Below, in pieces: positions 1 to 64,000 of a stretch of DNA of 64,000 nucleotides. Below the pieces are notes generated by a model. That model was not told where the DNA came from. It searched no databases and was given only the letters and a program-made list of their open reading frames with translations. How positions within the stretch are numbered: the stretch's first letter is position 1; each line of letters begins with the position of its first letter. The DNA is from Dehalococcoidia bacterium. GTDB taxonomy: Bacteria > Chloroflexota > Dehalococcoidia > SM23-28-2. The position numbers and the translations under genes were made by a program. The stretch spans positions 22,294 to 86,293 of the forward strand of contig DAOUEZ010000033.1 in NCBI GenBank assembly GCA_034429995.1. Reading direction: 5' to 3'.

Positions 1-116
1 ACCGGTCTACCCGACACTGCGAGGGAGGAACGCAGGCTATGTCCGCAGATGCGCTTGCCAGCCTTTCCGTCTGCGCGTACAATAGGGCCGCCAACTTTTA
101 GGTAAGGAGGTCAGTC

Positions 117-1505
117 ATGCGTAACCGGGGAAGGAAACTCGCTCTCTCGCTTCTGGCGGGCACGCTTGCCCTGGGTCTGGTAGCCTTGATCTGGGCCATA
201 GGGATCGGCTCGTCAGAAGCCCAGCAGGACGCCATGCAGAACTGCCCCCAGGCAGGCAAGTGGGCGATATCGGTCTGGAGCGGCGATGACGGCACCGATG
301 CTGACCAGGCTTTCGCCACCTGCAATGAAGCCGGGGTGGCCGCCGCCTACAGCATCGACGCCCAGGAGAACTGGTTGGGGTGGTTCGCCGACCAACCCGA
401 CATCAGCGAACTAACTACCCTGGACGATATGCAGGGCGTCATAGCCCTCGGAGGCACAGAAGTTCCCGCCTCCCCAACGCCCAGCCCGACGGCTTCGCCG
501 ACCGTACCCGACCTCGCGGCGGGCTGGACGAAGATCGAGCCGGGCGGCGACACCATCTGCTCGCTCGGCACACCGTACGCCTACTACGTGCATCCGGGCA
601 CGGTCAACCGCCTGGTGGTCTACTTCCAGGGCGGTGGTGCCTGCTGGAACGACTTCACCTGCTCGAACCCGGACATATACTTCGACAACACCGTGGACGA
701 GAGCGACAACCCGGAGAACTGGACGGAAGGGATCGGCGACCTGGACAACCCAGACAACCCCTTCAAGGACTGGTTCTTGGTTTTCGTCCCTTACTGCACG
801 GCGGACATCCACTGGGGGGATAACACCCAGACCTACACGATAGGGGACGAGGACACCACCCTCTATCACAAAGGGTTCGTGAACGTCAGCGCAGTTCTGG
901 ACTGGATTCAGGCCAACTTCGAAAAGCCGGAAAAGATCTTCGTGTCCGGCTGCAGCGCGGGGAGCTACGGCTCCGTCATGGGCGCTCCCCACATTCACGC
1001 GCTCTACCCCGACGTGTCCCTCTACCAGCTCGGCGACGCGGGCGCCGGCGTGGTCACCGACGATTTCTTCGCAAACTGCTTCCCGAACTGGGGTGCGATA
1101 GAAAACCTCCCGGACTGGATTCCGGCGCTGGACATTCCCTGGACCGAGATTACGATGGCCAAACTCTACACCGCGCTGGCAAACTACTACTCTGACGACC
1201 GCTGGTCGCAGTACAACACGGCCTACGACGAAGCCCAGATCTTCTTCTACGCCGCTATGGGCGGCGACGCCGGCGACTGGAACGACCTCATGCTCGCCAG
1301 CATCCAGGAGATCCAGGACAGCGCTTCCAATTTCCACTCCTACACCGCCCCAGGCGCAATCCACTGCATCACCGGCGACGACATCTTCTACAGCCGCGAG
1401 GTGGAGGGCGTCAAGTTTCACGACTGGGTGGACGCCATGGTCAACGACGAGGCGTGGGACGACGTGATGTGCACGGACTGTGAGACCGACCCCGAGGCGC
1501 AATAA
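117..1505 (+). CDS. Secreted carbohydrate esterase of the pectin acetylesterase (PAE/Notum) family. Has an N-terminal signal peptide, a ~75-aa two-Cys module of unknown function, a P/T/S-rich linker, then the catalytic domain.
   Basis: AGGAGG RBS 8 nt upstream of ATG. Hydrophobic signal peptide (LALSLLAGTLALGLVALIWA). Motifs 'YFQGGGACWNDFTCS' and 'GCSAGSYGS' (GxSxG nucleophile) match PF03283 PAE-family signatures. PT-rich linker 'ASPTPSPTASPTVPD'. Confidence 0.6.
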   Translation: MRNRGRKLALSLLAGTLALGLVALIWAIGIGSSEAQQDAMQNCPQAGKWAISVWSGDDGTDADQAFATCNEAGVAAAYSIDAQENWLGWFADQPDISELTTLDDMQGVIALGGTEVPASPTPSPTASPTVPDLAAGWTKIEPGGDTICSLGTPYAYYVHPGTVNRLVVYFQGGGACWNDFTCSNPDIYFDNTVDESDNPENWTEGIGDLDNPDNPFKDWFLVFVPYCTADIHWGDNTQTYTIGDEDTTLYHKGFVNVSAVLDWIQANFEKPEKIFVSGCSAGSYGSVMGAPHIHALYPDVSLYQLGDAGAGVVTDDFFANCFPNWGAIENLPDWIPALDIPWTEITMAKLYTALANYYSDDRWSQYNTAYDEAQIFFYAAMGGDAGDWNDLMLASIQEIQDSASNFHSYTAPGAIHCITGDDIFYSREVEGVKFHDWVDAMVNDEAWDDVMCTDCETDPEAQ

Positions 1506-1586
1506 ACTCGGCGTCTCTCGCTGGCAGGGTCCGTGCCCCTGAGCCAGTCTTGACAGCTACCAGCCCGCCCTTCCATTGAGGAAGGA

Positions 1587-2675
1587 CTACGACGAGGGGT
1601 CTGCGGGCAGGGGCTCCGGCATGGCCAAGCCGAGTTCGTCCGCCAGTCGCTGTAGCGTACCCACCACCGGCGGATGGAGGGGGATGCCCTTGGCCAGCCG
1701 CTCCTCGCGGGCCTCGAATTCGCGCTGGCCGGCGACTAGCACGCGTTCGGCCCCGGCTACGGTCGGCGCGCTGCGAAACGTCCGGAGCATCTCGTCCATC
1801 ATCGCCTTGAACTCCTCCACCGGACGAAAGCCGTCGACCCGCAGGGCGCCGAAGAAATGTCCCACCTCATGCTTGATGTAATCGATGTGGAGGCTGTAGC
1901 CGAGCCCGGGCAGAACACCGCTGAGGATATCCACCACCATGGCCAGGTCGTAACCTTTGTAGGAGGCGCCTTCAGGCGTCGAGCCCAGGGGCAGCAGCCA
2001 GCCTATCCTCATGATCCGGGTCATGTCGGTCGAGGGGTTGCCCTCCTCATCCGCCCCCCAGGTTGGGGGAATCGGCTTGCCCTCCTTCCTGGCCATCTCG
2101 AACTTTCCGTGGGCGGCGGCGCTGGTGGCCATATCCAGTAGGAAAGGGTAGCCGCTGCCGACAGGTACAGCCACGGCAATAGGGTTGGTACCGAGCATAC
2201 GCCCTCGCCCGAAGGTGGGCGCCACGAAGGGAGGGCTGTTGGTGGAGGCCAGGCCGATCATGTCGTAGGGAACGGCCATCAGCGCATAATACCCAGCAGC
2301 CCCGTAGTGGCGACTCCTGGTCACAGCCACCATGCCCGTGCCGCACTCCTTCGCCTTCTCGATGGCGATGGACATCGCCCGATAGCCAACGACAGGGCCC
2401 AAGCCGCCATCGCCGTCCATCAAGGCCGTCGAAGGGGTCTCATGCACGACACGGATGTTGGGGCGGGGGTTGACCAGCCCCTGCCTAAATCCCAGCGCGT
2501 AACTGGGATGGGTCATGAGGTGAGCGACCCCGTGGGATTCGATACCCATCAGGTCGGCCTCCACTAGGATCTTCGCCGCCAGTCGGGCGTCGTCAGGCGG
2601 CACATCCATCCGCTGCAGGGCCTGGTCGACGAAGTCGCTCAGACTGGCGGCGGAGAATCGCTGCAAATCAGACAT
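1587..2675 (-). CDS. Ldh_2 family (malate/L-lactate/sulfolactate dehydrogenase type 2) NAD(P)H-dependent oxidoreductase.
   Basis: Translation 'MSDLQRF...MGIESHGVAHL...RSRHYGAAGYYALMA' matches the PF02615 Ldh_2 core. Start placed at the internal ATG (2673-2675); the long ORF N-terminal extension is Arg/Gly-rich and improbable. Confidence 0.7.
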   Translation of the reverse strand: MSDLQRFSAASLSDFVDQALQRMDVPPDDARLAAKILVEADLMGIESHGVAHLMTHPSYALGFRQGLVNPRPNIRVVHETPSTALMDGDGGLGPVVGYRAMSIAIEKAKECGTGMVAVTRSRHYGAAGYYALMAVPYDMIGLASTNSPPFVAPTFGRGRMLGTNPIAVAVPVGSGYPFLLDMATSAAAHGKFEMARKEGKPIPPTWGADEEGNPSTDMTRIMRIGWLLPLGSTPEGASYKGYDLAMVVDILSGVLPGLGYSLHIDYIKHEVGHFFGALRVDGFRPVEEFKAMMDEMLRTFRSAPTVAGAERVLVAGQREFEAREERLAKGIPLHPPVVGTLQRLADELGLAMPEPLPADPSS

Positions 2676-2710
2676 TGGGCTTGCTCCTTTGGCCGATGGC
2701 GGATGCCGCC

Positions 2711-3517
2711 CTACTGGTACGAGGGGCCGCCGGCGGCCCCGGCTTCGCCTCGACGAACCGCCCGTACGTCTTCCCCGACCGCTCGGGCCATGGCGCCGGA
2801 GTCGGAGGAGACCAGAACCATACGAAATCCCTCGGCGATGCGCTTGGGTGCGGTCGTAGCGCTGGAGTTGATGCCAGCCACAACGTTGTGGCGCCGGCAC
2901 GCCTCCAGGATGCGCTGGCGCGCTTCGGCATAGGCGGGCAGGTCGCCGTCCATTTGCGGCGGCAGGCCGAGGGAGATGCTCAGGTCCATCGGCCCGATGT
3001 AGACTGCATCAACGCCGTCCACGCTGAGAATCTCGTCCAGGTTCTCGAGGGCGGCCCTCGTCTCTATCTGGGGTATGCAGGACAGCTCCTGGTTGGCGTA
3101 GGCAAAGTAGTCCAGGCCAGCGTAATAAACGGCGCGGATGGGGCCGAAGCTGCGAATGCCCTGAGGCGGATAGCGGCAGGCAGCGACCGCTGCCTCGGCC
3201 TCTGCCCGGCTGTTCACCATGGGCACTATAACTCCGTAGGCTCCTGCGTCCAGCATCTTCATGATGATAGCCGAATCGTTCCAGGGCACGCGCACGAAAG
3301 GGGTTGTCGCTGTGGTGGAGATGGCCTGGAGCATAGCCAAGGCCGTGTCGTAGTCGATGAGCCCGTGCTGCATGTCGATGCACAGCCAGTCGAGGTTCTG
3401 GTGAGCCATCACCTCGGCCGAGAAGCCGCCCGGGATCATGAGCCAGCCCCCGAGCGCCGGTCGGTCCTGCTGCCAGAGCCGCTTAACCGCGTTCTCGCGC
3501 ATGTCTCCTGCCCCCAA
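2711..3517 (-). CDS. HpcH/HpaI family 2-keto-3-deoxy-acid aldolase. Alternative start at 3502 (MRENAV, preceded by AGGAG).
   Basis: 'LMIPGGFSAEVMAHQNLDWLCIDMQHG...VRVP...GAYGVIVPMVNS...IETRAALENLDEILSVDGVDAVYIGPMDLS' matches the HpcH/HpaI aldolase fold. Tandem with the downstream Ldh_2 gene on the same strand. Confidence 0.75.
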   Translation of the reverse strand: MGAGDMRENAVKRLWQQDRPALGGWLMIPGGFSAEVMAHQNLDWLCIDMQHGLIDYDTALAMLQAISTTATTPFVRVPWNDSAIIMKMLDAGAYGVIVPMVNSRAEAEAAVAACRYPPQGIRSFGPIRAVYYAGLDYFAYANQELSCIPQIETRAALENLDEILSVDGVDAVYIGPMDLSISLGLPPQMDGDLPAYAEARQRILEACRRHNVVAGINSSATTAPKRIAEGFRMVLVSSDSGAMARAVGEDVRAVRRGEAGAAGGPSYQ

Positions 3518-3853
3518 TGAACCGCAAATAGCTGTTCATTCCTTAGCACCCCAACGAACGGGTGTCAACTCTGTTCTGCGACGCCGCCAGAGCCAGCCCG
3601 TCCAGAGCGTGCGTCTTCCTGGGACGCGAGTGCCAGTGTATAATCGTCGACGTAGACTAGGCTAGACCGCTTCCCGCCGTCGGGCTTAGCCGGTACCGCC
3701 GGCATGGCGTAGTCGCCGTGTCAGTCCCGAGGAAACCCGGGGAGGCTGTTGAAAGACGCCTCGTTCGCCCTTCGACAGGCTCAGGGCGAGCGGCCCTGAG
3801 TTGGTGTATGCATCTCCGCTCGTGGTGAGCCCGTCGAACCATGAACGGAGACA

Positions 3854-5131
3854 ATGGATATTTTCAACAGCCTGCGGGAGTCACAGGAGGAGGCCATGAA
3901 GATCAAGGTACCGCAGCTTCTCTGGTACGACAATAGCGAGCTGGAGCTGGATTTCCCTGACTCCTGGGACGTTCACTTCTTGCCCCCGAAGGGCCACGAC
4001 CGGCCAAGGCTGAGCCGGCAGGAGATAGAGCGAGCCTTCGCCAATCCCATCGGCACGCAGCGCATTCGCGACCTGGCTCGGGGCAAGAGCGAGGCGGTCA
4101 TCATCTTCGATGACATCACCCGCCCCACCCCGACAGGTGAGATCGCTCCCTTCATCCTAGAGGAACTGAAAGAGGCGGGCATCTCTGACGACCATATCCG
4201 TTTTGTTGTTGCCCTGGGCAGCCACGGCGCTCACGACAACCACGCCCTGCGCAAGAAGCTTGGCCAGGAGATTCTGGAACGCTTCCCCGTCTACAACCAC
4301 AATCCCTGGGAGAACTGCACGCCGGTGGGCACCACCAGCCGTGGCACGCCCCTGGCGGTCAACCGAGAGGTCATGAACTGTGACCTCAAAATCGGCATCG
4401 GCTGCATCCTCCCCCACCCTCAGGTCGGCTTCGGTGGCGGAAGCAAGATCATCCTTCCGGGAGTGGCCCACATCGACAGCATCGCCCATTTTCACAGAGA
4501 GGTCATGGCCAGCGCTCCCCAGACCACGGGCATGGGAAACTATGACGACAACGTCATGCGCTTCGACGCCGAGGAGGCTGCCAGGATGGCCGGCCTCGAC
4601 CTGACGGTCGACGCCCTGTTCAACATGCGGGGGGAGATCTCGGCCCTGTTCGTGGGGGATCCGCCGCTAGAGCATCAAGAGGGAGTGAAGCTGGCCAAGG
4701 AGGTCTACGCAACAGAGGGGCTCTCGGGCGCAGACATAGCGGTGACTAACGCCTTCCTCAAGTCTAGCGAGACGGCCATTTCCATCTTCGTTGCCATACG
4801 CTCCATCAAGCTCCCAGGGGGCACTATAGTGATGATCATGAACGCGCCGGAGGGCCAGATCATCCACTACCTGCTCGGCAGCTTCGGGAAAACCTACGGC
4901 GGCAGACAATACGTCCAGCGGACGATACCGTCCGCATTCAAGGTCATCGTGCTCAACCCTCTGAAGGACTTGACCTGTGTCGACCTTTTCGGCGACGCCC
5001 AGTCCGTCACCTGGGCCAAGGACTGGGGCGAGGTGGTGGACGAGCTGCGAGCCAGCTATCCCGATGGGGCCAAGGTGGCCGTGTACCCCGACGGCACCAT
5101 GCAGTACCTAGTGGGCACCAAGCCCAGCTAG
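3854..5131 (+). CDS. LarA-like nickel-pincer-cofactor racemase/epimerase family protein (DUF2088 N-terminus).
   Basis: 'KIKVPQLLWYDNSELELDFPDSW...AVIIFDDITRPTP' matches the LarA N-terminal architecture. 425 aa is typical of the LarA family. No larBCE in the window. Confidence 0.65.
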   Translation: MDIFNSLRESQEEAMKIKVPQLLWYDNSELELDFPDSWDVHFLPPKGHDRPRLSRQEIERAFANPIGTQRIRDLARGKSEAVIIFDDITRPTPTGEIAPFILEELKEAGISDDHIRFVVALGSHGAHDNHALRKKLGQEILERFPVYNHNPWENCTPVGTTSRGTPLAVNREVMNCDLKIGIGCILPHPQVGFGGGSKIILPGVAHIDSIAHFHREVMASAPQTTGMGNYDDNVMRFDAEEAARMAGLDLTVDALFNMRGEISALFVGDPPLEHQEGVKLAKEVYATEGLSGADIAVTNAFLKSSETAISIFVAIRSIKLPGGTIVMIMNAPEGQIIHYLLGSFGKTYGGRQYVQRTIPSAFKVIVLNPLKDLTCVDLFGDAQSVTWAKDWGEVVDELRASYPDGAKVAVYPDGTMQYLVGTKPS

Positions 5132-5206
5132 CGCCCTGGGTTGTTCTATCACCGAGTTGCAGCGACACCCGCGCGTAGTATGCCATCTGGAGTGAGACCC
5201 CCTTCG

Positions 5207-5340
5207 ACAGCCTCAGGGCAGGCTTCGCTACGCTCAGGGTGACAGCATGGCCTGGCGTCATTCTGAGCGGAGCGAAGAATCTCAGCGGCGATGTGGGCAA
5301 AATGGCGGGAGCCTGTCCTGAGCGAAGCGAAGGGATGCGT
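5207..5340. repeat. Cluster of three copies of a ~20-nt motif YCTGAGCGNAGCGAAG, one inverted. Forms a 15-bp imperfect hairpin (5225-5281) between convergent genes; possible bidirectional terminator.
   Basis: 5226-5241 'ttcgctacgctcaggg' is the reverse complement of 'ccctgagcgtagcgaa'. Direct copies at 5262-5281 'tctgagcggagcgaagaatc' and 5314-5335 'tcctgagcgaagcgaagggatg'. Lies between the stop of the + gene (5131) and the stop of the - gene (5407). Confidence 0.5.
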
Positions 5341-5406
5341 CGCCACATCTTGGAGACAATACAGCCTGGATTTTCGCCCCCCGGCGGCGCTACCGTTGGC
5401 TCAGCG

Positions 5407-7692
5407 TCAATATCGCTGATCAAACCAATCGTAGACGACCCTCGATAACTGCGCGCCGAAGATATACGCCGCATACTCGGAGGGCATCGCCTGCGACAGG
5501 TAGGAGATTGCGTAGGCGATCTGCTTGCCTCCTCGTTCCATCGTCACGATTCCGACGTCATTGTAGACCCAGCCGTCCCAGTCGGGGTGGTAGCCGATCT
5601 TGTGAGCGACCCTTACCTCCGGCGGAAGAAAAAGGGGCAACACATAGTTCAACCCTGGCTTAATATCGAGGAGACGCTCAATGGTATAGGCGGTCCACTC
5701 GGCTGAGAACAGTTCCCCTCGATAGAGCTTGGCCAGTACCATGTTGGTTTCCCTGGCGGTCAGGATGTTCGGCCGCCAGTCTGGCCCCGGATAGAACGGC
5801 ACATAGCCATAAACAGAGTCTCTCATCCCCCAGCTCTGCATCAGCTCGTTGGCTCTTCCCACGCCTTCCTCCAGCGATCCTTTGATGCCCCGGACAAAGA
5901 CCGCCACCTCTGGCGGTGAGCTGTGGCCAATGCCAATCTTTATCCAGTAAGCCCAATCCTCGGGCTTCGCCCTCCCGGCTTCGAACTCCTCCACCGCCAC
6001 GAACAAGGCAAACATGTTGATGGTGCAGCCCGTCCTGTGCAGCGCATCGCCGTTGACGCAGATCGCTTCGCCCGTCTGAAGGTCGCTTACACAAATGGCC
6101 ACGTCGCCGTAGTAGTTGCGGATCCTGTCCTCCAGAACGGCCTGCAGGGCCAGGAATTCCTCCGATACCTCCACTTGGGGAGCTTCGGCCCCCGGCGCTT
6201 GCGGGGTTGGAATCAGAACGATCAGTGGCGAAAAGCCCCGCACGTAGGTCATAGTCGTAAGCTCAGGCCTTCCAGGGATAAACCGCTGCCAGGTGCCATC
6301 GACGGCCAAGCCATAAGCGACTGCGATCTGGTCACCCATTTCCCCTACAGCTACGGTGGCTTCCCTGCTCTCCCCCGAGTAGCATATGCTGTTCCACCCC
6401 GACGCCAGGACGAGATCACCGCCGGCCAGCGATGGCTCCTGCACCCAGGGGGCATAGTCGTCCGCCAAGACGAATAGCGCTTCATGGGGGCGAACAGTGC
6501 TAATGGTGCTCAAGCCCGGCCGGTCCGGGAACCAGCGGTCGTAGCGCCCATCAGGCCCCGGCCGGTAGACGGCCAAGACATTATCGGCGGCGCCTGCCAG
6601 GGCATCGGCCAGAGGCCGCTCATCGCCGAAGTAGCAAGCGTACGTCCAGCCAGGGACCAGCGTGACGCCGGGCATCCAGGAGACGATGGAGAGGCTGGCG
6701 CCGTCGGCGTGGGCCACGTAGACGCCGCCGCTGGCCAAGTCGACGTCAACCGCCGACAGGCCCCCGCCAAGGCCAACCGCCGAGGTCACTACGTTGGTAC
6801 GACCGTCAATAACCCACATGCGGTCGTCAGAGCTGCTACCCCCATAGATGCGACCGCTCGCGGAGTCGACCGCCAGGGCCTCGACCGAGCGGGGAACAGC
6901 GACAGAGTTGATAAGCGAGTTGTTGCTGGCGTCGATTACCAGAATAGTGCCGCCATCAGCGTCGCTCGCCTCCACAGCAGAGGTGGCAACGTACACTCGA
7001 TTGGAACCGCTATCCACCGCAACGTCCCAAGCCCCAACAGGCGAACCGCTAGCCAAGGGCAAGCTAGCAATCAGCAGGTTAGATACCCCATCCACCACCG
7101 CAAGATCGCCGCTTTCGCTACTGGCCACGTAGACGCGGCCCCGGTCGGGGTTCACCGCCACACCTGTCGGCAGATCGCCCACAGCCACGGTGCCGATGAC
7201 AAGATTGTGACGGCCATCGATGACCGAGACAGTGCCGCTACTGCGATTAGTAACGAAAACGCGACCCGTATTAGGGTCGACTGCCAGGTCCCAGGGTTCC
7301 TCGCCTGCAGGGAGAGTGGCGACGACCTCATTGCTTTCGCCATCTATCACCGTCACCTCGTTGCTCCCGCTGTTGGCGACGTAGACCCTGTTCGCCCTCG
7401 CATCGGCGGCTACGCCACGAGGAGCGCTACCTACCGGAATAGTAGCGATGACACTGCCGCTCGCACCGTCAATGACCGATACGTTCTCGCTCTCGGCGTT
7501 CGCCACGTAGATGCGGTTGGTGCTGGAGTTCACCGCCAGGGCCACGGGCTGGGAGCCATCGGGCTCCAGAGTGAGCGTGGTCACCAGGGCTGCGTCCTCG
7601 GGATAGGCAGGCTCGGCGGGGATAGCGGCCCCTACCACCAACAGCGCGAGGCCGACCAGAGCTAGCGCCGCAAACCGTGCTGCGAGTGCCAT
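5407..7692 (-). CDS. Secreted multi-domain protein. N-terminal signal peptide, ~6-7 YVTN-type beta-propeller repeats, and a C-terminal class-A beta-lactamase-like (PF13354-like) domain with a non-canonical active site.
   Basis: Repeated 'RVYVANSGSNEVTVIDG'-type blades. C-terminal 'VAHKIGYHPDWDGWVYNDVGIV' resembles the KTG/'AHKTG...NDxGIV' box of class A beta-lactamases. The S-x-x-K position reads 'GCTIN' (Cys for Ser, Asn for Lys). Confidence 0.55.
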   Translation of the reverse strand: MALAARFAALALVGLALLVVGAAIPAEPAYPEDAALVTTLTLEPDGSQPVALAVNSSTNRIYVANAESENVSVIDGASGSVIATIPVGSAPRGVAADARANRVYVANSGSNEVTVIDGESNEVVATLPAGEEPWDLAVDPNTGRVFVTNRSSGTVSVIDGRHNLVIGTVAVGDLPTGVAVNPDRGRVYVASSESGDLAVVDGVSNLLIASLPLASGSPVGAWDVAVDSGSNRVYVATSAVEASDADGGTILVIDASNNSLINSVAVPRSVEALAVDSASGRIYGGSSSDDRMWVIDGRTNVVTSAVGLGGGLSAVDVDLASGGVYVAHADGASLSIVSWMPGVTLVPGWTYACYFGDERPLADALAGAADNVLAVYRPGPDGRYDRWFPDRPGLSTISTVRPHEALFVLADDYAPWVQEPSLAGGDLVLASGWNSICYSGESREATVAVGEMGDQIAVAYGLAVDGTWQRFIPGRPELTTMTYVRGFSPLIVLIPTPQAPGAEAPQVEVSEEFLALQAVLEDRIRNYYGDVAICVSDLQTGEAICVNGDALHRTGCTINMFALFVAVEEFEAGRAKPEDWAYWIKIGIGHSSPPEVAVFVRGIKGSLEEGVGRANELMQSWGMRDSVYGYVPFYPGPDWRPNILTARETNMVLAKLYRGELFSAEWTAYTIERLLDIKPGLNYVLPLFLPPEVRVAHKIGYHPDWDGWVYNDVGIVTMERGGKQIAYAISYLSQAMPSEYAAYIFGAQLSRVVYDWFDQRY

Positions 7693-7824
7693 AAGGCAGA
7701 CTGCCTTTTCATATTTGAGCGAACCGAGAATAACCCCAGAGCCTTTCTTAACGAATTGACAACGGTTTTGAAACAGTCAGACAATAGCACGTCAATTTAT
7801 CAGAAAGGAAGGAGACATGCTAGG

Positions 7825-8520
7825 ATGCAATACAAGACTATCTTGGTAGAAAAGAAGAACCATATAGCGATTCTCACCCTTAATAGACCGGAGAAATTGA
7901 ATGCCATGAATCTGGAGTTAAAGAACGAGCTCTACCACGCCCTGGATGAGTTGGAGGCTGATGATGATGTTCGAGTTGTAATTATGACCGGGGCTGGGAA
8001 AGCTTTTTCATCAGGCCATGATATGAGCGCCCCTCCTTCCGAACTACCGCAGTTCGTAAGTCTCAAGGAAGAAGAGAAGCTACTCAACCTTGATAAGCCT
8101 GTAATAGCAGCAATACACGGGTATACTCTGGGCGACGGACTTCAACAGGCATTGTTGTGCGATATTATTGTCGCCTCGGAGAATGCTGTCCTTGGTTTCA
8201 TAGGGGCTCGGGTAGGGGGGCTGTGTTATGGCTCCTTCTCGGTTGTTCCCGCTGTCGTAGGCAGGAGTAAAGCCAACGAGCTGCTCTTTACCTGTGACCA
8301 GATAAGCGCCGAAGAGGCTCATAGAATCGGCCTGGTGAACAAAGTGGTACCCCACGAGCAACTTATGCCCGCAGTCTTAGAGATGGCCGAGAAAATCATG
8401 AAATCCCCACCGCTATCGATAAAGTATACCAAGCGTGCGCTGAGGACGGCGTTGGTTAATCATGCTCACCGCAGGGCCCTGGAGGACGGATGGCGTGCCA
8501 TCCTAGAGGCCAGCAGATGA
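7825..8520 (+). CDS. Enoyl-CoA hydratase/isomerase (crotonase) family protein. Lies in a low-GC segment.
   Basis: 'HIAILTLNRPEKLNAMN...VRVVIMTGAGKAFSSGHD' is the crotonase fold signature. RBS 'aaggaaggag' precedes ATG 7825; the upstream in-frame extension was rejected. Local GC is clearly lower than its flanks. Confidence 0.8.
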   Translation: MQYKTILVEKKNHIAILTLNRPEKLNAMNLELKNELYHALDELEADDDVRVVIMTGAGKAFSSGHDMSAPPSELPQFVSLKEEEKLLNLDKPVIAAIHGYTLGDGLQQALLCDIIVASENAVLGFIGARVGGLCYGSFSVVPAVVGRSKANELLFTCDQISAEEAHRIGLVNKVVPHEQLMPAVLEMAEKIMKSPPLSIKYTKRALRTALVNHAHRRALEDGWRAILEASR

Positions 8521-8711
8521 AAGAGATGGTTCAAGCCTCCAGCCTGATGTTGCCTACGTGCTCGGCGCTGTGGCCAATGACCAAGGTCAGGAGGAGCTTA
8601 GCGAGGGTGCCGGATACACCCCAGGGCATGGTCATATCCTTGGCCAGCAGCTCGTCTGAGCTGGGACTATCGTCCGGGGCGAAGTTGCTACTGCGTCGGC
8701 TGAGCAGCAGC

Positions 8712-10088
8712 CTACATCCCCGCGAACTGCTTGATGCAGACGATAGAGCAGTCGCGACCGTGGATTCGCTCTGCCTCGGCCACGGCCTCCTCGACGCTGG
8801 CGGTCGGGATGAAGCCCACGTGTCGTGGCACCGCCGGGTCCTCCGCTCCAGCCACGAATACGCGAGCCGCGTGTCGCAGGCGCTTCAGTGGATGCGTCGC
8901 CAGTATCCCATGCACCGGGTGGAAGGCATAGCCGTTGCGGTAGCGCTCGATATAGTCGGCCCGACTGGCGAACTCGTCCATGAAGCGAGCGGTAATCTCG
9001 TACGGGTCGAGGGTCTCCGGCAGCACTCGGTTCCACACCTCCGGGTACGAGGGATGATGCTCCATATCCCAGTCCTCTGGGCAAGGCGTGGCCATGATCA
9101 CCGAGCAGCCTGGCTTGCCCAGAGCCTCGATGTAGCCCCCCAGGTAGCCAAGCCCGGAAGAGATCAGGGTTAGAATGGGGTTCATACGAGCGAAGGTGGC
9201 ATATGGGCTCCAGGCTGGAAGCCCGTAGATCACCACGTCAGCGGGGTCGGTGGCGGCACGCCGTGGCTGGTACAGCGAAGCCTGTACCTCAAGCGCTGCG
9301 GCCCGCGTCTCGTCCACGCCGCCGGCAAACACACGTCCGATGGTCGCCGGGTTAGCCAGCAACGTCTCCACCTTAAACACTCGGCGGCCCAGCCTTGACT
9401 CCAGATGCCGGCCCATCTCATCGAAGACGGCGTGCATCCGGTTGCCCCGCACAGACATCGTCATGCCGTCCGGCGTATGCGTCCAGCGAATGGAGCGCCA
9501 GGTGGACAGCCCAACGCAGACCGATTTCCAGCCGCCATTGAAGCCCAGGTAGCAGGCGGCATTGATGTACACAGTCAAGTCCGACTCCGCTACCAGGCGA
9601 TGAACCTCCACATCATATCCATTGGGCGTTTTGCCCATGTACACGAGGTTGTCCGGGTCTTCGGCATCCTGGCAGCTCAGACGCGATCCGAAGCGCTGCA
9701 CCAGCTCCTGCCCCAGGATGGTCGCTAGCTCCTGGTGCGTCCACCTGCGGTGGAGTCCGTTGGCGCAAACGAGCGAGACGTTCTCCTCAGGCACACCGGC
9801 TTCCGCCAGCTCTTCCAGGATTGCTTCGATGGCCAATCGCCTGACGGGACCGAACGACGGCGCTGTCGGATCGTCGAAGGCAATAAGCACCCGAGCCCCG
9901 GGACGAACCAGTTGGCCGACGCGGGGCAGGCCCAGCGGCTCCGCCAGCGCAGCTCGAACGGCCGCCTCTTGATCTGCCACCGGCTCCAGACGGGGCCCCC
10001 GACGCTCGCCGCCTACCAGTCGGGTGCGGTCGGGAAGGCTCACGTCTATGTTCGTGTTACCAAAGACCAGCGACTGTTCGATCATCAT
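8712..10088 (-). CDS. Second LarA-like racemase/epimerase paralog (DUF2088 + LarA C-terminal domain).
   Basis: 'RVLIAFDDPTAP...' N-terminal LarA-like core. GGAGGAGG RBS immediately upstream of ATGATG at 10088. Paralogous to 3854..5131. Confidence 0.65.
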   Translation of the reverse strand: MMIEQSLVFGNTNIDVSLPDRTRLVGGERRGPRLEPVADQEAAVRAALAEPLGLPRVGQLVRPGARVLIAFDDPTAPSFGPVRRLAIEAILEELAEAGVPEENVSLVCANGLHRRWTHQELATILGQELVQRFGSRLSCQDAEDPDNLVYMGKTPNGYDVEVHRLVAESDLTVYINAACYLGFNGGWKSVCVGLSTWRSIRWTHTPDGMTMSVRGNRMHAVFDEMGRHLESRLGRRVFKVETLLANPATIGRVFAGGVDETRAAALEVQASLYQPRRAATDPADVVIYGLPAWSPYATFARMNPILTLISSGLGYLGGYIEALGKPGCSVIMATPCPEDWDMEHHPSYPEVWNRVLPETLDPYEITARFMDEFASRADYIERYRNGYAFHPVHGILATHPLKRLRHAARVFVAGAEDPAVPRHVGFIPTASVEEAVAEAERIHGRDCSIVCIKQFAGM

Positions 10089-10328
10089 CGCGCCTCCTCC
10101 CAGTCTGCACCTGATTCTAGCGGCCGACACCTGGTCAGGCAAGAAGTGCGGTTCGTCAGCGACTTCCGAACTCTGTATAAGCGGTTCCTAGTGAGCACCT
10201 GGGGGGGCCGCCTGCTTTTCCCTCAGGCCGTGGTGGGCTGCCGCTAGCCCCCACATTTCGGCCGTGCAAGGCAGCCCGTCCAGCAGGGCGCATCGTGCAT
10301 CCCAGAAATTTCTGGCAACGATTTTCTA

Positions 10329-10356
10329 TTGACACCAACTCGACCAGCGATAACAT
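10329..10356 (+). promoter_or_regulatory. Candidate sigma70-type promoter upstream of the hopanoid operon (TTGACA-N16-TAACAT).
   Basis: 'ttgacaccaactcgaccagcgataacat' lies in the 430-nt intergenic region ~220 nt upstream of hpnC. Sequence match only. Confidence 0.3.
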
Positions 10357-10574
10357 GTTGGCCAAGGAAGAAGAGGGGAGGCATTGCACAGGTAACTTAG
10401 CTTTTAACTGCTCGTCGCACGGATTGGGGCAGAGGCGGAAAGGGTTGGGTGCGTCCTTGGGTGGTGTAGAGGGAAAATCAGTCGCTATCGTTGTTGTGTT
10501 GTCGATGTAATCCCCGAAGTGCCTCCTAGAGACGCCCCGAGTTCTCCTTCCCCGTTGCCCGAACTCCTCGACCG

Positions 10575-11534
10575 TTGATGCCCGCCGTTCGACGGCGGGA
10601 GAAAGTATTGTTTGTGTCTGTCTGCCCGCCCACAAGGAGGCGACCGCTGGAACGGCAACCGGCGAACGCTCACACCACCGCTGAGGCGTTTATCTATTGT
10701 CAGCGGCTCGCTGTGAGCCACTACGAGAACTTCACCGTGGCCTCCTGGCTTCTTCCCAGGGCACTCCGCCAGCACGTCTATGCTGTCTACGCCTTCTGCC
10801 GCCACGTGGACGACCTGGGCGATGAAGCGCCGGGCGACCGGCTGAGCCTGCTGGACGACTGGCAGACGGAGCTGGAGCGTTGCTACCACTCGACGCCCCG
10901 CCATCCCATCCTCATGGCCCTTCGGGAGACCATTCGCTGTTTTGCTATCCCGCCAGAGCCCTTCCTCAAGCTCATCGAGGCCAACCGCATGGACCAGCGC
11001 ACAAGCCGCTACCCCACCTTCGAGGAACTCCTCCACTACTGCGATCATTCCGCCAACCCCGTCGGCCACCTGTTCCTCTATCTCTTCAGCTATGCGGACG
11101 CTGAGCGCCAGGGTCTCGCCGATGCCACCTGCACCGCCTTACAGCTCACCAACTTCTGGCAGGACATCGCTGTCGATCTGGGCAAAGGCCGGGTGTACAT
11201 ACCGCTGGAAGATATGGCCCGCTTCGGCTACTCCGAGGAGGAGCTGGAGCGAGGCATCATAAACGATGGCTTCCGTGCTCTTATGGCCTTCGAGGTCGGC
11301 CGAACAAGGGAGTTGTTCGCCAAAGGGCTGGGGCTCCTGGACATGGTGGATGGCCGTCTGAAGGTGGACCTCAAGCTGTTCAGCCTGGGTGGCCTAGCTG
11401 TCCTGGAAGCCCTCGAGAGGAACGACTACGATGTCTTTCGTCGGCGGCCGCGGCTTTCGCGCTGGCAAAAGGCCGCCCTCTTCGTCCGCGGCCTCCTGCC
11501 CGGCCGGCCAGCAGTGAAAACCTGGAGGAGATGA
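10575..11534 (+). CDS. hpnC: Hydroxysqualene synthase HpnC (squalene/phytoene synthase family). Exact start uncertain.
   Basis: 'YENFTVASWLLP' and 'YCDHSANPVGHL' match HpnC-type signatures (SANPVG). First gene of the tandem hpnC-hpnD pair. Confidence 0.7.
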   Translation: MMPAVRRREKVLFVSVCPPTRRRPLERQPANAHTTAEAFIYCQRLAVSHYENFTVASWLLPRALRQHVYAVYAFCRHVDDLGDEAPGDRLSLLDDWQTELERCYHSTPRHPILMALRETIRCFAIPPEPFLKLIEANRMDQRTSRYPTFEELLHYCDHSANPVGHLFLYLFSYADAERQGLADATCTALQLTNFWQDIAVDLGKGRVYIPLEDMARFGYSEEELERGIINDGFRALMAFEVGRTRELFAKGLGLLDMVDGRLKVDLKLFSLGGLAVLEALERNDYDVFRRRPRLSRWQKAALFVRGLLPGRPAVKTWRR

Positions 11535-11537
11535 TCT

Positions 11538-12398
11538 GTGGAAGGCTCAGTGCAGGGAGCCTACCGATACTGCCAAGAGCTAGCTAAGCGGGAGGCAAGA
11601 AACTTCTACTACGGCTTTATCCTCTTGCCGCCTGCAAAGAGACAGGCTATCTACGCCGTCTACGCATTCGCCCGCCGCTGCGACGACATTGTGGACGACG
11701 ACCTGGAGCCGGAGGAAAAGGTCCGACAACTGGCCGAATATCGTCGCCGGTTGGAGCAATGCCTGCACGGCCAGCCCTCCGGCCCCACCTTCCTGGCCCT
11801 GCAGGATACCATCCGCCGATACGGTATCCCACCTGAGTACTTCTGGCAGCTCATCGACGGTGTGGAGATGGACCTGACCGTACGCCGTTACCCCACCTTC
11901 GCTGAACTGCGCCGCTACTGCTACGGCGTTGCCTCCACTGTGGGCCTCATCAGCATCGAGATCTTCGGCTATCGCGACGGCCAGCAAGCCCGCCAGCACG
12001 CTGAAGACCTGGGTATTGCCTTGCAGCTTACAAACATCCTGCGGGATATCCGCGAGGACGCTCACAGGGGCCGCATCTACATCCCCCAGGACGAAATGGA
12101 GCGCTTCCGCTATTCGGAAGCCGACATCTTTAACGGCATCGTCAATGAACCGTCTCTGCACCTCATGCAGTTCCAGGTGGAGCGAGCGCGCGAGTACTTC
12201 GAGCGGGGGCGAAAGCTGCTGCCTCTCCTCCCTCGTCGCTCCCGCGCCTGCACAGCCGTCCTCCAGGGCATCTACAGCAGGATCTTGGAACGTATCGAGG
12301 CTCAGCCGTCCGCTGTGCTGCGAGAGCGCGTGAGTCTAAGTGGCAGCCAGAAGCTAGCCCTGGCTGGCCGGGAGCTTGTTCGGAGCCTGGTGACGTGA
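11538..12398 (+). CDS. hpnD: Presqualene diphosphate synthase HpnD (squalene/phytoene synthase family).
   Basis: 'YCYGVASTVGLISIEIFG' and DxxxD-containing regions are typical of HpnD/CrtB-type enzymes. GTG start 4 nt after the hpnC stop. Confidence 0.7.
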   Translation: MEGSVQGAYRYCQELAKREARNFYYGFILLPPAKRQAIYAVYAFARRCDDIVDDDLEPEEKVRQLAEYRRRLEQCLHGQPSGPTFLALQDTIRRYGIPPEYFWQLIDGVEMDLTVRRYPTFAELRRYCYGVASTVGLISIEIFGYRDGQQARQHAEDLGIALQLTNILRDIREDAHRGRIYIPQDEMERFRYSEADIFNGIVNEPSLHLMQFQVERAREYFERGRKLLPLLPRRSRACTAVLQGIYSRILERIEAQPSAVLRERVSLSGSQKLALAGRELVRSLVT

Positions 12399-13846
12399 CT
12401 GAGGGGAAGCCGCAGGTAATCATCATCGGCGGTGGCCTGGCTGGCCTGGCGGCGGCCTGTGAGCTAGCGGAGCACGGGTACAAAGCCGTCCTCGCTGAGC
12501 GGCGGCCCTCCCTGGGCGGTCGCGCCTACTCCTTTTCCGACCCTCAGGGGAAGGGAGAGGTAGACAATGGCCAGCACGTGTTCCTGAAATGCTGCACCTA
12601 TTACATCCGCTTCCTCCAGAAGCTAGGTGTTTGGCACAAGGTCGACCTGCAGAAGCAATTGCGGGTGACCGTCATCGATCCCCACACGGGGGCCAGCACC
12701 CTGGCGAGCTCTTCTCTCCCCGCTCCCTTCCATCTCCTGCCCTCCTTCCTGCGCTTTCGCCACCTCTCCCCTCTGGACAAGGCGCGGGCGGCCTACGCCA
12801 TGCTCTCCATCCTTTTCAGCGACCGGACGAGGAACAATAAGCTCGACTCCATCAGCTTCTATCGCTGGCTAAAGAACCACGGCCAGACCGAGGCAGCTAT
12901 CGACCGCTTCTGGAACCTGATCGTTCTCGCTACCCTCAACGACGACATTCGAAGGGTCAGCGCCGACCTGGCGATGATGGTCTTTCAGGAGGGTTTCTTG
13001 AAGCGGGCAGACGGGGCCAACGTTGGCTACGCGGCGGTGGGGCTTACCAGCCTCGTCGGCAGGGAGGCCCGCCGCTACATTGAGGAGCGAGGCGGTCGTG
13101 TCATCCTGGGCCAAAAGACGGAAGAGCTCTTGCTGGAGAGAAAGCGCATAGGGGGCGCCAGGCTCGCCGACGGCAGCATCCTGCAGGGGGAATGGTACGT
13201 CTGCGCGGTGCCCCACGAGATGCTCCTGACCGTCATTCCGCCTAGCCTCCGCAGCGACCCCTTTTTCCGACGGGCGAACAAGCTCACTACAACCCCCATC
13301 GTCAACATCCACCTCTGGTACGACCGGCCGGTCATGGACCTCGACTTCGCCGCCTTCATCAATAGCGAGGCGCAATGGGTGTTCAACAAAAGCAAGATGT
13401 GGCATCTGGCCGGCGATGGCCAGTACTTGGACGTCTCCCTCAGCGGGGCGCGGCACTACATCGACCTACCCAAGGAAGAGCTCATCGAGCGCTTCACGGG
13501 CGAGCTTCGCAGGCTCTTCCCCAGGGCTCGCCAGGCACGGGTAGAGCGCTGCCTGGTGGTGAAGCAGCGACAGGCCACCTTCGCTGCCGTGGCAGGCTCC
13601 GGCAAGTACCGCCTGCCCTGTCGTACGCCCATCGAAAACCTCTTCCTGGCTGGCGATTGGACAGCCACGGGATGGCCGGCCACTATGGAGAGCGCTGTCC
13701 GGAGCGGCGTTGCCTGCGCCAGAGAGATACGTCGTCTCGCGCCTCAGGCCGCACAGAAAGGAGGTGATCAAGAGACTCTCGACACTTCCACCGAGACCCG
13801 ATCAAGAAGCAATCTTCATCTGTCATCCGTTAGGAGCAAGTCATGA
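12395..13846 (+). CDS. hpnE: Hydroxysqualene dehydroxylase HpnE (FAD-dependent amine-oxidase-like).
   Basis: N-terminal 'VIIIGGGLAGLAAACELAEHGYKAVLAERRPSLGGRAYSF' FAD-binding fold. GTGA start/stop overlap with hpnD, implying translational coupling. Position after hpnCD. Confidence 0.7.
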   Translation: MTEGKPQVIIIGGGLAGLAAACELAEHGYKAVLAERRPSLGGRAYSFSDPQGKGEVDNGQHVFLKCCTYYIRFLQKLGVWHKVDLQKQLRVTVIDPHTGASTLASSSLPAPFHLLPSFLRFRHLSPLDKARAAYAMLSILFSDRTRNNKLDSISFYRWLKNHGQTEAAIDRFWNLIVLATLNDDIRRVSADLAMMVFQEGFLKRADGANVGYAAVGLTSLVGREARRYIEERGGRVILGQKTEELLLERKRIGGARLADGSILQGEWYVCAVPHEMLLTVIPPSLRSDPFFRRANKLTTTPIVNIHLWYDRPVMDLDFAAFINSEAQWVFNKSKMWHLAGDGQYLDVSLSGARHYIDLPKEELIERFTGELRRLFPRARQARVERCLVVKQRQATFAAVAGSGKYRLPCRTPIENLFLAGDWTATGWPATMESAVRSGVACAREIRRLAPQAAQKGGDQETLDTSTETRSRSNLHLSSVRSKS

Positions 13847-15174
13847 AGATCAAGAAAGCTAAAGCCCTAGGTTTTTGCTTCGGAGTGCGCCGAGCCATCG
13901 AGGTCGTAGAACGAGGGGCGGAAGAGTATGGGCCTATCGACAGCCTGGGCTCAATAGTGCACAATCCGGAAGTGGTCAAACGCCTGGCTGCCAAGGGCGT
14001 TGATGTAGTGAATGGGCTAGAGCATGTCCAGAACGGCACCGTCGCTATCACCGCCCATGGCGCCAGACCCGAAGTGACGCACGAGGCGGCGGCGCGAGGG
14101 CTACACCTGGTCGATGCCACCTGCCCCATCGTGCGCAGGTTGCAGAAGATGGCCCAGCGCCTGCAGGCCGGCGGCTTCCAGGTGTTGATCTACGGTGACG
14201 AGCATCACCCAGAGGTGCGAGCCGTCCTGGCCTGGACCAATGGCGATGGCTCTGCCTTGCAGGACCCGGAGGCGCCTCTGGCGATTCGCCGACGCAAGGT
14301 GGCTCTCCTCTCCCAGACCACCAAGAGCGCGGAATCCTTCACTGCTTTCGTGGCCAAGTTCATGACCAAACATATCGGCTGCATAAACGAACTGCGGGTC
14401 ATCAACACCACCTGTCCCGAGACCGAGGAGCGTTACCAGGCGGCGCGCGAGCTGGCCAAGGAATGCGACCTCCTTATCGTTGTAGGCGGCAGGACCAGCG
14501 CTAACACCCGCAAGCTGGCCGATACCTGTATCGCTACGGGCGTGGAGACCCAACAGGTGGAGACGGCTGCCGAGATCGACCCTGCCTGGCTGGTGGGCAA
14601 AGACTCGGTTGGGGTGACCGCCGGCGCTTCCACCCCCGACGAGTCCATCGACCAGGTTGTGCAGCACCTTCAGGAGCTGGCCAGCCAGCGCCATAGAGCC
14701 GTGAGCGAACAGCGCGAGGGCTTGCCGGGTGTGAAGTTTTCCTTCCGCAGCCTTACGATTCGCACAGACAAGGGGCCGCAGTTCATCGACATCACCGACG
14801 GGGTCGCTAGCCTTGCCCAAGAGTCGACCATCCGCAACGGGTTTGCCATCGTCTTCACTCGCCACACGACGGCAGCCATTCGCATCAACGAGAACGAACC
14901 CCTGCTCTTACGTGACATGGAGGAGTTCCTAGGGAAGGTTGCTCCCGCCCATGTCTACTACAACCACAATGACTTCAGTCGTCGCACCGCCAACATGACC
15001 GATAACGAGCAGCCCAACGGCCATGCCCACTGCCAGCAACTCCTCCTGGGGGCAAGCGAGGCCATCCCTATCGTCGCTGGCCAGCTCCTCCTCGGGCAGT
15101 GGCAACGCCTCTTCCTGGTGGAGCTCGACCGGGGCCGGGAGCGGGAGGTCGTGGTTCAGTTGGTGGGAGAGTAG
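13843..15174 (+). CDS. ispH: 4-hydroxy-3-methylbut-2-enyl diphosphate reductase (IspH/LytB) fused to a C-terminal YjbQ/UPF0047 domain; 443 aa.
   Basis: N-terminal ~300 aa has IspH hallmarks ('GFCFGVRRAIE', 'ATCPIV', 'NTTCPETEE'). The C-terminal ~130 aa ('IVFTRHTTAAIRINENEPLLLRDMEEFL...HAHCQQLLLGASEAIPIVAGQLLLGQWQRLFLVELDRGREREVVV') matches the YjbQ/UPF0047 pattern. AGGAG RBS upstream. Confidence 0.75.
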   Translation: MKIKKAKALGFCFGVRRAIEVVERGAEEYGPIDSLGSIVHNPEVVKRLAAKGVDVVNGLEHVQNGTVAITAHGARPEVTHEAAARGLHLVDATCPIVRRLQKMAQRLQAGGFQVLIYGDEHHPEVRAVLAWTNGDGSALQDPEAPLAIRRRKVALLSQTTKSAESFTAFVAKFMTKHIGCINELRVINTTCPETEERYQAARELAKECDLLIVVGGRTSANTRKLADTCIATGVETQQVETAAEIDPAWLVGKDSVGVTAGASTPDESIDQVVQHLQELASQRHRAVSEQREGLPGVKFSFRSLTIRTDKGPQFIDITDGVASLAQESTIRNGFAIVFTRHTTAAIRINENEPLLLRDMEEFLGKVAPAHVYYNHNDFSRRTANMTDNEQPNGHAHCQQLLLGASEAIPIVAGQLLLGQWQRLFLVELDRGREREVVVQLVGE

Positions 15175-15175
15175 G

Positions 15176-16204
15176 ATGGAACTGCCCAACCTTTTCGCCC
15201 GTTATCGCATCGAGCTGGAGGAGTATCTCCGATCGGCCCTGCCAGAGAGCAGCCCGGCGCTCCTCTATCGCATGATGCGCTACCACCTTGGCTGGGAGGA
15301 CGAGCAGGGCCGCCCCCTGGCCGAGGGCGCGGGGAAGGCTCTCCGTCCCACCCTTTGTCTCTGGGCCTGTCAGGCAGCAGGCGGTGACTGGCGAACCGCC
15401 CTACCAGCGGCCGCTGCCCTGGAACTGGCGCACAACTTCTCCCTCGTACATGACGACATCCAGGATGCCGACAGAGAGCGGCGCCATCGACCGACCGTCT
15501 GGAGCCTGTGGGGCCAGCCCCAGGCGATCAATGCCGGCGATAGTCTGCTGATCTTGGGCCGTCTTGTCATGTTGCGATTGGAGGAGCGAGGCGTAGCCCC
15601 GGCTAAGGTCATCGAGGCCTGTCGCGTACTGGACGAGGCCTGCCTGGAGATGATCAAAGGACAATGCTTGGATATCAGCTTCGAAGATGAGCGAGAGGTG
15701 AGTGTGGAGGCCTACCTGGACATGATCGCCAGGAAGACGGGCGCCCTCCTGGGAGCTTCCCTGCATCTGGGTGCCCTCGTGGCCATCGATGACGAGCCGC
15801 AGGTGAAACGCTTCGCCCGCTGCGGCCACCTCCTCGGCCTAGCCTTCCAGATTCGCGATGATATCCTGGGCGTCTGGGGCGCTGCCGATGTCACCGGCAA
15901 GCCAGTCGCGGCCGATATTCGCCGCCGCAAGAAGTCACTGCCGGTAGTCTACGCCATGGCCGTGGCCCAGGCTGAGGAGCGCGAGCAGTTGCTCCGAGTC
16001 TACAGCCAGGGGACGCCAAGTGACGAGGAGGTAAGTATTGTCCTCCAACTGTTAGACAGCCACAGAGCCTACGACTACTGCCAGCAGATGGCTCAAGAGC
16101 GCATTGAGGAAGCCCTGGCGGAGCTGGCACAGGTGGACATGGAGCCGACAGCCCGGCGCGAGTTCGAGGCGGTGGCCAAGTTCCTGCTGGAGCGAGAATT
16201 CTAG
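15176..16204 (+). CDS. Polyprenyl diphosphate synthase (FPP/GGPP synthase family).
   Basis: Two Asp-rich motifs, 'LVHDDIQDAD' and 'FQIRDDILG'. ATG 1 nt after the ispH stop; the ORF-track N-terminal extension overlapping ispH was rejected. Confidence 0.8.
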   Translation: MELPNLFARYRIELEEYLRSALPESSPALLYRMMRYHLGWEDEQGRPLAEGAGKALRPTLCLWACQAAGGDWRTALPAAAALELAHNFSLVHDDIQDADRERRHRPTVWSLWGQPQAINAGDSLLILGRLVMLRLEERGVAPAKVIEACRVLDEACLEMIKGQCLDISFEDEREVSVEAYLDMIARKTGALLGASLHLGALVAIDDEPQVKRFARCGHLLGLAFQIRDDILGVWGAADVTGKPVAADIRRRKKSLPVVYAMAVAQAEEREQLLRVYSQGTPSDEEVSIVLQLLDSHRAYDYCQQMAQERIEEALAELAQVDMEPTARREFEAVAKFLLEREF

Positions 16205-16240
16205 GAGCATGGCGAATCCGCCGATGTCGAGGGGAGTTGC

Positions 16241-17257
16241 ATGGCCGGACAACCTGTGGAGCTAGCTCTGAAGCTGACCCGCTACCTTATCGAGAACAAG
16301 ATTCGAGGGCGCCGCCGCTTTCCCCTTACCATGATCCTCGAGCCCTTGGAGAAGTGCAATCTGGCCTGCGAGGGCTGCGGCCGCATTCGAGAGTACGCGC
16401 CGGTCATCGACCGGATGATGACAGTGGAAGAGTGCCTGACCGCGGTGGAGGAATGCGGGGCACCGGTGGTCTCTATCGCTGGAGGCGAGCCCCTAATGCA
16501 CCCCGATATCGACCGGATCGTAGAAGGCATCGTCCGCCAGAAGCGCTTCGTCTACCTGTGCACCAACGCCCTCCTCATGAAGCGAGCGCTGACAACCCTA
16601 GACCCGTCTCCTTACCTCAGCTTTGTCGTCCATCTCGACGGCCTGCGCGAAACCCATGACCGCTCGGTGGGCCGCCGGGGCGTCTACGACGTGGCGGTCA
16701 CCGCCATCCGGCTGGCTCGCCGGGCAGGCTTCCGAGTCTGCACCAACACCACCCTCTATAGCGGCGTCCAGCCGCGGGAGTTTCAGGCGCTGTTCGCCAT
16801 GCTCACCAGAATGGGCGTCGAGGGGATCATGGTCTCGCCGGCGTTCCAATTTGAGGAGGTCGCTACGAAGGACATCTTCCTGGCCCGCCAGCAGGCCATC
16901 GAGTTCTTTCAGTCCATCTTTGAAGGATGCCGAAACGGTACCCGCTTCTACAACAACCCCCTCTATCTGGACTTTCTCCAGGGCAAGCGCCGCTACCAGT
17001 GCACGCCGTGGACGGTCCCCACCCGCACGCCCTTGGGCTGGCGCCAGCCCTGCTATCTCATCGCCGACCAGCACGTGGGCACCTTCGCTGAGCTTATGGA
17101 GAGCACCCCCTGGGAACGCTACGGCTTTGGCCGAGACCCCCGCTGTGCCAGTTGCATGATGCACTGCGGCTACGAGGGCTCGGCGATCCTGGAGGCCCTG
17201 GAGAAGCCAGCAGCGGCATGGGAAATGGCGAGGCGAGTGCTCTTCCCTTCTAGGTAA
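16241..17257 (+). CDS. hpnH: Hopanoid-associated radical SAM protein HpnH (adenosylhopane synthase).
   Basis: 'CNLACEGCG' radical SAM cluster motif. N-terminal 'LTRYLIENKIRGRRRFPL' is typical of HpnH. Lies within the hopanoid locus. Confidence 0.75.
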   Translation: MAGQPVELALKLTRYLIENKIRGRRRFPLTMILEPLEKCNLACEGCGRIREYAPVIDRMMTVEECLTAVEECGAPVVSIAGGEPLMHPDIDRIVEGIVRQKRFVYLCTNALLMKRALTTLDPSPYLSFVVHLDGLRETHDRSVGRRGVYDVAVTAIRLARRAGFRVCTNTTLYSGVQPREFQALFAMLTRMGVEGIMVSPAFQFEEVATKDIFLARQQAIEFFQSIFEGCRNGTRFYNNPLYLDFLQGKRRYQCTPWTVPTRTPLGWRQPCYLIADQHVGTFAELMESTPWERYGFGRDPRCASCMMHCGYEGSAILEALEKPAAAWEMARRVLFPSR

Positions 17258-17267
17258 GAGCGAGACG

Positions 17268-18056
17268 ATGATCGCCATCGTCGCCGCCCTGGACACAGAG
17301 CTATCGGCCCTGGAAAGAAGGGCGAGGGTCAGGCGCTGGCCTTCGCCTGCTTGGCCACTCATCGGCGAAGGGACGCTCGCCGGAAGGCAAGTCCTGCTGG
17401 TGCGGACGGGGATGGGCTCTGCCCGCGCGCAGGAGGCCACCGCCGTCCTGATACAGCGCCACAATCCAGAGGCTATCCTGTCGATTGGTTTCGCTGGCTC
17501 CCTGGTGGACGGACTTCGGGCGGGCCATCTAGTCATCGCCCGCCAGGTATATGTCCTCTCGGAACCCCTCCATGGGGGACCGCTGGCGGTGTCCAATGGG
17601 CTAGCCTGCGACCCTGCACTGGTGGCATTGGCCCTGGCGGCGGCTGGACAAAGGAGACTGGCCTTCCGCGAGGGCGCATCTCTCACCGTCCCCCAGGTGG
17701 TCAGCCAGCCCGAAGTCAAGGTGCGAATTGGAGACAGTTTGCCAGTCGAGGTGGTGGAGATGGAGAGCTATTGGGTGAGCCGCGTTGCCGCCGACCAGGG
17801 CATTCCCTTCTTGGTTGCGCGAGCCGTCCTGGATGAAGTTGGCGACCGTCTGCCTGACCTGCCCAACATAGTCGACGAGGCTGGAGCGGTCGCCAAGGGT
17901 CGAGCCTTGCGCCAACTCCTCTCGCGACCACGGGAGGCACCAGGCCTCATCCGCCTGGCCGCCAGCGCCCGTCGGGCAAGCCAGAGGCTAGCCGTCTTCG
18001 CTGAAGCCTTTGTGGACGTCCTCGCCGCTTCGCGTTCGCTCGGGAGGCACCAATGA
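17268..18056 (+). CDS. hpnG: Hopanoid-associated nucleoside phosphorylase/nucleosidase HpnG.
   Basis: PNP/MTAN-fold-like 'MIAIVAALDTELSAL...' N-terminus. Sits between hpnH and shc, as in known hopanoid side-chain loci. Confidence 0.6.
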   Translation: MIAIVAALDTELSALERRARVRRWPSPAWPLIGEGTLAGRQVLLVRTGMGSARAQEATAVLIQRHNPEAILSIGFAGSLVDGLRAGHLVIARQVYVLSEPLHGGPLAVSNGLACDPALVALALAAAGQRRLAFREGASLTVPQVVSQPEVKVRIGDSLPVEVVEMESYWVSRVAADQGIPFLVARAVLDEVGDRLPDLPNIVDEAGAVAKGRALRQLLSRPREAPGLIRLAASARRASQRLAVFAEAFVDVLAASRSLGRHQ

Positions 18057-19972
18057 AAGAGACTCAACCAGAAACTGCCTCCAACAAGACCACTGCCGAT
18101 ATCTCTGAAGCCGTAGACCTGGCCATCCAGCGTGCCCAGAACTATTTGCTGAGCATCCAATACCCCGAGGGCTACTGGTGGACCGAGCTGGAGACCAATG
18201 TCTGCATGGCCGCTGAATACCTGCTGCTGACCCACTTCCTCGGTGCAGCCGACCGCCGGCGCTGGGACAAGATCGTCAACTATCTGCGTCGCCAGCAACT
18301 CCCCGACGGCACCTGGAACATCTACCACGACGGCCCCAGCGATCTCAATGCCACCGTGGAAGCCTACTTCGCCCTCAAGCTGGCCGGCGTCTCCCCCGAC
18401 GAGCCAGCCATGGACAAGGCCCGCCAGTTCGTCCTCTCGCGGGGTGGCGTCCCTAAGGTCCGCATCTTCACCAAGATCTGGTTGGCCCTCTTCGGCCAGT
18501 GGGACTGGCGGGGCGTGCCTGTCCTGCCACCAGAGCTTATGCTCCTACCCTCCTGGTTTCCCATCAACATCTACGAGTTCGCCTCCTGGGCACGGGCCAC
18601 GATCGTCCCCATGCTCATCATCCTCACCCGACGCCCCGTTTGCCCTATCCCTGGCGAGGCCCGCATCGATGAGCTGTACCCTGCCCCTCGCGACCAAGTG
18701 GACTATTCCCTCTCCAAGAGCGCCAGACTCCTGAGCTGGAAGGCCTTCTTCCTCACTACCGACAAGTTCCTTCGTTTCTACGAACGCTGGGGCTGGAAGC
18801 CTTTCCGCCGACGGGCCACCCTCGCTGCCGAGAAGTGGATCGTCCAGCATCAGGAGGCCGACGGCAGCTGGGGCGGCATCCAGCCGCCGTGGGTCTATTC
18901 CCTCATCGCCCTCAAGCTCCTGGGCTACCCCCTGGACCACCCGGTGATGGCCAAAGGCCTTCGTGGTTTCGAAGGCTTTGCCATCGAGGATGAGGAGACC
19001 TTCAACCCTCAGGCCTGCCTATCCCCCCTATGGGACGCCTGCCTGGCTATGAACGCCCTGCTTGATTCGGGCCTGCCGCCGGATCATCCAGCCCTGGTCA
19101 AGGCCGCCCGCTGGCTGCTGAAGGAACAGATCCTCAGCGGCGGCGACTGGCAGGTGAAGAACGGCAAGGGCCCGCCCGGCGGCTGGGCCTTCGAGTTCGC
19201 CAACGACCTCTACCCCGACACCGACGACACGGCGGAGGTGATGATGGCCCTCCTCGGCACCCGAATCCCCGAAGAGGACGAGAAGGCTGAAGCCCTGGAG
19301 CGAGGCCTTCAGTGGCTCCTGAGCATGCAGAGCAAGAACGGCGGCTGGGGCTCCTTCGACGTCAACAATACCAGGCGTTTCATCACTCAGATCCCCTTCT
19401 GCGACTTCGGGGAGGTCATCGACCCTCCCAGCGAGGATGTCACCGCCCACATCGTGGAACTCCTGGGACGGCTCGGCTACGACAAGACCTTCCCGCCTGT
19501 CCGTCGCGCCCTTGCTTACCTGCGGCGTGAGCAGCAGCCCGACGGCTCCTGGTTCGGCCGCTGGGGGGTGAACTACGTCTACGGCACGGGAGCAGTCCTC
19601 CCAGCCCTGCAAGCCGTCGGCGAGGACATGGGGCAGGACTGCGTCCGCAGGGCCGTACGCTGGCTGATAGAGCACCAGAACGAGGACGGCGGCTGGGGCG
19701 AGACCTGCGCTTCCTACGCCGACCCAGCCCTGCGAGGCAAGGGCTCCAGCACCGCCTCCCAGACGGCATGGGCCCTGCTCGGTCTATTGGCTGGCGGTCA
19801 GGGAGCCAGTGAGGCTGCATTGCGAGGCGTCAACTACCTCTTGGAGACCCAAGCAGAGGACGGCTCCTGGGATGAACCGTACTTCACAGGCACAGGCTTC
19901 CCGCGCGATTTCTTCATCAACTACCACATGTACCGCAACTACTTTCCCCTCATGGCCCTGGGACGGCTATAG
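18053..19972 (+). CDS. shc: Squalene-hopene cyclase.
   Basis: 'DTDDTAEVMMAL' DxDDTA catalytic motif. Multiple QW-type repeats ('DGSWGG', 'DGGWGE', 'DGSWFGRWG'). 639 aa. Confidence 0.9.
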   Translation: MKETQPETASNKTTADISEAVDLAIQRAQNYLLSIQYPEGYWWTELETNVCMAAEYLLLTHFLGAADRRRWDKIVNYLRRQQLPDGTWNIYHDGPSDLNATVEAYFALKLAGVSPDEPAMDKARQFVLSRGGVPKVRIFTKIWLALFGQWDWRGVPVLPPELMLLPSWFPINIYEFASWARATIVPMLIILTRRPVCPIPGEARIDELYPAPRDQVDYSLSKSARLLSWKAFFLTTDKFLRFYERWGWKPFRRRATLAAEKWIVQHQEADGSWGGIQPPWVYSLIALKLLGYPLDHPVMAKGLRGFEGFAIEDEETFNPQACLSPLWDACLAMNALLDSGLPPDHPALVKAARWLLKEQILSGGDWQVKNGKGPPGGWAFEFANDLYPDTDDTAEVMMALLGTRIPEEDEKAEALERGLQWLLSMQSKNGGWGSFDVNNTRRFITQIPFCDFGEVIDPPSEDVTAHIVELLGRLGYDKTFPPVRRALAYLRREQQPDGSWFGRWGVNYVYGTGAVLPALQAVGEDMGQDCVRRAVRWLIEHQNEDGGWGETCASYADPALRGKGSSTASQTAWALLGLLAGGQGASEAALRGVNYLLETQAEDGSWDEPYFTGTGFPRDFFINYHMYRNYFPLMALGRL

Positions 19973-20097
19973 GAACCTTTCTCTTGCCAATCATCGCGCC
20001 TGGGAGTAGCATGGGGCTGCCCCGATTGTTAGGACTATCAACCTCCCGGCCATGGGAAACAGGCAGGAAATATCCAACTAAGGAGGCTGATGCAGCC

Positions 20098-21396
20098 GTG
20101 TGGAAGCTAAGTAAATTCTGGCCGATGTTCCTTGCCCTGGCAGCGCTCTTGCTGGTGATGCTAGCAGTGGCTTGCGAGGAGGAAGAAGAGGAGGGAGCTC
20201 CTACTGGCACACCTACCGCTACCGTGACCGGCACTCCTACCGCCGCAGCGGAGGCGCCGGGCATCACAGACACAGAGATAATCCTGGGAGCGGATGTCAT
20301 CCTCGCCGGGGCCATGGGGGCGGTCTACGCCACGATCCCCCAGACCACGGAAGCCTACTTCAACTACATCAACGACACCCAGGGAGGCGTCTGCGGGCGC
20401 AAGATCGTCTATAAGCTGGAGGACAACCAGGACGACCCGGCCAAGGCCATCGAGGCGGTGCGCAAGCTGGTGGAGCAGCACAAGGTGTTCGCCATCGTCG
20501 GTTCCTTGGGCGACGCTCCCCACTCCGCCGTTTGGGAGTATCTGAACGAAAATGAGGTGCCCGACATCTTGTGCTCCGCCGGGTGTCACATGTACAGCGC
20601 CGACCCCGAGGGGCACCCCTGGACGGTCCAGATGATCCCCGGCTACCGGATGGAGGGGACGTTCTTCGCCCAGTACATCTCCGAAAACCTGCACGGCAAG
20701 AAGGTGGCCGTCCTCTACCCGAATCTCATGATGGGCACCGACCTCCTGCAAGGGGTGAAGGACGGCCTGGACCCCGACAAGAACGAGATCGTCTCCGAGC
20801 AGATCTACGAGATCACGGCGGTCTCCATTGCCTCCCAGGTGAGCAACATGAAGAACGACGGCGCTGAGGTGGTCGTCACCAATGCCACCCCCGGCTTCAG
20901 CGCTCAGGCCATTAAGCAGGCCGACCGCCTGGGCTGGCATCCCGAGTGGTTCCTGAGCTACATCAATGCCGACGAAATGATGTTTCAGTTCGTTTCGCCT
21001 GAGCTCCTGGAGGGTGCCATTACCCTCCAGGCCCTCAAGCTGGCGGCCTGGACCGACGACCCGGCTGTAGCTCGACACTATGAGATCATGGATCAGTACG
21101 GCGGGCCTACGCCCACCAACTTCACCATCTATGCCCAAGTGCTGGCGGAAGTGGCGGTGGAGGTGCTCAGCAGGTCCTGCGATAACCTCACGCGAGAGGG
21201 GCTCATGGATGCGCTGGAGTCGATTAAGGACTTTCACAGCGACTTGTTCATAGACGAAGTGAATGTCTCCTTCTCCGACACCGACCACGCGGCCTTTCAA
21301 ACCGCCAGGATGCTGCGGGCCGCCGTAGAGGATGGGAAGGGTAAGTGGGAGTACTTCGGCCCGCTACTTGAGTTCGAAGAGAAAGCGCTGGAATAA
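20098..21396 (+). CDS. ABC transporter substrate-binding lipoprotein of the Leu/Ile/Val-binding type (Peripla_BP_6). Paralog of 60921..62222.
   Basis: GTG start preceded by aggagg. 'KFWPMFLALAALLLVMLAVAC' lipoprotein signal, then an acidic EEEEEE linker. ~80% amino-acid identity to the second copy. Confidence 0.65.
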   Translation: MWKLSKFWPMFLALAALLLVMLAVACEEEEEEGAPTGTPTATVTGTPTAAAEAPGITDTEIILGADVILAGAMGAVYATIPQTTEAYFNYINDTQGGVCGRKIVYKLEDNQDDPAKAIEAVRKLVEQHKVFAIVGSLGDAPHSAVWEYLNENEVPDILCSAGCHMYSADPEGHPWTVQMIPGYRMEGTFFAQYISENLHGKKVAVLYPNLMMGTDLLQGVKDGLDPDKNEIVSEQIYEITAVSIASQVSNMKNDGAEVVVTNATPGFSAQAIKQADRLGWHPEWFLSYINADEMMFQFVSPELLEGAITLQALKLAAWTDDPAVARHYEIMDQYGGPTPTNFTIYAQVLAEVAVEVLSRSCDNLTREGLMDALESIKDFHSDLFIDEVNVSFSDTDHAAFQTARMLRAAVEDGKGKWEYFGPLLEFEEKALE

Positions 21397-21428
21397 GGTC
21401 AGCGGCGCCTGTGCGCGTGCTGCCAACC

Positions 21429-22088
21429 TTAGCTCGGCAGCACGTAGATCAGCACCAGAGAGTAGTGGAGGGTACTGCCGAGGACCACCAGCAGATGGAA
21501 GATCTCATGGTATCCCAACACCCGCGGCCATGGGTTCGGCCTCCTGACCGCGTACACCACGCCGCCCAGCGTATACAGCGCCCCGCCGAGCACCAGCAAC
21601 ACCAGAGGGCTGGCCGTGAACCAGGCCGCCAGCTCCCACGCCGAGATAAGGCCCAGCCAGCCGAGGACGACGTAAAATGTCACCCGGAGCCACCTCGGAC
21701 TCGCCGGCCAGGCCAGGTTCATGAGGATTCCGGCACCTGCGACTCCCCAGATGACGGACAGCATGCTGATCCCCCACGCGTTGTTCAGCACAACGAGGCA
21801 GAAGGGCGTGTAGGTGCCGCCGATCAGCACCAGAACCATCGAGTGGTCCAGCCGGCTGATGATCGCCCGGAAGAGGGGCGTCCAGGTAATGCGGTGATAG
21901 CTCGCGCTCGTCCCGTACAGGAGCATCAGGCTCGCCGCGAAGATCGCCCCGCCGACATACGCCCGTGGGGAGTCCGCAGCGAGCAAAAGCAAGGGTGTCC
22001 CAAGCGTCGCGGCGATCGCCCCATAAACGTGAAACATGCCCCTTAGTGCAGGCCGTTGCCTGGGGGCGCTGTCAGCGATAGCGTGCAT
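21429..22088 (-). CDS. Hemolysin III / PAQR-family integral membrane protein.
   Basis: Seven hydrophobic segments. 'SASYHRI' and C-terminal 'LGYHEIFHLLVVLGS' motifs are typical of the HlyIII family. Confidence 0.75.
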   Translation of the reverse strand: MHAIADSAPRQRPALRGMFHVYGAIAATLGTPLLLLAADSPRAYVGGAIFAASLMLLYGTSASYHRITWTPLFRAIISRLDHSMVLVLIGGTYTPFCLVVLNNAWGISMLSVIWGVAGAGILMNLAWPASPRWLRVTFYVVLGWLGLISAWELAAWFTASPLVLLVLGGALYTLGGVVYAVRRPNPWPRVLGYHEIFHLLVVLGSTLHYSLVLIYVLPS

Positions 22089-22189
22089 CTGCGGCTAACT
22101 ACCTGCCGCCGACGGCCGGAGAGTCGGCGCTCGATCCCAACAAAGGCATGAATTATCCTGAGAGCCCTACATCGCCCGGGCTGGGGCGA

Positions 22190-22516
22190 CTACCAGCGGC
22201 GGCCTCCCGTTCGACCACCACCACCACCACCACCGCCGCCGGGACGCCGGCCGCCCCCTCCCCTGTCCTGGGGCGGACGCGCCTCGTCCACGGTGATCAT
22301 GCGCCCGTCCAGAGTCTTGCCGGTCAGCTCCCCGATCGCCTTACGAGCCTCGGCTGCCGTGGACATCTCCACGAACCCGAATCCCCGCGAGCGCCCGGAG
22401 AACCTGTCCACCACCACGGACGCCGAGTCCACCTTGCCAGCCTGCTCGAAGAAGGCACGGAGACTCTCATCGGTTGTATCAAATGAAAGGCCGCCTACGT
22501 ACAGCTTTCTCGCCAC
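22190..22516 (-). CDS. RNA-binding protein with one RRM domain and a Gly/Arg-rich C-terminal tail.
   Basis: RNP2 'KLYVGGL' and RNP1 'RGFGFVEM' motifs. C-terminal 'GGGGRRPGGGGGGGGGRTGG'. Confidence 0.85.
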   Translation of the reverse strand: MARKLYVGGLSFDTTDESLRAFFEQAGKVDSASVVVDRFSGRSRGFGFVEMSTAAEARKAIGELTGKTLDGRMITVDEARPPQDRGGGGRRPGGGGGGGGGRTGGRRW

Positions 22517-22804
22517 AGTATCCTCCTGCTCCCCTCCGATCTGTCGTCGGGGGCAAATCTCCCACTCTTGGATTGCCTGCCTCTACGTCGGGAGATGATC
22601 CGCAGGAGGCAGCAACTGTTCAGAGTATATACCCTTCTCCTAGGATTAGGGAAGTAATTAACTAACCAAGCCCCCCGGCGTCCCTTTTCCAGGTTGTCGA
22701 TTTGGGAGGTTGGAGCCATCGCCACTCCTAACCAACGAAGGGGGGGAGGGCGGAGGTTCCACCCTCCCCCCGGAGCAGATGTCCCTGGCAATCGAGCGCC
22801 GCTC

Positions 22805-23887
22805 CTAGTGTCCGAGGGTGAAGATCGCCTGCATGTCGCTGAGGGTCAGCAGGGTGTTGAAGTCCGACCCCGGGAAGTAACGCGACCAAGTGTTGCTTAT
22901 GCGGTCAAGCGAGTAGGCGGCATCTATGGTGACGCCTGTGCAGGTGGCCAGGGCGGTGCCGGTCGCCGTGCTTGGGCCGTCCCACACGGACATCGCCCAC
23001 CTCCCCGACAGCGGGCAGTCAAGGAGCTGGCCGGGAGCAGGCGTTGGCGTGGGTGTCGGTGTGGGTGTGGCCGTGGGTGTTGGCGTGGGCGTGACCGTTG
23101 GCGTCGGTGTCGGCGTGGGCGAAGGGGTTGGCGTGGGCGTAACGCCGGTGCAGTCCATGCCGACGGCGACGAGACCGTATACCGTGGTGTACGTGCTATC
23201 GAGAATGAGGTCCTCGTCCACGCTGCCGTCAGAATCCTGGTCCACGGTGTCCGCCTCGTTCTTGCCGGGGTCGTAGATGTCGGCGGCGGGCGCTCCGTCG
23301 TCCTTCACCACAATGGTGTCCAGACCCAGAGGGTAGATGCCAGGGGCAGCGCCGGTAACCACCTTCAAGGTGTAGCGGCCGAGCACGCCCTCGGTGTAGG
23401 TTGGAGGGCCCTCGGCTGCGTTCGTGCCCGTGTCATCTACCGTCGCCGCGTAGCTGCCGTCGGTGTCGGTGGGAGTGTCGCTGCCAGTGTCATCCGGAAT
23501 GCTGTCGGTGTCCTCGGCGATCAGCACCACGCCGCTGGTCATGTGAACCGCGTCGGTGATCTGCATGGGAGCGAGAGCGCTGGCATCGGGATAGGTGAGG
23601 TTGTAGCTATAGCTGTCGAGGTTCCCGACGGTGGGGATATTCATCAGGAAAACGTCGATCTCGCGGCTCTGGCCGGCGTTGATACGCACGCACCTGTCAA
23701 TATCGCCGAGCGAGTCCGCCGTGTTGCCGGTGGGGACCATATCGATGCCGACAGTGGTGACAGTGGCGACCGCAGACGCCTCGTCGCCGCGGAGCAGCCA
23801 CACGCCGGCTAGCGCCAGCACCGCTGTGAGTCCAACTGCCAGGGCCAGGGCCAGCGCCCCACCCCGACGAAATGGCAATCCTTTCAT
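22805..23887 (-). CDS. Secreted/surface protein. Signal peptide, acidic N-terminal domain of unknown function, long PT-linker (TPTPTPSPTPTPTPTVTPTPTPTATPTPTPTPTP), and a C-terminal ~75-aa two-Cys module homologous to the N-terminal module of the PAE esterase at 117..1505.
   Basis: N-terminal hydrophobic 'ALALALAVGLTAVLALAGVWLL'. C-terminal 'CPLSGRWAMSVWDG...LATCTG...AAYSLD...LSDMQAIFTLGH' aligns with 'CPQAGKWAISVWSG...FATCNE...AAYSID...LDDMQGVIALGG' of ORF 117..1505. Confidence 0.5.
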   Translation of the reverse strand: MKGLPFRRGGALALALAVGLTAVLALAGVWLLRGDEASAVATVTTVGIDMVPTGNTADSLGDIDRCVRINAGQSREIDVFLMNIPTVGNLDSYSYNLTYPDASALAPMQITDAVHMTSGVVLIAEDTDSIPDDTGSDTPTDTDGSYAATVDDTGTNAAEGPPTYTEGVLGRYTLKVVTGAAPGIYPLGLDTIVVKDDGAPAADIYDPGKNEADTVDQDSDGSVDEDLILDSTYTTVYGLVAVGMDCTGVTPTPTPSPTPTPTPTVTPTPTPTATPTPTPTPTPAPGQLLDCPLSGRWAMSVWDGPSTATGTALATCTGVTIDAAYSLDRISNTWSRYFPGSDFNTLLTLSDMQAIFTLGH

Positions 23888-24188
23888 GATTCTACCCTCC
23901 TACCACTAAAGGCCTCAAAGGAGAAGCCGAGCATACGATCGCTCAAATTTTACCCCAAACAATCAGAATGTCAATACGCACAAGCCCAACGCGAGCAAGG
24001 AAGCCCCCTGGTGGCGGATCATCCTGCCCGCGCAGCTAATCCGCCCACTTCCAGCGGGCCTGCTCCCCCGCCAACAGAAAGGGAGCTTTCAGGTGGGTGC
24101 GAGACTCCGAGATGGCGGCGGTATAATACGTACATCTTTCATCGGCCCTACGAGCCGCCATACCAAAGGAGCAAGAGGGAGGGCAGCG

Positions 24189-25082
24189 ATGCTCAGACAC
24201 GAGTACGCTGATCTGAACGGCATCCGACTGCACTACGTGACCGCGGGAAAGGGCGAGCTGATAGTGTTCCTCCACGGCTTTCCCGAGTTCTGGTACGAGT
24301 GGAAGAACCAGCTCGCCGAGTTCGAACGCGACCACCAAGCTGTGGCTCCCGACATGCGCGGCTACAACCTGTCATCAAAACCCGCAGACGTTGGTCAGTA
24401 TCGGGTCGAGCACCTAATCGAAGACCTGCGCGCGCTCGTGGAGCACCTCGGCCACAAGAAGCTCGTCCTCGTCGGTCACGACTGGGGCGGCGCCATCGCC
24501 TGGGCATTCGCAATCTACCATCCCCATTATGTTGAGAAGCTCATCATCATAAACGCGCCGCATCCGGGCGTGTTCGAGCGCGAGCTGCGAGAGAACCCGG
24601 CTCAACAACGGGCCAGCCAGTACATGCTGGTGTTCCGCAGCCCGCAGGCCGAGCAGACTCTCTCGGCGAACAACTACGCTGCGCTGGTGGATGCCGTCCT
24701 GGGCGAGGGGCTCAAGCAGGGTTACTTCACCGAAGAGGACCGCAAGGCGTACATCGAAGCATGGTCGCAGCCAGGCGCTCTCAGCGGCGGCCTGAATTAT
24801 TACCGAGCCGCGGGCATCGGCCCGCCCACGAGTGAAGGCGCTCATTGGCGAGCCACGCACAACACGGCCCCCGGTCTGTCCTCGCTGACGGTGAGGGTGC
24901 CGACGCTGGTGATCTGGGGCGAGAAGGACCAGGCTCTACTCATCGGCAACCTCGAAGGGCTTGGCAGGTTCGTGCCCGATTTGACAGTCAAGCGCATCCC
25001 CGACGGCTCGCACTGGGTCATCCACCAGAAGCCGGGGCTCGTTAACTCGCATATACGAGACTTCGTCGAGGGCAAGCGGTAG
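24189..25082 (+). CDS. Alpha/beta-hydrolase fold enzyme (epoxide hydrolase / haloalkane dehalogenase-like).
   Basis: 'HGFPEFWYEW' and 'LVGHDWGGAIAW' (nucleophile elbow GHDWG). ATG at 24189 preceded by 'aaggagcaagaggga'. Confidence 0.75.
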   Translation: MLRHEYADLNGIRLHYVTAGKGELIVFLHGFPEFWYEWKNQLAEFERDHQAVAPDMRGYNLSSKPADVGQYRVEHLIEDLRALVEHLGHKKLVLVGHDWGGAIAWAFAIYHPHYVEKLIIINAPHPGVFERELRENPAQQRASQYMLVFRSPQAEQTLSANNYAALVDAVLGEGLKQGYFTEEDRKAYIEAWSQPGALSGGLNYYRAAGIGPPTSEGAHWRATHNTAPGLSSLTVRVPTLVIWGEKDQALLIGNLEGLGRFVPDLTVKRIPDGSHWVIHQKPGLVNSHIRDFVEGKR

Positions 25083-25205
25083 AATAAAGGCTCCCGCACC
25101 GCCGTTGCCCTACGGCTGGGCGGATGGTAGATTTGGGCTGCGGCGGAAGGCCGCCGGCAAACATCGTGGAAGCACCATCGTCCTAGCCCACAGCGGAGGA
25201 GCCCA

Positions 25206-25841
25206 ATGGACCTTAGCATCCTCAAGCAGGCGCTCATAGAGGGCGACGACCAGACGGTCGCTGACCTGACCCAACGTGCTCTGAAGGAAGATCATTCAGC
25301 CGAGACGATCCTCAACGACGCCCTGATCAGCGGCATGGAGAAAGTGGGGGGGCTCTTCGAGCAGGGCGAGTACTTCGTGCCCGAACTGCTACTGGCAGCA
25401 CGGGCTATGCAAGGTGCCATGGAGGTGCTGCGCCCTCTTCTCACCGCCAGCGACTATCAGCCAATGGGCAAGGTAGTCATGGGAACAGTCCAGGGTGACC
25501 TCCACGACATCGGCAAAAAGCTGGTGGCGATGATGCTGGAGGGCAGCGGCTTCGAGGTGATTGACCTGGGGGCGAACGTCCCGCCCGAGCGCTTCGTTGG
25601 GGCCGTGGAAGAGAGCGGAGCCCAGCTAGTGGGACTGTCGGCTCTCCTCACCACCACCATTCCCGCCATGCAGGCGACTGTAGGCGCGCTGCGAGAGGCA
25701 GAGCTGCCGACGCAGGTGAAAGTCATGATTGGGGGCGCCCCCGTTACCTCCGCGTTCGCCCAGGACGTCGGCGCCGACGGCTACGCCCCCGATGCCTCCA
25801 GCGCCGTGGCCCTGGCCCGCAGGCTTGTGGCCTCCGACTAA
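25206..25841 (+). CDS. Cobalamin-binding corrinoid protein (B12-binding cap + Rossmann domain) of a methyltransferase system.
   Basis: 'GDLHDIGKK' DxHxxG cobalamin-ligand motif. 'SALLTTT' and 'KVMIGGAPVT' B12-binding domain motifs. Confidence 0.8.
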   Translation: MDLSILKQALIEGDDQTVADLTQRALKEDHSAETILNDALISGMEKVGGLFEQGEYFVPELLLAARAMQGAMEVLRPLLTASDYQPMGKVVMGTVQGDLHDIGKKLVAMMLEGSGFEVIDLGANVPPERFVGAVEESGAQLVGLSALLTTTIPAMQATVGALREAELPTQVKVMIGGAPVTSAFAQDVGADGYAPDASSAVALARRLVASD

Positions 25842-25943
25842 CTGGCTTGAAGAGCAGGCCTCCGGTTCGCCCGTTTGAAGGCATCAGCTACAGGCTGTAG
25901 ACGCGCTGCAAGCCCACAGTCAACGGATACGAGAGGTAGCATC

Positions 25944-26870
25944 GTGCGAGCAGACCCCGCTCCTCGCCAGGCGAAGCTCCTGAAGATCGGCGCATCCCCG
26001 AGGCCAGCCATCTACGATGGCGCCAAAGGCGTCTACCTGAGTCCCAGCCTGGCGCAGGTGGGCAAGCGACCTTCGGACCTCACTGAGTGGCTGAACCTCC
26101 TGGCCCCGGATATCGTCGGCCGAGCACATCGGGAGTATGTAGCTGCCGGTTCGCAGATCATTCAGACCAACTCCTTCAACGGAAATCGCTTCCGCCTGCA
26201 GGCCTGCGGCCTCGACTCCCGGGTGGAGGAAGTGAACGTCCTGGCGGCCCAGATCGCTCGCCAGGCCGCGGGGGACGACGTGCTTGTAGCGGGCGTCATC
26301 GGCCCCAGCGGGAAGCTGCCGACTGTGGGAGAAGTGGCAAAGGACGAGCTGGTGGCGGCCTTCGCTGAGCAAGCCAGGGCCCTGGACAAAGGAGGCGCGG
26401 ACTTCTTCCACATCGAGACCATGTCCGATATGGACGAGGCAGTAGCGGCTGTAGAAGGCGTCCGAAGCGTCTCGGGCCTGGCGGTAGCGCTCACAATGTC
26501 CTTCGACGCCGGGAATGTGGAGCGAGGCCTGCGCACCATGATGGGCGTTCCCCCCAAGGCGCTGGTGGAGAAGGCGAATGAGCTCGAACTGTTCGCTGTG
26601 GGCGCCAACTGCGGCTTGGGCCTGGAGGGCTATCAGCCGCTCGTCCGCGACCTGATTGAGTCAGCGCCGACCGCCCTCGTTATCGCCAAGCTGAATGCGG
26701 GCAGGCCGAGGATTGAGGGCGGACGGGCAGTGTACGAGGCCTCGCCAGCCAGCATGGCAGACTATGCTGTCTGGTGCGCCCGCAACGGAGTTCGCATCGT
26801 CGGTGCTTGCTGCGGCAGCACGCCCGAGCACATCAAGGCGATAGCCAAAGCGCTGACCCGCGAGCTGTGA
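25944..26870 (+). CDS. Homocysteine S-methyltransferase-domain (PF02574, MetH N-terminal-like) zinc methyltransferase; candidate methylcorrinoid:thiol(homocysteine) methyltransferase.
   Basis: 'IYDGAKG', 'AGSQIIQTNSF', 'GANCGLG' and 'GACCGSTPEHI' match the Hcy-binding Zn site pattern (GLNCALG / GGCCGTTPEHI in MetH). GTG start chosen after a 'gagagg' RBS; the upstream TTG of the long ORF was rejected. Confidence 0.65.
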   Translation: MRADPAPRQAKLLKIGASPRPAIYDGAKGVYLSPSLAQVGKRPSDLTEWLNLLAPDIVGRAHREYVAAGSQIIQTNSFNGNRFRLQACGLDSRVEEVNVLAAQIARQAAGDDVLVAGVIGPSGKLPTVGEVAKDELVAAFAEQARALDKGGADFFHIETMSDMDEAVAAVEGVRSVSGLAVALTMSFDAGNVERGLRTMMGVPPKALVEKANELELFAVGANCGLGLEGYQPLVRDLIESAPTALVIAKLNAGRPRIEGGRAVYEASPASMADYAVWCARNGVRIVGACCGSTPEHIKAIAKALTREL

Positions 26871-26873
26871 GGC

Positions 26874-28508
26874 CTACGGCTCCGGAAAGCCAAGGTAGGC
26901 CGCGAAGCGCGACGAAAAGTCGGGGCTTTCCGCCAGGGAGACGTGCCGGATGCGCCGGGCCAGGCGCCTCGCTTCTCGCAGTCGCTGGGGGAAGATGAGG
27001 GCAAGCTTGGCCCCCATGCCGGCCACGTTGCCGACGGGATGTATCCGCCCCTGCAGCGCCTGGGGGAGCATCCCCAGGGCGAGCAGACTCTCGGCTCGCA
27101 TGGAACTGCCGAAGGCACCGCCAACGAACACGCGCTCGATGGACTCCGGCTCCACCCCCGCTTCCTCCAGAACGCTCTCGGCGCCCGTGCGGACGGCCGC
27201 CTTCGCCAACTGCACCTGGCGAATGTCCGCTTGGGTCAGCAGGATGGGCTTTGCCAACTGGTCCCCGTGAAGAACGAAGTAGCGCTGTCCTCCCTCCTCT
27301 CGCAGGCGGGCACGCAGGTCGGATGGCACGTCGGCTGGGACCTGGCCCGGCCCCAAGAGGCGCCCGCTGGGCAAGAGGAGACCGCGGCGCAGGAGAACAG
27401 TCACCGCATCCGCCAGCCCAGAGCCGCACAGGCCCTGCGGCGGCGCTCCGTCGATGGTGTCGAGCCGCAGCCGCCCGTCCTCCTCCTCCACCCACTCCAC
27501 CGCGCCAGCGACGGCCGCCATCCCCGAGGAGATATGCACCCCCTCGAAGGCCGGCCCCGCGGCGCAGGAGCAGCCCACGGCCGTCCGGCGAGATAGCAGC
27601 ACTATCTCGCCGTTGGTGCCTAGATCGATGAAGAGGCTTGGCTTCCGCCAGCCAGCGAGCCCCAGGGCGAGCAGCCCCGCCACGGCGTCCGAGCCGATTT
27701 GCCCACCCACGCCTGGCAGGAGCCTCACCCGGGCGTGAGCCAGTCGCTGAAAGCCGAGAACGCCAGCGGCCACCGGCGGCGTCTCGGTGAAGACCGGACG
27801 GTAGGGTGCTACACCAAGGGGCCAGGGGTCCACCCCTCGGAAGAGATGCATCATCGTCAGGTTCCCCACGGCTGTCAAGTTGGAAACCGCCTCAAGGGGA
27901 ACGCTGTGGCGGGAGCACAGCTCCACCAGGTGCTCCTCTATAGCCCTGACGAGGCAGCTCTGAATCTCGGCCAGTCGCTCGCGGCCCTGGTGGGCATAGA
28001 CGATGCGAGAGACGACATCGGCTCCGAAGGCCCGCTGCGGATTAGCGAAGGCGGTGGCCCCAATCTGACGCGCCCGGGCCAGGTCTACCAGATAGCAGAC
28101 CACCGTAGTGGTACCGATGTCGATGGCCGCCCCGTAGCCAGTGGCCAGCCGCCGCCCGCCGCGCCGCTCTCTGGCTGACTCCGGTACGGCAGCCTCCGTA
28201 AGGATGCGAAGGGTAGCAGCAGGTGCCAGCGCCGGGATGACGATGCGGCAGTCGCGTTCGACCGATGCCTGGCAAGCCAGCCGCCAGCCAGCCTTTACAG
28301 CCGCGGCTCCCAGGAGGAGGTGATCTTCCGGAGCCGCTGGAGGAGCCCCCTCCAGGAAGCGGACGCGGCAGGCACCACACGTCCCTCGTCCGCCGCACTC
28401 GGAATCAATGCCCAGGCCGGCTGCCCTCACCGCTGCAAAGAGATTGTCGCCCCGCCGCACCTCGATCTCCGACTGAAAGCCGTGCAGAACGACGCGCACA
28501 AGATCCAT
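26874..28508 (-). CDS. RACo-type reductive activator of corrinoid enzymes (N-terminal 2Fe-2S ferredoxin + ASKHA ATPase domain).
   Basis: 'CGGRGTCGACRV' plant-type ferredoxin motif at the N-terminus. ~540 aa, as expected for a DUF4445/ASKHA body. GGAGGAG RBS before ATG 28508. Confidence 0.65.
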   Translation of the reverse strand: MDLVRVVLHGFQSEIEVRRGDNLFAAVRAAGLGIDSECGGRGTCGACRVRFLEGAPPAAPEDHLLLGAAAVKAGWRLACQASVERDCRIVIPALAPAATLRILTEAAVPESARERRGGRRLATGYGAAIDIGTTTVVCYLVDLARARQIGATAFANPQRAFGADVVSRIVYAHQGRERLAEIQSCLVRAIEEHLVELCSRHSVPLEAVSNLTAVGNLTMMHLFRGVDPWPLGVAPYRPVFTETPPVAAGVLGFQRLAHARVRLLPGVGGQIGSDAVAGLLALGLAGWRKPSLFIDLGTNGEIVLLSRRTAVGCSCAAGPAFEGVHISSGMAAVAGAVEWVEEEDGRLRLDTIDGAPPQGLCGSGLADAVTVLLRRGLLLPSGRLLGPGQVPADVPSDLRARLREEGGQRYFVLHGDQLAKPILLTQADIRQVQLAKAAVRTGAESVLEEAGVEPESIERVFVGGAFGSSMRAESLLALGMLPQALQGRIHPVGNVAGMGAKLALIFPQRLREARRLARRIRHVSLAESPDFSSRFAAYLGFPEP

Positions 28509-28649
28509 ATACGCTCCTCCAACCCACAGGGACCACAAGTGGCGTCCGAGGGACCACCTGCTCGCTTTCACAGGACATCCTGAATATACTATTGGCTTAG
28601 CTCTCAGGCAAAGCCGATGACTGCTGGAGGGCTGGGGGGAGTGACCGCC

Positions 28650-29849
28650 ATGCTGGCCCGCGAGAGGGTGCTCACGGCCCTCAACCACGAGGAGCCGGAC
28701 AGGGTGCCCATCGACCTTGGCAGCACCCCAGTGAGCGGCATCTGCCGCAATGCTTACGCCGACCTCCTCGCCTGCCTGGGCCTCTCACGACGGGAGATCC
28801 AGATAGCCGACATGGTCCAGCAGCTGGCGGGCGTCGACGAGGACGTCCTTCGGGCTCTGGAGGTGGACTTCCGGCCTATTAAGATGAACCCACCGGCCAG
28901 CTTTCGTCTTCAGATTCGTGACGAGGGGGACTACGAGACCTACTACGATCAGTGGGGGGCCAAGCTAAGCCGACCGAAAGTCGGCGGCTATTACTTCGAC
29001 TATGTCGAATATCCAATCAAGGAATCCACCCTGCGGGCTCTGGAGCGCTACCCCTGGCCCGATCCCGACGATCCCAGCCGCTATGAGGGGCTGCGCGAGC
29101 GAGCGCGAGCCCTCCGTGAGCGAACGCCCTACGCACTGGTGGGCACCTGCGATTTGGGCACCGACATCCTGGCCAGGCCACAGTGGATCCGCGGCTACGC
29201 CGCGTCCATGCTTGACCTTGCGGCCAACCCCGACTTCGCTGAAGCCTTCCTGGAGCGGCTTACCGAGATCGCCGTGCGGGCCTGGAGCCACTTCCTCGAC
29301 GAGGTGGGCGAATACCTGGACGTGGCGGCCTTCTACGACGACCTGGGGATGCAAGACCGTCCTCTCATCTCACCGGGCATGTACCGCCGCCTCGTCAAGC
29401 CGCGGCACGCCCGCATCATCGAGACCATCAAGGCCCGAACGAAGGCCAAGGTCTTCATGCATTCCTGCGGCGCCGTAAGCGAGTTCATCCCCGATATCAT
29501 CGAGATCGGGGTGGACATCCTCAATCCCATCCAGGTATCGGCCGCCGGGATGGGCGACACGGCAGAACTGAAGCACCGCTACGGCCAGCGTCTGGCATTC
29601 TGGGGCGGCGCCTGCGACTCCCAACGGGTGCTTCCATTCGGCACGCTGGCAGAAATACAGGAGGAAACACGGCGGCGCATCGCCGATCTGGCGCCTGGCG
29701 GCGGCTTCGTCTTCGCCCCTGTCCACAACATCCAGGACGACGTGTCGGGCGAGAAAACGCTAGCGCTCTATCGCACGGCTCTGGAGCAGGGACGCTATCC
29801 CATCGGGCGAGCACCCACGGGACGCGAACGACAGTGGGGGCAGCAATGA
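28650..29849 (+). CDS. URO-D-fold (MtaA/CmuA-like) methyltransferase.
   Basis: 'ERVLTALNHEEPDRVPID' N-terminus and overall length are typical of uroporphyrinogen-decarboxylase-fold corrinoid methyltransferases. RBS 'gggggag' before ATG 28650. Confidence 0.65.
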   Translation: MLARERVLTALNHEEPDRVPIDLGSTPVSGICRNAYADLLACLGLSRREIQIADMVQQLAGVDEDVLRALEVDFRPIKMNPPASFRLQIRDEGDYETYYDQWGAKLSRPKVGGYYFDYVEYPIKESTLRALERYPWPDPDDPSRYEGLRERARALRERTPYALVGTCDLGTDILARPQWIRGYAASMLDLAANPDFAEAFLERLTEIAVRAWSHFLDEVGEYLDVAAFYDDLGMQDRPLISPGMYRRLVKPRHARIIETIKARTKAKVFMHSCGAVSEFIPDIIEIGVDILNPIQVSAAGMGDTAELKHRYGQRLAFWGGACDSQRVLPFGTLAEIQEETRRRIADLAPGGGFVFAPVHNIQDDVSGEKTLALYRTALEQGRYPIGRAPTGRERQWGQQ

Positions 29850-29887
29850 CCACGGGCCAGGTGAGGCGGGCGTCTATGCAGCCAGGT

Positions 29888-31051
29888 TTAGCTGGTGCCG
29901 AAATGCTCTCGGTTCCAGCGACGCCCCTCGTCCAGCATGGCTAAGTAGTTCTGCTTGGGGATGTAGTTGGCGGCGGTGTTGCCGCTGCCCAGGCAGTAGC
30001 CAGTGCCCTTGACGCCGCAGACCTCCAGGATCTCTCGGGTGCGGGCGCGCACCTGCTCCTCTGTGCCCCCGCCGAGTAAGTGCATGTCCACGCCGCCCAA
30101 GATGGCAATGCGGTCGCCCCAGCGCCGGTAGACCTCCTCCACCGGCATGATCTTGTCCTCGAAGGAGTGCTTGGCGTCGATGCCGATATCGTCGATGGCT
30201 TCGTCCATCATCTTGTAGACGTTGCCGCAGGAGTGGAAGATGAGCAGCCTGCCGGCCTGGTGGGTGATGTCGGTGATCTTCTTGTAGTGGGGAAAGATAT
30301 AGCGACGGATGACGTCCGGCGAGACAAGGGTGCCGCTATAGAAGCCGAGGTCGTCGCTGAGGAGCATCATGGCCGCGTTGTCAATGGTGGCGGCCTGGGC
30401 GAAGGTGGCAGTCACGAGCTCTCCCACCCGCTGGCAAATGGCCTCTACCAGGTCTGGCTGATCGTGGAGGGCATAGGAGAAGGACTGCAGGCCCATGAGC
30501 CAGCTAGCGTTCTCGAAGATGCCGCCGTAGTGAAAGACAGCGACCTTCATCCCCTCCGGCACGCGGGCGCTGACGTACTCCAGGGCTATGTGCCTGATCT
30601 CTTCGGCCTTTGGCCACGGATAGGCCTCGAAGTCGGCCCAGCTCTGGATGGGGCCGCTGGCCTCGTCCTGCCAGTGGCGCTGGCCGTCGGGCCAGTTCTG
30701 GACCCCGGCGGTATCAGCGGCGGCCTTCAAGCTCCGTGGAAAGCTGAGACCCGTCACCATGAACACGTAATCGTAGCCCATCTCATAGCAGAAGCGGACG
30801 TACATATCGAGGGACTTCATCAAACCCGGGAGTTCATCCGCGGGAAGCTCAAGGGTAGGCTCCTCGACGTAGCGGTGCAGGTTGACGGGGAATTTCTCAT
30901 CGAGGACGGCCTCGACCATGCCAGGGTCGGCGAACAGCTCGAAGAAGGGCACCGGGCCTGGTGGCCCCTGGCGCAGGATGGTGCGGCGCAGATTCTCGAA
31001 ATCGGGCTGGCGCTGCACGGCAAATCGCGGTCCGGGAGACTGGGAATTCAT
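29888..31051 (-). CDS. Second URO-D-fold (MtaA/CmuA-like) methyltransferase.
   Basis: URO-D-like length and pattern ('ILGGVDMHLLGGGTEEQVRARTREILEV'). AGGAGGGG RBS before ATG at 31051. Confidence 0.65.
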   Translation of the reverse strand: MNSQSPGPRFAVQRQPDFENLRRTILRQGPPGPVPFFELFADPGMVEAVLDEKFPVNLHRYVEEPTLELPADELPGLMKSLDMYVRFCYEMGYDYVFMVTGLSFPRSLKAAADTAGVQNWPDGQRHWQDEASGPIQSWADFEAYPWPKAEEIRHIALEYVSARVPEGMKVAVFHYGGIFENASWLMGLQSFSYALHDQPDLVEAICQRVGELVTATFAQAATIDNAAMMLLSDDLGFYSGTLVSPDVIRRYIFPHYKKITDITHQAGRLLIFHSCGNVYKMMDEAIDDIGIDAKHSFEDKIMPVEEVYRRWGDRIAILGGVDMHLLGGGTEEQVRARTREILEVCGVKGTGYCLGSGNTAANYIPKQNYLAMLDEGRRWNREHFGTS

Positions 31052-33668
31052 CGTGACCCCTCCTGACAGGCGGCCGAACCTCACTGGCCCTTGAAGCCAT
31101 TATAGCGATGCGCTGCCACCAGGCAACAGCCTGGCCGCTGACCCGCAGAACGAAGGGTTGATGGTGCCCAGCCGCCTCCCCGTCGCCACCCCGGCTAGGC
31201 CGAGAGGTGACCTGCCGACGAGGCGGCGAAGAGTCCGGCCCTCAGCGGAGGACGCAGCCCCTAGAGCACATCCTTTCGCTTCCGGGCGAGGAAAGGCGGC
31301 CTTTGCTTGCGACATGGCCTAGCCCTCGAAGAAGACGGTGAACAGCGCCTGCTGAGGAAGGGTCAGGCGCACCGATAGCAGGCCGTCGGGGCGGCGAGCC
31401 ATGCTGGCTGCGGGCGCATCGCTCTCTAGCCTCTGCTCCTGGTAGGGCGGCGGCACGTGGATGATCACCTCGCCCTGCTTCTTGGCGGGCGGCGTCAGTC
31501 GCACTGTCAGAGCCCGCTGAGCGGCGTCAAAGCGGGCGTCTTCGATCTCGACGGCGCCCTGGCTGAAATGGAATGTGCTCGATACTATCTGAGGTTCGTT
31601 GGTGGCCGGGCGCAGGGAGAGGAGCTTGGCCGAGTGGGGCGGCATGACCGAGAGGCGAATCTCATGCTGGTGCACACCGAAGTAGCAGTCCTGCCACAAA
31701 TCGAAGACGTGGACGGGCTCGGCGGGCAGGGGGACTGTCACCTCGCTGGGCTCATCCTCCCACTGGAACACGCCCAGGAGCCACCACCGCTGGAAGGAAC
31801 GCTCGATGGCGAGGCGAAGGAAGCGAGGGAACGAGCGCTCGAAAAGGTCCAGGGGAATCGCCGAGGAGCCGTAGGGCGGCAGGAGGAGGCTGGCGATCTG
31901 CCACCGCTCGGGCGGCAGCTTGGGCATGGCATCGCTGAGGACGACCATTCCGCCGCTGAGGGCAATGGCAGTGGCCAGGGAGTGCACCTCGTCGAGGGAG
32001 AGGGCGGTCTCGCTGTCCCGAGCGAGCAGGCAGTCGGGGTCGTTGAGCCAGAGACGGCCGTGCGTCCAGAAGCGGTTGACGACGTTACGGATGGCGTTCT
32101 CGCAGGCGGGCAGCGACTCGACGGGTTGCCGATTCACAGCGGTGACCTCAAGCGGAACCAGCTCGCTGGATAGCCGCCAGTAGGGCGCCACGTCGGGCCC
32201 GATACGCTGGGCGTTGACCAGACCAACGGACGGGCCGAGGGGGGCACCGCAGCCCAGGATGAAGGCGTCGCTGGCCCCCCGGCGGATGGCTTCCAGGCCC
32301 CGCCGGTAGGCCTGGGCGCGAGTGGCCTGGCGGTCATAGCGCCTGCCCTCCACAGCGCCGGCGTAGATGAAGTCCAGCTTCAGATAGTCGAAGCGGCATT
32401 GGCCTACCAGCGTCTCGGCTACATGATCCAGCCAAGCCTGAGCGCCGGGATGGGTGCAGTCGAGGGCATAGCACTCCTTGCCCCAGTTGTGGATGGCCAC
32501 CACCGGCCTGCCGGCGCCGTCGCCCACCATCCACTCGGGGTGCTCGCGGTAGAGAGCGGAGGTGGAGGCGGCCAGAAAGGGAGCCAGCCACAGGCCAGCC
32601 TTAAACCCTTTGTGGTGAATGCGTTCAGCGAGCCAAGGCAGGCCGTGGGGAAACTTGTCGTTGGTGGTGACCCAGTCGCCTATGTCCGCCTGGTAGCCAT
32701 CGTCAACCTGGATGTACTCCACAGGCAGCTCATCACGATGAGCGTGCAGGAACTCCAGATTTTCCAGCACCGCCTGTTCGCTCACACCGCCGAAGTAGTA
32801 GTACCACGAGGACCAGCCGCTGGGCACGTGCTGCCAGCCCAGGGCACCCATCTGGCGGCCCAGAGCATCGCCGTAGCGAGCCAGGGCGTCCAGGGGCGGT
32901 CCCGTCACATCGACCAGCAGCTTCTCCGACGAGAGGCTCTGCCCAGGCGCGACGGTGAGGCCATCGGCGTAGGACACGGCAGATAGGGTGCGGGACGCCT
33001 GCCTGCCGCCGGGCAGCTCCAGGCGGACCTGGGAGAGCTGATCGGCGGCGGTGATGAAGCCGGCCAGGAGTGAGGCGCCGGTCGTCGGGTCGGCCACCAG
33101 GCCCACGAGGTCGCTGGTGAAGCATCCCTTTTGGGGGGTAGCCGAGGACGGCCCGATAATCGGCGAGGGAGCCGGCGGGTCATCCTGGGCGCAGCTCAGG
33201 CTAAGCGTGGGGCTCCAGGACTGCCAGCCGTGCTTGTAGAACTGCCAGCGGCGGCAGGAGCGGCCCAGGCCGAGGCGGCCGCGGCCAGCAGTCGGCGTGG
33301 CCAGCACCCGAAAGCTCGCCACGCCTATAGGCTGCGAGGAGCCGTTGACCAGTTCCATCTCCATGACGGCGAAGGGTTGGCCTTCGTACAGGGTCAGAAA
33401 TAGGCGGAGCCCAGGGCGATCCCGGACGGCAAGGGTAGACAGGCGAACGGTGATGCCTTGGCCGTGGACGTCGCTGAGCGGCTGGACGTCGTACTCTTTG
33501 CGGAAGCCACTATCCAGGGTGCTGACGACATCGCCGCCCACCAGCTCCACGGCGGCATGGGCTCGACGGATGACCGTTCGGCCAGCGGAACGATCTCTGA
33601 AGGCCAAGCTGCCCCGGTCGAGCCGGCAGCGCACCTCCAGCCACCGATTGGCTATCAGCAGGCCATAT

Positions 33669-34895
<1,227 letters not shown>

Positions 34896-34909
34896 CGGCT
34901 GGTAGCTCG

Positions 34910-36283
34910 TTACTCGCCCAGGCGGCGGTTGTAGTTCTCTATGATGTCATTGGCTTCGGCCGCCGCGTCAGCGAGGGCCTCGATGGGGTCTTTGGACCCG
35001 ACCACCGTCTCCTCGATAGCGGTAGCGACAACCTCTCGCACGTCCCTGATGGGGCCGAGGAGCGGGCCGAGGGACTCCTGAGTCGATGGCGTCTCCAGGA
35101 CAAGGTCGACGGGGACACGGAACTGCGGGTACTCGGCCACGACGTTCTGTGCCGCCGGCAGGTCGTAGGCAGAGATTCGCACCGGCAGGAGGCCAGTGCC
35201 AGCGTACCATTCGGCCTGCTGTTCCGGTTCCAAAAGCCACTTGATGAACTTCCAGGCTGCCTCCTGCTCCGCCTCGGGGCGTCCCTTCAGGATCCAGAGG
35301 CCCCGGCTGTACACCCCCGGCAAGCCTGTCCCGCCGGGAACGCCGGGCTGACCGACCACCCCCAATTCCACGTTCATGCCCCCGCGCTCCAGAACATCCA
35401 CCACCGAACGCAGGGCTTGTGAGCTGGCGAAACTCATAGCGGCCCGGCCGACTCCCATCGACAGGAGAGCAGCGTCGCCGCCGGGGTTGCGACCAACGTT
35501 GAGGGCTGACCCGTCCTTGACCATTTCGTGCCACCAGCGGAAGAAGGCCTGCCCTGTCGGACTGTCGAAGAGGACCTCCGTGGCTCGTCCCTGGCGGCCG
35601 TTGCTGTTGTTCACATAGAAGTCGCCGTGCTCGGCCACGGTCAGTTCGACGTACCAGGGGTCGATGTCAAGGGCGATGCCGCTGCGGAGGAGGTTGCCGT
35701 GGGCGTCCCGCTTTACCAGCTTCTGGGAGAATTCTCGCACCTCCTCCAGATCCCTGGGTGGCTGCTCGGGATCGAGCCCCACCTCGCTGAAATCCAGCTT
35801 ATTGTAGTAGAGCAAGGGGACGGCAATGGAGAAGGGCATCCCGTGGAGCTGGCCGTCCACGGTGTAATACTGTATGGCCTTCTCATCGAAGTCGGAAAGG
35901 TCGTAGTCCTCACCATCGATGAACTCCTGCACCGGCCTTGCGGCCCCGCTGTCCATGACTCTCTGGGCATCGACCTCGGCCAGATAGATGAGGGCTGGCA
36001 CGTCCCCCGAACCGAGGGAGGCGATGAACTTGAGCATCGTTTCCTCGTCGTTTCCCTGGAAGGCCATCTTGACCTCAACCTCGTCCTGCTCGGAGTTGAA
36101 GCGGCGTGCCAGTCCCTGGATGGTGTCCAGGTTGCTGGCCACCTCCGAGTGCCAGAAGCTAATCTCCACCGTCCCCGCCGCCGGTGTCGCACTGCCTTCT
36201 GGCTCTCCTTCCTCCTCGCCACCACAGGCGGCCACGCTTACTCCAACAATGAGCAGCATCAGGAAGATCAGAGCCTTCTTCAT
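34910..36283 (-). CDS. Carbohydrate ABC transporter substrate-binding lipoprotein (SBP family 1). Paralog of 59336..60709.
   Basis: 'MKKALIFLMLLIVGVSVAACGG' lipobox. SBP_bac_1-like. Last gene before galK in the operon. Confidence 0.8.
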   Translation of the reverse strand: MKKALIFLMLLIVGVSVAACGGEEEGEPEGSATPAAGTVEISFWHSEVASNLDTIQGLARRFNSEQDEVEVKMAFQGNDEETMLKFIASLGSGDVPALIYLAEVDAQRVMDSGAARPVQEFIDGEDYDLSDFDEKAIQYYTVDGQLHGMPFSIAVPLLYYNKLDFSEVGLDPEQPPRDLEEVREFSQKLVKRDAHGNLLRSGIALDIDPWYVELTVAEHGDFYVNNSNGRQGRATEVLFDSPTGQAFFRWWHEMVKDGSALNVGRNPGGDAALLSMGVGRAAMSFASSQALRSVVDVLERGGMNVELGVVGQPGVPGGTGLPGVYSRGLWILKGRPEAEQEAAWKFIKWLLEPEQQAEWYAGTGLLPVRISAYDLPAAQNVVAEYPQFRVPVDLVLETPSTQESLGPLLGPIRDVREVVATAIEETVVGSKDPIEALADAAAEANDIIENYNRRLGE

Positions 36284-36298
36284 GGCTATCCCTCCTCG

Positions 36299-37168
36299 TT
36301 AGCCTTTGAGAGCACCAGCGGTGAGGCCCCTCACCAGCTGGCGCTGGAACAGGACGAGCAAGATCAGTATTGGCAGCGCCGAGATCACTGTCGCTGCCAT
36401 GGTTATATTGAACGTGTCGACCTCTCGGCCGCGCAGAGCGGCCAGACCGATCTGTACCGTGCGCATGCTGTCCTCGTTGGTCACCAGCAACGGCCACAGG
36501 TACTGGTTCCAGGCCTGAAGGAAGCCGAACACGGCCAGCGCGGCCAGCACCGGCCGTGAAAGGGGCAGCACCACGAAAGTGAGGAAGCGAATGTGACCGT
36601 AGCCGTCGATGGCGGCAGCGTCCCGCAGTTCTTGAGGGATGGTGAGGAAGTGCTGTCGCAGCAGGAATGTACCCAGGCCGGTGGCCAAGAAGGGCACGGT
36701 CAGCGCCTGGTAGGAATCCAGCCAGCCGAGCCACCGAATGGTCTGGAAATTGGGAACGATGGAGACCTCCCAGGGCACCATGAGGGTGGAGAGGAAGAGG
36801 ACGAACAGGAAGGTTCGGCCGGGGAAGCGGAGGAAGGCAAAGGCGTAGGCGGCGAGGGCGGAGGTAACCAGCTGGCCAACCACGATGACGCCAGCCATGA
36901 TAAGGCTGTTCAACATGTACCTCATGAGGGGCACTTCATCCAGCGCCTTTTTGAAGTTGCCCCACTGCGGATCGAAGGGGAACAGCTCGGGCGGCCAGGC
37001 AATGATGGTCGTTGACGATAGCAGGCTGTTGACCACCGTCATGTAAATGGGAAAGACGACTATGCCTCCCACCACTATCAGAACGGCATAACGCAAGGCG
37101 TAGCTCGCCCAGCGCCGATAGCGCTCGACCCCTCGTTTCCTTGCGGGCGTTGCTATGTCCACGCTCAT
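36299..37168 (-). CDS. Carbohydrate ABC transporter permease (MalG-like).
   Basis: Six TM segments. EAA-like loop 'AAIDGYGHIRFLTFVVLP'. Confidence 0.8.
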   Translation of the reverse strand: MSVDIATPARKRGVERYRRWASYALRYAVLIVVGGIVVFPIYMTVVNSLLSSTTIIAWPPELFPFDPQWGNFKKALDEVPLMRYMLNSLIMAGVIVVGQLVTSALAAYAFAFLRFPGRTFLFVLFLSTLMVPWEVSIVPNFQTIRWLGWLDSYQALTVPFLATGLGTFLLRQHFLTIPQELRDAAAIDGYGHIRFLTFVVLPLSRPVLAALAVFGFLQAWNQYLWPLLVTNEDSMRTVQIGLAALRGREVDTFNITMAATVISALPILILLVLFQRQLVRGLTAGALKG

Positions 37169-37171
37169 GGC

Positions 37172-38119
37172 CTACTGATAGAACACTCGTCGCTCCAAGA
37201 AGCGAAGCTGAACTACGGTCAGGCCTAGCACCAGCAGGAAGAGGGCTACGGCCTGCACCGAGGCTACCCCGTAGTCGAAGCGCTGGAAGGCGTCCTGCCA
37301 GATGGAGTAGACGATAACGGTAGTGGCGTCCACGGGGCCACCTCGGGTCAGGATATGGATCTGGCCGAAGGACTGGAAGGCGAGGATGGTGCCCACCACC
37401 GACACGAAGAAAAGCGTTGGCGAAAGCATGGGCAGCGTCACGTGGCGGAAGAGGGACCAGTTGCTGGCCCCGTCGATACGGGCGCTCTCATAGAGCTCTT
37501 CGGGAATTGTCTGCAGGCCGGCGAGGATGACGATGAAGGCCAAGCCCAGATTGAGCCAGACGGTGGTCGCCGACACGGCGGGCAGAGCCCAGTCCAAGTC
37601 ATTGAGCCAGTCGATCCTGGGCTGGCCAGCCTCGACCAGGAAGTAGTTCAGCAGGCCAACGCTGGGGTTGAGCAGCGTGAGCCACATCAACGATGCCACG
37701 GCCACCGACGTGGCCACTGTCGAGGAGAACATGAGACGGAAGATCGATATCCCCCGCAGCTTCTGGTTAGCCAGCAGGGCCAGGGCCAGGCCCAGCAGAA
37801 TGCCCGGGGGCACCGTGTACAGGGCGAAGAGAAAGGTGACCCACAGGCTGTGGCGGAAGGACTCGGAGGAAAGGACAGTACGATACTGGTCGAGCCCAGC
37901 GAAGTCGCCTTGGTTGCCGAAGGGATCGGTCTCGTAGAAACCGAGGTAAAGGGCCTTGACCAGAGGGTAGAAGACGAAGGCGCCAAAGATGAGCAACGAG
38001 GGCGCGAGGAAGATGAGGGCGAACCCCAAGCGGTTGACACCCTTGAGCCGCTGAAGCAGGCGTCCTGCTGCGGCTATCAGTGGCAAGCGCTGGTTTGCGG
38101 TGACATCCGTCGCGTCCAC
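37172..38119 (-). CDS. Carbohydrate ABC transporter permease (MalF-like).
   Basis: TM-rich. 'ESARIDGASNWSLFRHVTLP' EAA motif. Confidence 0.8.
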   Translation of the reverse strand: MDATDVTANQRLPLIAAAGRLLQRLKGVNRLGFALIFLAPSLLIFGAFVFYPLVKALYLGFYETDPFGNQGDFAGLDQYRTVLSSESFRHSLWVTFLFALYTVPPGILLGLALALLANQKLRGISIFRLMFSSTVATSVAVASLMWLTLLNPSVGLLNYFLVEAGQPRIDWLNDLDWALPAVSATTVWLNLGLAFIVILAGLQTIPEELYESARIDGASNWSLFRHVTLPMLSPTLFFVSVVGTILAFQSFGQIHILTRGGPVDATTVIVYSIWQDAFQRFDYGVASVQAVALFLLVLGLTVVQLRFLERRVFYQ

Positions 38120-38151
38120 GGGCAGACTCTGTGCTCGGGCCTAGCCTGTAC

Positions 38152-39249
38152 TCACTCTATGCGCTGACCGGTGTCAGGGTCAAAGAAGTGCATATGCGCT
38201 CGGTCAATCCTCAAGCGGAGCCTTTCGCCCTCTCGCAGGCGTCGTCTGGCATCGAGACGAGCTACGATGGTGGTATCGCCAGCGGAAAAGGTGACGTGCT
38301 GCTCGTGCCCCATAGACTCCACGGTATCGACGACCACATCGAGGCAGGCTTCGGAATTCTCTTCTGCCTCCCAGTCCAGCAGGACGTGCTCAGGGCGCAC
38401 ACCAATGATCGCCTTTTCCCCGCCTAGAGCAGCCAACGCTCGAGCCTGCCCCTCGGTCAGAGGGAAGGAGGCACCGGCGCTGTGAGCTACTAGCTGGCCA
38501 TCCTGCAGTCGGAGCTCGCTGTGGAAGAAGTTCATGGCCGGGCTGCCGATGAAGGAAGCCACAAACAGGTTAGCGGGGTGCTGGTAGACCTCCTGAGGGT
38601 CGCCGACCTGCTGAAGGGCGCCTTCGTGGATGATGGCTATGCGCGCCCCCATGGTCATCGCCTCCACCTGATCGTGGGTCACGAAGATCACCGTCGTCTC
38701 GAGTTGGCGGTGGAGCTTGATGAGCTCACGGCGCATCTGGACACGCAGCTTGGCGTCAAGGTTTGATAGGGGCTCATCCATGAGAAAGACCGAGGGGCTG
38801 CGAACGATGGCGCGGCCCAGGGCGACCCGCTGGCGCTGGCCGCCGGAGAGCTCTCCTGGCCTTCGCCGCAGCAGATCGTGCAAGCCGAGCATACGGGCGG
38901 CGTCCAGCACCTTCTGGTGACGCTCTCGCCTGGGGACGTGCCGCATTCGCAAACTGAAGCCCATGTTGTCCTGCACGGACATATGGGGATAAAGGGCGTA
39001 GCTCTGGAATACCATCGCCACGTCTCGGTTCTTCGCCTCCACGTTGTCGACGATGCGGTCGCCGATGATGATGCTGCCCTTGGTCGGCTCCTCCAGGCCG
39101 GCAACCAGTCGCAGGGCGGTAGACTTGCCGCAGCCGGAAGGTCCCAGAAGGACGAGGAACTCCTTGTCGTGCACCTCCAGGGAGAGGCCGTCTACGGCCA
39201 CTACATCCCCGAAGTGCTTAGTGACTTGATCGAAAACAACACGACTCAT
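38152..39249 (-). CDS. Sugar ABC transporter ATP-binding protein (MalK/MsmK-like).
   Basis: Walker A 'GPSGCGKST'. Signature 'LSGGQRQR'. Walker B 'FLMDEPLS'. C-terminal TOBE-like domain. Confidence 0.9.
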   Translation of the reverse strand: MSRVVFDQVTKHFGDVVAVDGLSLEVHDKEFLVLLGPSGCGKSTALRLVAGLEEPTKGSIIIGDRIVDNVEAKNRDVAMVFQSYALYPHMSVQDNMGFSLRMRHVPRRERHQKVLDAARMLGLHDLLRRRPGELSGGQRQRVALGRAIVRSPSVFLMDEPLSNLDAKLRVQMRRELIKLHRQLETTVIFVTHDQVEAMTMGARIAIIHEGALQQVGDPQEVYQHPANLFVASFIGSPAMNFFHSELRLQDGQLVAHSAGASFPLTEGQARALAALGGEKAIIGVRPEHVLLDWEAEENSEACLDVVVDTVESMGHEQHVTFSAGDTTIVARLDARRRLREGERLRLRIDRAHMHFFDPDTGQRIE

Positions 39250-39338
39250 CTTTGTCTAGAAGTCACTGCTCACTGGCCCCTGTCCTTGGGGCAGACACAT
39301 CCCCCTCCACTGCCATCGTGGTAGGGCTACCGTAGCAC

Positions 39339-39365
39339 GATTATATCATTGTATAGGCACTGCTA
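39339..39365 (-). promoter_or_regulatory. Candidate promoter for the galactoside ABC operon (minus strand TTAGCA-N15-TATAAT).
   Basis: Minus-strand 'TTAGCAGTGCCTATACAATGATATAATCG' lies ~90 nt upstream of ATG 39249. Confidence 0.35.
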
Positions 39366-39446
39366 ACGCCGAGAGTCTGACCGGCGACGAGGCTCGCGAC
39401 GCCGAGGCCTGAGAAGAGGTCGGTGTTAGCGATGTGCTGGGCTGTG

Positions 39447-39583
39447 GGATCTGGAGGGCCGGGTGGGATTCGAACCCACGACTCCCAGCTTGTCAATCAG
39501 GACGTTGTTAGGCAATCAAGGCCGGCCCAAACAGCTCACCGCGTCAACCCTCCGGAGACGCACGACATTCTGGCACCCCACAG
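39447..39583 (-). repeat. Copy A of a four-member conserved noncoding element family. The minus-strand 3' end forms a tRNA-like T-arm and 7-bp acceptor ending CCA, but the body does not fold as a canonical tRNA.
   Basis: Minus strand reads '...GTGGGTTCGAATCCCACCCGGCCCTCCA'; 5' partner 'GGGCCGG' is present. Shares 'TTGTCAATCAGGRCG', 'GGCYRGCCCARAYAGCTSAS...GTCAACYCT' and 'TGGCACCCCACAG' blocks with copies C and D. Immediately 3' of the GT-C/PA14 gene. Confidence 0.5.
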
Positions 39584-39606
39584 CCCTCGGCGGAACCGCC
39601 GACGGC

Positions 39607-42477
39607 TTAACCGGGCCGCAGGAACTGATTTCCGAGCGTCTCCAGCTCCACCCCCGGCCGCTCCCATGCTAAGAACACCCGGGAGAACCACGTCCTCCCC
39701 ACGTACTGCACCTCGATGTCGTGCAGCCCCTCCTCCAGCCGCACACCCCCCTCCGCGACACCTGCTTTTTCCACACTCACCACCTTGCTCCCGTCGATGA
39801 TCAATGTTGACTCGTCGATGGAGTCCAGCCGGAAGCGATACTGCCCACTGCTCGGCGCTAGCAGCTTCCCTGTCCAGCGAACGCTGAAGGGCTCGGGCAA
39901 CGGCGGGTCATAAAAACGGTATGCCACAAATGGGTCGATCTGCTCCAGCACTGGCTGCCCCGACAGCCCCGCTCCCTGATAGTAGCGCCCGAGCAATCCT
40001 GCCGCTGTCACTGGTGGGCCGAACAGAGCCGAGGCCGGCACCGCTCCCCACGGCACCGACTGGCTGCTCCAGTATAACCGTACCCGTCCAAGCTCCTCGA
40101 TTTGTGCCGCCACCTCCAAGTCATGGATGCCCCGCGCCAGACTGCCCCGCCATTCGGCCCGGCCCGTCCCCTCGGCTAGGAGCTGCCCGTCCAGCAGAAG
40201 TCGTGCCCTCCCTGGCGCCTCCACCCCCAGTGCGTACTCCTCGAACCCGGGCACCTTCAATACCCCTGACCACGTTGCCGAGAATGGAGGCTCCAGCGGC
40301 GCCTGTTCCGACCAGTCGAAGTCCACCGTCGCCGCCCGCTCCTCGACCTCTTCCCCTCGATCCGCCATCGACACGTACCTTGCGTCCAGCCCCTGCGCTC
40401 TCCGCACGGCGCCGGCTTCGATGATGGCTTCATACACCGTCGCCAATCCCTCCTGGGCCGACACCTTCGGCGGTCGAAACTCCTGAAGTTGCGCCGTCGG
40501 GTAGTACTGGCTCAGCAGACGGAACGTCTCCCAGGCTTCCCAGTCGAGCAGGAAGACGGTAGGCTGCTCCCCACCGATGGGCACATCCTTCACCAGCTCC
40601 AACGCCTTTGCCCGCTCCGGTTCGTCCGCCACGAACAGCAGCGTTGGGTGCCCCGTCATCATCGGCGATATTAAGAACTGATATGTGTCCCCCAGGCGGT
40701 TCATCTCCTTCGCTGCAATGGTCTGTTCAGGTGAGAAGCAGGCCCACACCGCCGTGTCCTCTAACTGCTTGTTGAAGAAGGTATCGTAATTCCGCTCCGC
40801 TACCAGCGAGAGCAGCGCCAGCAGCCCCACCACCGTCCCCCCCAGTAGGATCAGCCCCACTGACCGACTCCGCAGTGTTGTCAGCGCCAACCCTGGCAGA
40901 CGCCAGCCATGTCCGTCCAGCGTCGCTGCCTCCTCCTGCGCCCGCTGCTCCGACGCCAGACGCCATGCCAGCCACAATGGCACCGCCGCCGCCAGCGCCA
41001 CTCCCGGCGTCACCAACAGCGACCGCACCGCATGCGGTGCCTCGGTCTCGGCCGTCCCGATCCCAGCCCAGAGCGGGACCGCCACCCACAGCAGGATCAA
41101 GAAGTAGCCCGGCCGCCGGACATTGTACAGGCTGATGCCCAGCCCGAGCACAAAGGCGATCCCGGTGAACGTGTCTAACATCGGCGCCCACGGCAGATTG
41201 TGCCGACCGTTTCGGTCACCCTCTGCGTTGAACATGAGCGCGTGCCTCTTCGTGTTGCGCAGCAGCGCTTCGACGGTCTCGACGGTCGAATTCCCCTCGG
41301 TGATCGAGACCGCGCTCGCCCGCTCCGTGAACTCCGACGGATGCTGCGTCGCCCAGGCTGCGACGGGCGAAAAGGCCGCGAAGGCCGCCAGTGCCAGCAG
41401 CGCCATCCCGATGAAGGAACGGCGCAGCTTCACCGCCCGCTGGAAGATAGCTGTGTGCGCCCAATACAGCACCATGATGACGGGCACCAAGTACACCGCC
41501 CAATAGAATTGCAGCCCCAGCCCCAACAGGAGACCCGAAGCCAGGAAGTTCGGCCAACTGCCCCGCTTCAGCCCCCGCACAAGGAAGTACATGCTCGCGA
41601 CCACGAACAGCGGTGAGAAGATGGGCTCCGTAGCGATGCGGCTGAAGTTGACGTGCCAGCGCATCACGGCAAACAGGAACGTGGCTATGCCAGCGAGCCG
41701 AGTATCGAAAAGCTCCCGCGCCAGCAAGAACACGAAGGGGATCGTCAGGATCGCTCCCACCGTCGTCGCCGCCCGCAGGGACAGGATGTGCCGCCCGAAG
41801 AACTGTATTGCCCCGGCGAAAACGTACAGTGGCAGCGCCGCCCGATTGGCTCCCCAGACTCCTGTGATGAATACCGGGCGATAGCTGCTGTCGTCCAGGA
41901 TCCGCTCGGCAATGATCCCGTTCTCCGCCTCGTCTAGCCACACCCCGAAGGGATGGCTCGACAGCAGGTATGTCCGAAAGGCAATTCCGAGCCCCAGTGC
42001 CACGAAGAGCAGCCAGTATCGCCCGACGAGGCCCCACGCCCGCTCGACCAGCGGCAGCCTCGGATACAGATGCGAAACATGTGCGATAGGGCTTGCTCTC
42101 GGAGCCTCGGCCTCTGAGAAGTGGTGCCCCGCAATCGCTGCGATCGCCAACCCCGTCGCGATCGCGAATAGAATTAACCCCTGGCGCAAGTCCTCGGCGC
42201 CCTCTGTCGCCGCCTGCGCCAAGTACCCCACGCCGAAAGCCGACGCTAGCACCAGCAGCCGGACAGGAAAGCCCACAGGCGAACCCACCAGCCGTACGGC
42301 CGGGCCCCAGCTCTGACCCGAAAGACTGCCGCCTTGGCCGAAATAGCGAGGGCGTCTCATCGACTGTCCCGCTCCATGCTCGCCGCCCTCGACGTACCGT
42401 CCCTCCAAAATTCCGGCAGGGCCGCCGGGCGGCCCACTGGTTCTGGAATTTGTGCGCTTCGCAGTTTTCGTGACCAC
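39607..42477 (-). CDS. Polytopic membrane GT-C fold glycosyltransferase (ArnT/PMT GT39/GT83-like) with a large C-terminal extracytoplasmic region containing tandem PA14 domains.
   Basis: DE motif 'WLDEAENGIIAERIL' in the first extracytoplasmic loop. More than 10 predicted TM helices. C-terminal 'GLLGRYYQGAGLSGQPV...FSVRWTGKLLAPSSGQYRF...IDG...ERPG' matches PA14 domains. Candidate promoter TTGACA-N17-TACTGT 60 nt upstream supports ATG 42477. Confidence 0.6.
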   Translation of the reverse strand: MVTKTAKRTNSRTSGPPGGPAGILEGRYVEGGEHGAGQSMRRPRYFGQGGSLSGQSWGPAVRLVGSPVGFPVRLLVLASAFGVGYLAQAATEGAEDLRQGLILFAIATGLAIAAIAGHHFSEAEAPRASPIAHVSHLYPRLPLVERAWGLVGRYWLLFVALGLGIAFRTYLLSSHPFGVWLDEAENGIIAERILDDSSYRPVFITGVWGANRAALPLYVFAGAIQFFGRHILSLRAATTVGAILTIPFVFLLARELFDTRLAGIATFLFAVMRWHVNFSRIATEPIFSPLFVVASMYFLVRGLKRGSWPNFLASGLLLGLGLQFYWAVYLVPVIMVLYWAHTAIFQRAVKLRRSFIGMALLALAAFAAFSPVAAWATQHPSEFTERASAVSITEGNSTVETVEALLRNTKRHALMFNAEGDRNGRHNLPWAPMLDTFTGIAFVLGLGISLYNVRRPGYFLILLWVAVPLWAGIGTAETEAPHAVRSLLVTPGVALAAAVPLWLAWRLASEQRAQEEAATLDGHGWRLPGLALTTLRSRSVGLILLGGTVVGLLALLSLVAERNYDTFFNKQLEDTAVWACFSPEQTIAAKEMNRLGDTYQFLISPMMTGHPTLLFVADEPERAKALELVKDVPIGGEQPTVFLLDWEAWETFRLLSQYYPTAQLQEFRPPKVSAQEGLATVYEAIIEAGAVRRAQGLDARYVSMADRGEEVEERAATVDFDWSEQAPLEPPFSATWSGVLKVPGFEEYALGVEAPGRARLLLDGQLLAEGTGRAEWRGSLARGIHDLEVAAQIEELGRVRLYWSSQSVPWGAVPASALFGPPVTAAGLLGRYYQGAGLSGQPVLEQIDPFVAYRFYDPPLPEPFSVRWTGKLLAPSSGQYRFRLDSIDESTLIIDGSKVVSVEKAGVAEGGVRLEEGLHDIEVQYVGRTWFSRVFLAWERPGVELETLGNQFLRPG

Positions 42478-42543
42478 AGGAGAGGCAGAGCGACCGTCCC
42501 TCCCCCCCAGCCAAGCCAGAAGTCGCCCACGGAGATGGCTAAA

Positions 42544-42571
42544 CAGTAACTGGCAGGGGGCAGGTTGTCAA
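42544..42571 (-). promoter_or_regulatory. Candidate sigma70-like promoter (minus strand TTGACA-N17-TACTGT) for the GT-C/PA14 gene.
   Basis: Minus-strand 'TTGACAACCTGCCCCCTGCCAGTTACTGT', 60-90 nt upstream of ATG 42477. Confidence 0.35.
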
Positions 42572-42597
42572 AGGAGCGCTGCTGAACGGAAACGCCT

Positions 42598-42720
42598 CCC
42601 GAGGGGCCCTTTTCCGTATCTGGAGTCTGGAGGGTCGGGGGGGATTCGAACCGACGACTCCTGCATTGAGAGTCAGGAGTTCTTTCGCTGAGTTAGCAAC
42701 TCAACGGCATCAACCGTCGC
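42598..42720 (-). repeat. Copy B of the conserved noncoding element family (tRNA-like T-arm/acceptor-CCA at the minus-strand 3' end). Shares a 3' tail with copy D. Ends in a 6-bp hairpin 'CTCCTG...CAGGAG'.
   Basis: Minus strand '...GGAGTCGTCGGTTCGAATCCCCCCCGACCCTCCAGACTCCAGATACGGAAAAGGGCCCC'. ~40-nt block nearly identical to copy A ('GGAGTCGTGGGTTCGAATCCCACCCGGCCCTCCAGA'). Confidence 0.5.
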
Positions 42721-43007
42721 CAGTGGGGACACGAGATGATGTAGCACTCGACCAAGCGAGCCCCGACGACCTGCTTGGAGGGAAGAAGGTCACCCCGAAA
42801 CGCAGGCCTAATTGTTAACCCCTTAGATTCAAAAATCGGGATGGATTTCGAGGGCATGCGGCCGGCGGCGGCCGAACCCTCACCCCAGGCGCTCGCCCAT
42901 CCGGTCCGCCGGGCTTAACCGCACCATGCGCTGCTTATTCCCCTTGCCATGGCGAACCTGAATGCGCTGGCTCTCGAAGTCTACGTCCTTGAGTCGAAGG
43001 CTGTCGC

Positions 43008-44231
43008 CTACAGGGTAAGCTCAACGCCGCTGAGGGAGAGTTCCTCCTCTGTGACCATCCTCAATGGGGGGGCGGCGCTGACATCCATTCCGGGCTCGTA
43101 CTTGAAGATGGGGGCGAGTTGCCTATTGAGCATGAAGATCAGGCGGGACAACGGGATCTCCACAGGACAGGCATCCTCGCACTGACCGCAGTTCACGCAG
43201 GAATCCATGACGTGTACGGCCCGGATCATGTGGAACATGGCGTCAGGCGGGATCTCGCCCCTGGGCACTACGCCTCTGTCTGCCTCCAGATAGCAGTCCT
43301 TGCAGTAGCAGATGGGGCAGGCGTCCCTACAGCCAAAGCACTTGGTGCACTGGCTGAACTGGCCGGAAGGTCCGAACCAGTAATCGAACCGCTCCTCAAG
43401 ACTCATCGCCTGGAACTCGCCGAAATCTCTCTCCTGCCACTGCCGCGCCAGTTCGGTGGCCGCCCTGTCCTGTGCTCTCCTCGATTCGAGGGCCTCGGCG
43501 CTCGGCTGCTCCACTTTGATGTGGCCGCCTTCGACCGCCCTGTCGATGAAGTCGGCTCCTCTCTCGGAACAGACCTCTATGAACGTGGCCTCCCTACCCT
43601 CTGCTCCCCACTTCCCGCAGGCTATATCCGCCATGGTCGGGATGTTGATGTCGCATCTGCGGCAGTTCTCCCTCCGCCCGAGCCCTTTGGCCTCCAGCTC
43701 TGCCAAATCCCTTTCTTTCTCGCTGCCGTCCCGCAGCCTTATCTTCAGCTTGTCGTCCTCGATGTCCTCACTGGCAACATCGAAGGGATCCACGCCGAAT
43801 TCCTCTTCCATCATCCGCTGGGCTACCACCGGACGCATGGTGCCGGTGCAGTTCAGGCCGATGAGGAGTACATTCTCAAGGTTGATCTGGTTGCGCTTGA
43901 CCAGCTCGATGATCGCCTTGGCGTCGCACGGCTTGCAAGTCACGGCTACCCTCAAGTCGGAAGCACCGTCGAGGAATTCCTTGAGGCAGCGGGCCATGTT
44001 GGGGGAAACGCAGTGCAACGCTCCTGCCGTCGCCGCTACCTCTTCAGGATCATCGATCAGCACAGGGATGCCATCATACCTGTTGCCATCTCTTGCCTTG
44101 ACGGCAAGCACGGCATCGACCTGGTTACTCTCCAGGGCAAACTTGAGGAGCGAGGTAACCGCACCCCCGCTTTCGGCCCTGTCCACTATTGCCGGGTCTG
44201 GGGACCAAGCCCAGTAGGTATCCCCCTTCAT
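43008..44231 (-). CDS. FrhB/FdhB-family (coenzyme F420 hydrogenase/dehydrogenase beta-like) subunit with C-terminal 2x[4Fe-4S] ferredoxin domain; formate dehydrogenase beta subunit.
   Basis: N-terminal FrhB_FdhB-like region. C-terminal 'CTKCFGCRDACPICYC...CVNCGQCEDACPVEI' cluster motifs. Immediately downstream of fdhA. Confidence 0.65.
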   Translation of the reverse strand: MKGDTYWAWSPDPAIVDRAESGGAVTSLLKFALESNQVDAVLAVKARDGNRYDGIPVLIDDPEEVAATAGALHCVSPNMARCLKEFLDGASDLRVAVTCKPCDAKAIIELVKRNQINLENVLLIGLNCTGTMRPVVAQRMMEEEFGVDPFDVASEDIEDDKLKIRLRDGSEKERDLAELEAKGLGRRENCRRCDINIPTMADIACGKWGAEGREATFIEVCSERGADFIDRAVEGGHIKVEQPSAEALESRRAQDRAATELARQWQERDFGEFQAMSLEERFDYWFGPSGQFSQCTKCFGCRDACPICYCKDCYLEADRGVVPRGEIPPDAMFHMIRAVHVMDSCVNCGQCEDACPVEIPLSRLIFMLNRQLAPIFKYEPGMDVSAAPPLRMVTEEELSLSGVELTL

Positions 44232-44233
44232 GC

Positions 44234-46258
44234 CTACACCTCTTCCTTGACGGCGCACACCTTGAACTCTGGCATCTTGCTTTTGGGATCAAGAGCGGGG
44301 TTGGTGAGGATGTTGGCGCATGACTCCGAGAAATGGAAGGGCACAAATATGGACCCTTGTGGCACACGGCCGGTCACCTTGGCGGTGACCTCTATCCTCC
44401 CTCGCCTTGTCTCCAGGGTGATCCGACTGCCGCTACTGATGCGCAACCTGGTGGCGTCCTCGGGGTTGATCTCGGCGTACGCTTCAGGCACCTCGCTGTT
44501 CAGCGTATCTGTCCTCCGGGTCATTGTCCCTGTGTGGTAATGAAAGAGATTCCTGCCGGTGATGAGCACGTCGGGATAGTCTGCGTCCGGCACTTCCGCC
44601 GGAGGCTTGTACTCCACCGCCTGAAAATGACCCAGCTTGTCAGGCGTGCCGAAGGCCTCAACGAACATGGTAGGAGTGCCTGGGTGGTCCTCGGAAGGGC
44701 AGGGCCACTGAATGCCCCCCGCCTTCTTCTCCAGTCTCTCGTAGGTGATCCCCTTGTATTGGGGGACGCAGCTCCTGATCTCTTCGAATATCTCTCCCGC
44801 CGAGGCATAGTTGAACTTGTCCTTGTAGCCCATCTTCTCCGCCACTCTGCAAATGATCCACCAGTCGGGCATGGCCTCGCCGGGAGGGTCGATGACCTTG
44901 TTGATCTTCTGCACCCTCCTGTCCACCCAGGCGTGGATGCCTTCTCTTTCTACCCAACAGGCAGCTGGCAGCACCACGTCGGCGTGCTTGGCTGTCTCGG
45001 TCAGGAATATGTCCTGAACCACGAAGAAGTCGAGGTTATCCAGAGCCCTCTTGACGTTCGTAGAGTCGGGGGCAGCCATGACGGGGTTTGTGCCCACTAG
45101 GTAGATAACTTTGCATTTGTGAATAATGTCCATGTAGGTAAGGCCGGGTTCAGTGGGTAGGTGCTCTACCCCCCAGGCGTTCTGGAAGAACTCGGCGGAT
45201 TCCTGGCCTACTTGCTTGAATCCGGGGTAAAAGACATTGACGCAGCCCATGTCCCCTGCGCCCTCACCGTTGATCTGCCCTCTCATGGGGTTCACACCGG
45301 TCCCCGGCTTGCCGATGTGCCCGGTCAGAAGGGCCAGGTCGGCGAGGGCCGCCACATTGTCTGAGCCGGTGGTGTGCTGAGTGATGCCTTCATCAAAGAG
45401 GATGCAGCCCCTCTCTGCCTTGGCGTAGGCGATAGCCGCCTCTTTGATCTTTTCCGCTGCCACGCCGCTGATATCTGCGGCCTGCTCAGGGGAGGTGGCG
45501 GACAGAGCAGCGCGAAGCTCATCGAACCCCGCAGTCCTCGTCTCAATGAACTCTTTGTTCTCAAGGCCCTCGGCAAGGATAGCGCTCATCATGCCGTTGA
45601 TGAGCGCTACATCCGTGCCCGCTTGCAGTTGCAGGTGGAGGTCGCCCAGGTAGCTCACGGTCACGGTCCTTCGGGGGTCTATGACGATGACCGTGGCCCC
45701 CTTCCTCTTGGCCCGAAGCACCTTCTTGGCGATCATGGGGAAGGTCTCTTTGATGTTGACGCCAGCGATGAGTATGCAGTCGGCCCGCTCGATGTCGAGC
45801 TGGGAGGTCTCCATGGTGCCCGAGCCCACCGTGGGCAGGAGGCCGGCCACCGACGCCGAGTGGCAGAACCTGGCGCAGTATTCGATGCTGTTGGTGCCCA
45901 TGATGACCCGGGCGAACTTCTGCAGGACGTAAGCTTCCTCGTTGGTGCCCTTGCCGGAGGCGATGGCACCGAAGGACTCCGGCGGAACCCCCTTCAGCTT
46001 CTCGGCGACGAGGCTCAGCGCCTCTTCCCAAGAAGCCTCCCTGAACGTCCCATTCTTTCGAATCAAGGGCTTCTTGAGCCGATCGTCACTGTAGAGGAAT
46101 TTGTAGGCATTTTTCCCCTTGGGACAGTTTGTCCCTTCGTTGACCGGGTGTTCCTTCCACGGTTCCTCGCCCACTATCCTCCCGTCTTTCAGTACGAGGT
46201 ACATTCCGCAGCCGCAACCGCAGTAGGGACATATCGTCGGCACATATTGCAGATTCAC
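44234..46258 (-). CDS. fdhA: Molybdopterin (bis-MGD) formate dehydrogenase catalytic subunit, Cys-type (no in-frame TGA).
   Basis: N-terminal 4Fe-4S 'CPYCGCGCG'. 'ARFCHSAS' active-site region with Cys. MopB and C-terminal molybdopterin dinucleotide-binding regions. GTG start overlaps the upstream stop (GTGA). Confidence 0.85.
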   Translation of the reverse strand: MNLQYVPTICPYCGCGCGMYLVLKDGRIVGEEPWKEHPVNEGTNCPKGKNAYKFLYSDDRLKKPLIRKNGTFREASWEEALSLVAEKLKGVPPESFGAIASGKGTNEEAYVLQKFARVIMGTNSIEYCARFCHSASVAGLLPTVGSGTMETSQLDIERADCILIAGVNIKETFPMIAKKVLRAKRKGATVIVIDPRRTVTVSYLGDLHLQLQAGTDVALINGMMSAILAEGLENKEFIETRTAGFDELRAALSATSPEQAADISGVAAEKIKEAAIAYAKAERGCILFDEGITQHTTGSDNVAALADLALLTGHIGKPGTGVNPMRGQINGEGAGDMGCVNVFYPGFKQVGQESAEFFQNAWGVEHLPTEPGLTYMDIIHKCKVIYLVGTNPVMAAPDSTNVKRALDNLDFFVVQDIFLTETAKHADVVLPAACWVEREGIHAWVDRRVQKINKVIDPPGEAMPDWWIICRVAEKMGYKDKFNYASAGEIFEEIRSCVPQYKGITYERLEKKAGGIQWPCPSEDHPGTPTMFVEAFGTPDKLGHFQAVEYKPPAEVPDADYPDVLITGRNLFHYHTGTMTRRTDTLNSEVPEAYAEINPEDATRLRISSGSRITLETRRGRIEVTAKVTGRVPQGSIFVPFHFSESCANILTNPALDPKSKMPEFKVCAVKEEV

Positions 46259-46710
46259 GATGCTGCCCTCCTGAATGGGCTCGGCCCGAGCTGCTTGAGG
46301 GTCTCGACGAAGCTAGTGACGGTTTCCACCACCTTCGGCCCGTCGGAGGTTGAGATCCACTCCAGCCTGAGCCTGTCGCCGCCGATTCCTACGGCCTCGA
46401 GGAAGGGCTTCAAGCCTACCACTCTCCTCCTGGCGCTCAGATTGCCGCTATGATAGTGGCAATCTCCCGGGTGACAGCCGCAGACCAGGACGCCATCTGC
46501 GCCCAGTGCGAACGCCTTGAGCACCAGCCGTTCGTCTACCCTGCCAGAGCACATCACCCTGACTATTCTCAGATTCGGTGGGTACTGCAATCGCGCTGTG
46601 CCTGCTACATCGGCCCCCGCGTAGGAGCACCAGTTGCAGAAGAACCCCACTATGGTTGGCTCAAACCCGTTCGTTCTTGCCTCAACGTCATCCATGACTA
46701 TGCCTTTCAC
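46255..46710 (-). CDS. MvhD-like (methyl-viologen-reducing hydrogenase delta subunit family) iron-sulfur electron-transfer protein.
   Basis: 'FFCNWCSYAGADVAG...RVMCSGR...LVCGCHPGDC' Cys pattern of MvhD/FlpD. Confidence 0.7.
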   Translation of the reverse strand: MKGIVMDDVEARTNGFEPTIVGFFCNWCSYAGADVAGTARLQYPPNLRIVRVMCSGRVDERLVLKAFALGADGVLVCGCHPGDCHYHSGNLSARRRVVGLKPFLEAVGIGGDRLRLEWISTSDGPKVVETVTSFVETLKQLGPSPFRRAAS

Positions 46711-46838
46711 ATCGACGCTGCTTGGTCAGTCTGACCCGCGTATTCAGGCCCAGACTTATGGACGTATGCCCATAACATCCTAGGCAAGCAGGCGCTAAGG
46801 GTCAAGCCTCTTCTGGAGGTTGTCAGGAAGGTATTCGC

Positions 46839-47606
46839 CTAGAGCTCCGGCCTCCGTCGGCGTGTCTCTGCGACATCGATAGGCGTCACTTCGGGCCTGG
46901 GAGCGTCGTAGACGGTGACTACATTCGGAAGCCTGCCGAACTCCTCCCGTATCGCAGCCATCTCGTCCGCCGTCAAAGGCTTGACCGGGCAGGGGCGTAG
47001 CGGAGTGTTGATCTGCACCTCATCGGGGGACAATCTGCTGGCGATGGCGGCCAATCTGCCTGCGGCCTCTCGGTTGGCCTCAACGAACATGATCTGGAGC
47101 GCCAGCTTTCCCTTGTACGTTGCCCTGAAGAGCTCGATGGCCTCCACGATCTCCGCCAGGGAGAAGCGGGCCACCGGCCTGTTGATCCGCCGGAACAGTT
47201 GCTCATCGGGGGCGTCCAGCTTGGCAACGACCACGTCGGCACAGGCCAGGTCCCGCCGCACATCTTCCCGTGCCATGAGCGAAGAGTTCGTCAAGACCGC
47301 GCTAGGCAGACCTAGCACATCCCGAGCCAATCGTAGGGCGTCCCCCAGGTTGCTGGCCAGGGTGGGTTCGCCCATTCCTGAGAAGGTAACGTAATCAGCC
47401 GCTATGTTCCTGGCTGCCTCTAGCTCGCGAGCCAGAACACTCAGAGCGACGAAGTCGGCCCGCACCGTCAGCCGCCGCGCCGTCCTACCCAACTGGCAGT
47501 AGATGCAATCGAAGGAGCAAGTCGTCCCGCCAGCGGGCAAAAGATCGACGCCGAGCGACCTTCCCAGTCGCCAGGACGGGACAGGGCCGTAGAGGATCGA
47601 ACCCAT
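46839..47606 (-). CDS. Radical SAM domain protein (CxxxCxxC); candidate maturation/activation factor for the downstream Fdh-MvhD module.
   Basis: 'CSFDCIYCQ' cluster motif 30 aa from the N-terminus. 'GMGEPTL' SAM-binding motif. 255 aa. Confidence 0.55.
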   Translation of the reverse strand: MGSILYGPVPSWRLGRSLGVDLLPAGGTTCSFDCIYCQLGRTARRLTVRADFVALSVLARELEAARNIAADYVTFSGMGEPTLASNLGDALRLARDVLGLPSAVLTNSSLMAREDVRRDLACADVVVAKLDAPDEQLFRRINRPVARFSLAEIVEAIELFRATYKGKLALQIMFVEANREAAGRLAAIASRLSPDEVQINTPLRPCPVKPLTADEMAAIREEFGRLPNVVTVYDAPRPEVTPIDVAETRRRRPEL

Positions 47607-48036
47607 TTCCTTACTTTATGGTCGCCTCAGGGGCCCTGCCCGCCGAGCCCGCGTCTACCGCCCGGCCCTCGCAAGGCAGGGCCAGCAGGCCGAACGGGGA
47701 GCACGCTTGCGCTATCGCAACGCAGGCAAGAACCTCTGCCGGCTTGAAGTAGGCCACCTGCGGCATAAAAGCCACCCGTTGCCACTTGGTTGATCTTGGC
47801 GCGGCGTAGTATCAAGCAAGTTATGAAACTATGTCCATAATCACTTTACCACCAAGCACATGCGTTGTCACCGGGTTTGGAGGCCGGAGAAATTATCGCT
47901 GCCACGTTGAGGCAGCTCGCGGAGGCTCCCGCTCGTGGCAGACCCTGTCAACTCGTTCTGACTGACCGAGTCGACGTTCCCTGAAGTATAATGACCCGCA
48001 GGACATGGCTGTCTTAGTGGCAGAAGGGGAGACCTC

Positions 48037-48687
48037 ATGCAGGCTCTCGACCTAGAGCAGGCCGAGCGCTATGAAGCTTGGTACACCACTCCTTTCGGTC
48101 GGCGAGCGGATCGAGTGGAGAAGGAGATGCTGCAAGGGCTCCTGGCAGACTTTGGTGAATCTCACTCCCTCCTTGAGGTGGGTTGCGGCACTGGGCACTT
48201 CACGGACTGGTTCGCTTCTCTGGGACTACCGGTGATGGGCCTCGACCGGCTTCCTTCTATGTTGACCTTCGCTCGAGACCGGCGGCCCGATCTCCCTTTC
48301 GTGCTGGCTGACGTCGCCCATCTCCCGTTCGGCGAGGCGGCCTTCGATGTCGTGGCCTTTGTCACGGTACTCGAGTTCTTGGACGCCCCTGAGGCAGCGT
48401 TGCGGGAAGCCGAGCGGGTGGCCCGCCACGGGCTGATCCTGGTGAGTCTCAATCGCCTCAGCCCGGTAGCTGTGTGGCGCCGGCTTCGGAGGGCGGCCTC
48501 CTATCGCCGCGCCCGCTTCCTCTCACCTGGCCAACTGGAGCGCCTGGTTCGCAATTCCCTGGCATCCCGACCGATGACGATCCGCTGGCGCACAGGCCTC
48601 TACCCTATGCACTGGCTGGATCAATGCACGGCTCTCCCCTTTGGTGCCTTGGTCGCCCTGAGCGTTCGATTTGAGGAAGGAGGCTGA
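48037..48687 (+). CDS. Class I SAM-dependent methyltransferase.
   Basis: 'LLEVGCGTGHFT' motif I. Acidic motif II 'VLADVAHLPF'. Confidence 0.7.
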   Translation: MQALDLEQAERYEAWYTTPFGRRADRVEKEMLQGLLADFGESHSLLEVGCGTGHFTDWFASLGLPVMGLDRLPSMLTFARDRRPDLPFVLADVAHLPFGEAAFDVVAFVTVLEFLDAPEAALREAERVARHGLILVSLNRLSPVAVWRRLRRAASYRRARFLSPGQLERLVRNSLASRPMTIRWRTGLYPMHWLDQCTALPFGALVALSVRFEEGG

Positions 48688-48690
48688 AGC

Positions 48691-48942
48691 ATGGAGGTGG
48701 CAGCACAGGTTAGCCTGTATCCCCTGCGCCAACCGGGGCTGTCCTCGGCGATCGAGCGCGCCCTTGCTGTCTTCAGGGAGCACGAACTGACAGTCAGCCC
48801 TGGCTCCATGAGCACTGTGGTGTCGGGGGACTATGACAGGCTGTTTGATGCCCTCAAACAGGCATTCCGGCAGGCGGCGGAGCAGGGAGAGACAGTGATG
48901 GTAGTCACCCTTTCCAACGCTTGTCCCATCCCCGGCAGTTGA
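48691..48942 (+). CDS. MTH1187/YkoF-like (DUF77) small ligand-binding protein.
   Basis: 83 aa. 'VSLYPLRQP...SSAIERALAVFREHELTVSPGSMSTVVSGD' follows the MTH1187 beta-alpha-beta-beta-alpha-beta pattern. 4 nt after the methyltransferase stop. Confidence 0.45.
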   Translation: MEVAAQVSLYPLRQPGLSSAIERALAVFREHELTVSPGSMSTVVSGDYDRLFDALKQAFRQAAEQGETVMVVTLSNACPIPGS

Positions 48943-49071
48943 GGCCGGCTTCCATCCAAGAGGTGTGTGCCATGCGACCCATCTGGGATTATCGGCCCTT
49001 GACCACTGGCCAGTTTACGGCTCGGCGATGGTTGGATAGCTTGGGGGGCCGCAGGTCTTGCGCGCTCGTGC

Positions 49072-50715
49072 TCACTCCAGCACCGCGCCCTTTGCGGCCG
49101 AGCTCACCAGCTTGACGTAGCGCCGCATGAAACCGGACGGGATCTCCCGTTCCACGGGCTTCCAGCCCTTCAGGCGGTTCCTGATTTCCTCGTCGTTCAG
49201 CTTCACCTCGAGCTTCCTGGCCGGGATATCAATGAAAATCTCGTCCCCGTCCCTCACGGCGGCAATGGGCCCGCCGACATAGGCCTCAGAGGAGACATGG
49301 CCAATGCAGGGACCGGCCGTGGCGCCTGAAAACCTACCGTCGGTGATCAGGGCCACGCGCCTGAAGCCAGCCAACTCCAATCCCAGAGTCACCGCCAGGG
49401 TCTCCGCCATCCCGGGGCCGCCCTTGGGCCCTTCGTTCCGGATCACGACTACCTCCCCCTCCTGGATAGTCCTTTCCCGGATGGCCTTCAGGCAGTCGTG
49501 CTCCGACTCGAAGACGCGCGCCTTCCCGGAGAAGACAAGCATATCCTTGGCGACAGCCGATTGCTTCACTACAGCGCCCTCCGGCGCCAGGTTCCCCGTT
49601 AGAATGACCGTACTCCCCTCCGGCATATGGGCATTCGCCTTGTCAGGAATGATCGTCTCATTCAGGATAACAGCCCCGTTGATGATATCACCGGTGGTCT
49701 TACCGGTGACGGTGAGGGCGTCGAGGTGGAGATCCTCTGCCAGCCGCCTCATTACCGCGGGAATGCCCCCGGCCATGTAGAGGTCGGTGACGCCATAAGG
49801 CCCGTTGGGCGATATGGCGCAGAGGGTGGGGATTCTCTTGTTGAAGTCGTTGAAGACCTTCAGCGGGAGGTCGAAGCCGACCTCATGAGCCAGAGCCGGC
49901 AAGTGAAGGGTGGAATTCGTCGAGCCGCCGATGGCCAGGTCTACCATGACCGCGTTCTCGATGGCCTTGGGAGTCAGAATCTTGTCCGCTGTGAGCTCCT
50001 CTTCCACCATCTCCACGATCCGCTTTCCCGCCATCCGAGCGAAAAGGAGCTTCTCCACATGATAGGCAGGGACGTTCGCCGAACGGGGCAGGGAGAGGCC
50101 CAACGCCTCGGTGAGGCACTGCATGGTGTTGGCGGTTCCCATCAGCTCACACGCACCGCAGGTTGCGGGCGTGGCCGTCGCGAGCTTGTCCCCCAGGTCC
50201 TCGTAAGAGTCGCGGTCGACGCTCCCCTTAAAGGTGTTCTTGAAGCGGATGCTCCATGCGCTGGGACCGCCCGTGATGAAGATGGCGGGGAGATTCAGCC
50301 GGGCCGCCGCCATCAGCATCCCAGGGACGATCTTGTCGCAGCCGGCAATGAACACGACACCGTCGTACATCATGCTTCGCACGTGGGTTTCGACGATATC
50401 CGCAATCAGGTCCCGCTGGGCCAGGACAAACCGCATCCCCTCATGCCCCTCGGTGATCCCGTCGCAGGGGGCTGGCACGCTGAACTCGAAGGGGATGCCC
50501 CCAGCAGCATGCACCCCTTCCCTCACCCGCTGGGCGATGGTGTCCAGGTGCATATGGCCCGGGTTGATTTCCGTCTGAGAATTGGCGCTGGCGATGATGG
50601 GCTTCTGCTTCCCCTCCTCGATATCGATCCCCGTACCCTGGAGAATGCACTTGCGGACTAAGCTGATAGGGAAGTCTTTGTCATCAAAAATAAGATTACT
50701 CTTGGGTTTCTTCAC
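49072..50715 (-). CDS. IlvD/EDD-family dehydratase (short type; sugar-acid or dihydroxy-acid dehydratase).
   Basis: 'PCDGITEGHEGM' and 'CDKIVPGMLMAAARLNLP' Fe-S cluster ligand regions. 547 aa. Confidence 0.8.
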   Translation of the reverse strand: MKKPKSNLIFDDKDFPISLVRKCILQGTGIDIEEGKQKPIIASANSQTEINPGHMHLDTIAQRVREGVHAAGGIPFEFSVPAPCDGITEGHEGMRFVLAQRDLIADIVETHVRSMMYDGVVFIAGCDKIVPGMLMAAARLNLPAIFITGGPSAWSIRFKNTFKGSVDRDSYEDLGDKLATATPATCGACELMGTANTMQCLTEALGLSLPRSANVPAYHVEKLLFARMAGKRIVEMVEEELTADKILTPKAIENAVMVDLAIGGSTNSTLHLPALAHEVGFDLPLKVFNDFNKRIPTLCAISPNGPYGVTDLYMAGGIPAVMRRLAEDLHLDALTVTGKTTGDIINGAVILNETIIPDKANAHMPEGSTVILTGNLAPEGAVVKQSAVAKDMLVFSGKARVFESEHDCLKAIRERTIQEGEVVVIRNEGPKGGPGMAETLAVTLGLELAGFRRVALITDGRFSGATAGPCIGHVSSEAYVGGPIAAVRDGDEIFIDIPARKLEVKLNDEEIRNRLKGWKPVEREIPSGFMRRYVKLVSSAAKGAVLE

Positions 50716-51174
50716 AACGGCCTCCTGCTCAAACGCTTATGAACACCTTCCCGTCGCCATTGACATCACCCACAGCCACTGACCGCCCAAAGTAGGCGTC
50801 TACCTGGGGGTTAGGGATATCCTAAGTGAAGATTGGGCTATGATTCCAATCCCAATGCATTGCTCCATGGACGTCTCTGTGAGATCTCCTCATCGGAAGA
50901 GAGCAAACCTAGCATGAAGGAATCGACACACTACGCTTTCACGTGGAGAGAGCGGCTGAGCGGTCTTATCAAGGCAGCGAGCCGGGCAAGATCGTTCATG
51001 GTCCTGGATTCGACTTATGAGTCATAGGCAAGAATAGCACATTAGGACAGAGGCCGGGTTTGCAGATGTCGACAACATTCGCTGCACGACATTAGCGCCG
51101 GAGCCAAACAGGTAGAGAGCCTGCCTCAGAAGCAGAAAATCATCGGTCGGCGATCAGTGCCGTCAGGCGACCCG

Positions 51175-51299
51175 GATTGTCAATCAGGACGTGCTGGCCA
51201 GATGGATCATGCGGGCGGGTACCCCACAGCCTCGTGGCTAGCCCAAATAGCTCAGCACGTCAACCCTCCAGATATGGCTAACATTTTGGCACCCCACAG
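51175..51299 (-). repeat. Copy C of the conserved noncoding element family; lacks the tRNA-like T-arm portion. Sits at the edge of a low-GC island.
   Basis: Contains 'ttgtcaatcaggacg', 'ggctagcccaaatagctcagcacgtcaaccctcc' and 'ttggcaccccacag' blocks shared with A and D. Confidence 0.45.
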
Positions 51300-51334
51300 G
51301 TATATGATCTGAAGATGGTAGCGAGGGGCCGGGG

Positions 51335-51988
51335 ATGCATGCTTATTATCCAGAGTCGAAGGTTGAAGTCACCGGGTTTATAGCAAAACATTATGATCTA
51401 GTAATGGATATTATAACGTTGGGTAAGTATTCTTCTTTCATACGAAAAGCTGTTCGATTAATGGCAATTAGGCCAGATGATAAAATTCTTGATTTAGGGG
51501 CAGGGACAGGTAGGAATGCCTGTTTGATGATGAGATATCTTTCTGCAAGAGGAGAATTGGTAGCACTTGATATCTCTGAAGAGATGATTTCGCAATTCAA
51601 AAAGAATTGCGGCCATTTTTCCAATGCTGCAATCATCAATAAGAGGATCGACCAGGATCTAAGCTATGAAGGGTATTTTGAGAAGGTTTTTATTTCTTTT
51701 GTGTTGCATGGATTTCCTCAGGAGGCTAGGGACCAGATTATTAGGAATGCCTTTAAGGCATTAAAAAAGGATGGGACATTTTTTATCCTGGACTACAATG
51801 AATTTTCGCTAAAAGAAATGCCTTTCTATCTAAGGATTCCTTTTAAACTCATAGAGTGCCCTTACGCGTTTGATTTTATCGAAAAAGATTGGAAAGAGCT
51901 ATTGTCCTCGCAAGGGTTCAGCAATTTTAGGGAGCATCCCTTCTTCGGCGGTTATGGACGATTGCTTAGCGGGGTAAAATCGATATGA
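51335..51988 (+). CDS. Class I SAM-dependent methyltransferase, encoded in a low-GC (~40%) island.
   Basis: 'ILDLGAGTGRNA' motif I. AT-rich codon usage contrasts with the rest of the window. Confidence 0.65.
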   Translation: MHAYYPESKVEVTGFIAKHYDLVMDIITLGKYSSFIRKAVRLMAIRPDDKILDLGAGTGRNACLMMRYLSARGELVALDISEEMISQFKKNCGHFSNAAIINKRIDQDLSYEGYFEKVFISFVLHGFPQEARDQIIRNAFKALKKDGTFFILDYNEFSLKEMPFYLRIPFKLIECPYAFDFIEKDWKELLSSQGFSNFREHPFFGGYGRLLSGVKSI

Positions 51989-52485
51989 TAGAGCAACTGA
52001 GCTTTAAGTTGAAGCGGATTGGGGTCATTCGCACCCCGTATATAGACAACGCACCATATCAGCCGCTGGATGAAGCCAAAGGAGATTTCCGTGTAGTCGT
52101 TGATTCCCAATATGCGGACGGGCTTTATAAGCTTGCGAAATTCCATTATATCTACGTCATCTATTACATACACCACATTGTGCGAAGATTGTCAATGATT
52201 GTATCTCCTCCATGGGCCGGCGGTGCGAGGGTTGGCCTGTTTGCAAGCAGGTCACCAGTCCGCCCAAATCCCATTGGTCTTAGCGTTGTTCGCATAAAAT
52301 CCATTGTAAATAACGAAATCCACACATCAGGCTTGGACGTGTTTGATGGAACCCCGCTTCTTGATATCAAACCCTACATAAACGATCTGGATTCCAAATG
52401 TGATGCCAATTATGGCTGGATTGAAGAGATGGATGACAAGGAACATCTCCTTTTACATATCAAGGGTATTCCTCATGACTACTGA
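51985..52485 (+). CDS. TsaA/TrmO (YaeB, UPF0066)-like SAM-dependent methyltransferase domain protein.
   Basis: 'IGVIRTPY', 'FHYIYVIYY', 'GLFASRSPVRPNPIGLSVVRI' and 'DGTPLLDIKPYI' match TsaA family motifs. ATGA overlap with the upstream methyltransferase. Confidence 0.65.
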   Translation: MIEQLSFKLKRIGVIRTPYIDNAPYQPLDEAKGDFRVVVDSQYADGLYKLAKFHYIYVIYYIHHIVRRLSMIVSPPWAGGARVGLFASRSPVRPNPIGLSVVRIKSIVNNEIHTSGLDVFDGTPLLDIKPYINDLDSKCDANYGWIEEMDDKEHLLLHIKGIPHDY

Positions 52486-52681
52486 GATAATGCAGATGAG
52501 AGCAACTTCATATAACGGCGAGTATGCGGTTCGCTTACGCTCGGTCAAGTCCCGGAAGTTGTTGAAATTGGTTGAAGGGCGGCTCCCCTCCAGATACGAT
52601 TCATGTCCTGCGCGACAGCAGCAAAGATGCGCAGGACCGATGTGGGTGGTCAGCAACTTTCGGAATCTGTATAAGCAGTTC

Positions 52682-53623
52682 CTAATGGACACCTGGAGGC
52701 TTGCTCTTGCTCCCCAGGAGGCGATAGCGTATCGCCCAAGGGAAAGGAGCAGGCAATGCCACAGGAACGTCCTCCAGGGGATAGTCGGAGCCGGGCCACC
52801 AGAACTGAAGCTCATCGAGCGTATCGCCGAACTTCTCCGTTACGAAATCGAGATCAGGCCTGGGACCACAGAAATGGGTTGTAACCGGCACATCGCGGCC
52901 CATCACCTCTCTGACCCTCTCTTTGATCCTCTCCAGGCCCTCCATCTCCAGCCGGGCTATCTCCTCCTTGAACTCCGGGAGGGCGAGGTCCTTATCCAGG
53001 CTGGCGAAACCGTAGTTGATATTCGTTAGCCTGTCTTTCCAGGGCTCAAGGCTGCCCAAGTAATAATCTACGGTCCAATCCATCATCACTCTTTCTACCG
53101 CCCCGAAGACGGCTTCCGGAAAGAGGATCAGGTCCCTCAGGGCCTCTTTTACTCCCACTAGGAGGGCAAGGTTGGACACCGGCCCATAGCCTCCCTGCCT
53201 GAAGGCGACTTTGTCGCCGATTTCGTCGGAAACGATCTCGGAGGCCTTGGCCAGCACTTTGGCTCTCTCTCCTGCGAAGGGGTCGCGATATTCGAGCTCC
53301 TCGTAGACCTTCGGGTCGGGCCTCGTGCGGTCGGCGAGCGTCTTCTTGGGGTAGATGAGGCTGTCAGTGATGTAGACCTCCACCCCGTACGGCTCCAACG
53401 CCCACCACAGGTCGGAGTTCACCACGGACACGTCCGTCTTGTACTTCTGCACGTACCTGATGTGGCCAAGGGCTATCTTATCTGGATCGAAAGCAAACTG
53501 GCGCATGGAAACGCCCGACAGAGCCAGAGCCAGGTCAACCGACCAGTGCAGGAGCGGCACCTTGTCGGGCGTCTCTCCATGCAGATAGCACAGTAACCTT
53601 TCTGCCCCCGTCATCTCAGCCAT
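52682..53623 (-). CDS. URO-D-fold MtaA-like methyltransferase homolog. 313 aa (somewhat short); possibly decayed.
   Basis: 'ERLLCYLHGETPDKVPL' N-terminus resembles MtaA-like enzymes at 28650 and 29888. The opposite-strand ORF 52400..53029 was judged spurious. Confidence 0.4.
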   Translation of the reverse strand: MAEMTGAERLLCYLHGETPDKVPLLHWSVDLALALSGVSMRQFAFDPDKIALGHIRYVQKYKTDVSVVNSDLWWALEPYGVEVYITDSLIYPKKTLADRTRPDPKVYEELEYRDPFAGERAKVLAKASEIVSDEIGDKVAFRQGGYGPVSNLALLVGVKEALRDLILFPEAVFGAVERVMMDWTVDYYLGSLEPWKDRLTNINYGFASLDKDLALPEFKEEIARLEMEGLERIKERVREVMGRDVPVTTHFCGPRPDLDFVTEKFGDTLDELQFWWPGSDYPLEDVPVALPAPFPWAIRYRLLGSKSKPPGVH

Positions 53624-53970
53624 TAGACTCCCTCCCTAAGTTCGCGCAGCAATCTGTTCGCCTCTTCCACCGCCTGGGGAGCGTTTGGGGCCCAGCCATC
53701 GGCTCCTATCTCCGCCGCCCATCTATCGGAGGTTACGGCGCCGCCGACGATGACCTTAAGGTTGTCTCTCAGGTCTCTGGCCTGCAGCATCCCTATCGTC
53801 GCTCTCTGCAAGGGGAGGCAGGCTATGATCATGCTGGCCAGAGCCCGCTTTGCTGCCGCCTCGGCCTCAAAGTAGTTGAAGGCCAAGAAACTCTCGACTA
53901 TGTCTTCTAGATGTTGTTTCATATCCTGCTCCAGCTCTTGAACCTCCGCTGGTGCTCTTCGGCAGCCCAT
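53623..53970 (-). pseudogene. Remnant of a cobalamin-binding corrinoid protein. Cap helix plus C-terminal half of the Rossmann domain; DxHxxG segment missing.
   Basis: 'KVIVGGAVTSDRWAAEIGADGWAPNAPQAVEEANRLL' parallels 'KVMIGGAPVTSAFAQDVGADGYAPDASSAVALARRLV' of 25206..25841. Only 115 aa and no His-ligand motif. Confidence 0.4.
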
Positions 53971-54159
53971 TCTAATCCCTCCACGCTCTCCTTGGGAAGG
54001 CCGCCTGCTGGAGAGAACTGCGAGAAGTCGAGCAGGCGGGGCCTGAATCCGGCATCATCAACGCTCTGGCTTCTGGCTCCTATGGCTAGGTGGTATTATC
54101 GGAGAGGCGGCTGGAATGGCTGGGGCAACACGAGCAAGCACGGCTGGTGGGAACTAAGT

Positions 54160-54564
54160 ATGCTGTATTGCGAAGCGATCAAACGTCAGCCGGCCGATCT
54201 GTCACGTGTGCTTGAGGAGGCAAGACCAGTCGCGGCTCAGGCCGCGGAGCGGCTGGCGCAAGCGACTCGTCTCTATCTGTGTGGGGTAGGCACCAGTTTC
54301 CATGCCGCCCAAGTTGGGGAGGCACTCTTCAGGGCATTTGGAGTTGACGCCTGGGCAGTCCATTCCTTCGACTTTGCTGTCCACCCGCCGCCGCTCTCCA
54401 CAGACCACGCGGTCTTGGTCATCAGCCACGAGGGAACCACGACCTATTCTGTGGAGGCGATGCATCTCGCCGAACGGCGTGCGGGGAAAGGAGATAAGTT
54501 GCCAGCGCAAGCTGCGGGTATTATTCTGAGCACATCCGGAGGAGATGTAGCACCATGCTTCTGA
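54160..54564 (+). CDS. SIS (sugar isomerase) domain protein. Short, possibly truncated.
   Basis: 'LYLCGVGTSFHAAQVGEALF...VLVISHEGTT' phosphosugar-binding SIS signature. 134 aa. Overlaps the start of the TPP enzyme by 10 nt. Confidence 0.35.
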   Translation: MLYCEAIKRQPADLSRVLEEARPVAAQAAERLAQATRLYLCGVGTSFHAAQVGEALFRAFGVDAWAVHSFDFAVHPPPLSTDHAVLVISHEGTTTYSVEAMHLAERRAGKGDKLPAQAAGIILSTSGGDVAPCF

Positions 54565-56354
54565 CGGGCGGAGAGATCGTCGCCGAGCATCTTGTTGGTA
54601 GGGGCGTTCCCTATCTAGTGGGTATCCCCGGCCACGGCTGCCTGGGGCTCCTGGACGCCTTCAAATCGCGCGAGGGGCAGATAAGGGTCATCCAGGTTCG
54701 CCACGAGCAGAGCGCTGTCCACCTGGCCGACGGCTTCTATCGGGTGAGCGGGCAGCCCCTGGCGGTGTTCACCTCCATCGGCCCAGGGGCGGCCAACGCG
54801 GTGGTCGGGCTGGCTACTGCCTTCGTCGACTCCACGCCGGTCCTCGTCCTCTGCGGCGATGTACACACCTACATGTTCGGCCGTGGTGTCCTCCAGGAGG
54901 TGGAGCGCCAGCACTGGGCCGATTTGGCTCGCATCTTCCAGCCGGTTACCAAGCGCTACTGGCAGGTCACCCGGGTGGAACAGCTTCCCCAGGTGATGAA
55001 CCGCGCCTTCAGCGAGATGCTGACTGGCCGCCGCGGTCCGGTGGTCGTCTCGCTGCCTATGGATGTCCAGGCGGAGGCGGCTGAGGTTGAGCTAACGTTA
55101 ACGATGACGGAGCTGCCCCGTCCGACGGGCGCGGACCCAGCAGACGTGCGGCGGGCTGTCGAGCTGCTGCTCGCCGCCAAGCGGCCGCTGATCCTGGCCG
55201 GCGGCGGCGTTCTCGCTGCCGAGGCATCGGAGCCGTTGCAAGCCCTGGCCGAGCACCTGGGTGCGGCCGTTATTACCACCTTCGCTGGCAAGAGCTGCTT
55301 CCCCGAGGATCACCCCCTGTACGGCTGGCATGCCGGCTCCAAGGGCACTACCTGTGGCAACTATCTGGCCCGCTCGGCCGATGTTCTCCTGGCTGTGGGT
55401 TGCCGTTTTGCCGACCAGACTACCTCCTCCTTCCGCCAGGGCATCAGCTTCGCCATCCCGCCCACTCAGCTCATCCACGTGGACATCGACCCCGGCGAGA
55501 TAGGGAAGAACTATGCGGCTGCCGTCGGGCTGGTCGGCGACGCCCGCGCCGTCCTCCAGCAACTGGTGGAAGAAGTACGGGCGCGCGCCCCCAAGCGGGA
55601 GTATGAGGGCAGTCCCTACTTCGAGGAGATCCAGCGGATTAAGGAGGACTGGCTTCGGGAGCTGAGCCCCTTCCGCGATTCCGAGCGGGTGCCAGTCACC
55701 ATTTCTCGCTTCATCCGCGAGCTGCGGGCGTCCCTGAAGCGAGATGCTATCGTCGTCACCTCCGCCGGTCATCCCCAGGCCCAGGTCTTGCAGGAGTTTG
55801 CCTTCTATCAGCCGCGCAGCAACGTCACCGCCGCCGGTTTCTCCACCATGGGATTCACCCTGCCCGCCGCCATCGGCGCTAAACTGGCGGCGCCCGACCG
55901 CCAGGTGGTGGGCGTGGTGGGCGACGGCGACTTCATGATGACCATGCAGGAGCTGGCTACCGCCGTTCAGTACAAGGTGCCGGTGGTCATCGCCGTTCTC
56001 AACAACATCGGCTGGCAGTCCATCCGTGACCTCCAGATCGCCACCCTCGGGCCGGAGCGGGTGCTGGCCACCGAGTTCCTGCGGGAGGGCCAGCCCTACA
56101 GCCCCAACTTCGCCGATATCGCCGCCGCCTTCGGTTGCCACAGCGAGCGCATCCAGTCGGGAGAAGAGGTGGGCCTAGCTCTGGCCCGCGCCTTCCAGTC
56201 GGGTCGCCCCAGCCTTATCGAGGTGATGGTCAACCGCGAGTACCCCTACTCCGGCGGCCTGGTGACTGGCTGGTGGGATGTGCCCGTCCCCGCCTACCTC
56301 AAAGAGCGGCGACAGGCCTATGAGCAGGAGCGCAGGGAGGAGAGGCTGAGCTGA
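54555..56354 (+). CDS. Thiamine diphosphate-dependent enzyme of the acetolactate synthase / sulfoacetaldehyde acetyltransferase-like family.
   Basis: N-terminal '[25 protein letters not shown]' Pyr domain. '[15 protein letters not shown]' TPP-binding GDG(x)24-27N region. Confidence 0.8.
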
Positions 56355-56434
56355 GGGGCGGAGGCAAGAAGGGGGGCAGCAGAGGCCTTCTGGAGGGCCT
56401 GACGGGCGCCTATCCGCGCGCCCTCTATCGGGCT

Positions 56435-58021
56435 GTGGGCTTCAGCGAGCGAGACTTCACCAGGCCTACGGTCGCCATCGTTAACTCCTGGAGCGAGACG
56501 ACGCCCGGCCATCACCACCTGCGCGACCTGGCGATGGCGGTGAAGGAGGGCGTGCGGGAGGCGGGCGGCATGCCGGTCGAGTTCAACACCGTCGCCCCCT
56601 GCGACGGCATCGCCCAGGGGCCCGGCATGCGCTACGTCCTACCCTTGAGAGACGTGATCGCCGCCTCCATCGAGCTGATGATCGAGGCTCACCGCTTCGA
56701 TGCCGTGGTCATGCTGGGCACCTGCGACAAGATCGTCCCCGCTATGCTGATGGCCGCCGCCCGAGTCAACCTGCCGACCATCTTCTTGACCGGCGGCCCT
56801 ATGCTCCCCTGGTACAAGGAGGGGCGAGCGGTCGTTCTGAGCGATGTGAAGGAGGGGATGGGCCACCGCCAAGCCGGCAAGATGAGCGAGGAGGAGTTCT
56901 ACTCGCTGGAGTGCAATGCCTGCGGCGGGCCCGGGGCTTGCGCCTTCATGGGGACGGCCAATACCATGAACTGCCTGGTGGAGGCCATGGGCCTGTCCCT
57001 GCCTGGCTGCGGCACCCTGCCCGCTGTAGCACCTGAGCGTCTCGAACTCGCTCGCGCCAGCGGCCGCCGCATCGTGGAGCTGTGGCAGAAGGATCTGCGG
57101 TTCAGCCAGGTCGCCAGCCTGGGCGCTCTGGCCAACGCGGTGAGGGTATTGCAGGCCATCGGTGGCTCCACCAATGCCGTGCTGCACCTGCTGGCCCTCG
57201 CGGAAGAATTGGACGTGGAGCTTGACCTCCAGACCTTCGACGATATCGGGCGGCAGGTTCCCCTGGTGGGGAAGTTCAAGCCGGCCTCGCCCCTGACGGT
57301 GGTCGACCTGCACGAAGCGGGCGGCGTGCCGGGGGTGCTGCGTCGGCTAGCACCCCTGCTGGATGGCGACCTGCCCAGCGTGAGCGGCCAGACCATTGGC
57401 CAGATCGCGGCGGCCGCCGCCGACTGTCATCCGGATGTCCTGCGGCCTTTGGATGACCCCCTGGCCCCAGAAGGCGGCATTGCCATCCTTCATGGCTCGC
57501 TGGCGCCGGCAGGGGCGGTGGTCAAGCAAAGCGGCGTAGAGCCGCGGATGATGCGTCACCGCGGCCCCGCTCGCGTCTTCGAGAGCGAGGAAGACCTGCG
57601 CGACGGGCTGCTCGCTCAGAAGGTGCAGGCCGGCGACGTGCTAGTCATTCGCAACGAGGGGCCCCGGGGTGGGCCGGGCATGAGGGAGCTGTCTATTCCC
57701 GCCGCCCTGCTGGTGGGCATGGGCCTGGCTGAAAGCGTGGCTATGGTCACCGATGGCCGCTTCTCGGGGGCTACTCGCGGCCCCTGCATCGGCCACGCAG
57801 CGCCGGAGGCCCACGACGGCGGGCCCATCGCCCTGGTCCACGACGGGGATCTCATCGAGATCAACATCCCCCAGCGCAGGCTCGACCTGCTGGTCGAGGC
57901 GGACACGCTGGCGCAGCGGCGGCGCCGCTGGCGACGGCGGCAATCGCCTCTCGCCGACGGTTTCCTCGCCCTCTATGCCCAGCGGGTGGGCCCAGCGGAC
58001 CGAGGGGCCGTGCTCCGCTAG
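56435..58021 (+). CDS. Second IlvD/EDD-family dehydratase. True start probably upstream of the annotated GTG at a non-standard initiation codon.
   Basis: '[10 protein letters not shown]' and '[20 protein letters not shown]'. Upstream in-frame '[18 protein letters not shown]' is the conserved N-terminal helix of this family but has no ATG/GTG/TTG. Confidence 0.75.
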
Positions 58022-58030
58022 GGAGGCGTC

Positions 58031-59104
58031 ATGGACAAACTACGGGTAGGATTCATTGGGGCAGGAAGAATAGCCGACCTGCACGCCCTCGTTTACCGGG
58101 ACAACCCCGAGGCCGAGATCTATGCCGTCTGCGATAGCCAGGAGGAGGTGGCCCGTCAGCGAGCGCAGGAGTGGGGAGCGCAAAGGTGGCTCAATGACTA
58201 CAGCGAGCTTCTCCGCGACGAGGCCCTGGATGCGGTGGAAATCCTCACGCCGCACCATCTCCACGCCGAGATGACCATCGCCGCCCTGGAGGCAGGCAAA
58301 GACGTCTCTCTCCAGAAGCCGCCAGCCGTCAACCTCGGTGAGGTCGACGCCATGATCGCCGCCGCCCAGCGCTCGGGTAAGCTGTTTCGGGTCTGCGAGA
58401 ACTTCCGCTATTATCCCCCCTACGTCAAGGCGAAGAAGCTGCTGGACGAGGGGGCCATCGGCGAGCCCCTGTCCATCCGGGTGAAGGTCATCGACGGCTC
58501 GCCTCAGTTCGGCTGGCCTGTCCCTCCTGAGGCCTGGCGCTGGCGTCTGACTGAGGCCGAATGCGGCGGTGGGCCAGCCATCTTTGACCACGGCTACCAC
58601 ATTTTCTCTATAGTGATGTACTTCCTCGGGCCAGTGGAGAAGGTCTTCGCCTGGATCGAGTGGCGGGACGTGGGACAGGGGCTGGTGGCCGATATCCCAG
58701 CCATGATCGTCTGGAAGCACCGCCAGGGGATGCGCTACGGCTCCTGGGAGACCGTGGGCTCAGCCGAACTGATGGTGCGCTCTGAATTCTATGCTAACGA
58801 CGAGTGGGTGGAGATCACGGGTAGCAAGGGCGTGATCTGGATCAACCGCTGTTCGGGGATGATGCTGGAAGGGCCGCCGCTGGTGCTCTATCGGGATGGC
58901 CAGACGAGGTCCTTCCACACGGTGGAGTCCGACTGGGGCGTGAGCTTTGTTCACGCCGGTCGAGACTTTCTGGCCGCTATCAGGGAGGGGCGCCAGTGCT
59001 CCCTCAGCGGCGGCGAGGCGCGAGAGATCCTTCAATTCTCCCTGGCTGCCCACCGCTCGGCGCGGGAGGGGCGGCAGGTGTGTCCGGAGGAGGTGACCGC
59101 CTAG
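58031..59104 (+). CDS. Gfo/Idh/MocA-family NAD(P)-dependent oxidoreductase.
   Basis: 'LRVGFIGAGRIADLHA' Rossmann N-terminus. C-terminal alpha/beta domain typical of the family. Confidence 0.8.
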   Translation: MDKLRVGFIGAGRIADLHALVYRDNPEAEIYAVCDSQEEVARQRAQEWGAQRWLNDYSELLRDEALDAVEILTPHHLHAEMTIAALEAGKDVSLQKPPAVNLGEVDAMIAAAQRSGKLFRVCENFRYYPPYVKAKKLLDEGAIGEPLSIRVKVIDGSPQFGWPVPPEAWRWRLTEAECGGGPAIFDHGYHIFSIVMYFLGPVEKVFAWIEWRDVGQGLVADIPAMIVWKHRQGMRYGSWETVGSAELMVRSEFYANDEWVEITGSKGVIWINRCSGMMLEGPPLVLYRDGQTRSFHTVESDWGVSFVHAGRDFLAAIREGRQCSLSGGEAREILQFSLAAHRSAREGRQVCPEEVTA

Positions 59105-59335
59105 CCCGACGGGGCGTGCTTGTGCCTGTCGGCGAGGGCCAGAGCGTCACGCCTCGGGGCAGGGTAACACGTGCGCTATCGCATAGGAAGGGAGAGCTGA
59201 GATGAAGGCCGCGTGTTTTGCTCGGTCATTCGGGAGGGTTTGGGCTGTGGGCGCGTCAGCCGTCTCTGCTCCCCGGGCGGGCGGTGTGCCCATCGTCCGG
59301 ACCCACTGCGGCGACGTTCACGGGCTGGTGGCTCG

Positions 59336-60709
59336 CTACTCGCCCAGGCGGCGGTTGTAGTTCTCTATGATGTCGTTGGCTTCGGCGGCTGCATCGTCGA
59401 GGGCCTCGATGGGGTCTTTCGAACCCACCACCGTCTCCTCCATAGCGGTGGCGACGACCTCTCGCACGTCCCTCATAGGGCCAAGAAGCGGGCCGAGAGA
59501 CTCTTGGGTCGATGGCGTCTCCAGGAAGAGGTCAACGGGGAGGCGAAAGAGCGGATACTCAGCTATGGCGTTCTCGGCCGCCGGCAGGTCGTAGGCAGAG
59601 ACTCGCACTGGTAGGTACCCGCTGCCAGCGAACCATTCGGCCTGCTGCTCGGGTTCCAGAAGCCACTTGATGAACTCCCAGGCCGCCTCCTGCTCCCCCT
59701 CGGGACGGCCCTTCAGGATCCAGAGGCTCCGGCCGTATACTCCCGGCAAGCCTGTCCCGCCGGGGACGCCGGGCAGACCGACCACCCCCGGCTCCACGTT
59801 CAGTCCCCCGCGCTCCAGAACGTCCACCACCGAACGCAGGGCTGATGAGGCGCTCAAGCTCATAGTGGCTCGACCGGTTCCCATCGCCAGGAGGGCATCG
59901 GCATAACTGGGGTTACGACCGACGTTGATGGCTAGCCCCTCCTCAATCATTTCGTGCCACCAGCGGAAGAAGGCCTGCCCTGCTGGACCGTCGAAGAGAA
60001 CCTCGGTGGCTCGTCCCTGGCGGCCGTTGCTGTTGTTCACATAGAAGTCGCCGTGCTCCGCCAGGGCCACGTCAAGGTACCAAGGGTTGATGTCGAGGGC
60101 AACGCCAGCGCGGAGGATGTTGCCGTGGCTGTCCTGCTTCACCAGCTTTCGGGAAAATTCTCGCACCTCCTCCAGATCCTTGGGTGGCTGCTCGGGATCG
60201 AGCCCTACCTCGCTGAAATCCAGCTTGTTGTAGTAGAGCAAAGGGACGACAATGCCGAAGGGCATCCCGTAGAGCTGACCGTCCACGGTGTAGTACTGTA
60301 TCGACTTCTCATCGAAGTCGGAAAGGTCGTAGTCCTCACGGTCGATGAACTCCTGCACCGGCCTTGCGGCCCCGCTGTCGACGAGTTTCTGAGTGTCGAC
60401 CTCGGCCAGATAGATGAGGGCTGGCACGTCCCCCGAGCTCAGAAAGGCCGTGAGCTTGAGCATCGTTTCCTCGTCGTTTCCCTGGAAAGCCATCTTGACC
60501 TTAACCTCGTCCTGCTCGGAGTTGAAACGGCGTGCCAGTCCCTGGATGGCATCCAGGTTGCTGGCCACCTCGGAGTGCCAGAAGCTGATCTCCACCGGCC
60601 CCGCCGCCGGTGTCGCACTGCCTTCTGGCTCTGCTTCCTCCTCACCACCACAGGTGGCCACGCTTGCTGCAACAATGAGCAGCATCAGGAAAATCAGAGC
60701 CTTCTTCAT
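59336..60709 (-). CDS. Second copy of the carbohydrate ABC substrate-binding lipoprotein; no adjacent permeases or ATPase.
   Basis: Same length and near-identical N-terminus ('MKKALIFLMLLIVAASVATCGG') as 34910..36283; ~85-90% amino-acid identity. DNA ~90% identical to copy 1 from ~59270 to ~60908. Confidence 0.8.
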   Translation of the reverse strand: MKKALIFLMLLIVAASVATCGGEEEAEPEGSATPAAGPVEISFWHSEVASNLDAIQGLARRFNSEQDEVKVKMAFQGNDEETMLKLTAFLSSGDVPALIYLAEVDTQKLVDSGAARPVQEFIDREDYDLSDFDEKSIQYYTVDGQLYGMPFGIVVPLLYYNKLDFSEVGLDPEQPPKDLEEVREFSRKLVKQDSHGNILRAGVALDINPWYLDVALAEHGDFYVNNSNGRQGRATEVLFDGPAGQAFFRWWHEMIEEGLAINVGRNPSYADALLAMGTGRATMSLSASSALRSVVDVLERGGLNVEPGVVGLPGVPGGTGLPGVYGRSLWILKGRPEGEQEAAWEFIKWLLEPEQQAEWFAGSGYLPVRVSAYDLPAAENAIAEYPLFRLPVDLFLETPSTQESLGPLLGPMRDVREVVATAMEETVVGSKDPIEALDDAAAEANDIIENYNRRLGE

Positions 60710-60724
60710 GGCTATCCCTCCGCT

Positions 60725-60949
60725 CTAGCCCTTGAGGGCACCAGCGGTGAAGCCCCTCACCAGCTGGCGCTGGAACAGGACGAGCAAGATCAGTATTGGC
60801 AGCGCCGAGATGACTGTCGCTGCCATGGTTATATTGAACGTGTCGACCTCGCGACCGCGCAGAGCGGCCAGACCGATCTGCACCGTGCGCATGTTGTCCT
60901 CGTTGGTCACTGCGCCCGCCTTATTCCAGTTCCTGCTCCTCGAACACAA
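60725..60949 (-). pseudogene. 3'-terminal remnant (C-terminal ~65 aa) of a MalG-like permease gene, duplicated from 36299..36520.
   Basis: 'VTNEDNMRTVQIGLAALRGREVDTFNITMAATVISALPILILLVLFQRQLVRGFTAGALKG' is nearly identical to the C-terminus of 36299..37168. Homology stops abruptly at ~60908, where the Liv-type SBP 3' end begins. Confidence 0.6.
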
Positions 60950-62222
60950 GTAGTGGGCCGAAGTACTCCCACCTGCCCTTCCCGTCCTCCACGACAGCCC
61001 TCAGCATCCTGCCGTCCTCCAGGCCCCTGTGGTCAGTGTCGGAGAAGGAGACATTCACTTCGTCTATGAACAAGTCGCTGTGAAAGTCCTTAATCGACTC
61101 CAGGGCGTCCATGAGCCCCTCTCGCGTCAGGTTATCGCAGGTTCTGCTGAGGGCCTCCACTGCCACTTCTGCCACCGTCTGGGCATAGACGGTGAAGTTG
61201 GTGGGGCTGGGCCCGCCGTACTCGCGCATGAGCCGGTAGTGCTCGGCCACGGCCGGCTCGTCAGTCCAGGCCGCCAGCTTGAGGGCCTGGAGGCTAATGG
61301 TACCTTCCAGGAGCTCAGGCGAGACGAACTGAAACATCATTTCGTCGGAATTGTTGTAGCTCAGCATCCACTGGGGATGCCAGCCCAGGCGGTCGGCCTG
61401 TTTGATGGCCTGAGAGGTGAAGCCGGGAGTGGCGACGGTAGTGACCACCTCAGCGCCGGAGTTCTTCATGTTGGTGACTTGGGAGCTGATGGAGACCGCC
61501 GCGAACTCGAAGCTCTGCTCGGAGACGATCTCGTTCTTGTCCGGGTCCAGGCCGTCCTTCACACCTTGCAGGTGGTCGAAGCCCAGGGTGATGTTCGGAT
61601 AGAGGACGGCCACCTTCTTACCAGGCAGGTTCTCAGAGATGTACTGGCCGAAGAATACCCCCTCGATCCCGCAACTGGGGATCATCTGGACCGTCCAGGG
61701 GTGCCCCTCGGGGTCGGTGCCGAACATGTGAGACCCGGCGGACAGCAGGATGTCGGGCACTTCATTTTCGTTCAGGTAGTCCCAAGTGGCGGGATGGGTT
61801 TCATCTCCCAAGGAGCCAACCATGGCGAACACCTTGTCCTGCTCCACCAGCTTCCGCACGACCTCCATGGCCTTAGCCGGGTCGTCGTTGTTGTCCTCCA
61901 CCTTGTAGACGATCTTGCGCCCGCAGACGCCCCCCTGGGTGTCGTTGATGTAGTTGAAGTAGGCTCCTGTGGCCTTGGGAATCGTGGCGTAGACCGCCCC
62001 CATGGCACCGCTAAGGGGTACATCGGCTCCCAGGAGTATCTCTGTGTCCGTGATGCCCGGCACCTCTGCCACGGCGGTAGGAGTAGCGGCCGCCGTGGCT
62101 GTGAGCGTGCCGCCAGGGGTAGGTGTCGCCTCCTCTTCTTCATCTCCGCAGGCCACTGCCAGTACCAGCAGCAGCGCTGCTAGGGCTAGGAAGATCGGCC
62201 AGAATTTGCCTAGCCTCCGCAC
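60921..62222 (-). CDS. Second copy of the Leu/Ile/Val-type ABC substrate-binding lipoprotein.
   Basis: 'MRRLGKFWPIFLALAALLLVLAVAC' + acidic linker. ~80% identity to 20098..21396 over the full length. Confidence 0.7.
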   Translation of the reverse strand: MRRLGKFWPIFLALAALLLVLAVACGDEEEEATPTPGGTLTATAAATPTAVAEVPGITDTEILLGADVPLSGAMGAVYATIPKATGAYFNYINDTQGGVCGRKIVYKVEDNNDDPAKAMEVVRKLVEQDKVFAMVGSLGDETHPATWDYLNENEVPDILLSAGSHMFGTDPEGHPWTVQMIPSCGIEGVFFGQYISENLPGKKVAVLYPNITLGFDHLQGVKDGLDPDKNEIVSEQSFEFAAVSISSQVTNMKNSGAEVVTTVATPGFTSQAIKQADRLGWHPQWMLSYNNSDEMMFQFVSPELLEGTISLQALKLAAWTDEPAVAEHYRLMREYGGPSPTNFTVYAQTVAEVAVEALSRTCDNLTREGLMDALESIKDFHSDLFIDEVNVSFSDTDHRGLEDGRMLRAVVEDGKGRWEYFGPLLVFEEQELE

Positions 62223-62410
62223 GGCTGCATCAGCCCCCTTTCTTCATCCCCTTGTTCTCAGCATGCTGGACAGTCGAGTTAGCCCCATCCTACTCACAGG
62301 CGCGAGGGTTGGCAAGGACGTAGGGATGTCCAGCTGCGCCGCTATTCGCCCTGGATCGACTGGCGGGACCGGCCTAGGCGTCTCGTTAGCAAACGGCAAG
62401 CAAATGATAA

Positions 62411-62620
62411 GGCCCCCAAGGAGGAACGCACCGTGAGGGGGCCTTTTCCGTATCTAGAGCCTGGAGAGCGGGATGGGTTTCGAACGCGTCACTGCCGAAT
62501 TGTCAATCAGGGCGTGATGGCCGCAGGGACCCCGTGGGCGGTAGCCCGCAGCCTCAAGGCTGGCCCAGATACCTGAGCCTGTCAACTCTTCAGATACAGA
62601 TGAGGTCTTGGCACGCGGCG
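62411..62620 (-). repeat. Copy D of the conserved noncoding element family, including a stable GC hairpin (62411-62446, 'GGCCCCC...GGGGGCC' + TTTT on the plus strand) and a degenerate T-arm/acceptor-CCA.
   Basis: Minus strand '...GTGACGCGTTCGAAACCCATCCCGCTCTCCAGGCTCTAGATACGGAAAAGGCCCCC' is shared with copy B. Core 'ttgtcaatcagggcg' and the 'ggctggcccagatacctgagcctgtcaactct' block are shared with A and C. Confidence 0.45.
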
Positions 62621-62637
62621 GGTTAGAGGCCTATGCC

Positions 62638-63267
62638 TTACCCAAGGGCGCCCGCCTGGGTCGTGCGAAGGAAGTTCTCATAGAGGCGAAGGCCAGACTC
62701 GGCGCTCTTCTCCGGATGGAACTGGGTGGCCACGATATTGTCCTTGGCCACAACAGCGGGGAAGGTGACACCATAATCGGTCTCGCCTACCACAATCGAA
62801 GGGTCCTCAGGCTGGGCATAGTAGCTGTGAACGAAGTAGAAGAAGGCACCGTCAGAGATGCCCTCGAAGATGGGGTGGGAGCAACGCTGTCCCACACTAT
62901 TCCAGCCCATGTGGGGCACCTTCAGACCGTCAGGGAGCCGCCGTACCCGTCCTGGCAGAATGCCCAGACAGGGGTGCTCACCGCCCTCCTCGCTCACCGA
63001 GAACAAGACCTGAAGCCCCATACAGACCCCCAGGAAGGGCCGACCGCTGGCGATGTACTCACGGATGGGCTCCACCAGGTGCCGCTGGGCCAGGTTGCTC
63101 ATGGTGTCCGCGGCGGCTCCTACCCCGGGCACGATCACGGCGTCGGCACTGTCTACTGCCCTGGGCTCGGAGGTCACCAACGGGTCGAAGCCCAGCCGCG
63201 CCAGCGCTATGGCCACGCTGCGCAGATTGCCTGCTCCGTAGTCGACGACGATGAGCTTCATATTCAT
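62638..63267 (-). CDS. hisH: Imidazole glycerol phosphate synthase glutamine amidotransferase subunit.
   Basis: 'KLIVVDYGAGNLRSV', 'GVCMGLQ' catalytic Cys, and a C-terminal His/Glu region; class I GATase of HisH type. Confidence 0.85.
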   Translation of the reverse strand: MNMKLIVVDYGAGNLRSVAIALARLGFDPLVTSEPRAVDSADAVIVPGVGAAADTMSNLAQRHLVEPIREYIASGRPFLGVCMGLQVLFSVSEEGGEHPCLGILPGRVRRLPDGLKVPHMGWNSVGQRCSHPIFEGISDGAFFYFVHSYYAQPEDPSIVVGETDYGVTFPAVVAKDNIVATQFHPEKSAESGLRLYENFLRTTQAGALG

Positions 63268-63394
63268 CCTTGTTCCAGAGTGTACTGTATCAGCCCAGCT
63301 ATGCGACAGCCGAACACCCCCGCTCGCTATCGCACCAGCGGGCGGGTGCTCCGCTAGAGACTCGTCATTGCACTCTCACCAGGGAGCGCAGATT

Positions 63395-63604
63395 CTAAAC
63401 ATCGAAGTAAAGATAGAACTCCCACGGGTGGGGGCGCAGCCGCACGGGGTCCAGCTCGTGCTGTCGCTTGTACTCCAGCCAGACCTCCAGGACATCGCTG
63501 GTGAACACGCCGTCCTTCAGAAGGAACTCGTGGCCCTCTTCTAGGGCACGCAGGGCTTCCTCCAGCGAGCCGGGGACGGTGGCGATGGTGCACTTTGGAC
63601 GCCT
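63395..63604 (-). pseudogene. C-terminal remnant (~55 aa) of a glutamine synthetase (GlnA) gene, without start or upstream body.
   Basis: Minus-frame translation '...IATVPGSLEEALRALEEGHEFLLKDGVFTSDVLEVWLEYKRQHELDPVRLRPHPWEFYLYFDV*' matches the conserved GS-I C-terminus (VPGSLEEAL...DHEFL...GVFT...W...K...PHPxEFxLYxDV). In-frame TAG ~70 codons upstream. An MFS gene on the opposite strand begins at 63678. Confidence 0.5.
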
Positions 63605-63677
63605 CCCTTGGGGGAAGTCAGCAACAGCAGCCGGGGTCGGTTTGGCCTAAGGGCGGGCGACAGGTATTATCTAGCGG

Positions 63678-64000
63678 GACTGAGAGTATGGAGCGGCGAA
63701 CTGCTGCGCTGGTTCGGGCAGTGCCTTTCTTCTACGGCTGGTGGGTGGTCATCGCCGCGGGCACCATCATACTCATCGCCAGTGTCGCGCCGCTATACCT
63801 TTTCAGCACCCTAGTCGACCCCCTGGAAGACGAGTTTGGCTGGTCGCGAGCGGCTATCGGCGCCGGCCCCTCCATCGCCGCAGTCATGGCGGGACTGACT
63901 ATGCCTGTCGCTGGCTATCTGGTGGACCGTGTCGGTGCGCGCCGTCTGCTGCTGGCGGGCGTGACGCTAGTGGGTGGTGGCTTTCTGGCCATGAGCCAGA
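63678..64000 (+). CDS. MFS transporter, N-terminal part (runs off the window).
   Basis: 'MERRTAALVRAVPFFYGWWVVIAAGTIILIAS...DEFGWS...AGYLVDRVGARRLLLAGV' TM1-TM2 with the MFS 'G-x-L-x-D-R-x-G-x-R' motif. No stop before the window end. Confidence 0.5.

Follow-up and report, generated by a model that had tools for sequence, protein, structure and literature searches.

The window analyzed here is a 64-kb stretch of a sediment-metagenome contig (JGI) from a Dehalococcoidia bacterium, in which four intergenic loci, A (39447 to 39583), B (42598 to 42720), C (51175 to 51299), and D (62411 to 62620), had been grouped by an initial annotation into a four-copy family of conserved elements with a tRNA-like 3' end. 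All four are present, all on the minus strand, and Pfam confirmed the gene neighbors that had been named, with a hisH-like GATase, a PMT_2+PA14 protein, a MalK-type ABC ATPase, an IlvD/Edd protein, and a Peripla_BP_6 protein. Every copy has a minus-strand gene downstream, at a distance of 200 to 460 nt from element to start codon that includes decayed DNA, and the units are spaced by 3 to 11 kb, with operons of ordinary metabolic genes in the intervals. The repeats are real, but the blocks thought to be common to all four loci occur in A, C, and D and not in B. Block CGYCCTGATTGACAA has three matches in the window against 0.11 expected (A, 39490-39504; C, 51177-51191; D, 62500-62514) and the 31-nt block GRGTTGAC..TGGGCYRGCC also has three (A, C, and D), against 0 expected, while block TGGCACCCCACAG (CTGTGGGGTGCCA) is intact only in A and C and is degenerate in D. 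Both TTGAC motifs read in the same direction, as direct and not inverted repeats. What A, C, and D have in common is a module of about 130 nt, designated M1; B, which lacks the first two blocks, has in common with the other loci its tRNA-like 3' part and, with D, about 30 nt that lie 3' of the CCA (CCAGATACGGAAAAGG). The real family consists of three copies and one partial relative, not of four equals (Table 1).

Table 1. Features of the four loci and of the DNA between C and B (positions in the window)
Feature	Position	Strand	Basis
Copy A, module M1, internally shortened (TGTGGGG to CCTGATTGACAA)	39490-39582	-	Blocks; nhmmer 63 bits, E=3e-18; sequence read
Copy A, tRNA-Lys(UUU)-like 3' half	39452-39489	-	33/33 identity to L015:265
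Copy A, 3' flank ATCCCACAGC	39441-39450	-	Read directly
Copy B, flank after CCA common to B and D (GACTCCAGATACGGAAAAGGGCCCCTC...), with a hairpin within	42596-42627	-	Sequence comparison
Copy B, pseudo-tRNA; tRNA-like only from anticodon arm to CCA, T-arm degenerate	42628-42706	-	Homologous to ARAGORN pseudo-calls in L022, L025, L030
Copy B, decayed tRNA 3' part and flank (tail i), TCGTCGGGGCTCGCTTGG...CCCCACTGGCG	42707-42769	-	Contiguous with M3 in L013, L022, L007, L030
Putative attR core CCTTCTTCCCTCCAAGCAGG, resembling a tRNA-Gly(UCC) anticodon arm	42770-42789	-	Alignment to L020 and L030 junctions and to genuine tRNA-Gly; breakpoint versus L013, L022
Remnant of integrase-proximal arm	42790-42882	-	89% identity over 73 nt to L020 and L030 arms
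Tyrosine-integrase pseudogene	42883-43008	-	Translation; Pfam Phage_integrase E=4.5e-5
Inserted genomic island, about 8.3 kb	42790-51119	-	Ends by comparison with uninterrupted L013, L022
Copy C, proposed left arm (P') of island, CTCTCTACCTGTTTGGCTCC...CAGCGAATGTTG	51073-51119	-	Tail shared with L011, L029
Copy C, modules M2 and M3	51120-51170	-	Alignment of relatives
M3 of copy C, putative attL core TTCTGCTTCTGAGGCAGG, decayed tRNA-Gly-like anticodon arm	51137-51120	-	Comparison with L013, L022
Copy C, full-length M1	51171-51298	-	nhmmer 194 bits
Arm-repeat motif ATCTGGAGGGTTGAC in M1 of C	51259-51273	-	Motif match
Copy D, flank after CCA, common to B	62433-62461	-	Sequence comparison
Copy D, decayed tRNA-like 3' part (..GACGCGTTCGAAACCCATCCCGCTCTCCA), fused directly to M1	62462-62499	-	Sequence read
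Copy D, M1, 5' end degenerate	62495-62620	-	nhmmer 85 bits
Arm-repeat motif in M1 of D, 1 mismatch	62581-62595	-	Motif match

A T-arm, an acceptor strand with a matching partner, and a CCA had been seen in A, B, and D. In A, this description holds: the T-arm is canonical (GTGGG TTCGAAT CCCAC, 39479-39463) and is followed by CCGGCCC, T, and CCA (39462-39452), and the 7-nt acceptor partner GGGCCGG is found at 39528-39522, within block 3, an unrelated conserved block. In B and D, the same parts are degenerate, and in C the T-arm is absent, as had been noticed. In A, neither a D-arm (G18 G19) nor an anticodon arm can be formed from the 42 nt that separate GGGCCGG from the T-arm, which bears out the earlier remark that D and anticodon arms could not be built. 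ARAGORN called 0 tRNA and 0 tmRNA genes in the whole window, and Rfam gave nothing there at gathering thresholds and no tRNA match at E<=10 on A and B; in E-value mode, A has T-arm-level or mascRNA-like matches only, all below threshold. A functional tRNA gene is rejected on these results, as is tmRNA, whose model RF00023 matches just 18 nt of the T-arm with 12.6 bits against a 47-bit threshold. An archaeal split or intron-bearing tRNA does not fit a Dehalococcoidia host and decaying tRNA parts. Rfam searches of the window and of its relatives likewise returned no known RNA family above threshold, the sole tRNA match below it being in relative L009.

To place the loci in a wider context, we rely on relatives from two pattern scans, one of reference genomes, which yielded one real relative (L005, in the Dehalococcoidia MAG CP070630.1), and one of sediment metagenomes, which yielded 26 loci, about 23 of them real. 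Because a locus had to contain three M1 blocks to fit the scan pattern, the invariance of these blocks is in part an effect of ascertainment; a profile search added extra partial copies. Alignment of the relatives reveals a modular unit, in which M1 (TGTGGGG to CCTGATTGACAATCCGGG; ..TTGACAATCCGGG) is followed by M2, of about 30 nt, and by M3 (CTCCTGCTTCTCAGGCAGG), and after the GGCAGG of M3 the sequences continue in a few differing classes. In a profile search of all sequence collected, the units cluster within 10 kb in L015, L016, L017, L019, L020, L021, L022, L025, and L030, a cluster being defined as two units, or one unit and a tRNA-Gly locus, per contig within that distance. The genes next to the units are a mixed set without relation to each other, and those flanking several copies are of mobile-element or defense type, encoding an IS transposase, IrrE/HTH, JAB-ThiF, or OLD-like nuclease proteins.

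Comparison with genuine tRNA genes demonstrates, at the level of sequence, that the 3' parts of the units derive from tRNAs. Genuine tRNA-Gly(UCC) genes are found at L015:11-85 and L019:25-99, the only contigs in which an intact tRNA-Gly lies beside the units. In L009, L020 (9270-9490), and L021 (644-817), M1 or its first 36 nt is joined to a tRNA-Gly 3' part, which extends from either the D stem or the anticodon arm as far as CCA and continues into the 3' flank and terminator of the tRNA itself, and the tRNA-Gly(UCC) 3' part is recovered with 1 to 8 mismatches in 49 in L019, L020, L021, L025, and L030. Elsewhere, M3 is a decayed version of the tRNA-Gly anticodon arm, and the stretch of L009 equivalent to M2/M3 of C scores 25.5 bits against the Rfam tRNA model, just below threshold. 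The second source is probably a tRNA-Lys-like gene. The 3' half of A (GAGTCGTGGGTTCGAATCCCACCCGGCCCTCCA), composed of the 3' strand of the anticodon stem, a 5-nt variable loop, the T-arm, and the acceptor 3' strand CCGGCCC with T and CCA, is identical at 33 of 33 positions to the tRNA-Lys(UUU)-like 3' half (GAGTCGTGGGTTCGAATCCCACCCGGCCC) in L015, differs by 1 to 3 mismatches from the copies in L005 (position 1506), L019, L025, and L030, and by 3 in 33 from the pseudo-tRNA of B. The 5' parts of the Lys-like pieces are not tRNA-like, though ARAGORN weakly calls some, and the tRNA-derived parts of B, C, and D are decayed. The pieces are tRNA-derived in their 3' parts only, which is why D and anticodon arms cannot be constructed. 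In D, this part is fused to M1 in the same architecture as in A and in L016/L023. The arm unit described below for L020 is joined, in L005, to a tRNA-Lys-like 3' half, which suggests that one arm family serves two tRNA targets.

The junctions are also linked to a tyrosine integrase, as judged from gene order in the window and its relatives. Directly upstream of B, after the stop codon of an FdhB-like gene, lies a remnant of 42 codons (..LKDVDFESQRIQVRHGKGNKQRMVRLSPADRMGERLG*), an integrase pseudogene from which the 5' part and a stretch of the interior are missing (..LKDVDFESQRIQVRHGKGNKQRMVR|LSPADRMGERLG*). It matches an intact 354-aa tyrosine recombinase encoded at L020:575-1639, in which a Pfam search recognized Phage_integrase (8e-37) and a SAM-like N-terminal domain and no arm-binding domain. 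Further homologues, intact or partial, are present in L029 and L030, and the same arm adjoins the integrase gene in L020, L029, and L030. The order in L020 and L030 is integrase gene, then an arm of about 270 nt, then a tRNA-Gly 3' half with its natural flank; the window keeps the final 90 nt or so of this arm. The L020 arm carries three direct repeats (TTYTGAATCTRRRGSSTTRRCAA) spaced by 92 and 91 nt. One copy of the repeat, ATCTAAGGGGTTAAC, is left in the arm remnant of B (42814-42828), and within the window the motif otherwise occurs only in M1 of C and of D (3 matches in all, B included, against 0.46 expected); it is also present in M1 of many relatives. The likeness between M1 and the arm is limited to this one motif of about 15 to 25 nt and to collinearity. 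M1 may act, or may once have acted, as a protein-binding arm, and we read M1 of copy A as a probable arm-type (P-arm-like) end of an integrative element.

The DNA between C and B has the structure of an inserted island. In L013 and L022, the left part of C and the right part of B are joined without a gap, in the order M1-M2-M3-TCGTCGGGGCTCGCTTGG...-pseudo-tRNA, which implies that C and B are two halves of one split unit. The breakpoints in the window fall exactly after GGCAGG, where the left part of C stops at 51120 and the right part of B resumes with TCGTCGG at 42769, and an imperfect core of about 19 nt is found at both island ends (51137-51120 and 42789-42770). The insertion is therefore flanked by direct repeats when set against the unoccupied sites of L013 and L022, which come from related organisms and not from the population of the window, where the island is present in all contigs that include the flanking methyltransferase. 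By this alignment, C is the predicted attL and B the predicted attR of a single island of about 8.3 kb, which ends with the integrase pseudogene, then the arm, then the core, and which carries genes for an IlvD/Edd dehydratase and for YkoF-like, methyltransferase, radical SAM, FlpD, FdhA-like, and FdhB-like proteins. At the other end, the tail of C, of about 47 nt, is found in full in L011 and L029 and by its end in L015, L021, and L028, after which the sequences diverge; L029 has an integrase gene about 1 kb beyond this tail. The M3 relic and tail i correspond to native DNA downstream of the genuine tRNA-Gly in L015 and L030, which suggests that the island targeted an old copy of the tRNA-Gly core. 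The lack of a T-arm in C would follow from the splitting of that copy by the island, the T-arm side now being at B. The decayed tails of L013 and B contain a segment, ..GATCCCAGCTGG.., to which the 3' flank of A is related.

The mechanism by which integrases target tRNA genes is established: the attP site holds the 3' part of the target tRNA beside an arm with direct repeats. We consider it likely that the four loci are relics of att-site junctions left by tyrosine-integrase islands that accreted at tRNA targets. An incoming island would bring its attP, with a copy of the tRNA 3' part next to the direct-repeat arm, and strand exchange in the anticodon-arm region would leave, at the integrase end, a junction of arm and partial tRNA (anticodon arm to CCA), which looks tRNA-like at its 3' end only. 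M1 would be a surviving variant of the integrase-proximal arm, and A and D would be junctions of arm and tRNA 3' half. C and B together would represent one older composite, M1-M2-M3-decayed tRNA tail-pseudo-tRNA, whose tRNA-Gly-like core later recombined with the island of about 8.3 kb, which split the composite into attL (C) and attR (B). This order of events is our inference, and the units presumably have no present function. Of the three readings first offered for the family, namely att-like scars derived from tRNAs, small RNAs with tRNA-like ends, and cis-regulatory leaders, it is the first that gains support, from the tRNA-Gly and tRNA-Lys 3' ends, the integrase pseudogene at B, and the absence of the C-B insertion from L013 and L022; the other two do not fare well, as discussed below. 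The occurrence of four copies in 23 kb had seemed unusual under any of these readings, whereas repeated integration at regenerated cores (accretion) at an integration hot spot would be expected to produce several units in the same orientation over such a distance.

Some observations count against the att model. Neither the window nor a further 10 kb upstream of D (about 74 kb in all) contains an intact target tRNA, the empty site is deduced from relatives that are more distant, the integrase has no recognized arm-binding domain, metabolic genes lie between the units, and M1 resembles the arm by one motif. The model does not account for a perfect 10-bp inverted repeat around A, formed by CCCACAGCCC (39439-39448) and GGGCTGTGGG at the 5' end of A (39577-39586). 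Also, the 5' boundary of M1 at TGTGGGG is sharp to the nucleotide, with unrelated upstream flanks in more than 20 copies, and in L019 and L025 it truncates an RRM-type gene after 13 codons; such an edge beside unrelated genes is more naturally explained by transposition. The unit itself might then be a small nonautonomous mobile element, either MITE-like or a mini-element mobilized in trans by an integrase, that spread to new intergenic sites and carried a tRNA-like core along, and its single orientation in the window, like the fact that, in a crude count based on ORFs, about 13 of 16 copies immediately follow a gene of the same direction, would fit this reading. We nevertheless hold it to be unlikely. 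The inverted repeat is clear only in A, where no target-site duplication or direct repeat of the flanks was seen on reading the sequence, and this also speaks against the suggestion that the copies are simply IS or MITE ends, for which every copy would be expected to have terminal inverted repeats and target-site duplications. Moreover, the mosaic 3' ends coincide with tRNA-derived breakpoints, the copies are not dispersed and gather at tRNA-Gly loci, and no transposase is associated with the unit, those nearby being insertions into it or unrelated IS elements. It is the sharp edge of M1, the inverted repeat of A, the missing target tRNA, and the lack of an empty site from the same population that keep this as a minority reading.

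Readings in which the unit is expressed have less in their favor. M1 and the tRNA-like end could form a functional RNA, such as a 3'-UTR or small RNA with a tRNA-like end on which RNase P, RNase Z, or the CCA-adding enzyme would act, like that of mascRNA, or M1 could be a regulatory RNA of the integrase. Copy A does fold as an acceptor stem and T-arm, although the mascRNA model gives it 20 bits (E=0.08), far below threshold; the units usually follow a co-directional gene; M1 lies directly upstream of the integrase leader in L005; and one hairpin alternates between TGTGGG/CCCGCA and TGTAGG/CCTACA among copies. A four-helix structure built by hand is 89% paired over 23 M1 copies. Against this, the joint folding that had been proposed as a check uncovered no significant covariation: the covariation term of RNAalifold on 16 copies is only -0.65 kcal/mol, and in the 23-copy set 64 of 500 shuffles reach the observed score, with a single cell changed on both sides of a pair. 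Folded one at a time, the sequences are not more stable than their shuffled counterparts (z from +0.9 to -2), Rfam has no matching family, and the tRNA-like parts have decayed differently, which argues against tRNA-like selection, so that we regard a small RNA with a tRNA-like end as very improbable. As for cis-regulatory leaders, riboswitch- or T-box-like, of the downstream transporter and dehydratase genes, the position of each window copy upstream of a minus-strand gene is what suggested them. This idea is close to refuted: in related loci, the downstream genes lie on either strand and belong to unrelated families (acyl-CoA dehydrogenase, phosphorylase, membrane protein, OLD-like nuclease, typA), so that no constant position before related genes is seen, decayed DNA fills the gap to the start codon, neither an Rfam match nor significant covariation was obtained, and C and B belong together as the halves of a single unit.

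Several other candidates were rejected. No usable -10 element accompanies the TTGAC(A) boxes, and a promoter scan found no promoter at the elements. The reading frame that ends at the TGA in GTTGAC is short or broken in most copies and is not a conserved ORF, its longer versions being confined to copies into which an upstream gene reads. A Tn7-like end was considered for TGTGGGGTGCCAAAATG, which we take to resemble a Tn7 terminus; there is no 5-bp duplication, no tns gene, and no matching other end. The defining sequence features of a group IIC intron are absent, and an integron attC site (R''/R' RYYYAAC...GTTRRRY), with its short promoterless cassettes, agrees neither with the direct, not inverted, TTGAC motifs nor with a spacing of 3 to 11 kb filled by operons, as judged by reading and not with an attC model; Rfam gave no match to either. 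Scans of viral contigs, which bear on a phage origin, gave no match.

The att model places the window among known systems. Junctions of this type are familiar from the att sites of tyrosine integrases that target tRNA genes in P4-like phages, pSAM2, SLP1, and ICEs, and accretion is known from CIMEs related to ICESt1/3 of Streptococcus thermophilus. The window resembles them in the partial tRNA that extends from anticodon arm to CCA, in the integrase gene adjoining one junction, in the direct-repeat arm between integrase gene and core, and in a regenerated core that permits further integration; as in ICE/CIME accretion, derivatives without integrase stay flanked by att sites. It differs in that its integrase is a pseudogene, and in that one arm family appears joined to two tRNA cores and the arm module is kept as a multicopy repeat. 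Closer in host, high-plasticity regions of Dehalococcoides mccartyi reportedly contain tandem islands at the tmRNA gene (ssrA-GIs, said to have been described by McMurdie et al. in 2011). Both hosts belong to one bacterial class, and the islands discussed here would likewise insert site-specifically where a gene of the tRNA type ends, accumulate in tandem with a common orientation, and each leave a direct repeat of the 3' end of that gene. In contrast to the ssrA-GIs, they target tRNA-Gly(UCC) and a tRNA-Lys-like gene instead of ssrA, their integrase is a XerC/D-type tyrosine recombinase, the unit measures 130 to 430 nt including M1 versus about 20 nt for the ssrA repeat, and the cargo is metabolic and does not consist of reductive dehalogenases. 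Our literature search found nothing specific on tRNA-associated integrase islands of Dehalococcoidia.

Likenesses to RNAs and to dispersed repeats go less far. Copy A shares with mascRNA, the tRNA-like domain of tmRNA, and YrlA an acceptor stem, a canonical T-arm, and CCA without D and anticodon arms, but its scores are far below thresholds, its 5' acceptor partner lies in an unrelated block, and the other copies are degenerate. With BOX, ERIC, and Correia/MITE elements the units share a multicopy, intergenic, modular, and mosaic nature, sharp boundaries, and deletion derivatives; unlike in those elements, inverted repeats and target-site duplications are inconsistent, the boundaries are tRNA-derived cores, and there is a link to an integrase. 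On the favored reading, the elements are genomic scars of a familiar type and do not represent a novel RNA, and no new biological mechanism is implied.

The main value of the analysis lies in annotation, since the units mark a region of genomic plasticity in uncultured sediment Dehalococcoidia. The set of Fdh-like, FlpD, radical-SAM, and IlvD-like genes on the 8.3-kb island is identified as horizontally inserted, and tRNA-Gly(UCC) and the tRNA-Lys-like gene appear to be integration hot spots in this group, which extends the picture of tandem ssrA islands in Dehalococcoides. The case also illustrates how a tRNA-like end that does not fold as a tRNA can originate, namely, from an att site that copies only the 3' half of the tRNA. 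A quite different outcome, to which we attach little weight, is that M1 with its tRNA-like 3' end is not dead DNA and serves as a portable integration cassette or is expressed as a tRNA-like RNA. Were the cassette reading true, M1 would regenerate attachment cores for two different tRNA-specific integrases, the unit might be transcribed from the upstream gene and then cut by RNase P or tailed with CCA, and Dehalococcoidia would possess a lineage-specific device for building arrays of islands. For the att-junction reading that we favor, a practical use is that M1 could mark island boundaries in related MAGs. Two minor observations concern the surroundings of the units: a terminator-like hairpin lies on the plus strand at 42594-42607, next to B, and an IS element (rve_3 and HTH_32) interrupts M1 in L030 and, apparently, in L016 as well.

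In locus L005, from a complete Dehalococcoidia MAG, M1 (the ~130-nt module that opens elements A, C and D of the window) is followed directly by ~85 nt that are homologous to an integrase gene of the L020 type, covering its leader and start; in contig L020 this gene encodes an intact tyrosine recombinase. The similarity ends after these ~85 nt, and the stretch looks like a deleted integrase. Judged from this arrangement, which suggests a former association, M1 would once have been sited just upstream of the integrase gene.

On the opposite side, the 5' boundary of M1 cuts a gene for an RRM-type RNA-binding protein after 13 codons, the reading frame giving MAHKLYVGGLSFE up to the boundary and CGAAKPHPYLGG from there to a stop codon (L019; L025 has the same flank). 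In four further contigs (L021, L009, L013 and L027), a small ORF, MATVTREQLQKLIEQPK...SFDRS, runs into M1 and stops at the TGA of GTTGAC, its C-terminus CGVPKCYPYLEG being supplied by this read-through; the 250 nt 5' of M1 are near-identical in all four, and the tails past M3, the anticodon-arm-like core, are different. In two different contigs, L030 and apparently L016, M1 is itself interrupted by an IS element (rve_3 integrase core and HTH_32 transposase), whose position, ~nt 72 of M1, is identical in both. Copy A, its CCA included, is enclosed by a perfect 10-bp inverted repeat, GGGCTGTGGG and CCCACAGCCC, with no direct repeat flanking it. Four candidate relatives, L006 (Angustibacter MAG), L008, L012 and L031, were rejected as unrelated sequences that matched the degenerate search patterns by chance, and all analyses were performed without them.

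Given that the compact redox cluster, the dehydratase and two methyltransferases all lie inside the window's island, the redox module was apparently gained as its cargo. On the minus strand, the interval that separates C from the start codon of the IlvD-like gene translates to ..VAVGDVNGDGKVF.., which by eye looks like an FG-GAP/VCBS repeat fragment and may be a pseudogene remnant within the left end of the island. Elsewhere, the gene content between two junctions in L020 looks like a defence island, and the tabulated genes that flank copies in L026, L018 and L022 resemble defence genes as judged from their translations.

Locations of the features discussed
Feature	Location	Remark
M1 and integrase-like stretch	L005:7084-7227	
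Cut RRM-type gene	L019:~910-950	
Small ORF entering M1	L021:~6070-6250	
IS element in M1	L030:3715-4781; L016:~1808	
Inverted repeat, copy A	window 39439-39448; 39577-39586	
FdhA-like/FdhB-like/FlpD/radical-SAM cluster, IlvD/Edd-type dehydratase, two methyltransferases	window 42790-51119	inside island
FG-GAP/VCBS-like stretch	window 50740-50800 (minus)	
HTH+IrrE (M78) gene, Prok-JAB + ThiF (E1-like) pair	L020:5625-8982	between two tRNA-Gly-derived junctions, adjoining IS transposase
OLD-like ATPase/nuclease, large SMC-like ATPase, helicase-nuclease	L026:816-2567; L018:3-1991; L022:522-3035	among flanking genes; translations by eye

Follow-up and report, generated by a model that had tools for sequence, protein, structure and literature searches.

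In methanogens, an arm composed of FdhA, FdhB and MvhD is joined to heterodisulfide reductase (Hdr), by which the electrons of formate are split, as in the Methanospirillum hungatei Fdh-Hdr-Fmd supercomplex (PDB 7BKB-7BKE) and the Methanococcus maripaludis Hdr-Vhu-Fdh complex (PDB 9T1S). In the ElpABC-HdrABC complex of Methanothermobacter marburgensis (PDB 8RVU; Nomura et al., 2025, PMC12350162), HdrA is likewise fed by a FAD/[4Fe-4S] subunit and an MvhD-type connector; its shortened ElpA is devoid of pterin domains, and Elp therefore has no formate dehydrogenase activity (PMC12350162). In bacteria, Hdr-associated formate dehydrogenases have been described as HdrBCA-MvhD-FdhBA clusters in the marine Chloroflexi DscP3/Dsc4 and in Desulfobacula toluolica (Sewell et al., 2017), and a bifurcating Fdh has been predicted in Desulfobacterium autotrophicum (Poudel et al., 2018), with the Hdr partnership inferred in all of these cases. 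The FdhB of those clusters was described as an Fe-S protein only, 40% similar to that of Desulfobacula (Sewell et al., 2017).

The mvhD-fdhA-fdhB locus studied here is a new example of this known module, which is widespread and has been described before. Its three subunits resemble those of the M. hungatei and M. maripaludis arms, with FdhA and FdhB aligning over their full lengths and with the FAD motifs, the cysteines for four clusters and the MvhD cysteines shared. It differs from them in its bacterial host, the gene order mvhD-fdhA-fdhB, an Hdr partner that is not seen within 83 kb and an uncertain supply of F420, and its acceptor cannot be CoM-S-S-CoB as in the methanogens. The resemblance to Elp is closest in the connector, whereas FdhA, unlike ElpA, is not truncated and contains the three Pfam domains and a Cys-His pair. 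The bacterial clusters share the concept of an FdhAB encoded with mvhD and an assumed Hdr partner; as far as their published descriptions can be compared, they have adjacent hdr genes and a selenocysteine FdhA, whereas FdhA has cysteine here.

Organization of the locus

The DNA analyzed consisted of a 64-kb window and about 9.5 kb past each of its ends, in total 83 kb of the contig. Four open reading frames on the minus strand were recovered with exactly the limits given in the original prediction (Table 1), and profile matches agreed with the domain content proposed for all of them. Overlapping stops and starts had been claimed throughout, and this holds for the mvhD/fdhA pair, in which the GTG start of fdhA overlaps the mvhD stop (GTGA), but not for the other two junctions: fdhB, if begun at the ATG that yields a protein of the same length as its homologs, starts 2 nt past the fdhA stop, and a spacer of 128-143 nt separates the radical SAM gene from mvhD.

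Table 1. Features of the mvhD-fdhA-fdhB locus and its upstream neighbors (positions within the window).
Feature	Position	Strand	Description
fdhB	43008..44231	-	iron-sulfur flavoprotein subunit, 407 aa from ATG; FrhB_FdhB_N (PF04422), FrhB_FdhB_C (PF04432) and Fer4 dicluster (Fer4_8) domains
fdhA	44234..46258	-	Mo/W-bisPGD formate dehydrogenase catalytic subunit, 674 aa; TIGR01591
mvhD	46255..46695	-	[2Fe-2S] connector subunit, 146 aa from ATG; PF02662 FlpD
promoter-like site and palindrome	46758..46805	-	consensus scan; kept in L006
radical SAM gene	46839..47606	-	255 aa; PF04055; uncharacterized COG0731-type family
DUF134 gene remnant	47611..47796	-	51-aa ORF at 47611-47766; tblastn

Cofactor sites of the three subunits

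FdhA matches TIGR01591 with 805 bits against a cutoff of 666, and its closest solved chains are 9t1s_L (E 2e-222) and 7bkb_D (E 5e-191). The protein contains an N-terminal [4Fe-4S] cluster motif (C10-x2-C13-x3-C17...C45) and the catalytic pair Cys132-His133 within RFCHS; cysteine occupies the catalytic position in 58 of 58 adjacent FdhA orthologs, in which the Cys-His pair is invariant. No twin-arginine signal was found in the FdhA sequence, and the protein thus has the features of a cytoplasmic, Cys-type Mo/W-bisPGD formate dehydrogenase, as proposed.

The closest solved chains to FdhB are 7bkb_E (3e-107), 9t1s_M (3e-101) and 8rvu_E, the ElpB subunit (1e-92), and identity to the solved methanogen relatives is 44-46%. 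The solved FdhB/ElpB chains gave scores of 314-362 bits, whereas the other chains of the FrhB family, including FrhB, Fsr and HCAR, did not exceed 59 bits. By sequence, FdhB is therefore assigned to the FdhB/ElpB branch within the FrhB proteins and not to the sulfite-reductase-like groups; a grouping with the latter, together with an absence of F420 biosynthesis genes, had been named as the outcome that would overturn the original prediction. The FAD-pocket motifs GGAVT, TAGALHC..N and IGLNCTGT are retained, as are 16-17 conserved cysteines (Cys74, 99, 102, 128, 190 and 193, a run at 295-313 and a run at 345-355). FdhB is accordingly predicted to combine an FrhB-type FAD domain with four [4Fe-4S] clusters, as in methanogen FdhB/ElpB; the FrhB/FdhB fold had been correctly recognized, but the suggested two clusters are too few. 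The clade to which this FdhB belongs differs from methanogen FdhB in having an acidic residue in place of the first Lys of the conserved IDKGK loop, a Lys that is present in the same loop of both FrhB and methanogen FdhB, and in having an extra, invariant Cys205.

MvhD is a genuine homolog of the Hdr connector (PF02662, E 2.5e-52), with five conserved cysteines and with ElpC (8rvu_F, 4.6e-52; 62% identity) and 5odc_D (1e-48) as the closest solved chains.

Conservation of the triplet and its neighbors in related genomes

Of 52 informative related loci, 49 have the gene order mvhD-fdhA-fdhB, with mvhD directly upstream of fdhA. Several phyla are represented; most are from Dehalococcoidia, and others are from Desulfobacterales, in which the same FdhB clade was found, Asgard archaea and Alkanophaga. 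Together with the identity to ElpC, this conservation indicates that mvhD encodes a working connector.

No hdr genes were detected in the 83 kb that were read, which extends the earlier observation that hdrABC is not adjacent to the whole window and both flanks; the Hdr partner is for this reason assumed rather than seen. Such an absence, which had been taken as an oddity, is usual for the module. HdrA-like sequences occur within 10 kb of the triplet in 20 of 80 related loci, and none of the five closest relatives (L003, L005-L008) has an hdr gene within that distance. It has also been reported that hdrABC is often not co-localized with fdhAB (Poudel et al., 2018). A full Sec-containing hdrA with hdrB/hdrCB lies immediately upstream of mvhD in three loci (L033, L036, L048), and in Desulfobacterales this place is taken by HdrL-like giants, which are long fusions of an NfnB/GltD-like and an HdrA-like part.

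Other neighbors were also recorded. In L004/L064, L009, L014 and L038, mvhD is directly preceded by nuoE, nuoF and a gene whose N-terminal Fer2_4/Fer4 part is fused to a C-terminal HdrA part, and in L026, L029 and L034, fdhB is directly followed by metV-metF. With NuoE/NuoF-like genes, mvhAG or metVF adjoining the triplet in some relatives, the partner may differ between lineages.

The radical SAM gene and the upstream spacer

The small radical SAM protein carries the expected CxxxCxxC motif (CSFDCIYC, residues 30-37), and C30, C34 and C37 are invariant across 31 homologs. The generic PF04055 is its sole Pfam match, and no NCBIfam model reached its cutoff. The identities considered and rejected were TYW1 (TIGR03972, 24 bits, cutoff 318), MoaA (TIGR02666, 25 bits, cutoff 284), the tungsten-cofactor maturase W_rSAM_matur (TIGR04317, the weak best match, 36 bits, cutoff 380) and CofG/CofH (no NCBIfam match at E <= 1e-3). 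Among 8000 candidates scored, 6349 homologs had E <= 0.001. COG0731-type small radical SAM proteins carry the JGI label "wyosine synthetase"; no member of the family has been characterized. A Foldseek search with the AF2 model (pLDDT 79.5) retrieved viperin, LipA and PFL-AE with E-values down to 2.7e-9, in the generic core only. The nearest solved folds (viperin, LipA, PFL-AE, MoaA and TYW1; TM-scores of about 0.6, identity 13-21%) share a partial TIM-barrel core with the model, which has no auxiliary cluster domain; this modeled core and the CxxxCxxC motif place the protein in the radical SAM superfamily.

In 8 of 79 distinct loci, a copy of the family was found no more than about 11 kb from fdhB, in varying positions and orientations, as compared to about 1% of loci expected by chance for a single-copy gene; L003, for example, has a 79%-identical copy downstream of fdhB. 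In distant genomes that have no adjacent fdh genes, the family ends a DUF134-MinD/Fer4-NifX-like-Mrp-DUF364 cluster. A remnant of a DUF134 gene precedes the radical SAM gene here, as identified by tblastn with DUF134 proteins of related loci (E 3.5e-5); it keeps only the N-terminal motif RVAFxPQVxYFKPA, and L001 has a called gene of 51 aa in the corresponding position.

Within the spacer that separates mvhD from the radical SAM gene, a promoter-like site (TTGACC-17-TAGGAT, 46805-46777, minus strand) precedes an imperfect palindrome, ATGGGCATACGTCCAT (46773-46758). The stretch that begins with the -35 box and runs to the ATG is conserved with L006, in which a divergent methyltransferase gene lies upstream, and the site may thus serve as mvhD's own promoter. 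Because this site is conserved despite the different upstream gene and because the radical SAM family usually belongs to another cluster, the proposed four-gene operon is better described as a three-gene unit, mvhD-fdhA-fdhB, and the radical SAM gene is probably a bystander from another gene cluster.

Proposed electron path and alternatives

We consider it fairly probable that the self-contained mvhD-fdhA-fdhB operon encodes a bacterial equivalent of the FdhAB-MvhD arm that feeds in electrons in methanogens, with the Hdr partner encoded elsewhere and the radical SAM gene separate. This reading builds on homology, cofactor motifs, conservation of the operon and the hdrA linkage in relatives; from these, we infer that a physical complex forms, which way the electrons run, what accepts them and which substrate the FAD site uses. 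FdhA would interconvert formate and CO2 in the cytoplasm at its Cys-ligated Mo/W-bisPGD site, and the electrons would pass through the FdhA [4Fe-4S] cluster to the [4Fe-4S] chain of FdhB and on to the [2Fe-2S] cluster of MvhD. Through MvhD, the arm would be docked onto an HdrA-type flavoprotein whose gene lies elsewhere in the genome, and flavin-based bifurcation there would yield reduced ferredoxin together with a product of higher potential; operation in the opposite direction, toward CO2 reduction, may also occur. In FdhB, the FAD site may be kept as a lateral point at which a hydride carrier, which may be F420, delivers or collects electrons. The radical SAM gene would be a separately promoted leftover of the DUF134/MinD-Fer4/NifX-like/Mrp/DUF364/rSAM cluster, which often lies beside the operon in Dehalococcoidia.

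The description of the system as F420-type stands as a statement of homology, while the use of F420 by the enzyme is undecided. The locus could encode a free-standing bacterial F420-reducing formate dehydrogenase (Ffd), in which F420, reduced by FdhAB at the FAD site of FdhB, supplies F420H2-dependent reductases, with MvhD accessory or vestigial. Methanogen members of the FdhB/ElpB branch react with F420, the FAD-pocket motifs are intact, Chloroflexi are known F420 producers, and a gene for an F420H2_quin_red protein (FDOR-A, PF04075; 48 bits, cutoff 22) is found on this contig, some 7 kb past the end of the window. This alternative is nevertheless unlikely, given the conserved position of mvhD and its similarity to ElpC, the acidic residue in the Lys loop, the lack of F420 biosynthesis genes (cof/fbi: cofC/D/E/G/H, fbiC) in the 83 kb and the listing of Ffd so far for Euryarchaeota only. 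The FdhB clade is also present in Desulfobacterales, which are not known to make F420. The F420 density of 2013 was later withdrawn, and there is consequently no validated list of F420-contact residues. That the archaeal-type FdhAB-MvhD of subsurface Dehalococcoidia is a true F420-reducing formate dehydrogenase that links formate both to the F420 pool and to Hdr-type bifurcation is doubtful; if true, an Ffd would for the first time be known from beyond Euryarchaeota, and F420 would take part in the catabolism of an anaerobic bacterium.

It is highly improbable that the four genes form one unit in which a dedicated maturase for the pterin or Fe-S cofactor of the formate dehydrogenase, the radical SAM protein, takes the place of FdhD/FdhE. 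The gene adjoins mvhD on the same strand, its family is found near fdhB more often than expected and in several arrangements, and its best NCBIfam match is to a tungsten-cofactor maturase; however, that match is far below the cutoff, the structural similarity is confined to the generic core, about 90% of the fdh loci have no such gene, and its position and orientation vary. The promoter-like site of mvhD, the occurrence of the family in the DUF134...DUF364 cluster without adjacent fdh and the DUF134 remnant also speak against a single unit. As a weaker reading, the DUF134/NifX-like/Mrp/DUF364/rSAM cluster might be a metallocofactor system that serves mvhD-fdhA-fdhB.

The counterpart of the methanogen arm could also serve a flavoprotein other than classical HdrABC, for example an NADH-linked module of the NuoE/NuoF type that includes a chimeric HdrA, or a methylene-THF reductase complex (MetFV). 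We regard this as decidedly unlikely for the present locus: such genes adjoin the triplet in the relatives listed above, and HdrABC-MvhD-MetVF clusters occur in marine Chloroflexi (Sewell et al., 2017), but no nuoE, nuoF, chimeric hdrA or metVF was found in the window or its flanks. Moreover, the NuoEF-linked loci keep HdrA-derived domains and a CCG (HdrB-like) protein, and they thus appear as variations on the Hdr theme.

Gene calls and subunit identity

Four minus-strand ORFs were found at exactly the limits claimed for the predicted formate dehydrogenase operon, and every one of the earlier domain calls was recovered with both Pfam and NCBIfam (see the table). The overlap of stops and starts that had been described for all four genes held for mvhD and fdhA (GTGA) only. 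The start of fdhB, if the ATG is used that yields the 407-aa length shared by all homologs, lies 2 nt past the fdhA stop, and the radical SAM gene is located 128-143 nt upstream of mvhD. The G+C content of the window is about 62%.

Coordinates and domain content of the predicted operon genes and of the gene remnant next to them
Feature	Position in window	Strand	Length	Domains and remarks
Radical SAM gene	46839-47606	minus	255 aa	Pfam Radical_SAM
mvhD	ORF 46255-46710, ATG at 46695	minus	146 aa	FlpD/MvhD (2.5e-52)
fdhA	44234-46258	minus	674 aa	Molybdop_Fe4S4, Molybdopterin, Molydop_binding
fdhB	ORF 43008-44258, ATG at 44231	minus	407 aa	FrhB_FdhB_N, FrhB_FdhB_C, C-terminal Fer4 dicluster
DUF134 regulator remnant	47611-47796	minus	51-aa ORF	tblastn; directly upstream of the radical SAM gene

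The fdhA product scored 805 bits against TIGR01591 (NCBIfam cutoff 666). The protein begins with MNLQYVPTICPYCGCGCG and lacks a twin-arginine motif. C10, C13, C17, and C45 are its cluster cysteines, and Cys132-His133 form the catalytic pair.

The best PDB matches of all three core proteins were subunits of solved methanogen complexes. FdhB matched 7bkb_E (3e-107; FdhB of M. hungatei), 9t1s_M (3e-101), and 8rvu_E (1e-92), as compared to at most 59 bits for other chains of the FrhB family (FrhB, Fsr, HCAR, and the FrhB-like subunits of Ethanoperedens). FdhA matched 9t1s_L (2e-222) and 7bkb_D (5e-191), and MvhD matched 8rvu_F (4.6e-52) and 5odc_D (1e-48). Sequence identities were 44-46% for FdhB and 62% for MvhD compared to ElpC. 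The Hdr-Vhu-Fdh complex of M. maripaludis is deposited as 9T1S, and the Elp-Hdr complex of M. marburgensis as 8RVU (Nomura et al., 2025, PMC12350162). The grouping of FdhB with sulfite-reductase-like proteins, which the original prediction had listed as counter-evidence, was not seen.

In the solved FdhB/ElpB structures, FAD and four [4Fe-4S] clusters are bound, and the conserved cysteines of the window FdhB suffice for four such clusters rather than the two first proposed. Cys102, 128, 190, and 193 correspond to the FrhB cluster ligands Cys104, 134, 192, and 195; Cys74 and Cys99 are also retained, as are the C-terminal block CxxCxxCxxxCPxCxCxxC...CxxCxxCxxxCP and all three elements of the FAD pocket, GGAVT (22-26), TAGALHC..N (68-78), and IGLNCTGT (124-131). 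Judged by sequence, FdhA is assigned as a cytoplasmic Cys-type Mo/W formate dehydrogenase, FdhB as a subunit with FAD and four clusters, and MvhD as a [2Fe-2S] connector.

Distribution and linkage to heterodisulfide reductase genes

The mvhD-fdhA-fdhB triplet belongs to the already known class of formate dehydrogenases that are bifurcating or linked to heterodisulfide reductase (Hdr). This class was defined in M. maripaludis, and structures are available from M. hungatei and M. maripaludis. The Elp system of M. marburgensis is a variation, and predicted members include those of D. autotrophicum, Desulfobacula, and marine Chloroflexi (Sewell et al., 2017; Poudel et al., 2018). The window differs from the known systems in its host, in having Cys at the active site, in the lack of a linked partner, and in clade-specific substitutions in FdhB.

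A search with FdhB identified more than 120 protein clusters with 68-100% identity, and all those with a name came from MAGs of Dehalococcoidia or Chloroflexi, which assigns the window itself to a Dehalococcoidia MAG. Scanning species-representative genomes yielded 80 loci, mostly from Dehalococcoidia or Anaerolineae, with the remainder from Desulfobacterales, Asgard archaea (Borrarchaeum, Thorarchaeota), Alkanophaga, Thermoplasmata, and others. In a rough neighbor-joining tree, the window FdhB was placed inside a Chloroflexota clade, with two methanogen FdhBs outside. ORFs were called across all loci and clustered, and the recurrent clusters were annotated with Pfam. The mvhD gene was located directly upstream of fdhA-fdhB in 49 of the 52 loci with sufficient upstream sequence (ORF calls, checked by tblastn), and the Cys-His active site was present in all 58 adjacent FdhA orthologs.

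As originally noted, hdrABC is not adjacent: a Pfam survey of nearly all ORFs in the window revealed neither hdr genes nor genes for F420 biosynthesis or the core Wood-Ljungdahl pathway, and no HdrA-like sequence was found within the window. The window corresponds to positions 15975-79974 of a 130,480-bp JGI contig (100% identity), which allowed about 9.5 kb to be read past each end. These flanks contain haem, acetyl-CoA synthetase, and transporter genes and one gene of the FDOR-A family, but no hdr or cof genes. The lack of adjacent hdr genes is typical of the class (Poudel et al., 2018).

Among the relatives, 20 of the 80 loci have an HdrA-like sequence no more than 10 kb from the triplet. 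A full, Sec-interrupted hdrA with hdrB/hdrCB lies directly upstream in three of these related loci (L033, L036, L048), and HdrL-like proteins of 1270-1500 aa, in which an NfnB/GltD-like and an HdrA-like part are fused, are encoded upstream in Desulfobacterales loci. Downstream of the triplet, we identified mvhD-mvhG-mvhA-hycI (11 loci), metV-metF (L026, L029, L034), and mobA-mobB-moaB-moeA (four loci).

The loci L004/L064, L009, L014, and L038 contain nuoE, nuoF, and a chimeric HdrA. Upstream of mvhD in these loci, HdrA is split and rearranged: the N-terminal fragment (residues 1-255) is a separate gene, the C-terminal part follows a Fer2_4/Fer4 (NuoG-like) N-terminus in a fusion protein, and nuoE and nuoF are located between the two parts. 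This arrangement may represent an NADH-linked variant of the Fdh-Hdr system.

Proposed electron path

From the solved methanogen complexes and the linkage to hdrA in relatives, we infer a path in which electrons from formate would pass from FdhA via the clusters of FdhB to MvhD, and from there to the flavin of an HdrA-type protein whose gene lies elsewhere. Bifurcation at this flavin would yield reduced ferredoxin and a higher-potential product, and in the reverse direction the complex would reduce CO2 for a Wood-Ljungdahl pathway. The conserved FAD site of FdhB would act as a side port, open to F420 or to another hydride carrier.

The finding overturns nothing by itself. It is of use for the annotation of subsurface Chloroflexi. 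Automated annotation calls FdhB "F420 hydrogenase/dehydrogenase beta" or hypothetical, and it is consequently tallied as a hydrogenase or passed over in metabolic reconstructions of these bacteria. Recognized as the solved Hdr-docking formate dehydrogenase arm, mvhD-fdhA-fdhB would provide abundant sediment bacteria with a concrete route from formate/CO2 to low-potential ferredoxin. The large family also offers a bacterial test system for the acceptor of an HdrA-type complex without CoM-S-S-CoB, and for the reaction partner of the conserved FAD site in FdhB.

Possible use of F420

A gene for a 113-aa FDOR-A protein (PF04075 F420H2_quin_red, 48.3 bits; cutoff 22) was identified on the same contig, about 7.0-7.4 kb past window position 64000 (positions 1877-2218 of the flank stretch L090), which hints at the use of F420 by this Dehalococcoidia MAG. 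A review of F420 lists FDOR enzymes in Actinobacteria and Chloroflexi and names Chloroflexi as F420 producers, while F420-reducing formate dehydrogenases are listed from Euryarchaeota only. Oxidation of F420H2 is also possible at the FAD site of FdhB in the methanogen complexes. Caution about F420 use is called for by the presence of Desulfobacterales in the same FdhB clade as the window and by two clade-wide differences in FdhB. Residues 155-161 and 201-209 of FdhB (window 43605-43769) read EDIE(D/E/N)xK and ADIACGKWG across the bacterial/Asgard clade, as compared to EEIDKGK/Q and ADIAAGNWG in the solved methanogen FdhBs. The whole clade thus has an acidic residue in place of the first Lys in the IGKGK loop of FrhB (IDKGK in methanogens), and an extra invariant Cys205. 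We rejected a firm test at the residue level with the F420 contacts given by Mills et al. (2013), and the Lys loop is likewise no firm indicator of F420 use, since the density first assigned to F420 has been ascribed to noise (Allegretti et al., 2014).

The radical SAM gene and the probable transcription unit

The radical SAM protein contains an invariant C30-x3-C34-x2-C37 motif and no further invariant cysteine among 31 homologs. The family is very large and highly conserved, and JGI labels it by COG as "wyosine synthetase". The original prediction had proposed to name the subfamily by HMM, but no NCBIfam model scored above its cutoff and the generic PF04055 was the only match. W_rSAM_matur (36; cutoff 380), MoaA (25; cutoff 284), and TYW1 (24; cutoff 318) were rejected, and the NCBIfam search gave no match to CofG/H. 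The PDB sequence search identified viperin only (E about 0.008), and a Foldseek search with the AF2 model (pLDDT 79.5) retrieved generic radical SAM cores only (TM about 0.6).

A conserved uncharacterized cluster recurs in anaerobes (L085 605-10581, L086 1101-8777, L003 2342-13321), in the order DUF134, DUF5320, two MinD/CbiA-Fer4 ATPases, Zn_ribbon_8, AF_2379, NifX-like, Mrp/NUBPL, DUF4213/DUF364 (or NifU), radical SAM, and metallo-beta-lactamase. The radical SAM gene closes this cluster in a complete genome of 2.66 Mb and in a further, distant MAG. In Dehalococcoidia the cluster is often directly next to mvhD-fdhAB, which it surrounds in L003. In this locus, where FdhB is 87% identical to that of the window, a 79%-identical radical SAM gene is located downstream of fdhB, after DUF364. 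The latter also comes after fdhB in L005, L006, and L008, and in L006 the radical SAM gene lies four genes farther upstream. Searches of the window with tblastn revealed no DUF364, NifX-like, or Mrp gene. The DUF134 remnant, in which only KWQRVAFMPQVAYFKPA is preserved, marks the radical SAM gene as a survivor of the DUF134-headed cluster.

A promoter-like TTGACC-17-TAGGAT site lies between the radical SAM gene and mvhD. Sequence conservation between the window and L006 extends from the -35 box to the ATG of mvhD and ends upstream of the box, where L006 has a divergent methyltransferase gene. Given this separate promoter-like site and the home cluster of the radical SAM gene elsewhere, the proposed four-gene operon is reduced to three genes. 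We conclude from gene order and sequence that mvhD-fdhA-fdhB is the probable unit of transcription and function, and that the radical SAM gene is probably a rearranged survivor of a neighboring cluster. A looser functional tie to metal or cofactor handling may exist, because the cluster adjoins the triplet more often than by chance, with the radical SAM gene within about 11 kb in 8 and other members nearby in 12 of 79 loci. The literature on DUF364, DUF134, and radical SAM genes gave only work on azetidine-carboxylate synthase, which concerns another DUF364 context.

A regulatory RNA (a Moco riboswitch or another known RNA element) was rejected, since Rfam gave no match in the whole window at gathering thresholds, nor in 42400-48200 at E <= 1. 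A divergent CsoR/FrmR-like repressor gene is located upstream of the triplet in 21 of the related loci. Where it adjoins, the palindrome ATACCCC-N4-GGGGTAT, which is likely an operator, overlaps a TATAAT box about 100 nt upstream of mvhD (L010, L016-L018, L020, L024-L026, L029, L032, L034, L041, L042, L044, L046, L047, L051, L053, L056). Together, the palindrome and the repressor suggest that the fdh operon of many relatives is controlled by metals or aldehydes. No such repressor gene is present in the window, and the palindrome found there, ATGGGCATACGTCCAT (46758-46773), is unlike that of the relatives.

Other genes in the window and its flanks

In the window, fdhB is followed by a PMT_2/PA14 glycosyltransferase gene, and a divergent methyltransferase gene precedes the radical SAM gene. 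The left flank (L087 1-9884, the 9.9 kb before window position 1) contains haem genes of the siroheme route, namely two AhbC/AhbD-like radical SAM genes, a NirDL/AhbAB-like protein fused to an aminotransferase, and ALAD, as well as genes for acetyl-CoA synthetase and a nitroreductase. A hopanoid/squalene set on the plus strand (10575-19972) comprises two SQS_PSY (HpnC/HpnD-like) genes, an HpnE-like amine oxidase, LytB fused to UPF0047, and squalene-hopene cyclase. A corrinoid methyltransferase system (25206-31084 and 52682-53623) includes a B12-binding protein, an S-methyl_trans/MtrH-like methyltransferase, a RACo reductive activator, and two URO-D/MtaA-like genes; formate for the dehydrogenase could come from such a methyl-group metabolism. 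Finally, a methyltransferase gene (GC3 0.39) and a TrmO-like gene are located in a low-GC island at about 50000-54000 (0.52-0.55 as compared to 0.62), which may be a horizontal acquisition.

Follow-up and report, generated by a model that had tools for sequence, protein, structure and literature searches.

Substrate-binding proteins (SBPs) that share one ABC translocator are known from the pairs HisJ and LAO (ArgT), which share HisQMP2, and LivJ and LivK, which share LivHMGF. The locus described here lies in a 64-kb stretch of Dehalococcoidia DNA (the window, i.e. the whole stretch that was analysed) and resembles orphan SBPs of this kind, in that an extra SBP gene is located away from permease genes, is paralogous to an operon SBP and is under selection. 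By analogy with these pairs, the mosaic SBP presumably supplies the membrane complex that its paralogue uses, with another specificity or regulation. Unlike them, the locus combines unrelated SBP classes (Peripla_BP_6 and SBP_bac_1/8) in one chimeric unit, and a permease stub records its origin.

Bacterial paralogues that arose by segmental duplication and then underwent ectopic conversion (concerted evolution) are classically represented by tufA and tufB. The discordant signal along the gene, the part homogenised within genomes and the tracts ending in identical stretches are all found here as well, but the conversion is partial and asymmetric: an orphan-type gene body persists in two species, and a 5' end and a functionless remnant stay near-identical to the donor. 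Promoter capture, or operon rewiring by deletion, has its counterpart in relatives only (a fusion in bin98 and L101), whereas the window keeps an intermediate two-gene form.

The 'Bug' (TctC-type) proteins of Bordetella and Cupriavidus are an over-represented family of orphan SBPs (PMC5812351). The Liv-type family found here is likewise multi-copy, mostly without nearby membrane components, and lies beside diverse catabolic genes. It differs in being of the ABC Liv type and not TTT, in its phylum (Chloroflexota/Dehalococcoidia), and in that its paralogues, with only ~15–20% divergence, share a conserved promoter and leader. Membership of the Liv-type protein in the TctC/Bug family was rejected, as Pfam assigns it to Peripla_BP_6 and not to TctC; the likeness is one of genome organisation only.

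The reading favoured here, with a probability of about 0.7, is that the locus is an old chimera formed by duplication and illegitimate (microhomology) joining, and that the resulting two-gene orphan-SBP unit has been kept by selection. It draws on the observed anatomy of the locus, its age, selection, conversion and promoter conservation. The individual processes are all already known, and the locus is a well-documented example, not a new kind of system. Its value lies in an unusually complete stepwise record of the birth and upkeep of an orphan binding-protein gene, with both illegitimate junctions, donor and recipient stubs, fast change followed by constraint, ongoing conversion and a promoter hand-over in a sister species.

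Anatomy of the mosaic

The mosaic occupies positions 59243–62621, with all of its features on the minus strand. Blastn self-alignment of the window, in agreement with a repeat search, gave two matches: a direct one of 59307–60910 with 34881–36484 (1604 nt, 88.7% identity, 181 differing positions) and an inverted one of 60919–62240 with 21398–20080 (1326 nt, 84.5%), which is carried on to ~62315 by a promoter patch common to both Liv loci. The homology spans intergenic spacers, a promoter and gene fragments and ends abruptly, i.e. it exists at the nucleotide level and beyond coding sequence. The first match originates from a segment of the source type in an intact operon (34881..36484, minus strand; self-alignment, Pfam), and the second involves a Liv cassette paralogue with promoter, leader and SBP gene (19984..21398, plus strand; self-alignment, motif match), which is an orphan too.

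Read in the direction of transcription, the locus begins with repeat D (62400..62621), a degenerate tRNA-like element in which a tRNA-Arg-like 3' half is followed by a GC-rich, terminator-like hairpin (~62400–62447). A sigma-70-like promoter, TTGCCA-N17-TAGGAT (62287..62315), was the only promoter-like site found by a consensus scan of 58900–62700, and its motif is conserved in paralogues. The leader (62223..62286), conserved in alignments, carries a Shine-Dalgarno sequence and a small hairpin, GGCTGATGCAGCC, immediately before the GTG start of LivSBP' (60921..62222), an intact orphan gene for a Liv-type (Peripla_BP_6) substrate-binding lipoprotein of 433 aa. At junction 1 (60903..60920; alignments) the 3' flank of the Liv cassette passes into an internal site of a permease gene, with a short microhomology (G.G.CCAA). 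The remnant of this MalG-type permease gene (60725..60910, matching 36299–36484) consists of the last 61 codons and the stop, and includes the ribosome-binding site for the gene that follows, sugar SBP' (59336..60709), an intact orphan gene for a UgpB-like (SBP_bac_1/8) substrate-binding lipoprotein of 457 aa. The copied segment ends with a 14-nt spacer and the first 15 nt (5 codons) of galK (59307..59335); in the intact operon, 14 nt separate the SBP stop from the galK start, a GTG at 34895. The copied slice thus holds the last 186 nt of the permease gene, a complete SBP gene and 15 nt of galK. Only 4–8 nt of imperfect microhomology were found at either junction.

Next come junction 2 and the final ~20 codons of a gene for an MFS transporter (59243..59306), the latter recognised by a match to the 3' ends of intact MFS genes. 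The remnant itself (59243–59303, ~60 nt) lies directly after the galK fragment and shares 82% identity with the 3' end of an MFS gene just past the end of the window (L001 5703–5763) and 76% with that of a bin98 MFS gene; it is probably the leftover of the recipient locus. This fourth piece had been missed in the sequence-only reading.

That reading had otherwise proposed much of this layout. A mosaic of partial duplications at the nucleotide level, an abrupt junction within the permease gene adjoining a Liv-type SBP copy, and two intact orphan SBP genes accompanied by a permease remnant and a very short piece of galK were all recovered in the ORFs and alignments. Its copied segment (59270–60908 from 34850–36520) exists, with the start moved to 59307/34881 and the match to 59307–60910 and 34881–36484, while the ~60 nt of galK shrink to 15. 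A Liv paralogue is indeed present at the junction, as a whole gene with promoter and leader and not as a 3' end only. The Liv pair shares 79% aa identity, close to the ~80% given earlier, and the sugar pair 84.5% aa and 88.7% nt.

The sugar-binding protein gene, its operon parent and its age

Sugar SBP' carries its family domain (PF13416, 123.7 bits, cut-off 27; PF01547, 104.1 bits), and among solved structures it comes closest to UgpB proteins (E=2e-43, residues 41–453). By eye, its N-terminus, MKKALIFLMLLIVAASVATC, shows a hydrophobic core and a Cys, a predicted export signal; the lipobox is VATC, with an unusual Thr at −1, where all relatives have VAAC. The parent operon, MalK-MalF-MalG-SBP-galK-GH36, is intact in the window and ~90% identical in relatives (L090–L092, L095 and L103). 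The context of galK and a GH36 alpha-galactosidase suggests a galactoside as the ligand of the operon copy (34910–36283), to which sugar SBP' is 84.5% identical in amino acids. No permease or ATPase genes adjoin sugar SBP': upstream there is only the 61-codon stub, and 24 kb separate it from the intact MalK-MalF-MalG genes (36299–39249). The operon-type (P) and orphan-type (O) proteins differ at 7 of 22 residues in one loop (SGIALDIDPWYVELTVAEHGDF versus AGVALDINPWYLDVALAEHGDF), which aligns with a Trp-containing loop of UgpB that we take to be a ligand contact.

Outside a 5' tract, the nucleotide distance was 0.092 within the O clade (the window O copy and bin98 L009) and 0.07–0.10 within the P clade (the window P copy, bin98 L007 and L090–L092), and 0.13–0.15 between the two, which indicates that the mosaic predates a speciation. 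The orphan gene and its bin98 orthologue L009 gave a dN/dS of 0.195, or 0.157 outside the conversion tract, and operon copies gave 0.20–0.21, so that purifying selection on the orphan appears as strong as on the operon copy. Selection on the orphan SBPs, which had been raised as a possibility, is thus purifying for both genes (dN/dS against orthologues: sugar SBP, 0.16–0.20; Liv-type SBP, 0.135). In a McDonald-Kreitman-style comparison, fixed O/P differences (N 18.5, S 4.5) contrasted with within-clade ones (N 128, S 200; Fisher p=1.7e-4), which gives a surplus of amino-acid changes on the branch between orphan and operon copies; this could reflect relaxed constraint instead of adaptation.

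The same distances bear on a different origin, in which the sugar segment would be a xenologue, a fragment of the same operon acquired from a more distant relative by horizontal transfer and joined illegitimately beside the Liv cassette, with present function alike. The gene-body O clade does fall outside the P clade of the window, bin98 and L090–L092, which an older duplication fits equally well, and the region contains relics of integrative elements (tRNA halves and decayed integrase fragments) among neighbourhoods that are heavily rearranged between relatives. We consider this origin unlikely, because the O–P distance of 0.13–0.15 is only modestly above the species distance of 0.09, no lineage with an O-type operon SBP was found (the next homologues are 56–64% identical), and Pfam detected no intact mobility gene in or beside the mosaic, including no mobility domain in the four long ORFs that flank it (56435–63357).

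The Liv-type cassette and its family

LivSBP' has a Peripla_BP_6 domain (PF13458, 155.8 bits, cut-off 31.7, E=3e-45) and a LAVAC lipobox; its relatives of solved structure are distant (best E=1e-11). Against an orthologue of 92% identity in L170 its dN/dS is 0.135. The gene at 20098–21396 (84.5% nt and 79% aa identity) is an orphan located after three hopanoid genes (shc, hpnH-like and hpnG-like). Both loci share the conserved patch TTGCCA-N17-TAGGAT/TAGCAT (62315–62287 and 19984–20012), and the motif is also found upstream of the genes in L087 and L088 and of both bin98 sugar SBP genes. A derivation of the Liv part from 20098–21396 specifically, as supposed earlier, does not hold: other paralogues are as close or closer to LivSBP' (86–87% nt versus 84.5%).

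These paralogues form more than 120 clusters at 77–92% aa identity. At least five Liv-type genes lie on this genome's 132-kb NCBI contig (20098, LivSBP', L001 1611–2930, P0013 and a 434-aa gene), four were found in L089 and three in L171. On that contig, ~17 kb separate the mosaic from the paralogue P0013/P0014, whose locus copy was read as L087; in L087, the 434-aa gene adjoins the P0014 copy. Genes for LivH/LivM permeases or LivG/LivF ATPases were found neither anywhere in the 64-kb window nor beside the paralogues examined. The Liv part is a member of a very large family in which orphan Liv-type SBP genes carry their own promoter. That the paralogues are only ~15–20% diverged and have kept promoter and leader suggests that the cassette was duplicated in a recent burst. 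This flags a large, previously undescribed expansion of such genes in sediment Dehalococcoidia, one that bears on the breadth of substrate uptake in uncultured organisms with small genomes.

A more far-reaching proposal, which we put forward only tentatively, is that Liv-type SBP genes of this Dehalococcoidia clade are portable 'promoter + binding-protein' cassettes that proliferated recently (~15% divergence, dozens of copies) and seed new regulatory units wherever they insert, the mosaic being one that captured a sugar SBP, which then gained a new ligand specificity during a burst of amino-acid change. If so, streamlined sediment bacteria would have a cassette-driven route to diversify uptake specificity without duplicating membrane transporters, and in the sister species the sugar SBP would have taken over the cassette promoter outright.

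Copies related to repeat D occur at 39445–39583, 42585–42700 and 51172–51299. ARAGORN and Rfam called no tRNA in the window, and the homologous site in bin98 was called as tRNA-Arg(TCT). Repeat D had been regarded as an independent cap; homology with the paralogue locus L087 begins at 62522, inside the repeat, and because it runs into repeat D, the part of the repeat downstream of 62522 is best assigned to the duplicated Liv cassette.

Active mobility of the Liv cassette, by site-specific recombination at tRNA-derived att sites with the mosaic as picked-up cargo, might be read from this arrangement. LivSBP' and P0013/P0014 are both preceded by the same tRNA 3' half and hairpin, which in L087 stand directly after a decayed tyrosine-recombinase gene; the window holds four tRNA-like halves in direct orientation, and an IS110 element adjoins the paralogue in L088. 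The tRNA half is nevertheless absent from most paralogue loci examined (20098, L088, L089 and L171), the integrase genes are fragmentary, neither the cassette nor the sugar segment is flanked by repeats of at least 30 nt, and the junction microhomology is only 4–8 nt and imperfect. Decayed integrase fragments and tRNA halves are confined to other loci and the upstream edge of the mosaic. Active mobility is quite improbable on this evidence.

Gene conversion, distribution and the two-gene unit

Within the first 300 alignment columns, informative sites grouped the copies by genome (15 vs 2), and after column 300 by orthology (61 vs 14; Fisher p=1e-7 for the switch). A linker indel is shared by the copies within a genome. 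Gene conversion thus homogenises the 5' end of sugar SBP' and the permease remnant, and because of it synonymous divergence is not constant over the unit: it is 0.13 in the remnant and climbs to 0.6 where the SBP gene ends. The uniform ~10% divergence assumed earlier was right as to an old event and not as to uniformity. Between the remnant and 36299–36484 there are 8 differences in 186 nt (dS 0.13, dN 0.015), with 3–4 changes specific to the mosaic copy where ~27 would be expected under neutrality (P=5e-8). What had been called a permease pseudogene is therefore a gene remnant, but one that is not decaying neutrally; it is cut to 50 nt in bin98 and to 58 nt in L172. P-type gene bodies within the O-locus context were found in L177, L170 and bin98 L007, and in the L177 hybrid the identity to either source is 100%. 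Both L177 and L170 are short, however, and may be chimeras made in assembly from the two similar loci.

The frequency of conversion lends some weight to the idea that the orphan genes are non-functional leftovers, kept intact-looking by conversion from functional paralogues, which would also explain a near-perfect permease remnant without a plausible function. This is very improbable: the sugar SBP body keeps O-specific states in two species over a dS of ~0.29 (dN/dS 0.157), states that conversion from P would erase; the dN/dS of LivSBP' against its orthologue is low as well, and the bin98 deletion that set a promoter directly before the sugar SBP has been kept in two copies.

The mosaic is carried by related genomes, as a check for its recurrence showed. 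Each of the two sugar-SBP proteins, orphan and operon, occurred on 18 contigs that had been assembled independently and came from several JGI metagenomes and the NCBI MAG GCA_964608485.1, and the layout was identical in all six contig loci read (6/6). Junction 1 recurs in L170, L172 and L173 and junction 2 in bin98 L007. An assembly artefact, in which collapsed or chimeric contigs join similar sequences of different strains, and which had been named as a possible refutation, can be dismissed although the data are metagenomic and the short contig L177 resembles a perfect O-flank/P-body/O-flank hybrid that an assembler could produce, since most of the 18 contigs are 50–200 kb long, the six mosaic loci agree, 181 of 1604 positions distinguish the two copies, and both junctions occur in diverged relatives, among them a closed 2.18-Mb chromosome.

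According to the favoured reading of duplication, illegitimate joining and selection, three pieces would have been brought together: a self-contained Liv cassette (tRNA-like relic, terminator, promoter, leader and SBP gene) from a family dispersed in this Dehalococcoidia lineage; a 1.6-kb internal slice of a sugar-uptake operon (permease 3' end, SBP gene and five galK codons); and the MFS gene 3' stub of the recipient site. The orphan sugar SBP would then have undergone rapid amino-acid change, followed by purifying selection equal to that on the operon copy, and ectopic conversion from the operon copy would overwrite its 5' end and the permease remnant, or the whole gene in some lineages.

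LivSBP' and sugar SBP' probably constitute a functional bicistronic orphan-SBP unit, co-transcription being suggested by consensus scans: a scan of the coding strand found no terminator-like site in the 211 nt, permease remnant and ribosome-binding site included, that separate the two genes. The Liv promoter would thus be followed by LivSBP', by a spacer in which the remnant supplies the ribosome-binding site, and by sugar SBP', and a second sugar SBP would have come under Liv-promoter control. Both products are predicted to be exported lipoproteins, each most likely passing its ligand to a translocator encoded elsewhere. Sugar SBP' may dock to the MalFGK-type transporter at 36299–39249 and LivSBP' may serve a LivHMGF-type transporter outside the window, and with a changed ligand specificity the substrate range would be wider or shifted.

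In bin98 and L101, a deletion of ~1.4 kb fuses the promoter and leader of the Liv cassette to the sugar SBP gene, such that the Liv promoter and 11 codons are followed by the last 50 nt of the remnant and then by the sugar SBP. This fusion is best interpreted as promoter capture and as the derived form. Two sugar SBP genes in bin98 are driven by Liv promoters, and both lie outside any ABC operon.

Structure of the mosaic and its source regions

When the last 6 kb of the window were compared with the whole window by blastn, exactly two long self-matches were found, and the same pairs were recovered by a repeat search. Positions 59307-60910 match 34881-36484 in direct orientation (1604 nt, 88.7%) and positions 60919-62240 match 21398-20080 in inverted orientation (1326 nt, 84.5%), in agreement with the sequence-only reading, which had proposed a mosaic of diverged partial duplications. 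That reading was also correct in treating the sugar segment as a copy, but not in its start (59270/34850; the aligned start is 59307/34881), and the ~60 nt of the galK 5' end that it had included are reduced to 15 nt in the alignment (galK starts with the GTG at 34895, 14 nt past the SBP stop codon).

The ORFs of the mosaic, all on the minus strand, are a Liv-type substrate-binding protein (SBP) of 433 aa (62222 to 60921; Peripla_BP_6), a 61-codon ORF (60910 to 60725; here called the remnant), representing the 3'-terminal part of the MalG-type permease gene (36299-37168), and a sugar SBP of 457 aa (60709 to 59336; SBP_bac_1/8), both SBPs being assigned by ORF calling and Pfam. Base-level alignment showed that the Liv segment consists of a complete gene with its 5' leader; beyond an indel it keeps a promoter-like patch, TTGCCA-N17-TAGGAT (62315-62287), the counterpart of which in the paralogue within the window is TTGCCA-N17-TAGCAT (19984-20012). 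A fourth piece, directly past the galK fragment (59243-59303), is the ~60-nt tail of a gene for an MFS transporter. It matches, at 82%, the final ~20 codons of the MFS gene that begins at ~63688 and continues past the window end, where those codons lie.

The mosaic is not an assembly artefact. Independent assemblies yielded 18 contigs that encode the exact protein of the orphan sugar SBP (O); they come from several JGI metagenomes and the NCBI MAG GCA_964608485.1, and 12 of them are 50-200 kb long. The layout was identical in all six loci read from these contigs. The protein of the operon copy (P) was likewise found on 18 contigs. The host organism is an uncultured member of the Dehalococcoidia.

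The source-type sugar segment lies within an intact operon for a MalK-like ATPase, MalF, MalG, SBP, galactokinase and a GH36-like glycosidase, which is kept at ~90% identity in relatives (loci L090-L092, L095 and L103). Its neighbours vary between relatives, with a homologue of the hopanoid region in L091 (5980-6107), one of the MFS region in L092 (8977-9377), and a Liv-type SBP together with a homologue of window 59156-59249 in L103 (4-746). These differences point to frequent rearrangement in the clade.

The Liv-type gene at 20098-21396 is also an orphan with its own promoter, and no LivHMGF genes were found anywhere in the 64-kb window. It is flanked 3' by an HlyIII gene and 5' by hopanoid genes (radical-SAM/DUF3463, PNP_UDP_1, squalene-hopene cyclase); these are part of a hopanoid biosynthesis cluster (10575-19972, ahead of 19984-21398) that also includes LytB, polyprenyl synthetase and two tandem ORFs (286-319 aa) with a 54-nt repeat common to both.

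The Liv cassette family and the joining of the pieces

A homology search with the Liv-type SBP of the mosaic gave 1282 proteins at E<=1e-30 and, in the identity range 77-92%, >120 clusters. The paralogues at loci L087, L088, L089 and L171 are all orphans beside unrelated catabolic genes, sometimes with several SBPs together and sometimes adjoining decayed integrase genes or IS110. Paralogue P0013, which is the same as P0014 except for the start residue, shares a 132-kb NCBI contig with the mosaic, at a distance of ~17 kb. At the nucleotide level the mosaic gene is 86-87% identical to these paralogues, as against 84.5% to the gene within the window, and its homology to L087 (the P0014 copy) runs from 62522, inside the tRNA-like repeat D, through hairpin, promoter, leader and CDS to 60903. 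The promoter and leader of the cassette are conserved ahead of the genes in both L087 and L088. Because other paralogues are closer and the homology to L087 is longer, the Liv piece is not a copy of the 20098-21396 gene in particular; repeat D, thought to cap the mosaic, lies inside the duplicated unit. On these sequence relationships, the Liv piece belongs to a burst of cassette duplications.

In L001 (992-1610; ~69-70 kb in window numbering, past the window end), the 160 nt ahead of a third Liv-type SBP gene open with the tail of another such gene ('EYFGP...', ending in a stop codon). An ORF of 166 aa was also called just upstream (992-1492), which suggests a partial tandem copy of a Liv-type SBP. 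The same tandem arrangement was seen in L089, where four SBP genes lie in 7 kb.

At junction 1 (~60903-60920), the conserved 3' flank of the Liv cassette (...GGAATAAGGCG.GCGC.G.G.CCAAGG...) is joined to the permease site GTGACCAACGAGG with imperfect microhomology, and at junction 2 (~59303-59315) galK codon 5 is joined to the MFS stub with a few bases in common. The repeat search detected no flanking repeats of at least 30 nt at either segment, and Pfam detected no mobility domains in the four long ORFs beside the mosaic (56435-63357). From these three observations we infer that the pieces were joined by illegitimate recombination. A recipient locus like L088, in which a Liv SBP is convergent with an MFS gene, was rejected, since the MFS stub runs in the same direction as the SBP genes.

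The tRNA-like element is present in four diverged direct copies, all on the minus strand (39445-39583, 42585-42700, 51172-51299 and 62425-62621). It resembles tRNA-Arg in the T-arm and acceptor 3' half, a terminator hairpin often follows, and its homologue in the related closed genome bin98 (CP070630.1) was called as tRNA-Arg(TCT); three copies have a derived 'CCTGATTGACAA' motif where the anticodon arm would be. Since ARAGORN called no tRNA or tmRNA in the window, a live tRNA gene at repeat D is rejected. Rfam at gathering thresholds gave no matches in the whole window, no riboswitch or leader family in Rfam accounts for the conserved 5' leader, and when repeat D and its best copy were scanned permissively, all matches were sub-threshold and either terminator-like or tRNA-like. 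A decayed tyrosine-recombinase fragment lies at ~42890-43010 beside the 42.6-kb copy, and another beside the L087 copy; the tRNA-like copies and recombinase fragments are probably relics of serial integration events. The ORF at 43008-44258 was rejected as an integrase (Pfam: FrhB/FdhB-like), the integrase-like peptide being a short decayed fragment downstream of it.

Age, gene conversion and selection

The bin98 chromosome carries two sugar SBP genes, L007 and L009, 27 kb apart, of which L009 is syntenic with the window orphan; GFO/IDH, ILVD-type dehydratase and TPP-enzyme genes come after it, with an 89.6% match to the window over 4.6 kb. Each of the two has, upstream, the promoter and leader of the Liv cassette with 11 Liv codons, which run straight into the final 50 nt of the remnant; the bin98 form, and likewise that of L101, is thus the window structure less ~1.4 kb. 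Junction 2 is kept in L007. Junction 1 was found in L170, with a 92% orthologue of the mosaic Liv SBP and an intact 61-codon remnant, and in L172/L173, where an 86% Liv SBP is joined to only 58 nt of the remnant and an amidohydrolase gene comes next. Nucleotide distances outside the 5' tract were 0.092 in the O clade (window O, L009), 0.07-0.10 in the P clade (window P, L007, L090-L092) and 0.13-0.15 between the two. The mosaic is therefore older than the split of the window species and bin98. A metagenome scan gave mostly operon orthologues and no further full-length mosaics.

It was also observed that in bin98 (L007, stretch 4255-9654) the P-type sugar SBP gene directly follows genes for a GH31 glycosidase, a phosphofructokinase-family kinase and a DeoC/LacD-family aldolase, a set that recalls clusters for the catabolism of sulfoquinovose or other sugars and may be a clue to the class of ligand. 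A 59%-identical UgpB-like SBP in a more distant Dehalococcoidia (L008, 9878-11290), also an orphan, lies between a GNAT acetyltransferase gene and HEAT-repeat/HtrA-like genes, with no ABC genes within 10 kb.

Between O and P, dS is lowest in the remnant (0.13), stands at 0.15 in SBP codons 1-75 and increases monotonically to reach 0.6 at the 3' end. In the first 300 alignment columns, 15 informative sites support grouping by genome and 2 support orthology, and past column 300 the counts are 14 and 61 (Fisher p = 1e-7). A linker indel is common to the copies within each genome. The remnant shows 3-4 copy-specific changes in 186 nt, where ~27 would be expected had it drifted since the bin98 split (P = 5e-8). 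P-type bodies occupy three O-context loci (bin98 L007, L170 and L177). Taken together, the P-type bodies, dS gradient, site grouping and near-unchanged remnant show that the operon copy has repeatedly overwritten the orphan locus by gene conversion. In L177 (Logan SRR8556696, 2659 nt, equivalent to window 58407-61065) the flanks are 100% O and the SBP body 100% P; this contig either records a full-length conversion that took place very recently in a strain or is a chimera made by the assembler. L170 and L177 may be chimeric, as their contigs are short. L007 sits in a closed chromosome. The persistence of O-type bodies in two species despite conversion argues for selection on the O type.

The remnant ORF is intact in the window and L170 (dN/dS 0.12). 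A functional micro-protein was rejected, as only 50 nt of the remnant are left in bin98 (one copy there has lost its stop codon) and only 58 nt in L172, where it then reads into unrelated sequence; its conservation is ascribed to gene conversion.

The suspected selection on the orphan SBPs was confirmed by orthologue comparisons. The orphan sugar SBP of the window and L009 gave dN/dS 0.195 (dS 0.293, dN 0.057; 0.157 outside the tract), as constrained as the operon copy (orthologues: dS 0.23-0.28, dN 0.049-0.059, dN/dS 0.20-0.21), and the mosaic Liv SBP and its L170 orthologue gave 0.135 (dS 0.243, dN 0.033). Values for the paralogue pairs in the window were 0.28 for the sugar SBPs (dS 0.305, dN 0.084) and 0.31 for the Liv-type SBPs (dS 0.38, dN 0.117). 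A McDonald-Kreitman-style contrast at codons above 100 gave fixed differences between the O and P clades of N 18.5 and S 4.5, against N 128 and S 200 within clades (Fisher p = 1.7e-4), which indicates that omega was ~1 or above on the branch after the duplication and that strong constraint set in later. In one loop P and O differ at 7 of 22 residues (SGIALDIDPWYVELTVAEHGDF vs AGVALDINPWYLDVALAEHGDF); it aligns with the Trp-containing loop of UgpB, which presumably contacts the ligand, and is taken as a lead only.

Predicted expression unit and remaining features

Only one promoter-like site (62315-62287) was found in 58900-62700, and no terminator-like site between the two SBP genes on the coding strand. 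The sugar SBP gene retains the parental GGAGGG ribosome-binding site, within the remnant, and a hairpin (~62400-62447) lies upstream. We conclude from these signals that the two genes form a bicistronic unit, which would be transcribed as such and which the hairpin would insulate from the GATase gene. Both SBPs carry lipoprotein-type signals; the unit would yield two exported binding proteins, which may dock on translocators encoded elsewhere and may have changed in specificity.

Extra SBPs serving one translocator are known (HisJ/LAO, LivJ/LivK). Large orphan SBP families have been described for Bug/TctC proteins (PMC5812351). Unlike these systems, the mosaic pairs unrelated Liv-type and UgpB-like SBPs in one chimeric unit. 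There are precedents for duplication, microhomology joining, concerted evolution and promoter capture alike; specific to the mosaic are its kept stubs, which document its origin. A further specific point is the expansion of promoter-bearing orphan Liv-type cassettes in Dehalococcoidia, on which nothing was found in the literature and which is apparently undescribed.

Three other features of the window were recorded. The region 50000-54000 has a GC content of 0.52-0.55 against ~0.63 elsewhere, contains methyltransferase, TrmO-like and URO-D-like genes with a tRNA-like relic at its flank, and may be foreign DNA. Dihydroxy-acid/6-phosphogluconate dehydratase paralogues at 49072-50715 (minus strand) and 56435-58021 (plus strand) show patchy 70-79% nucleotide similarity (inverted repeats I2 and I4), adding a further, older duplication to this neighbourhood. 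Inside a 360-372-aa ORF without a Pfam match lies a GTG/GGC-rich repeat with a 12-nt period (23028-23147); the ORF probably encodes a low-complexity secreted or cell-surface protein.
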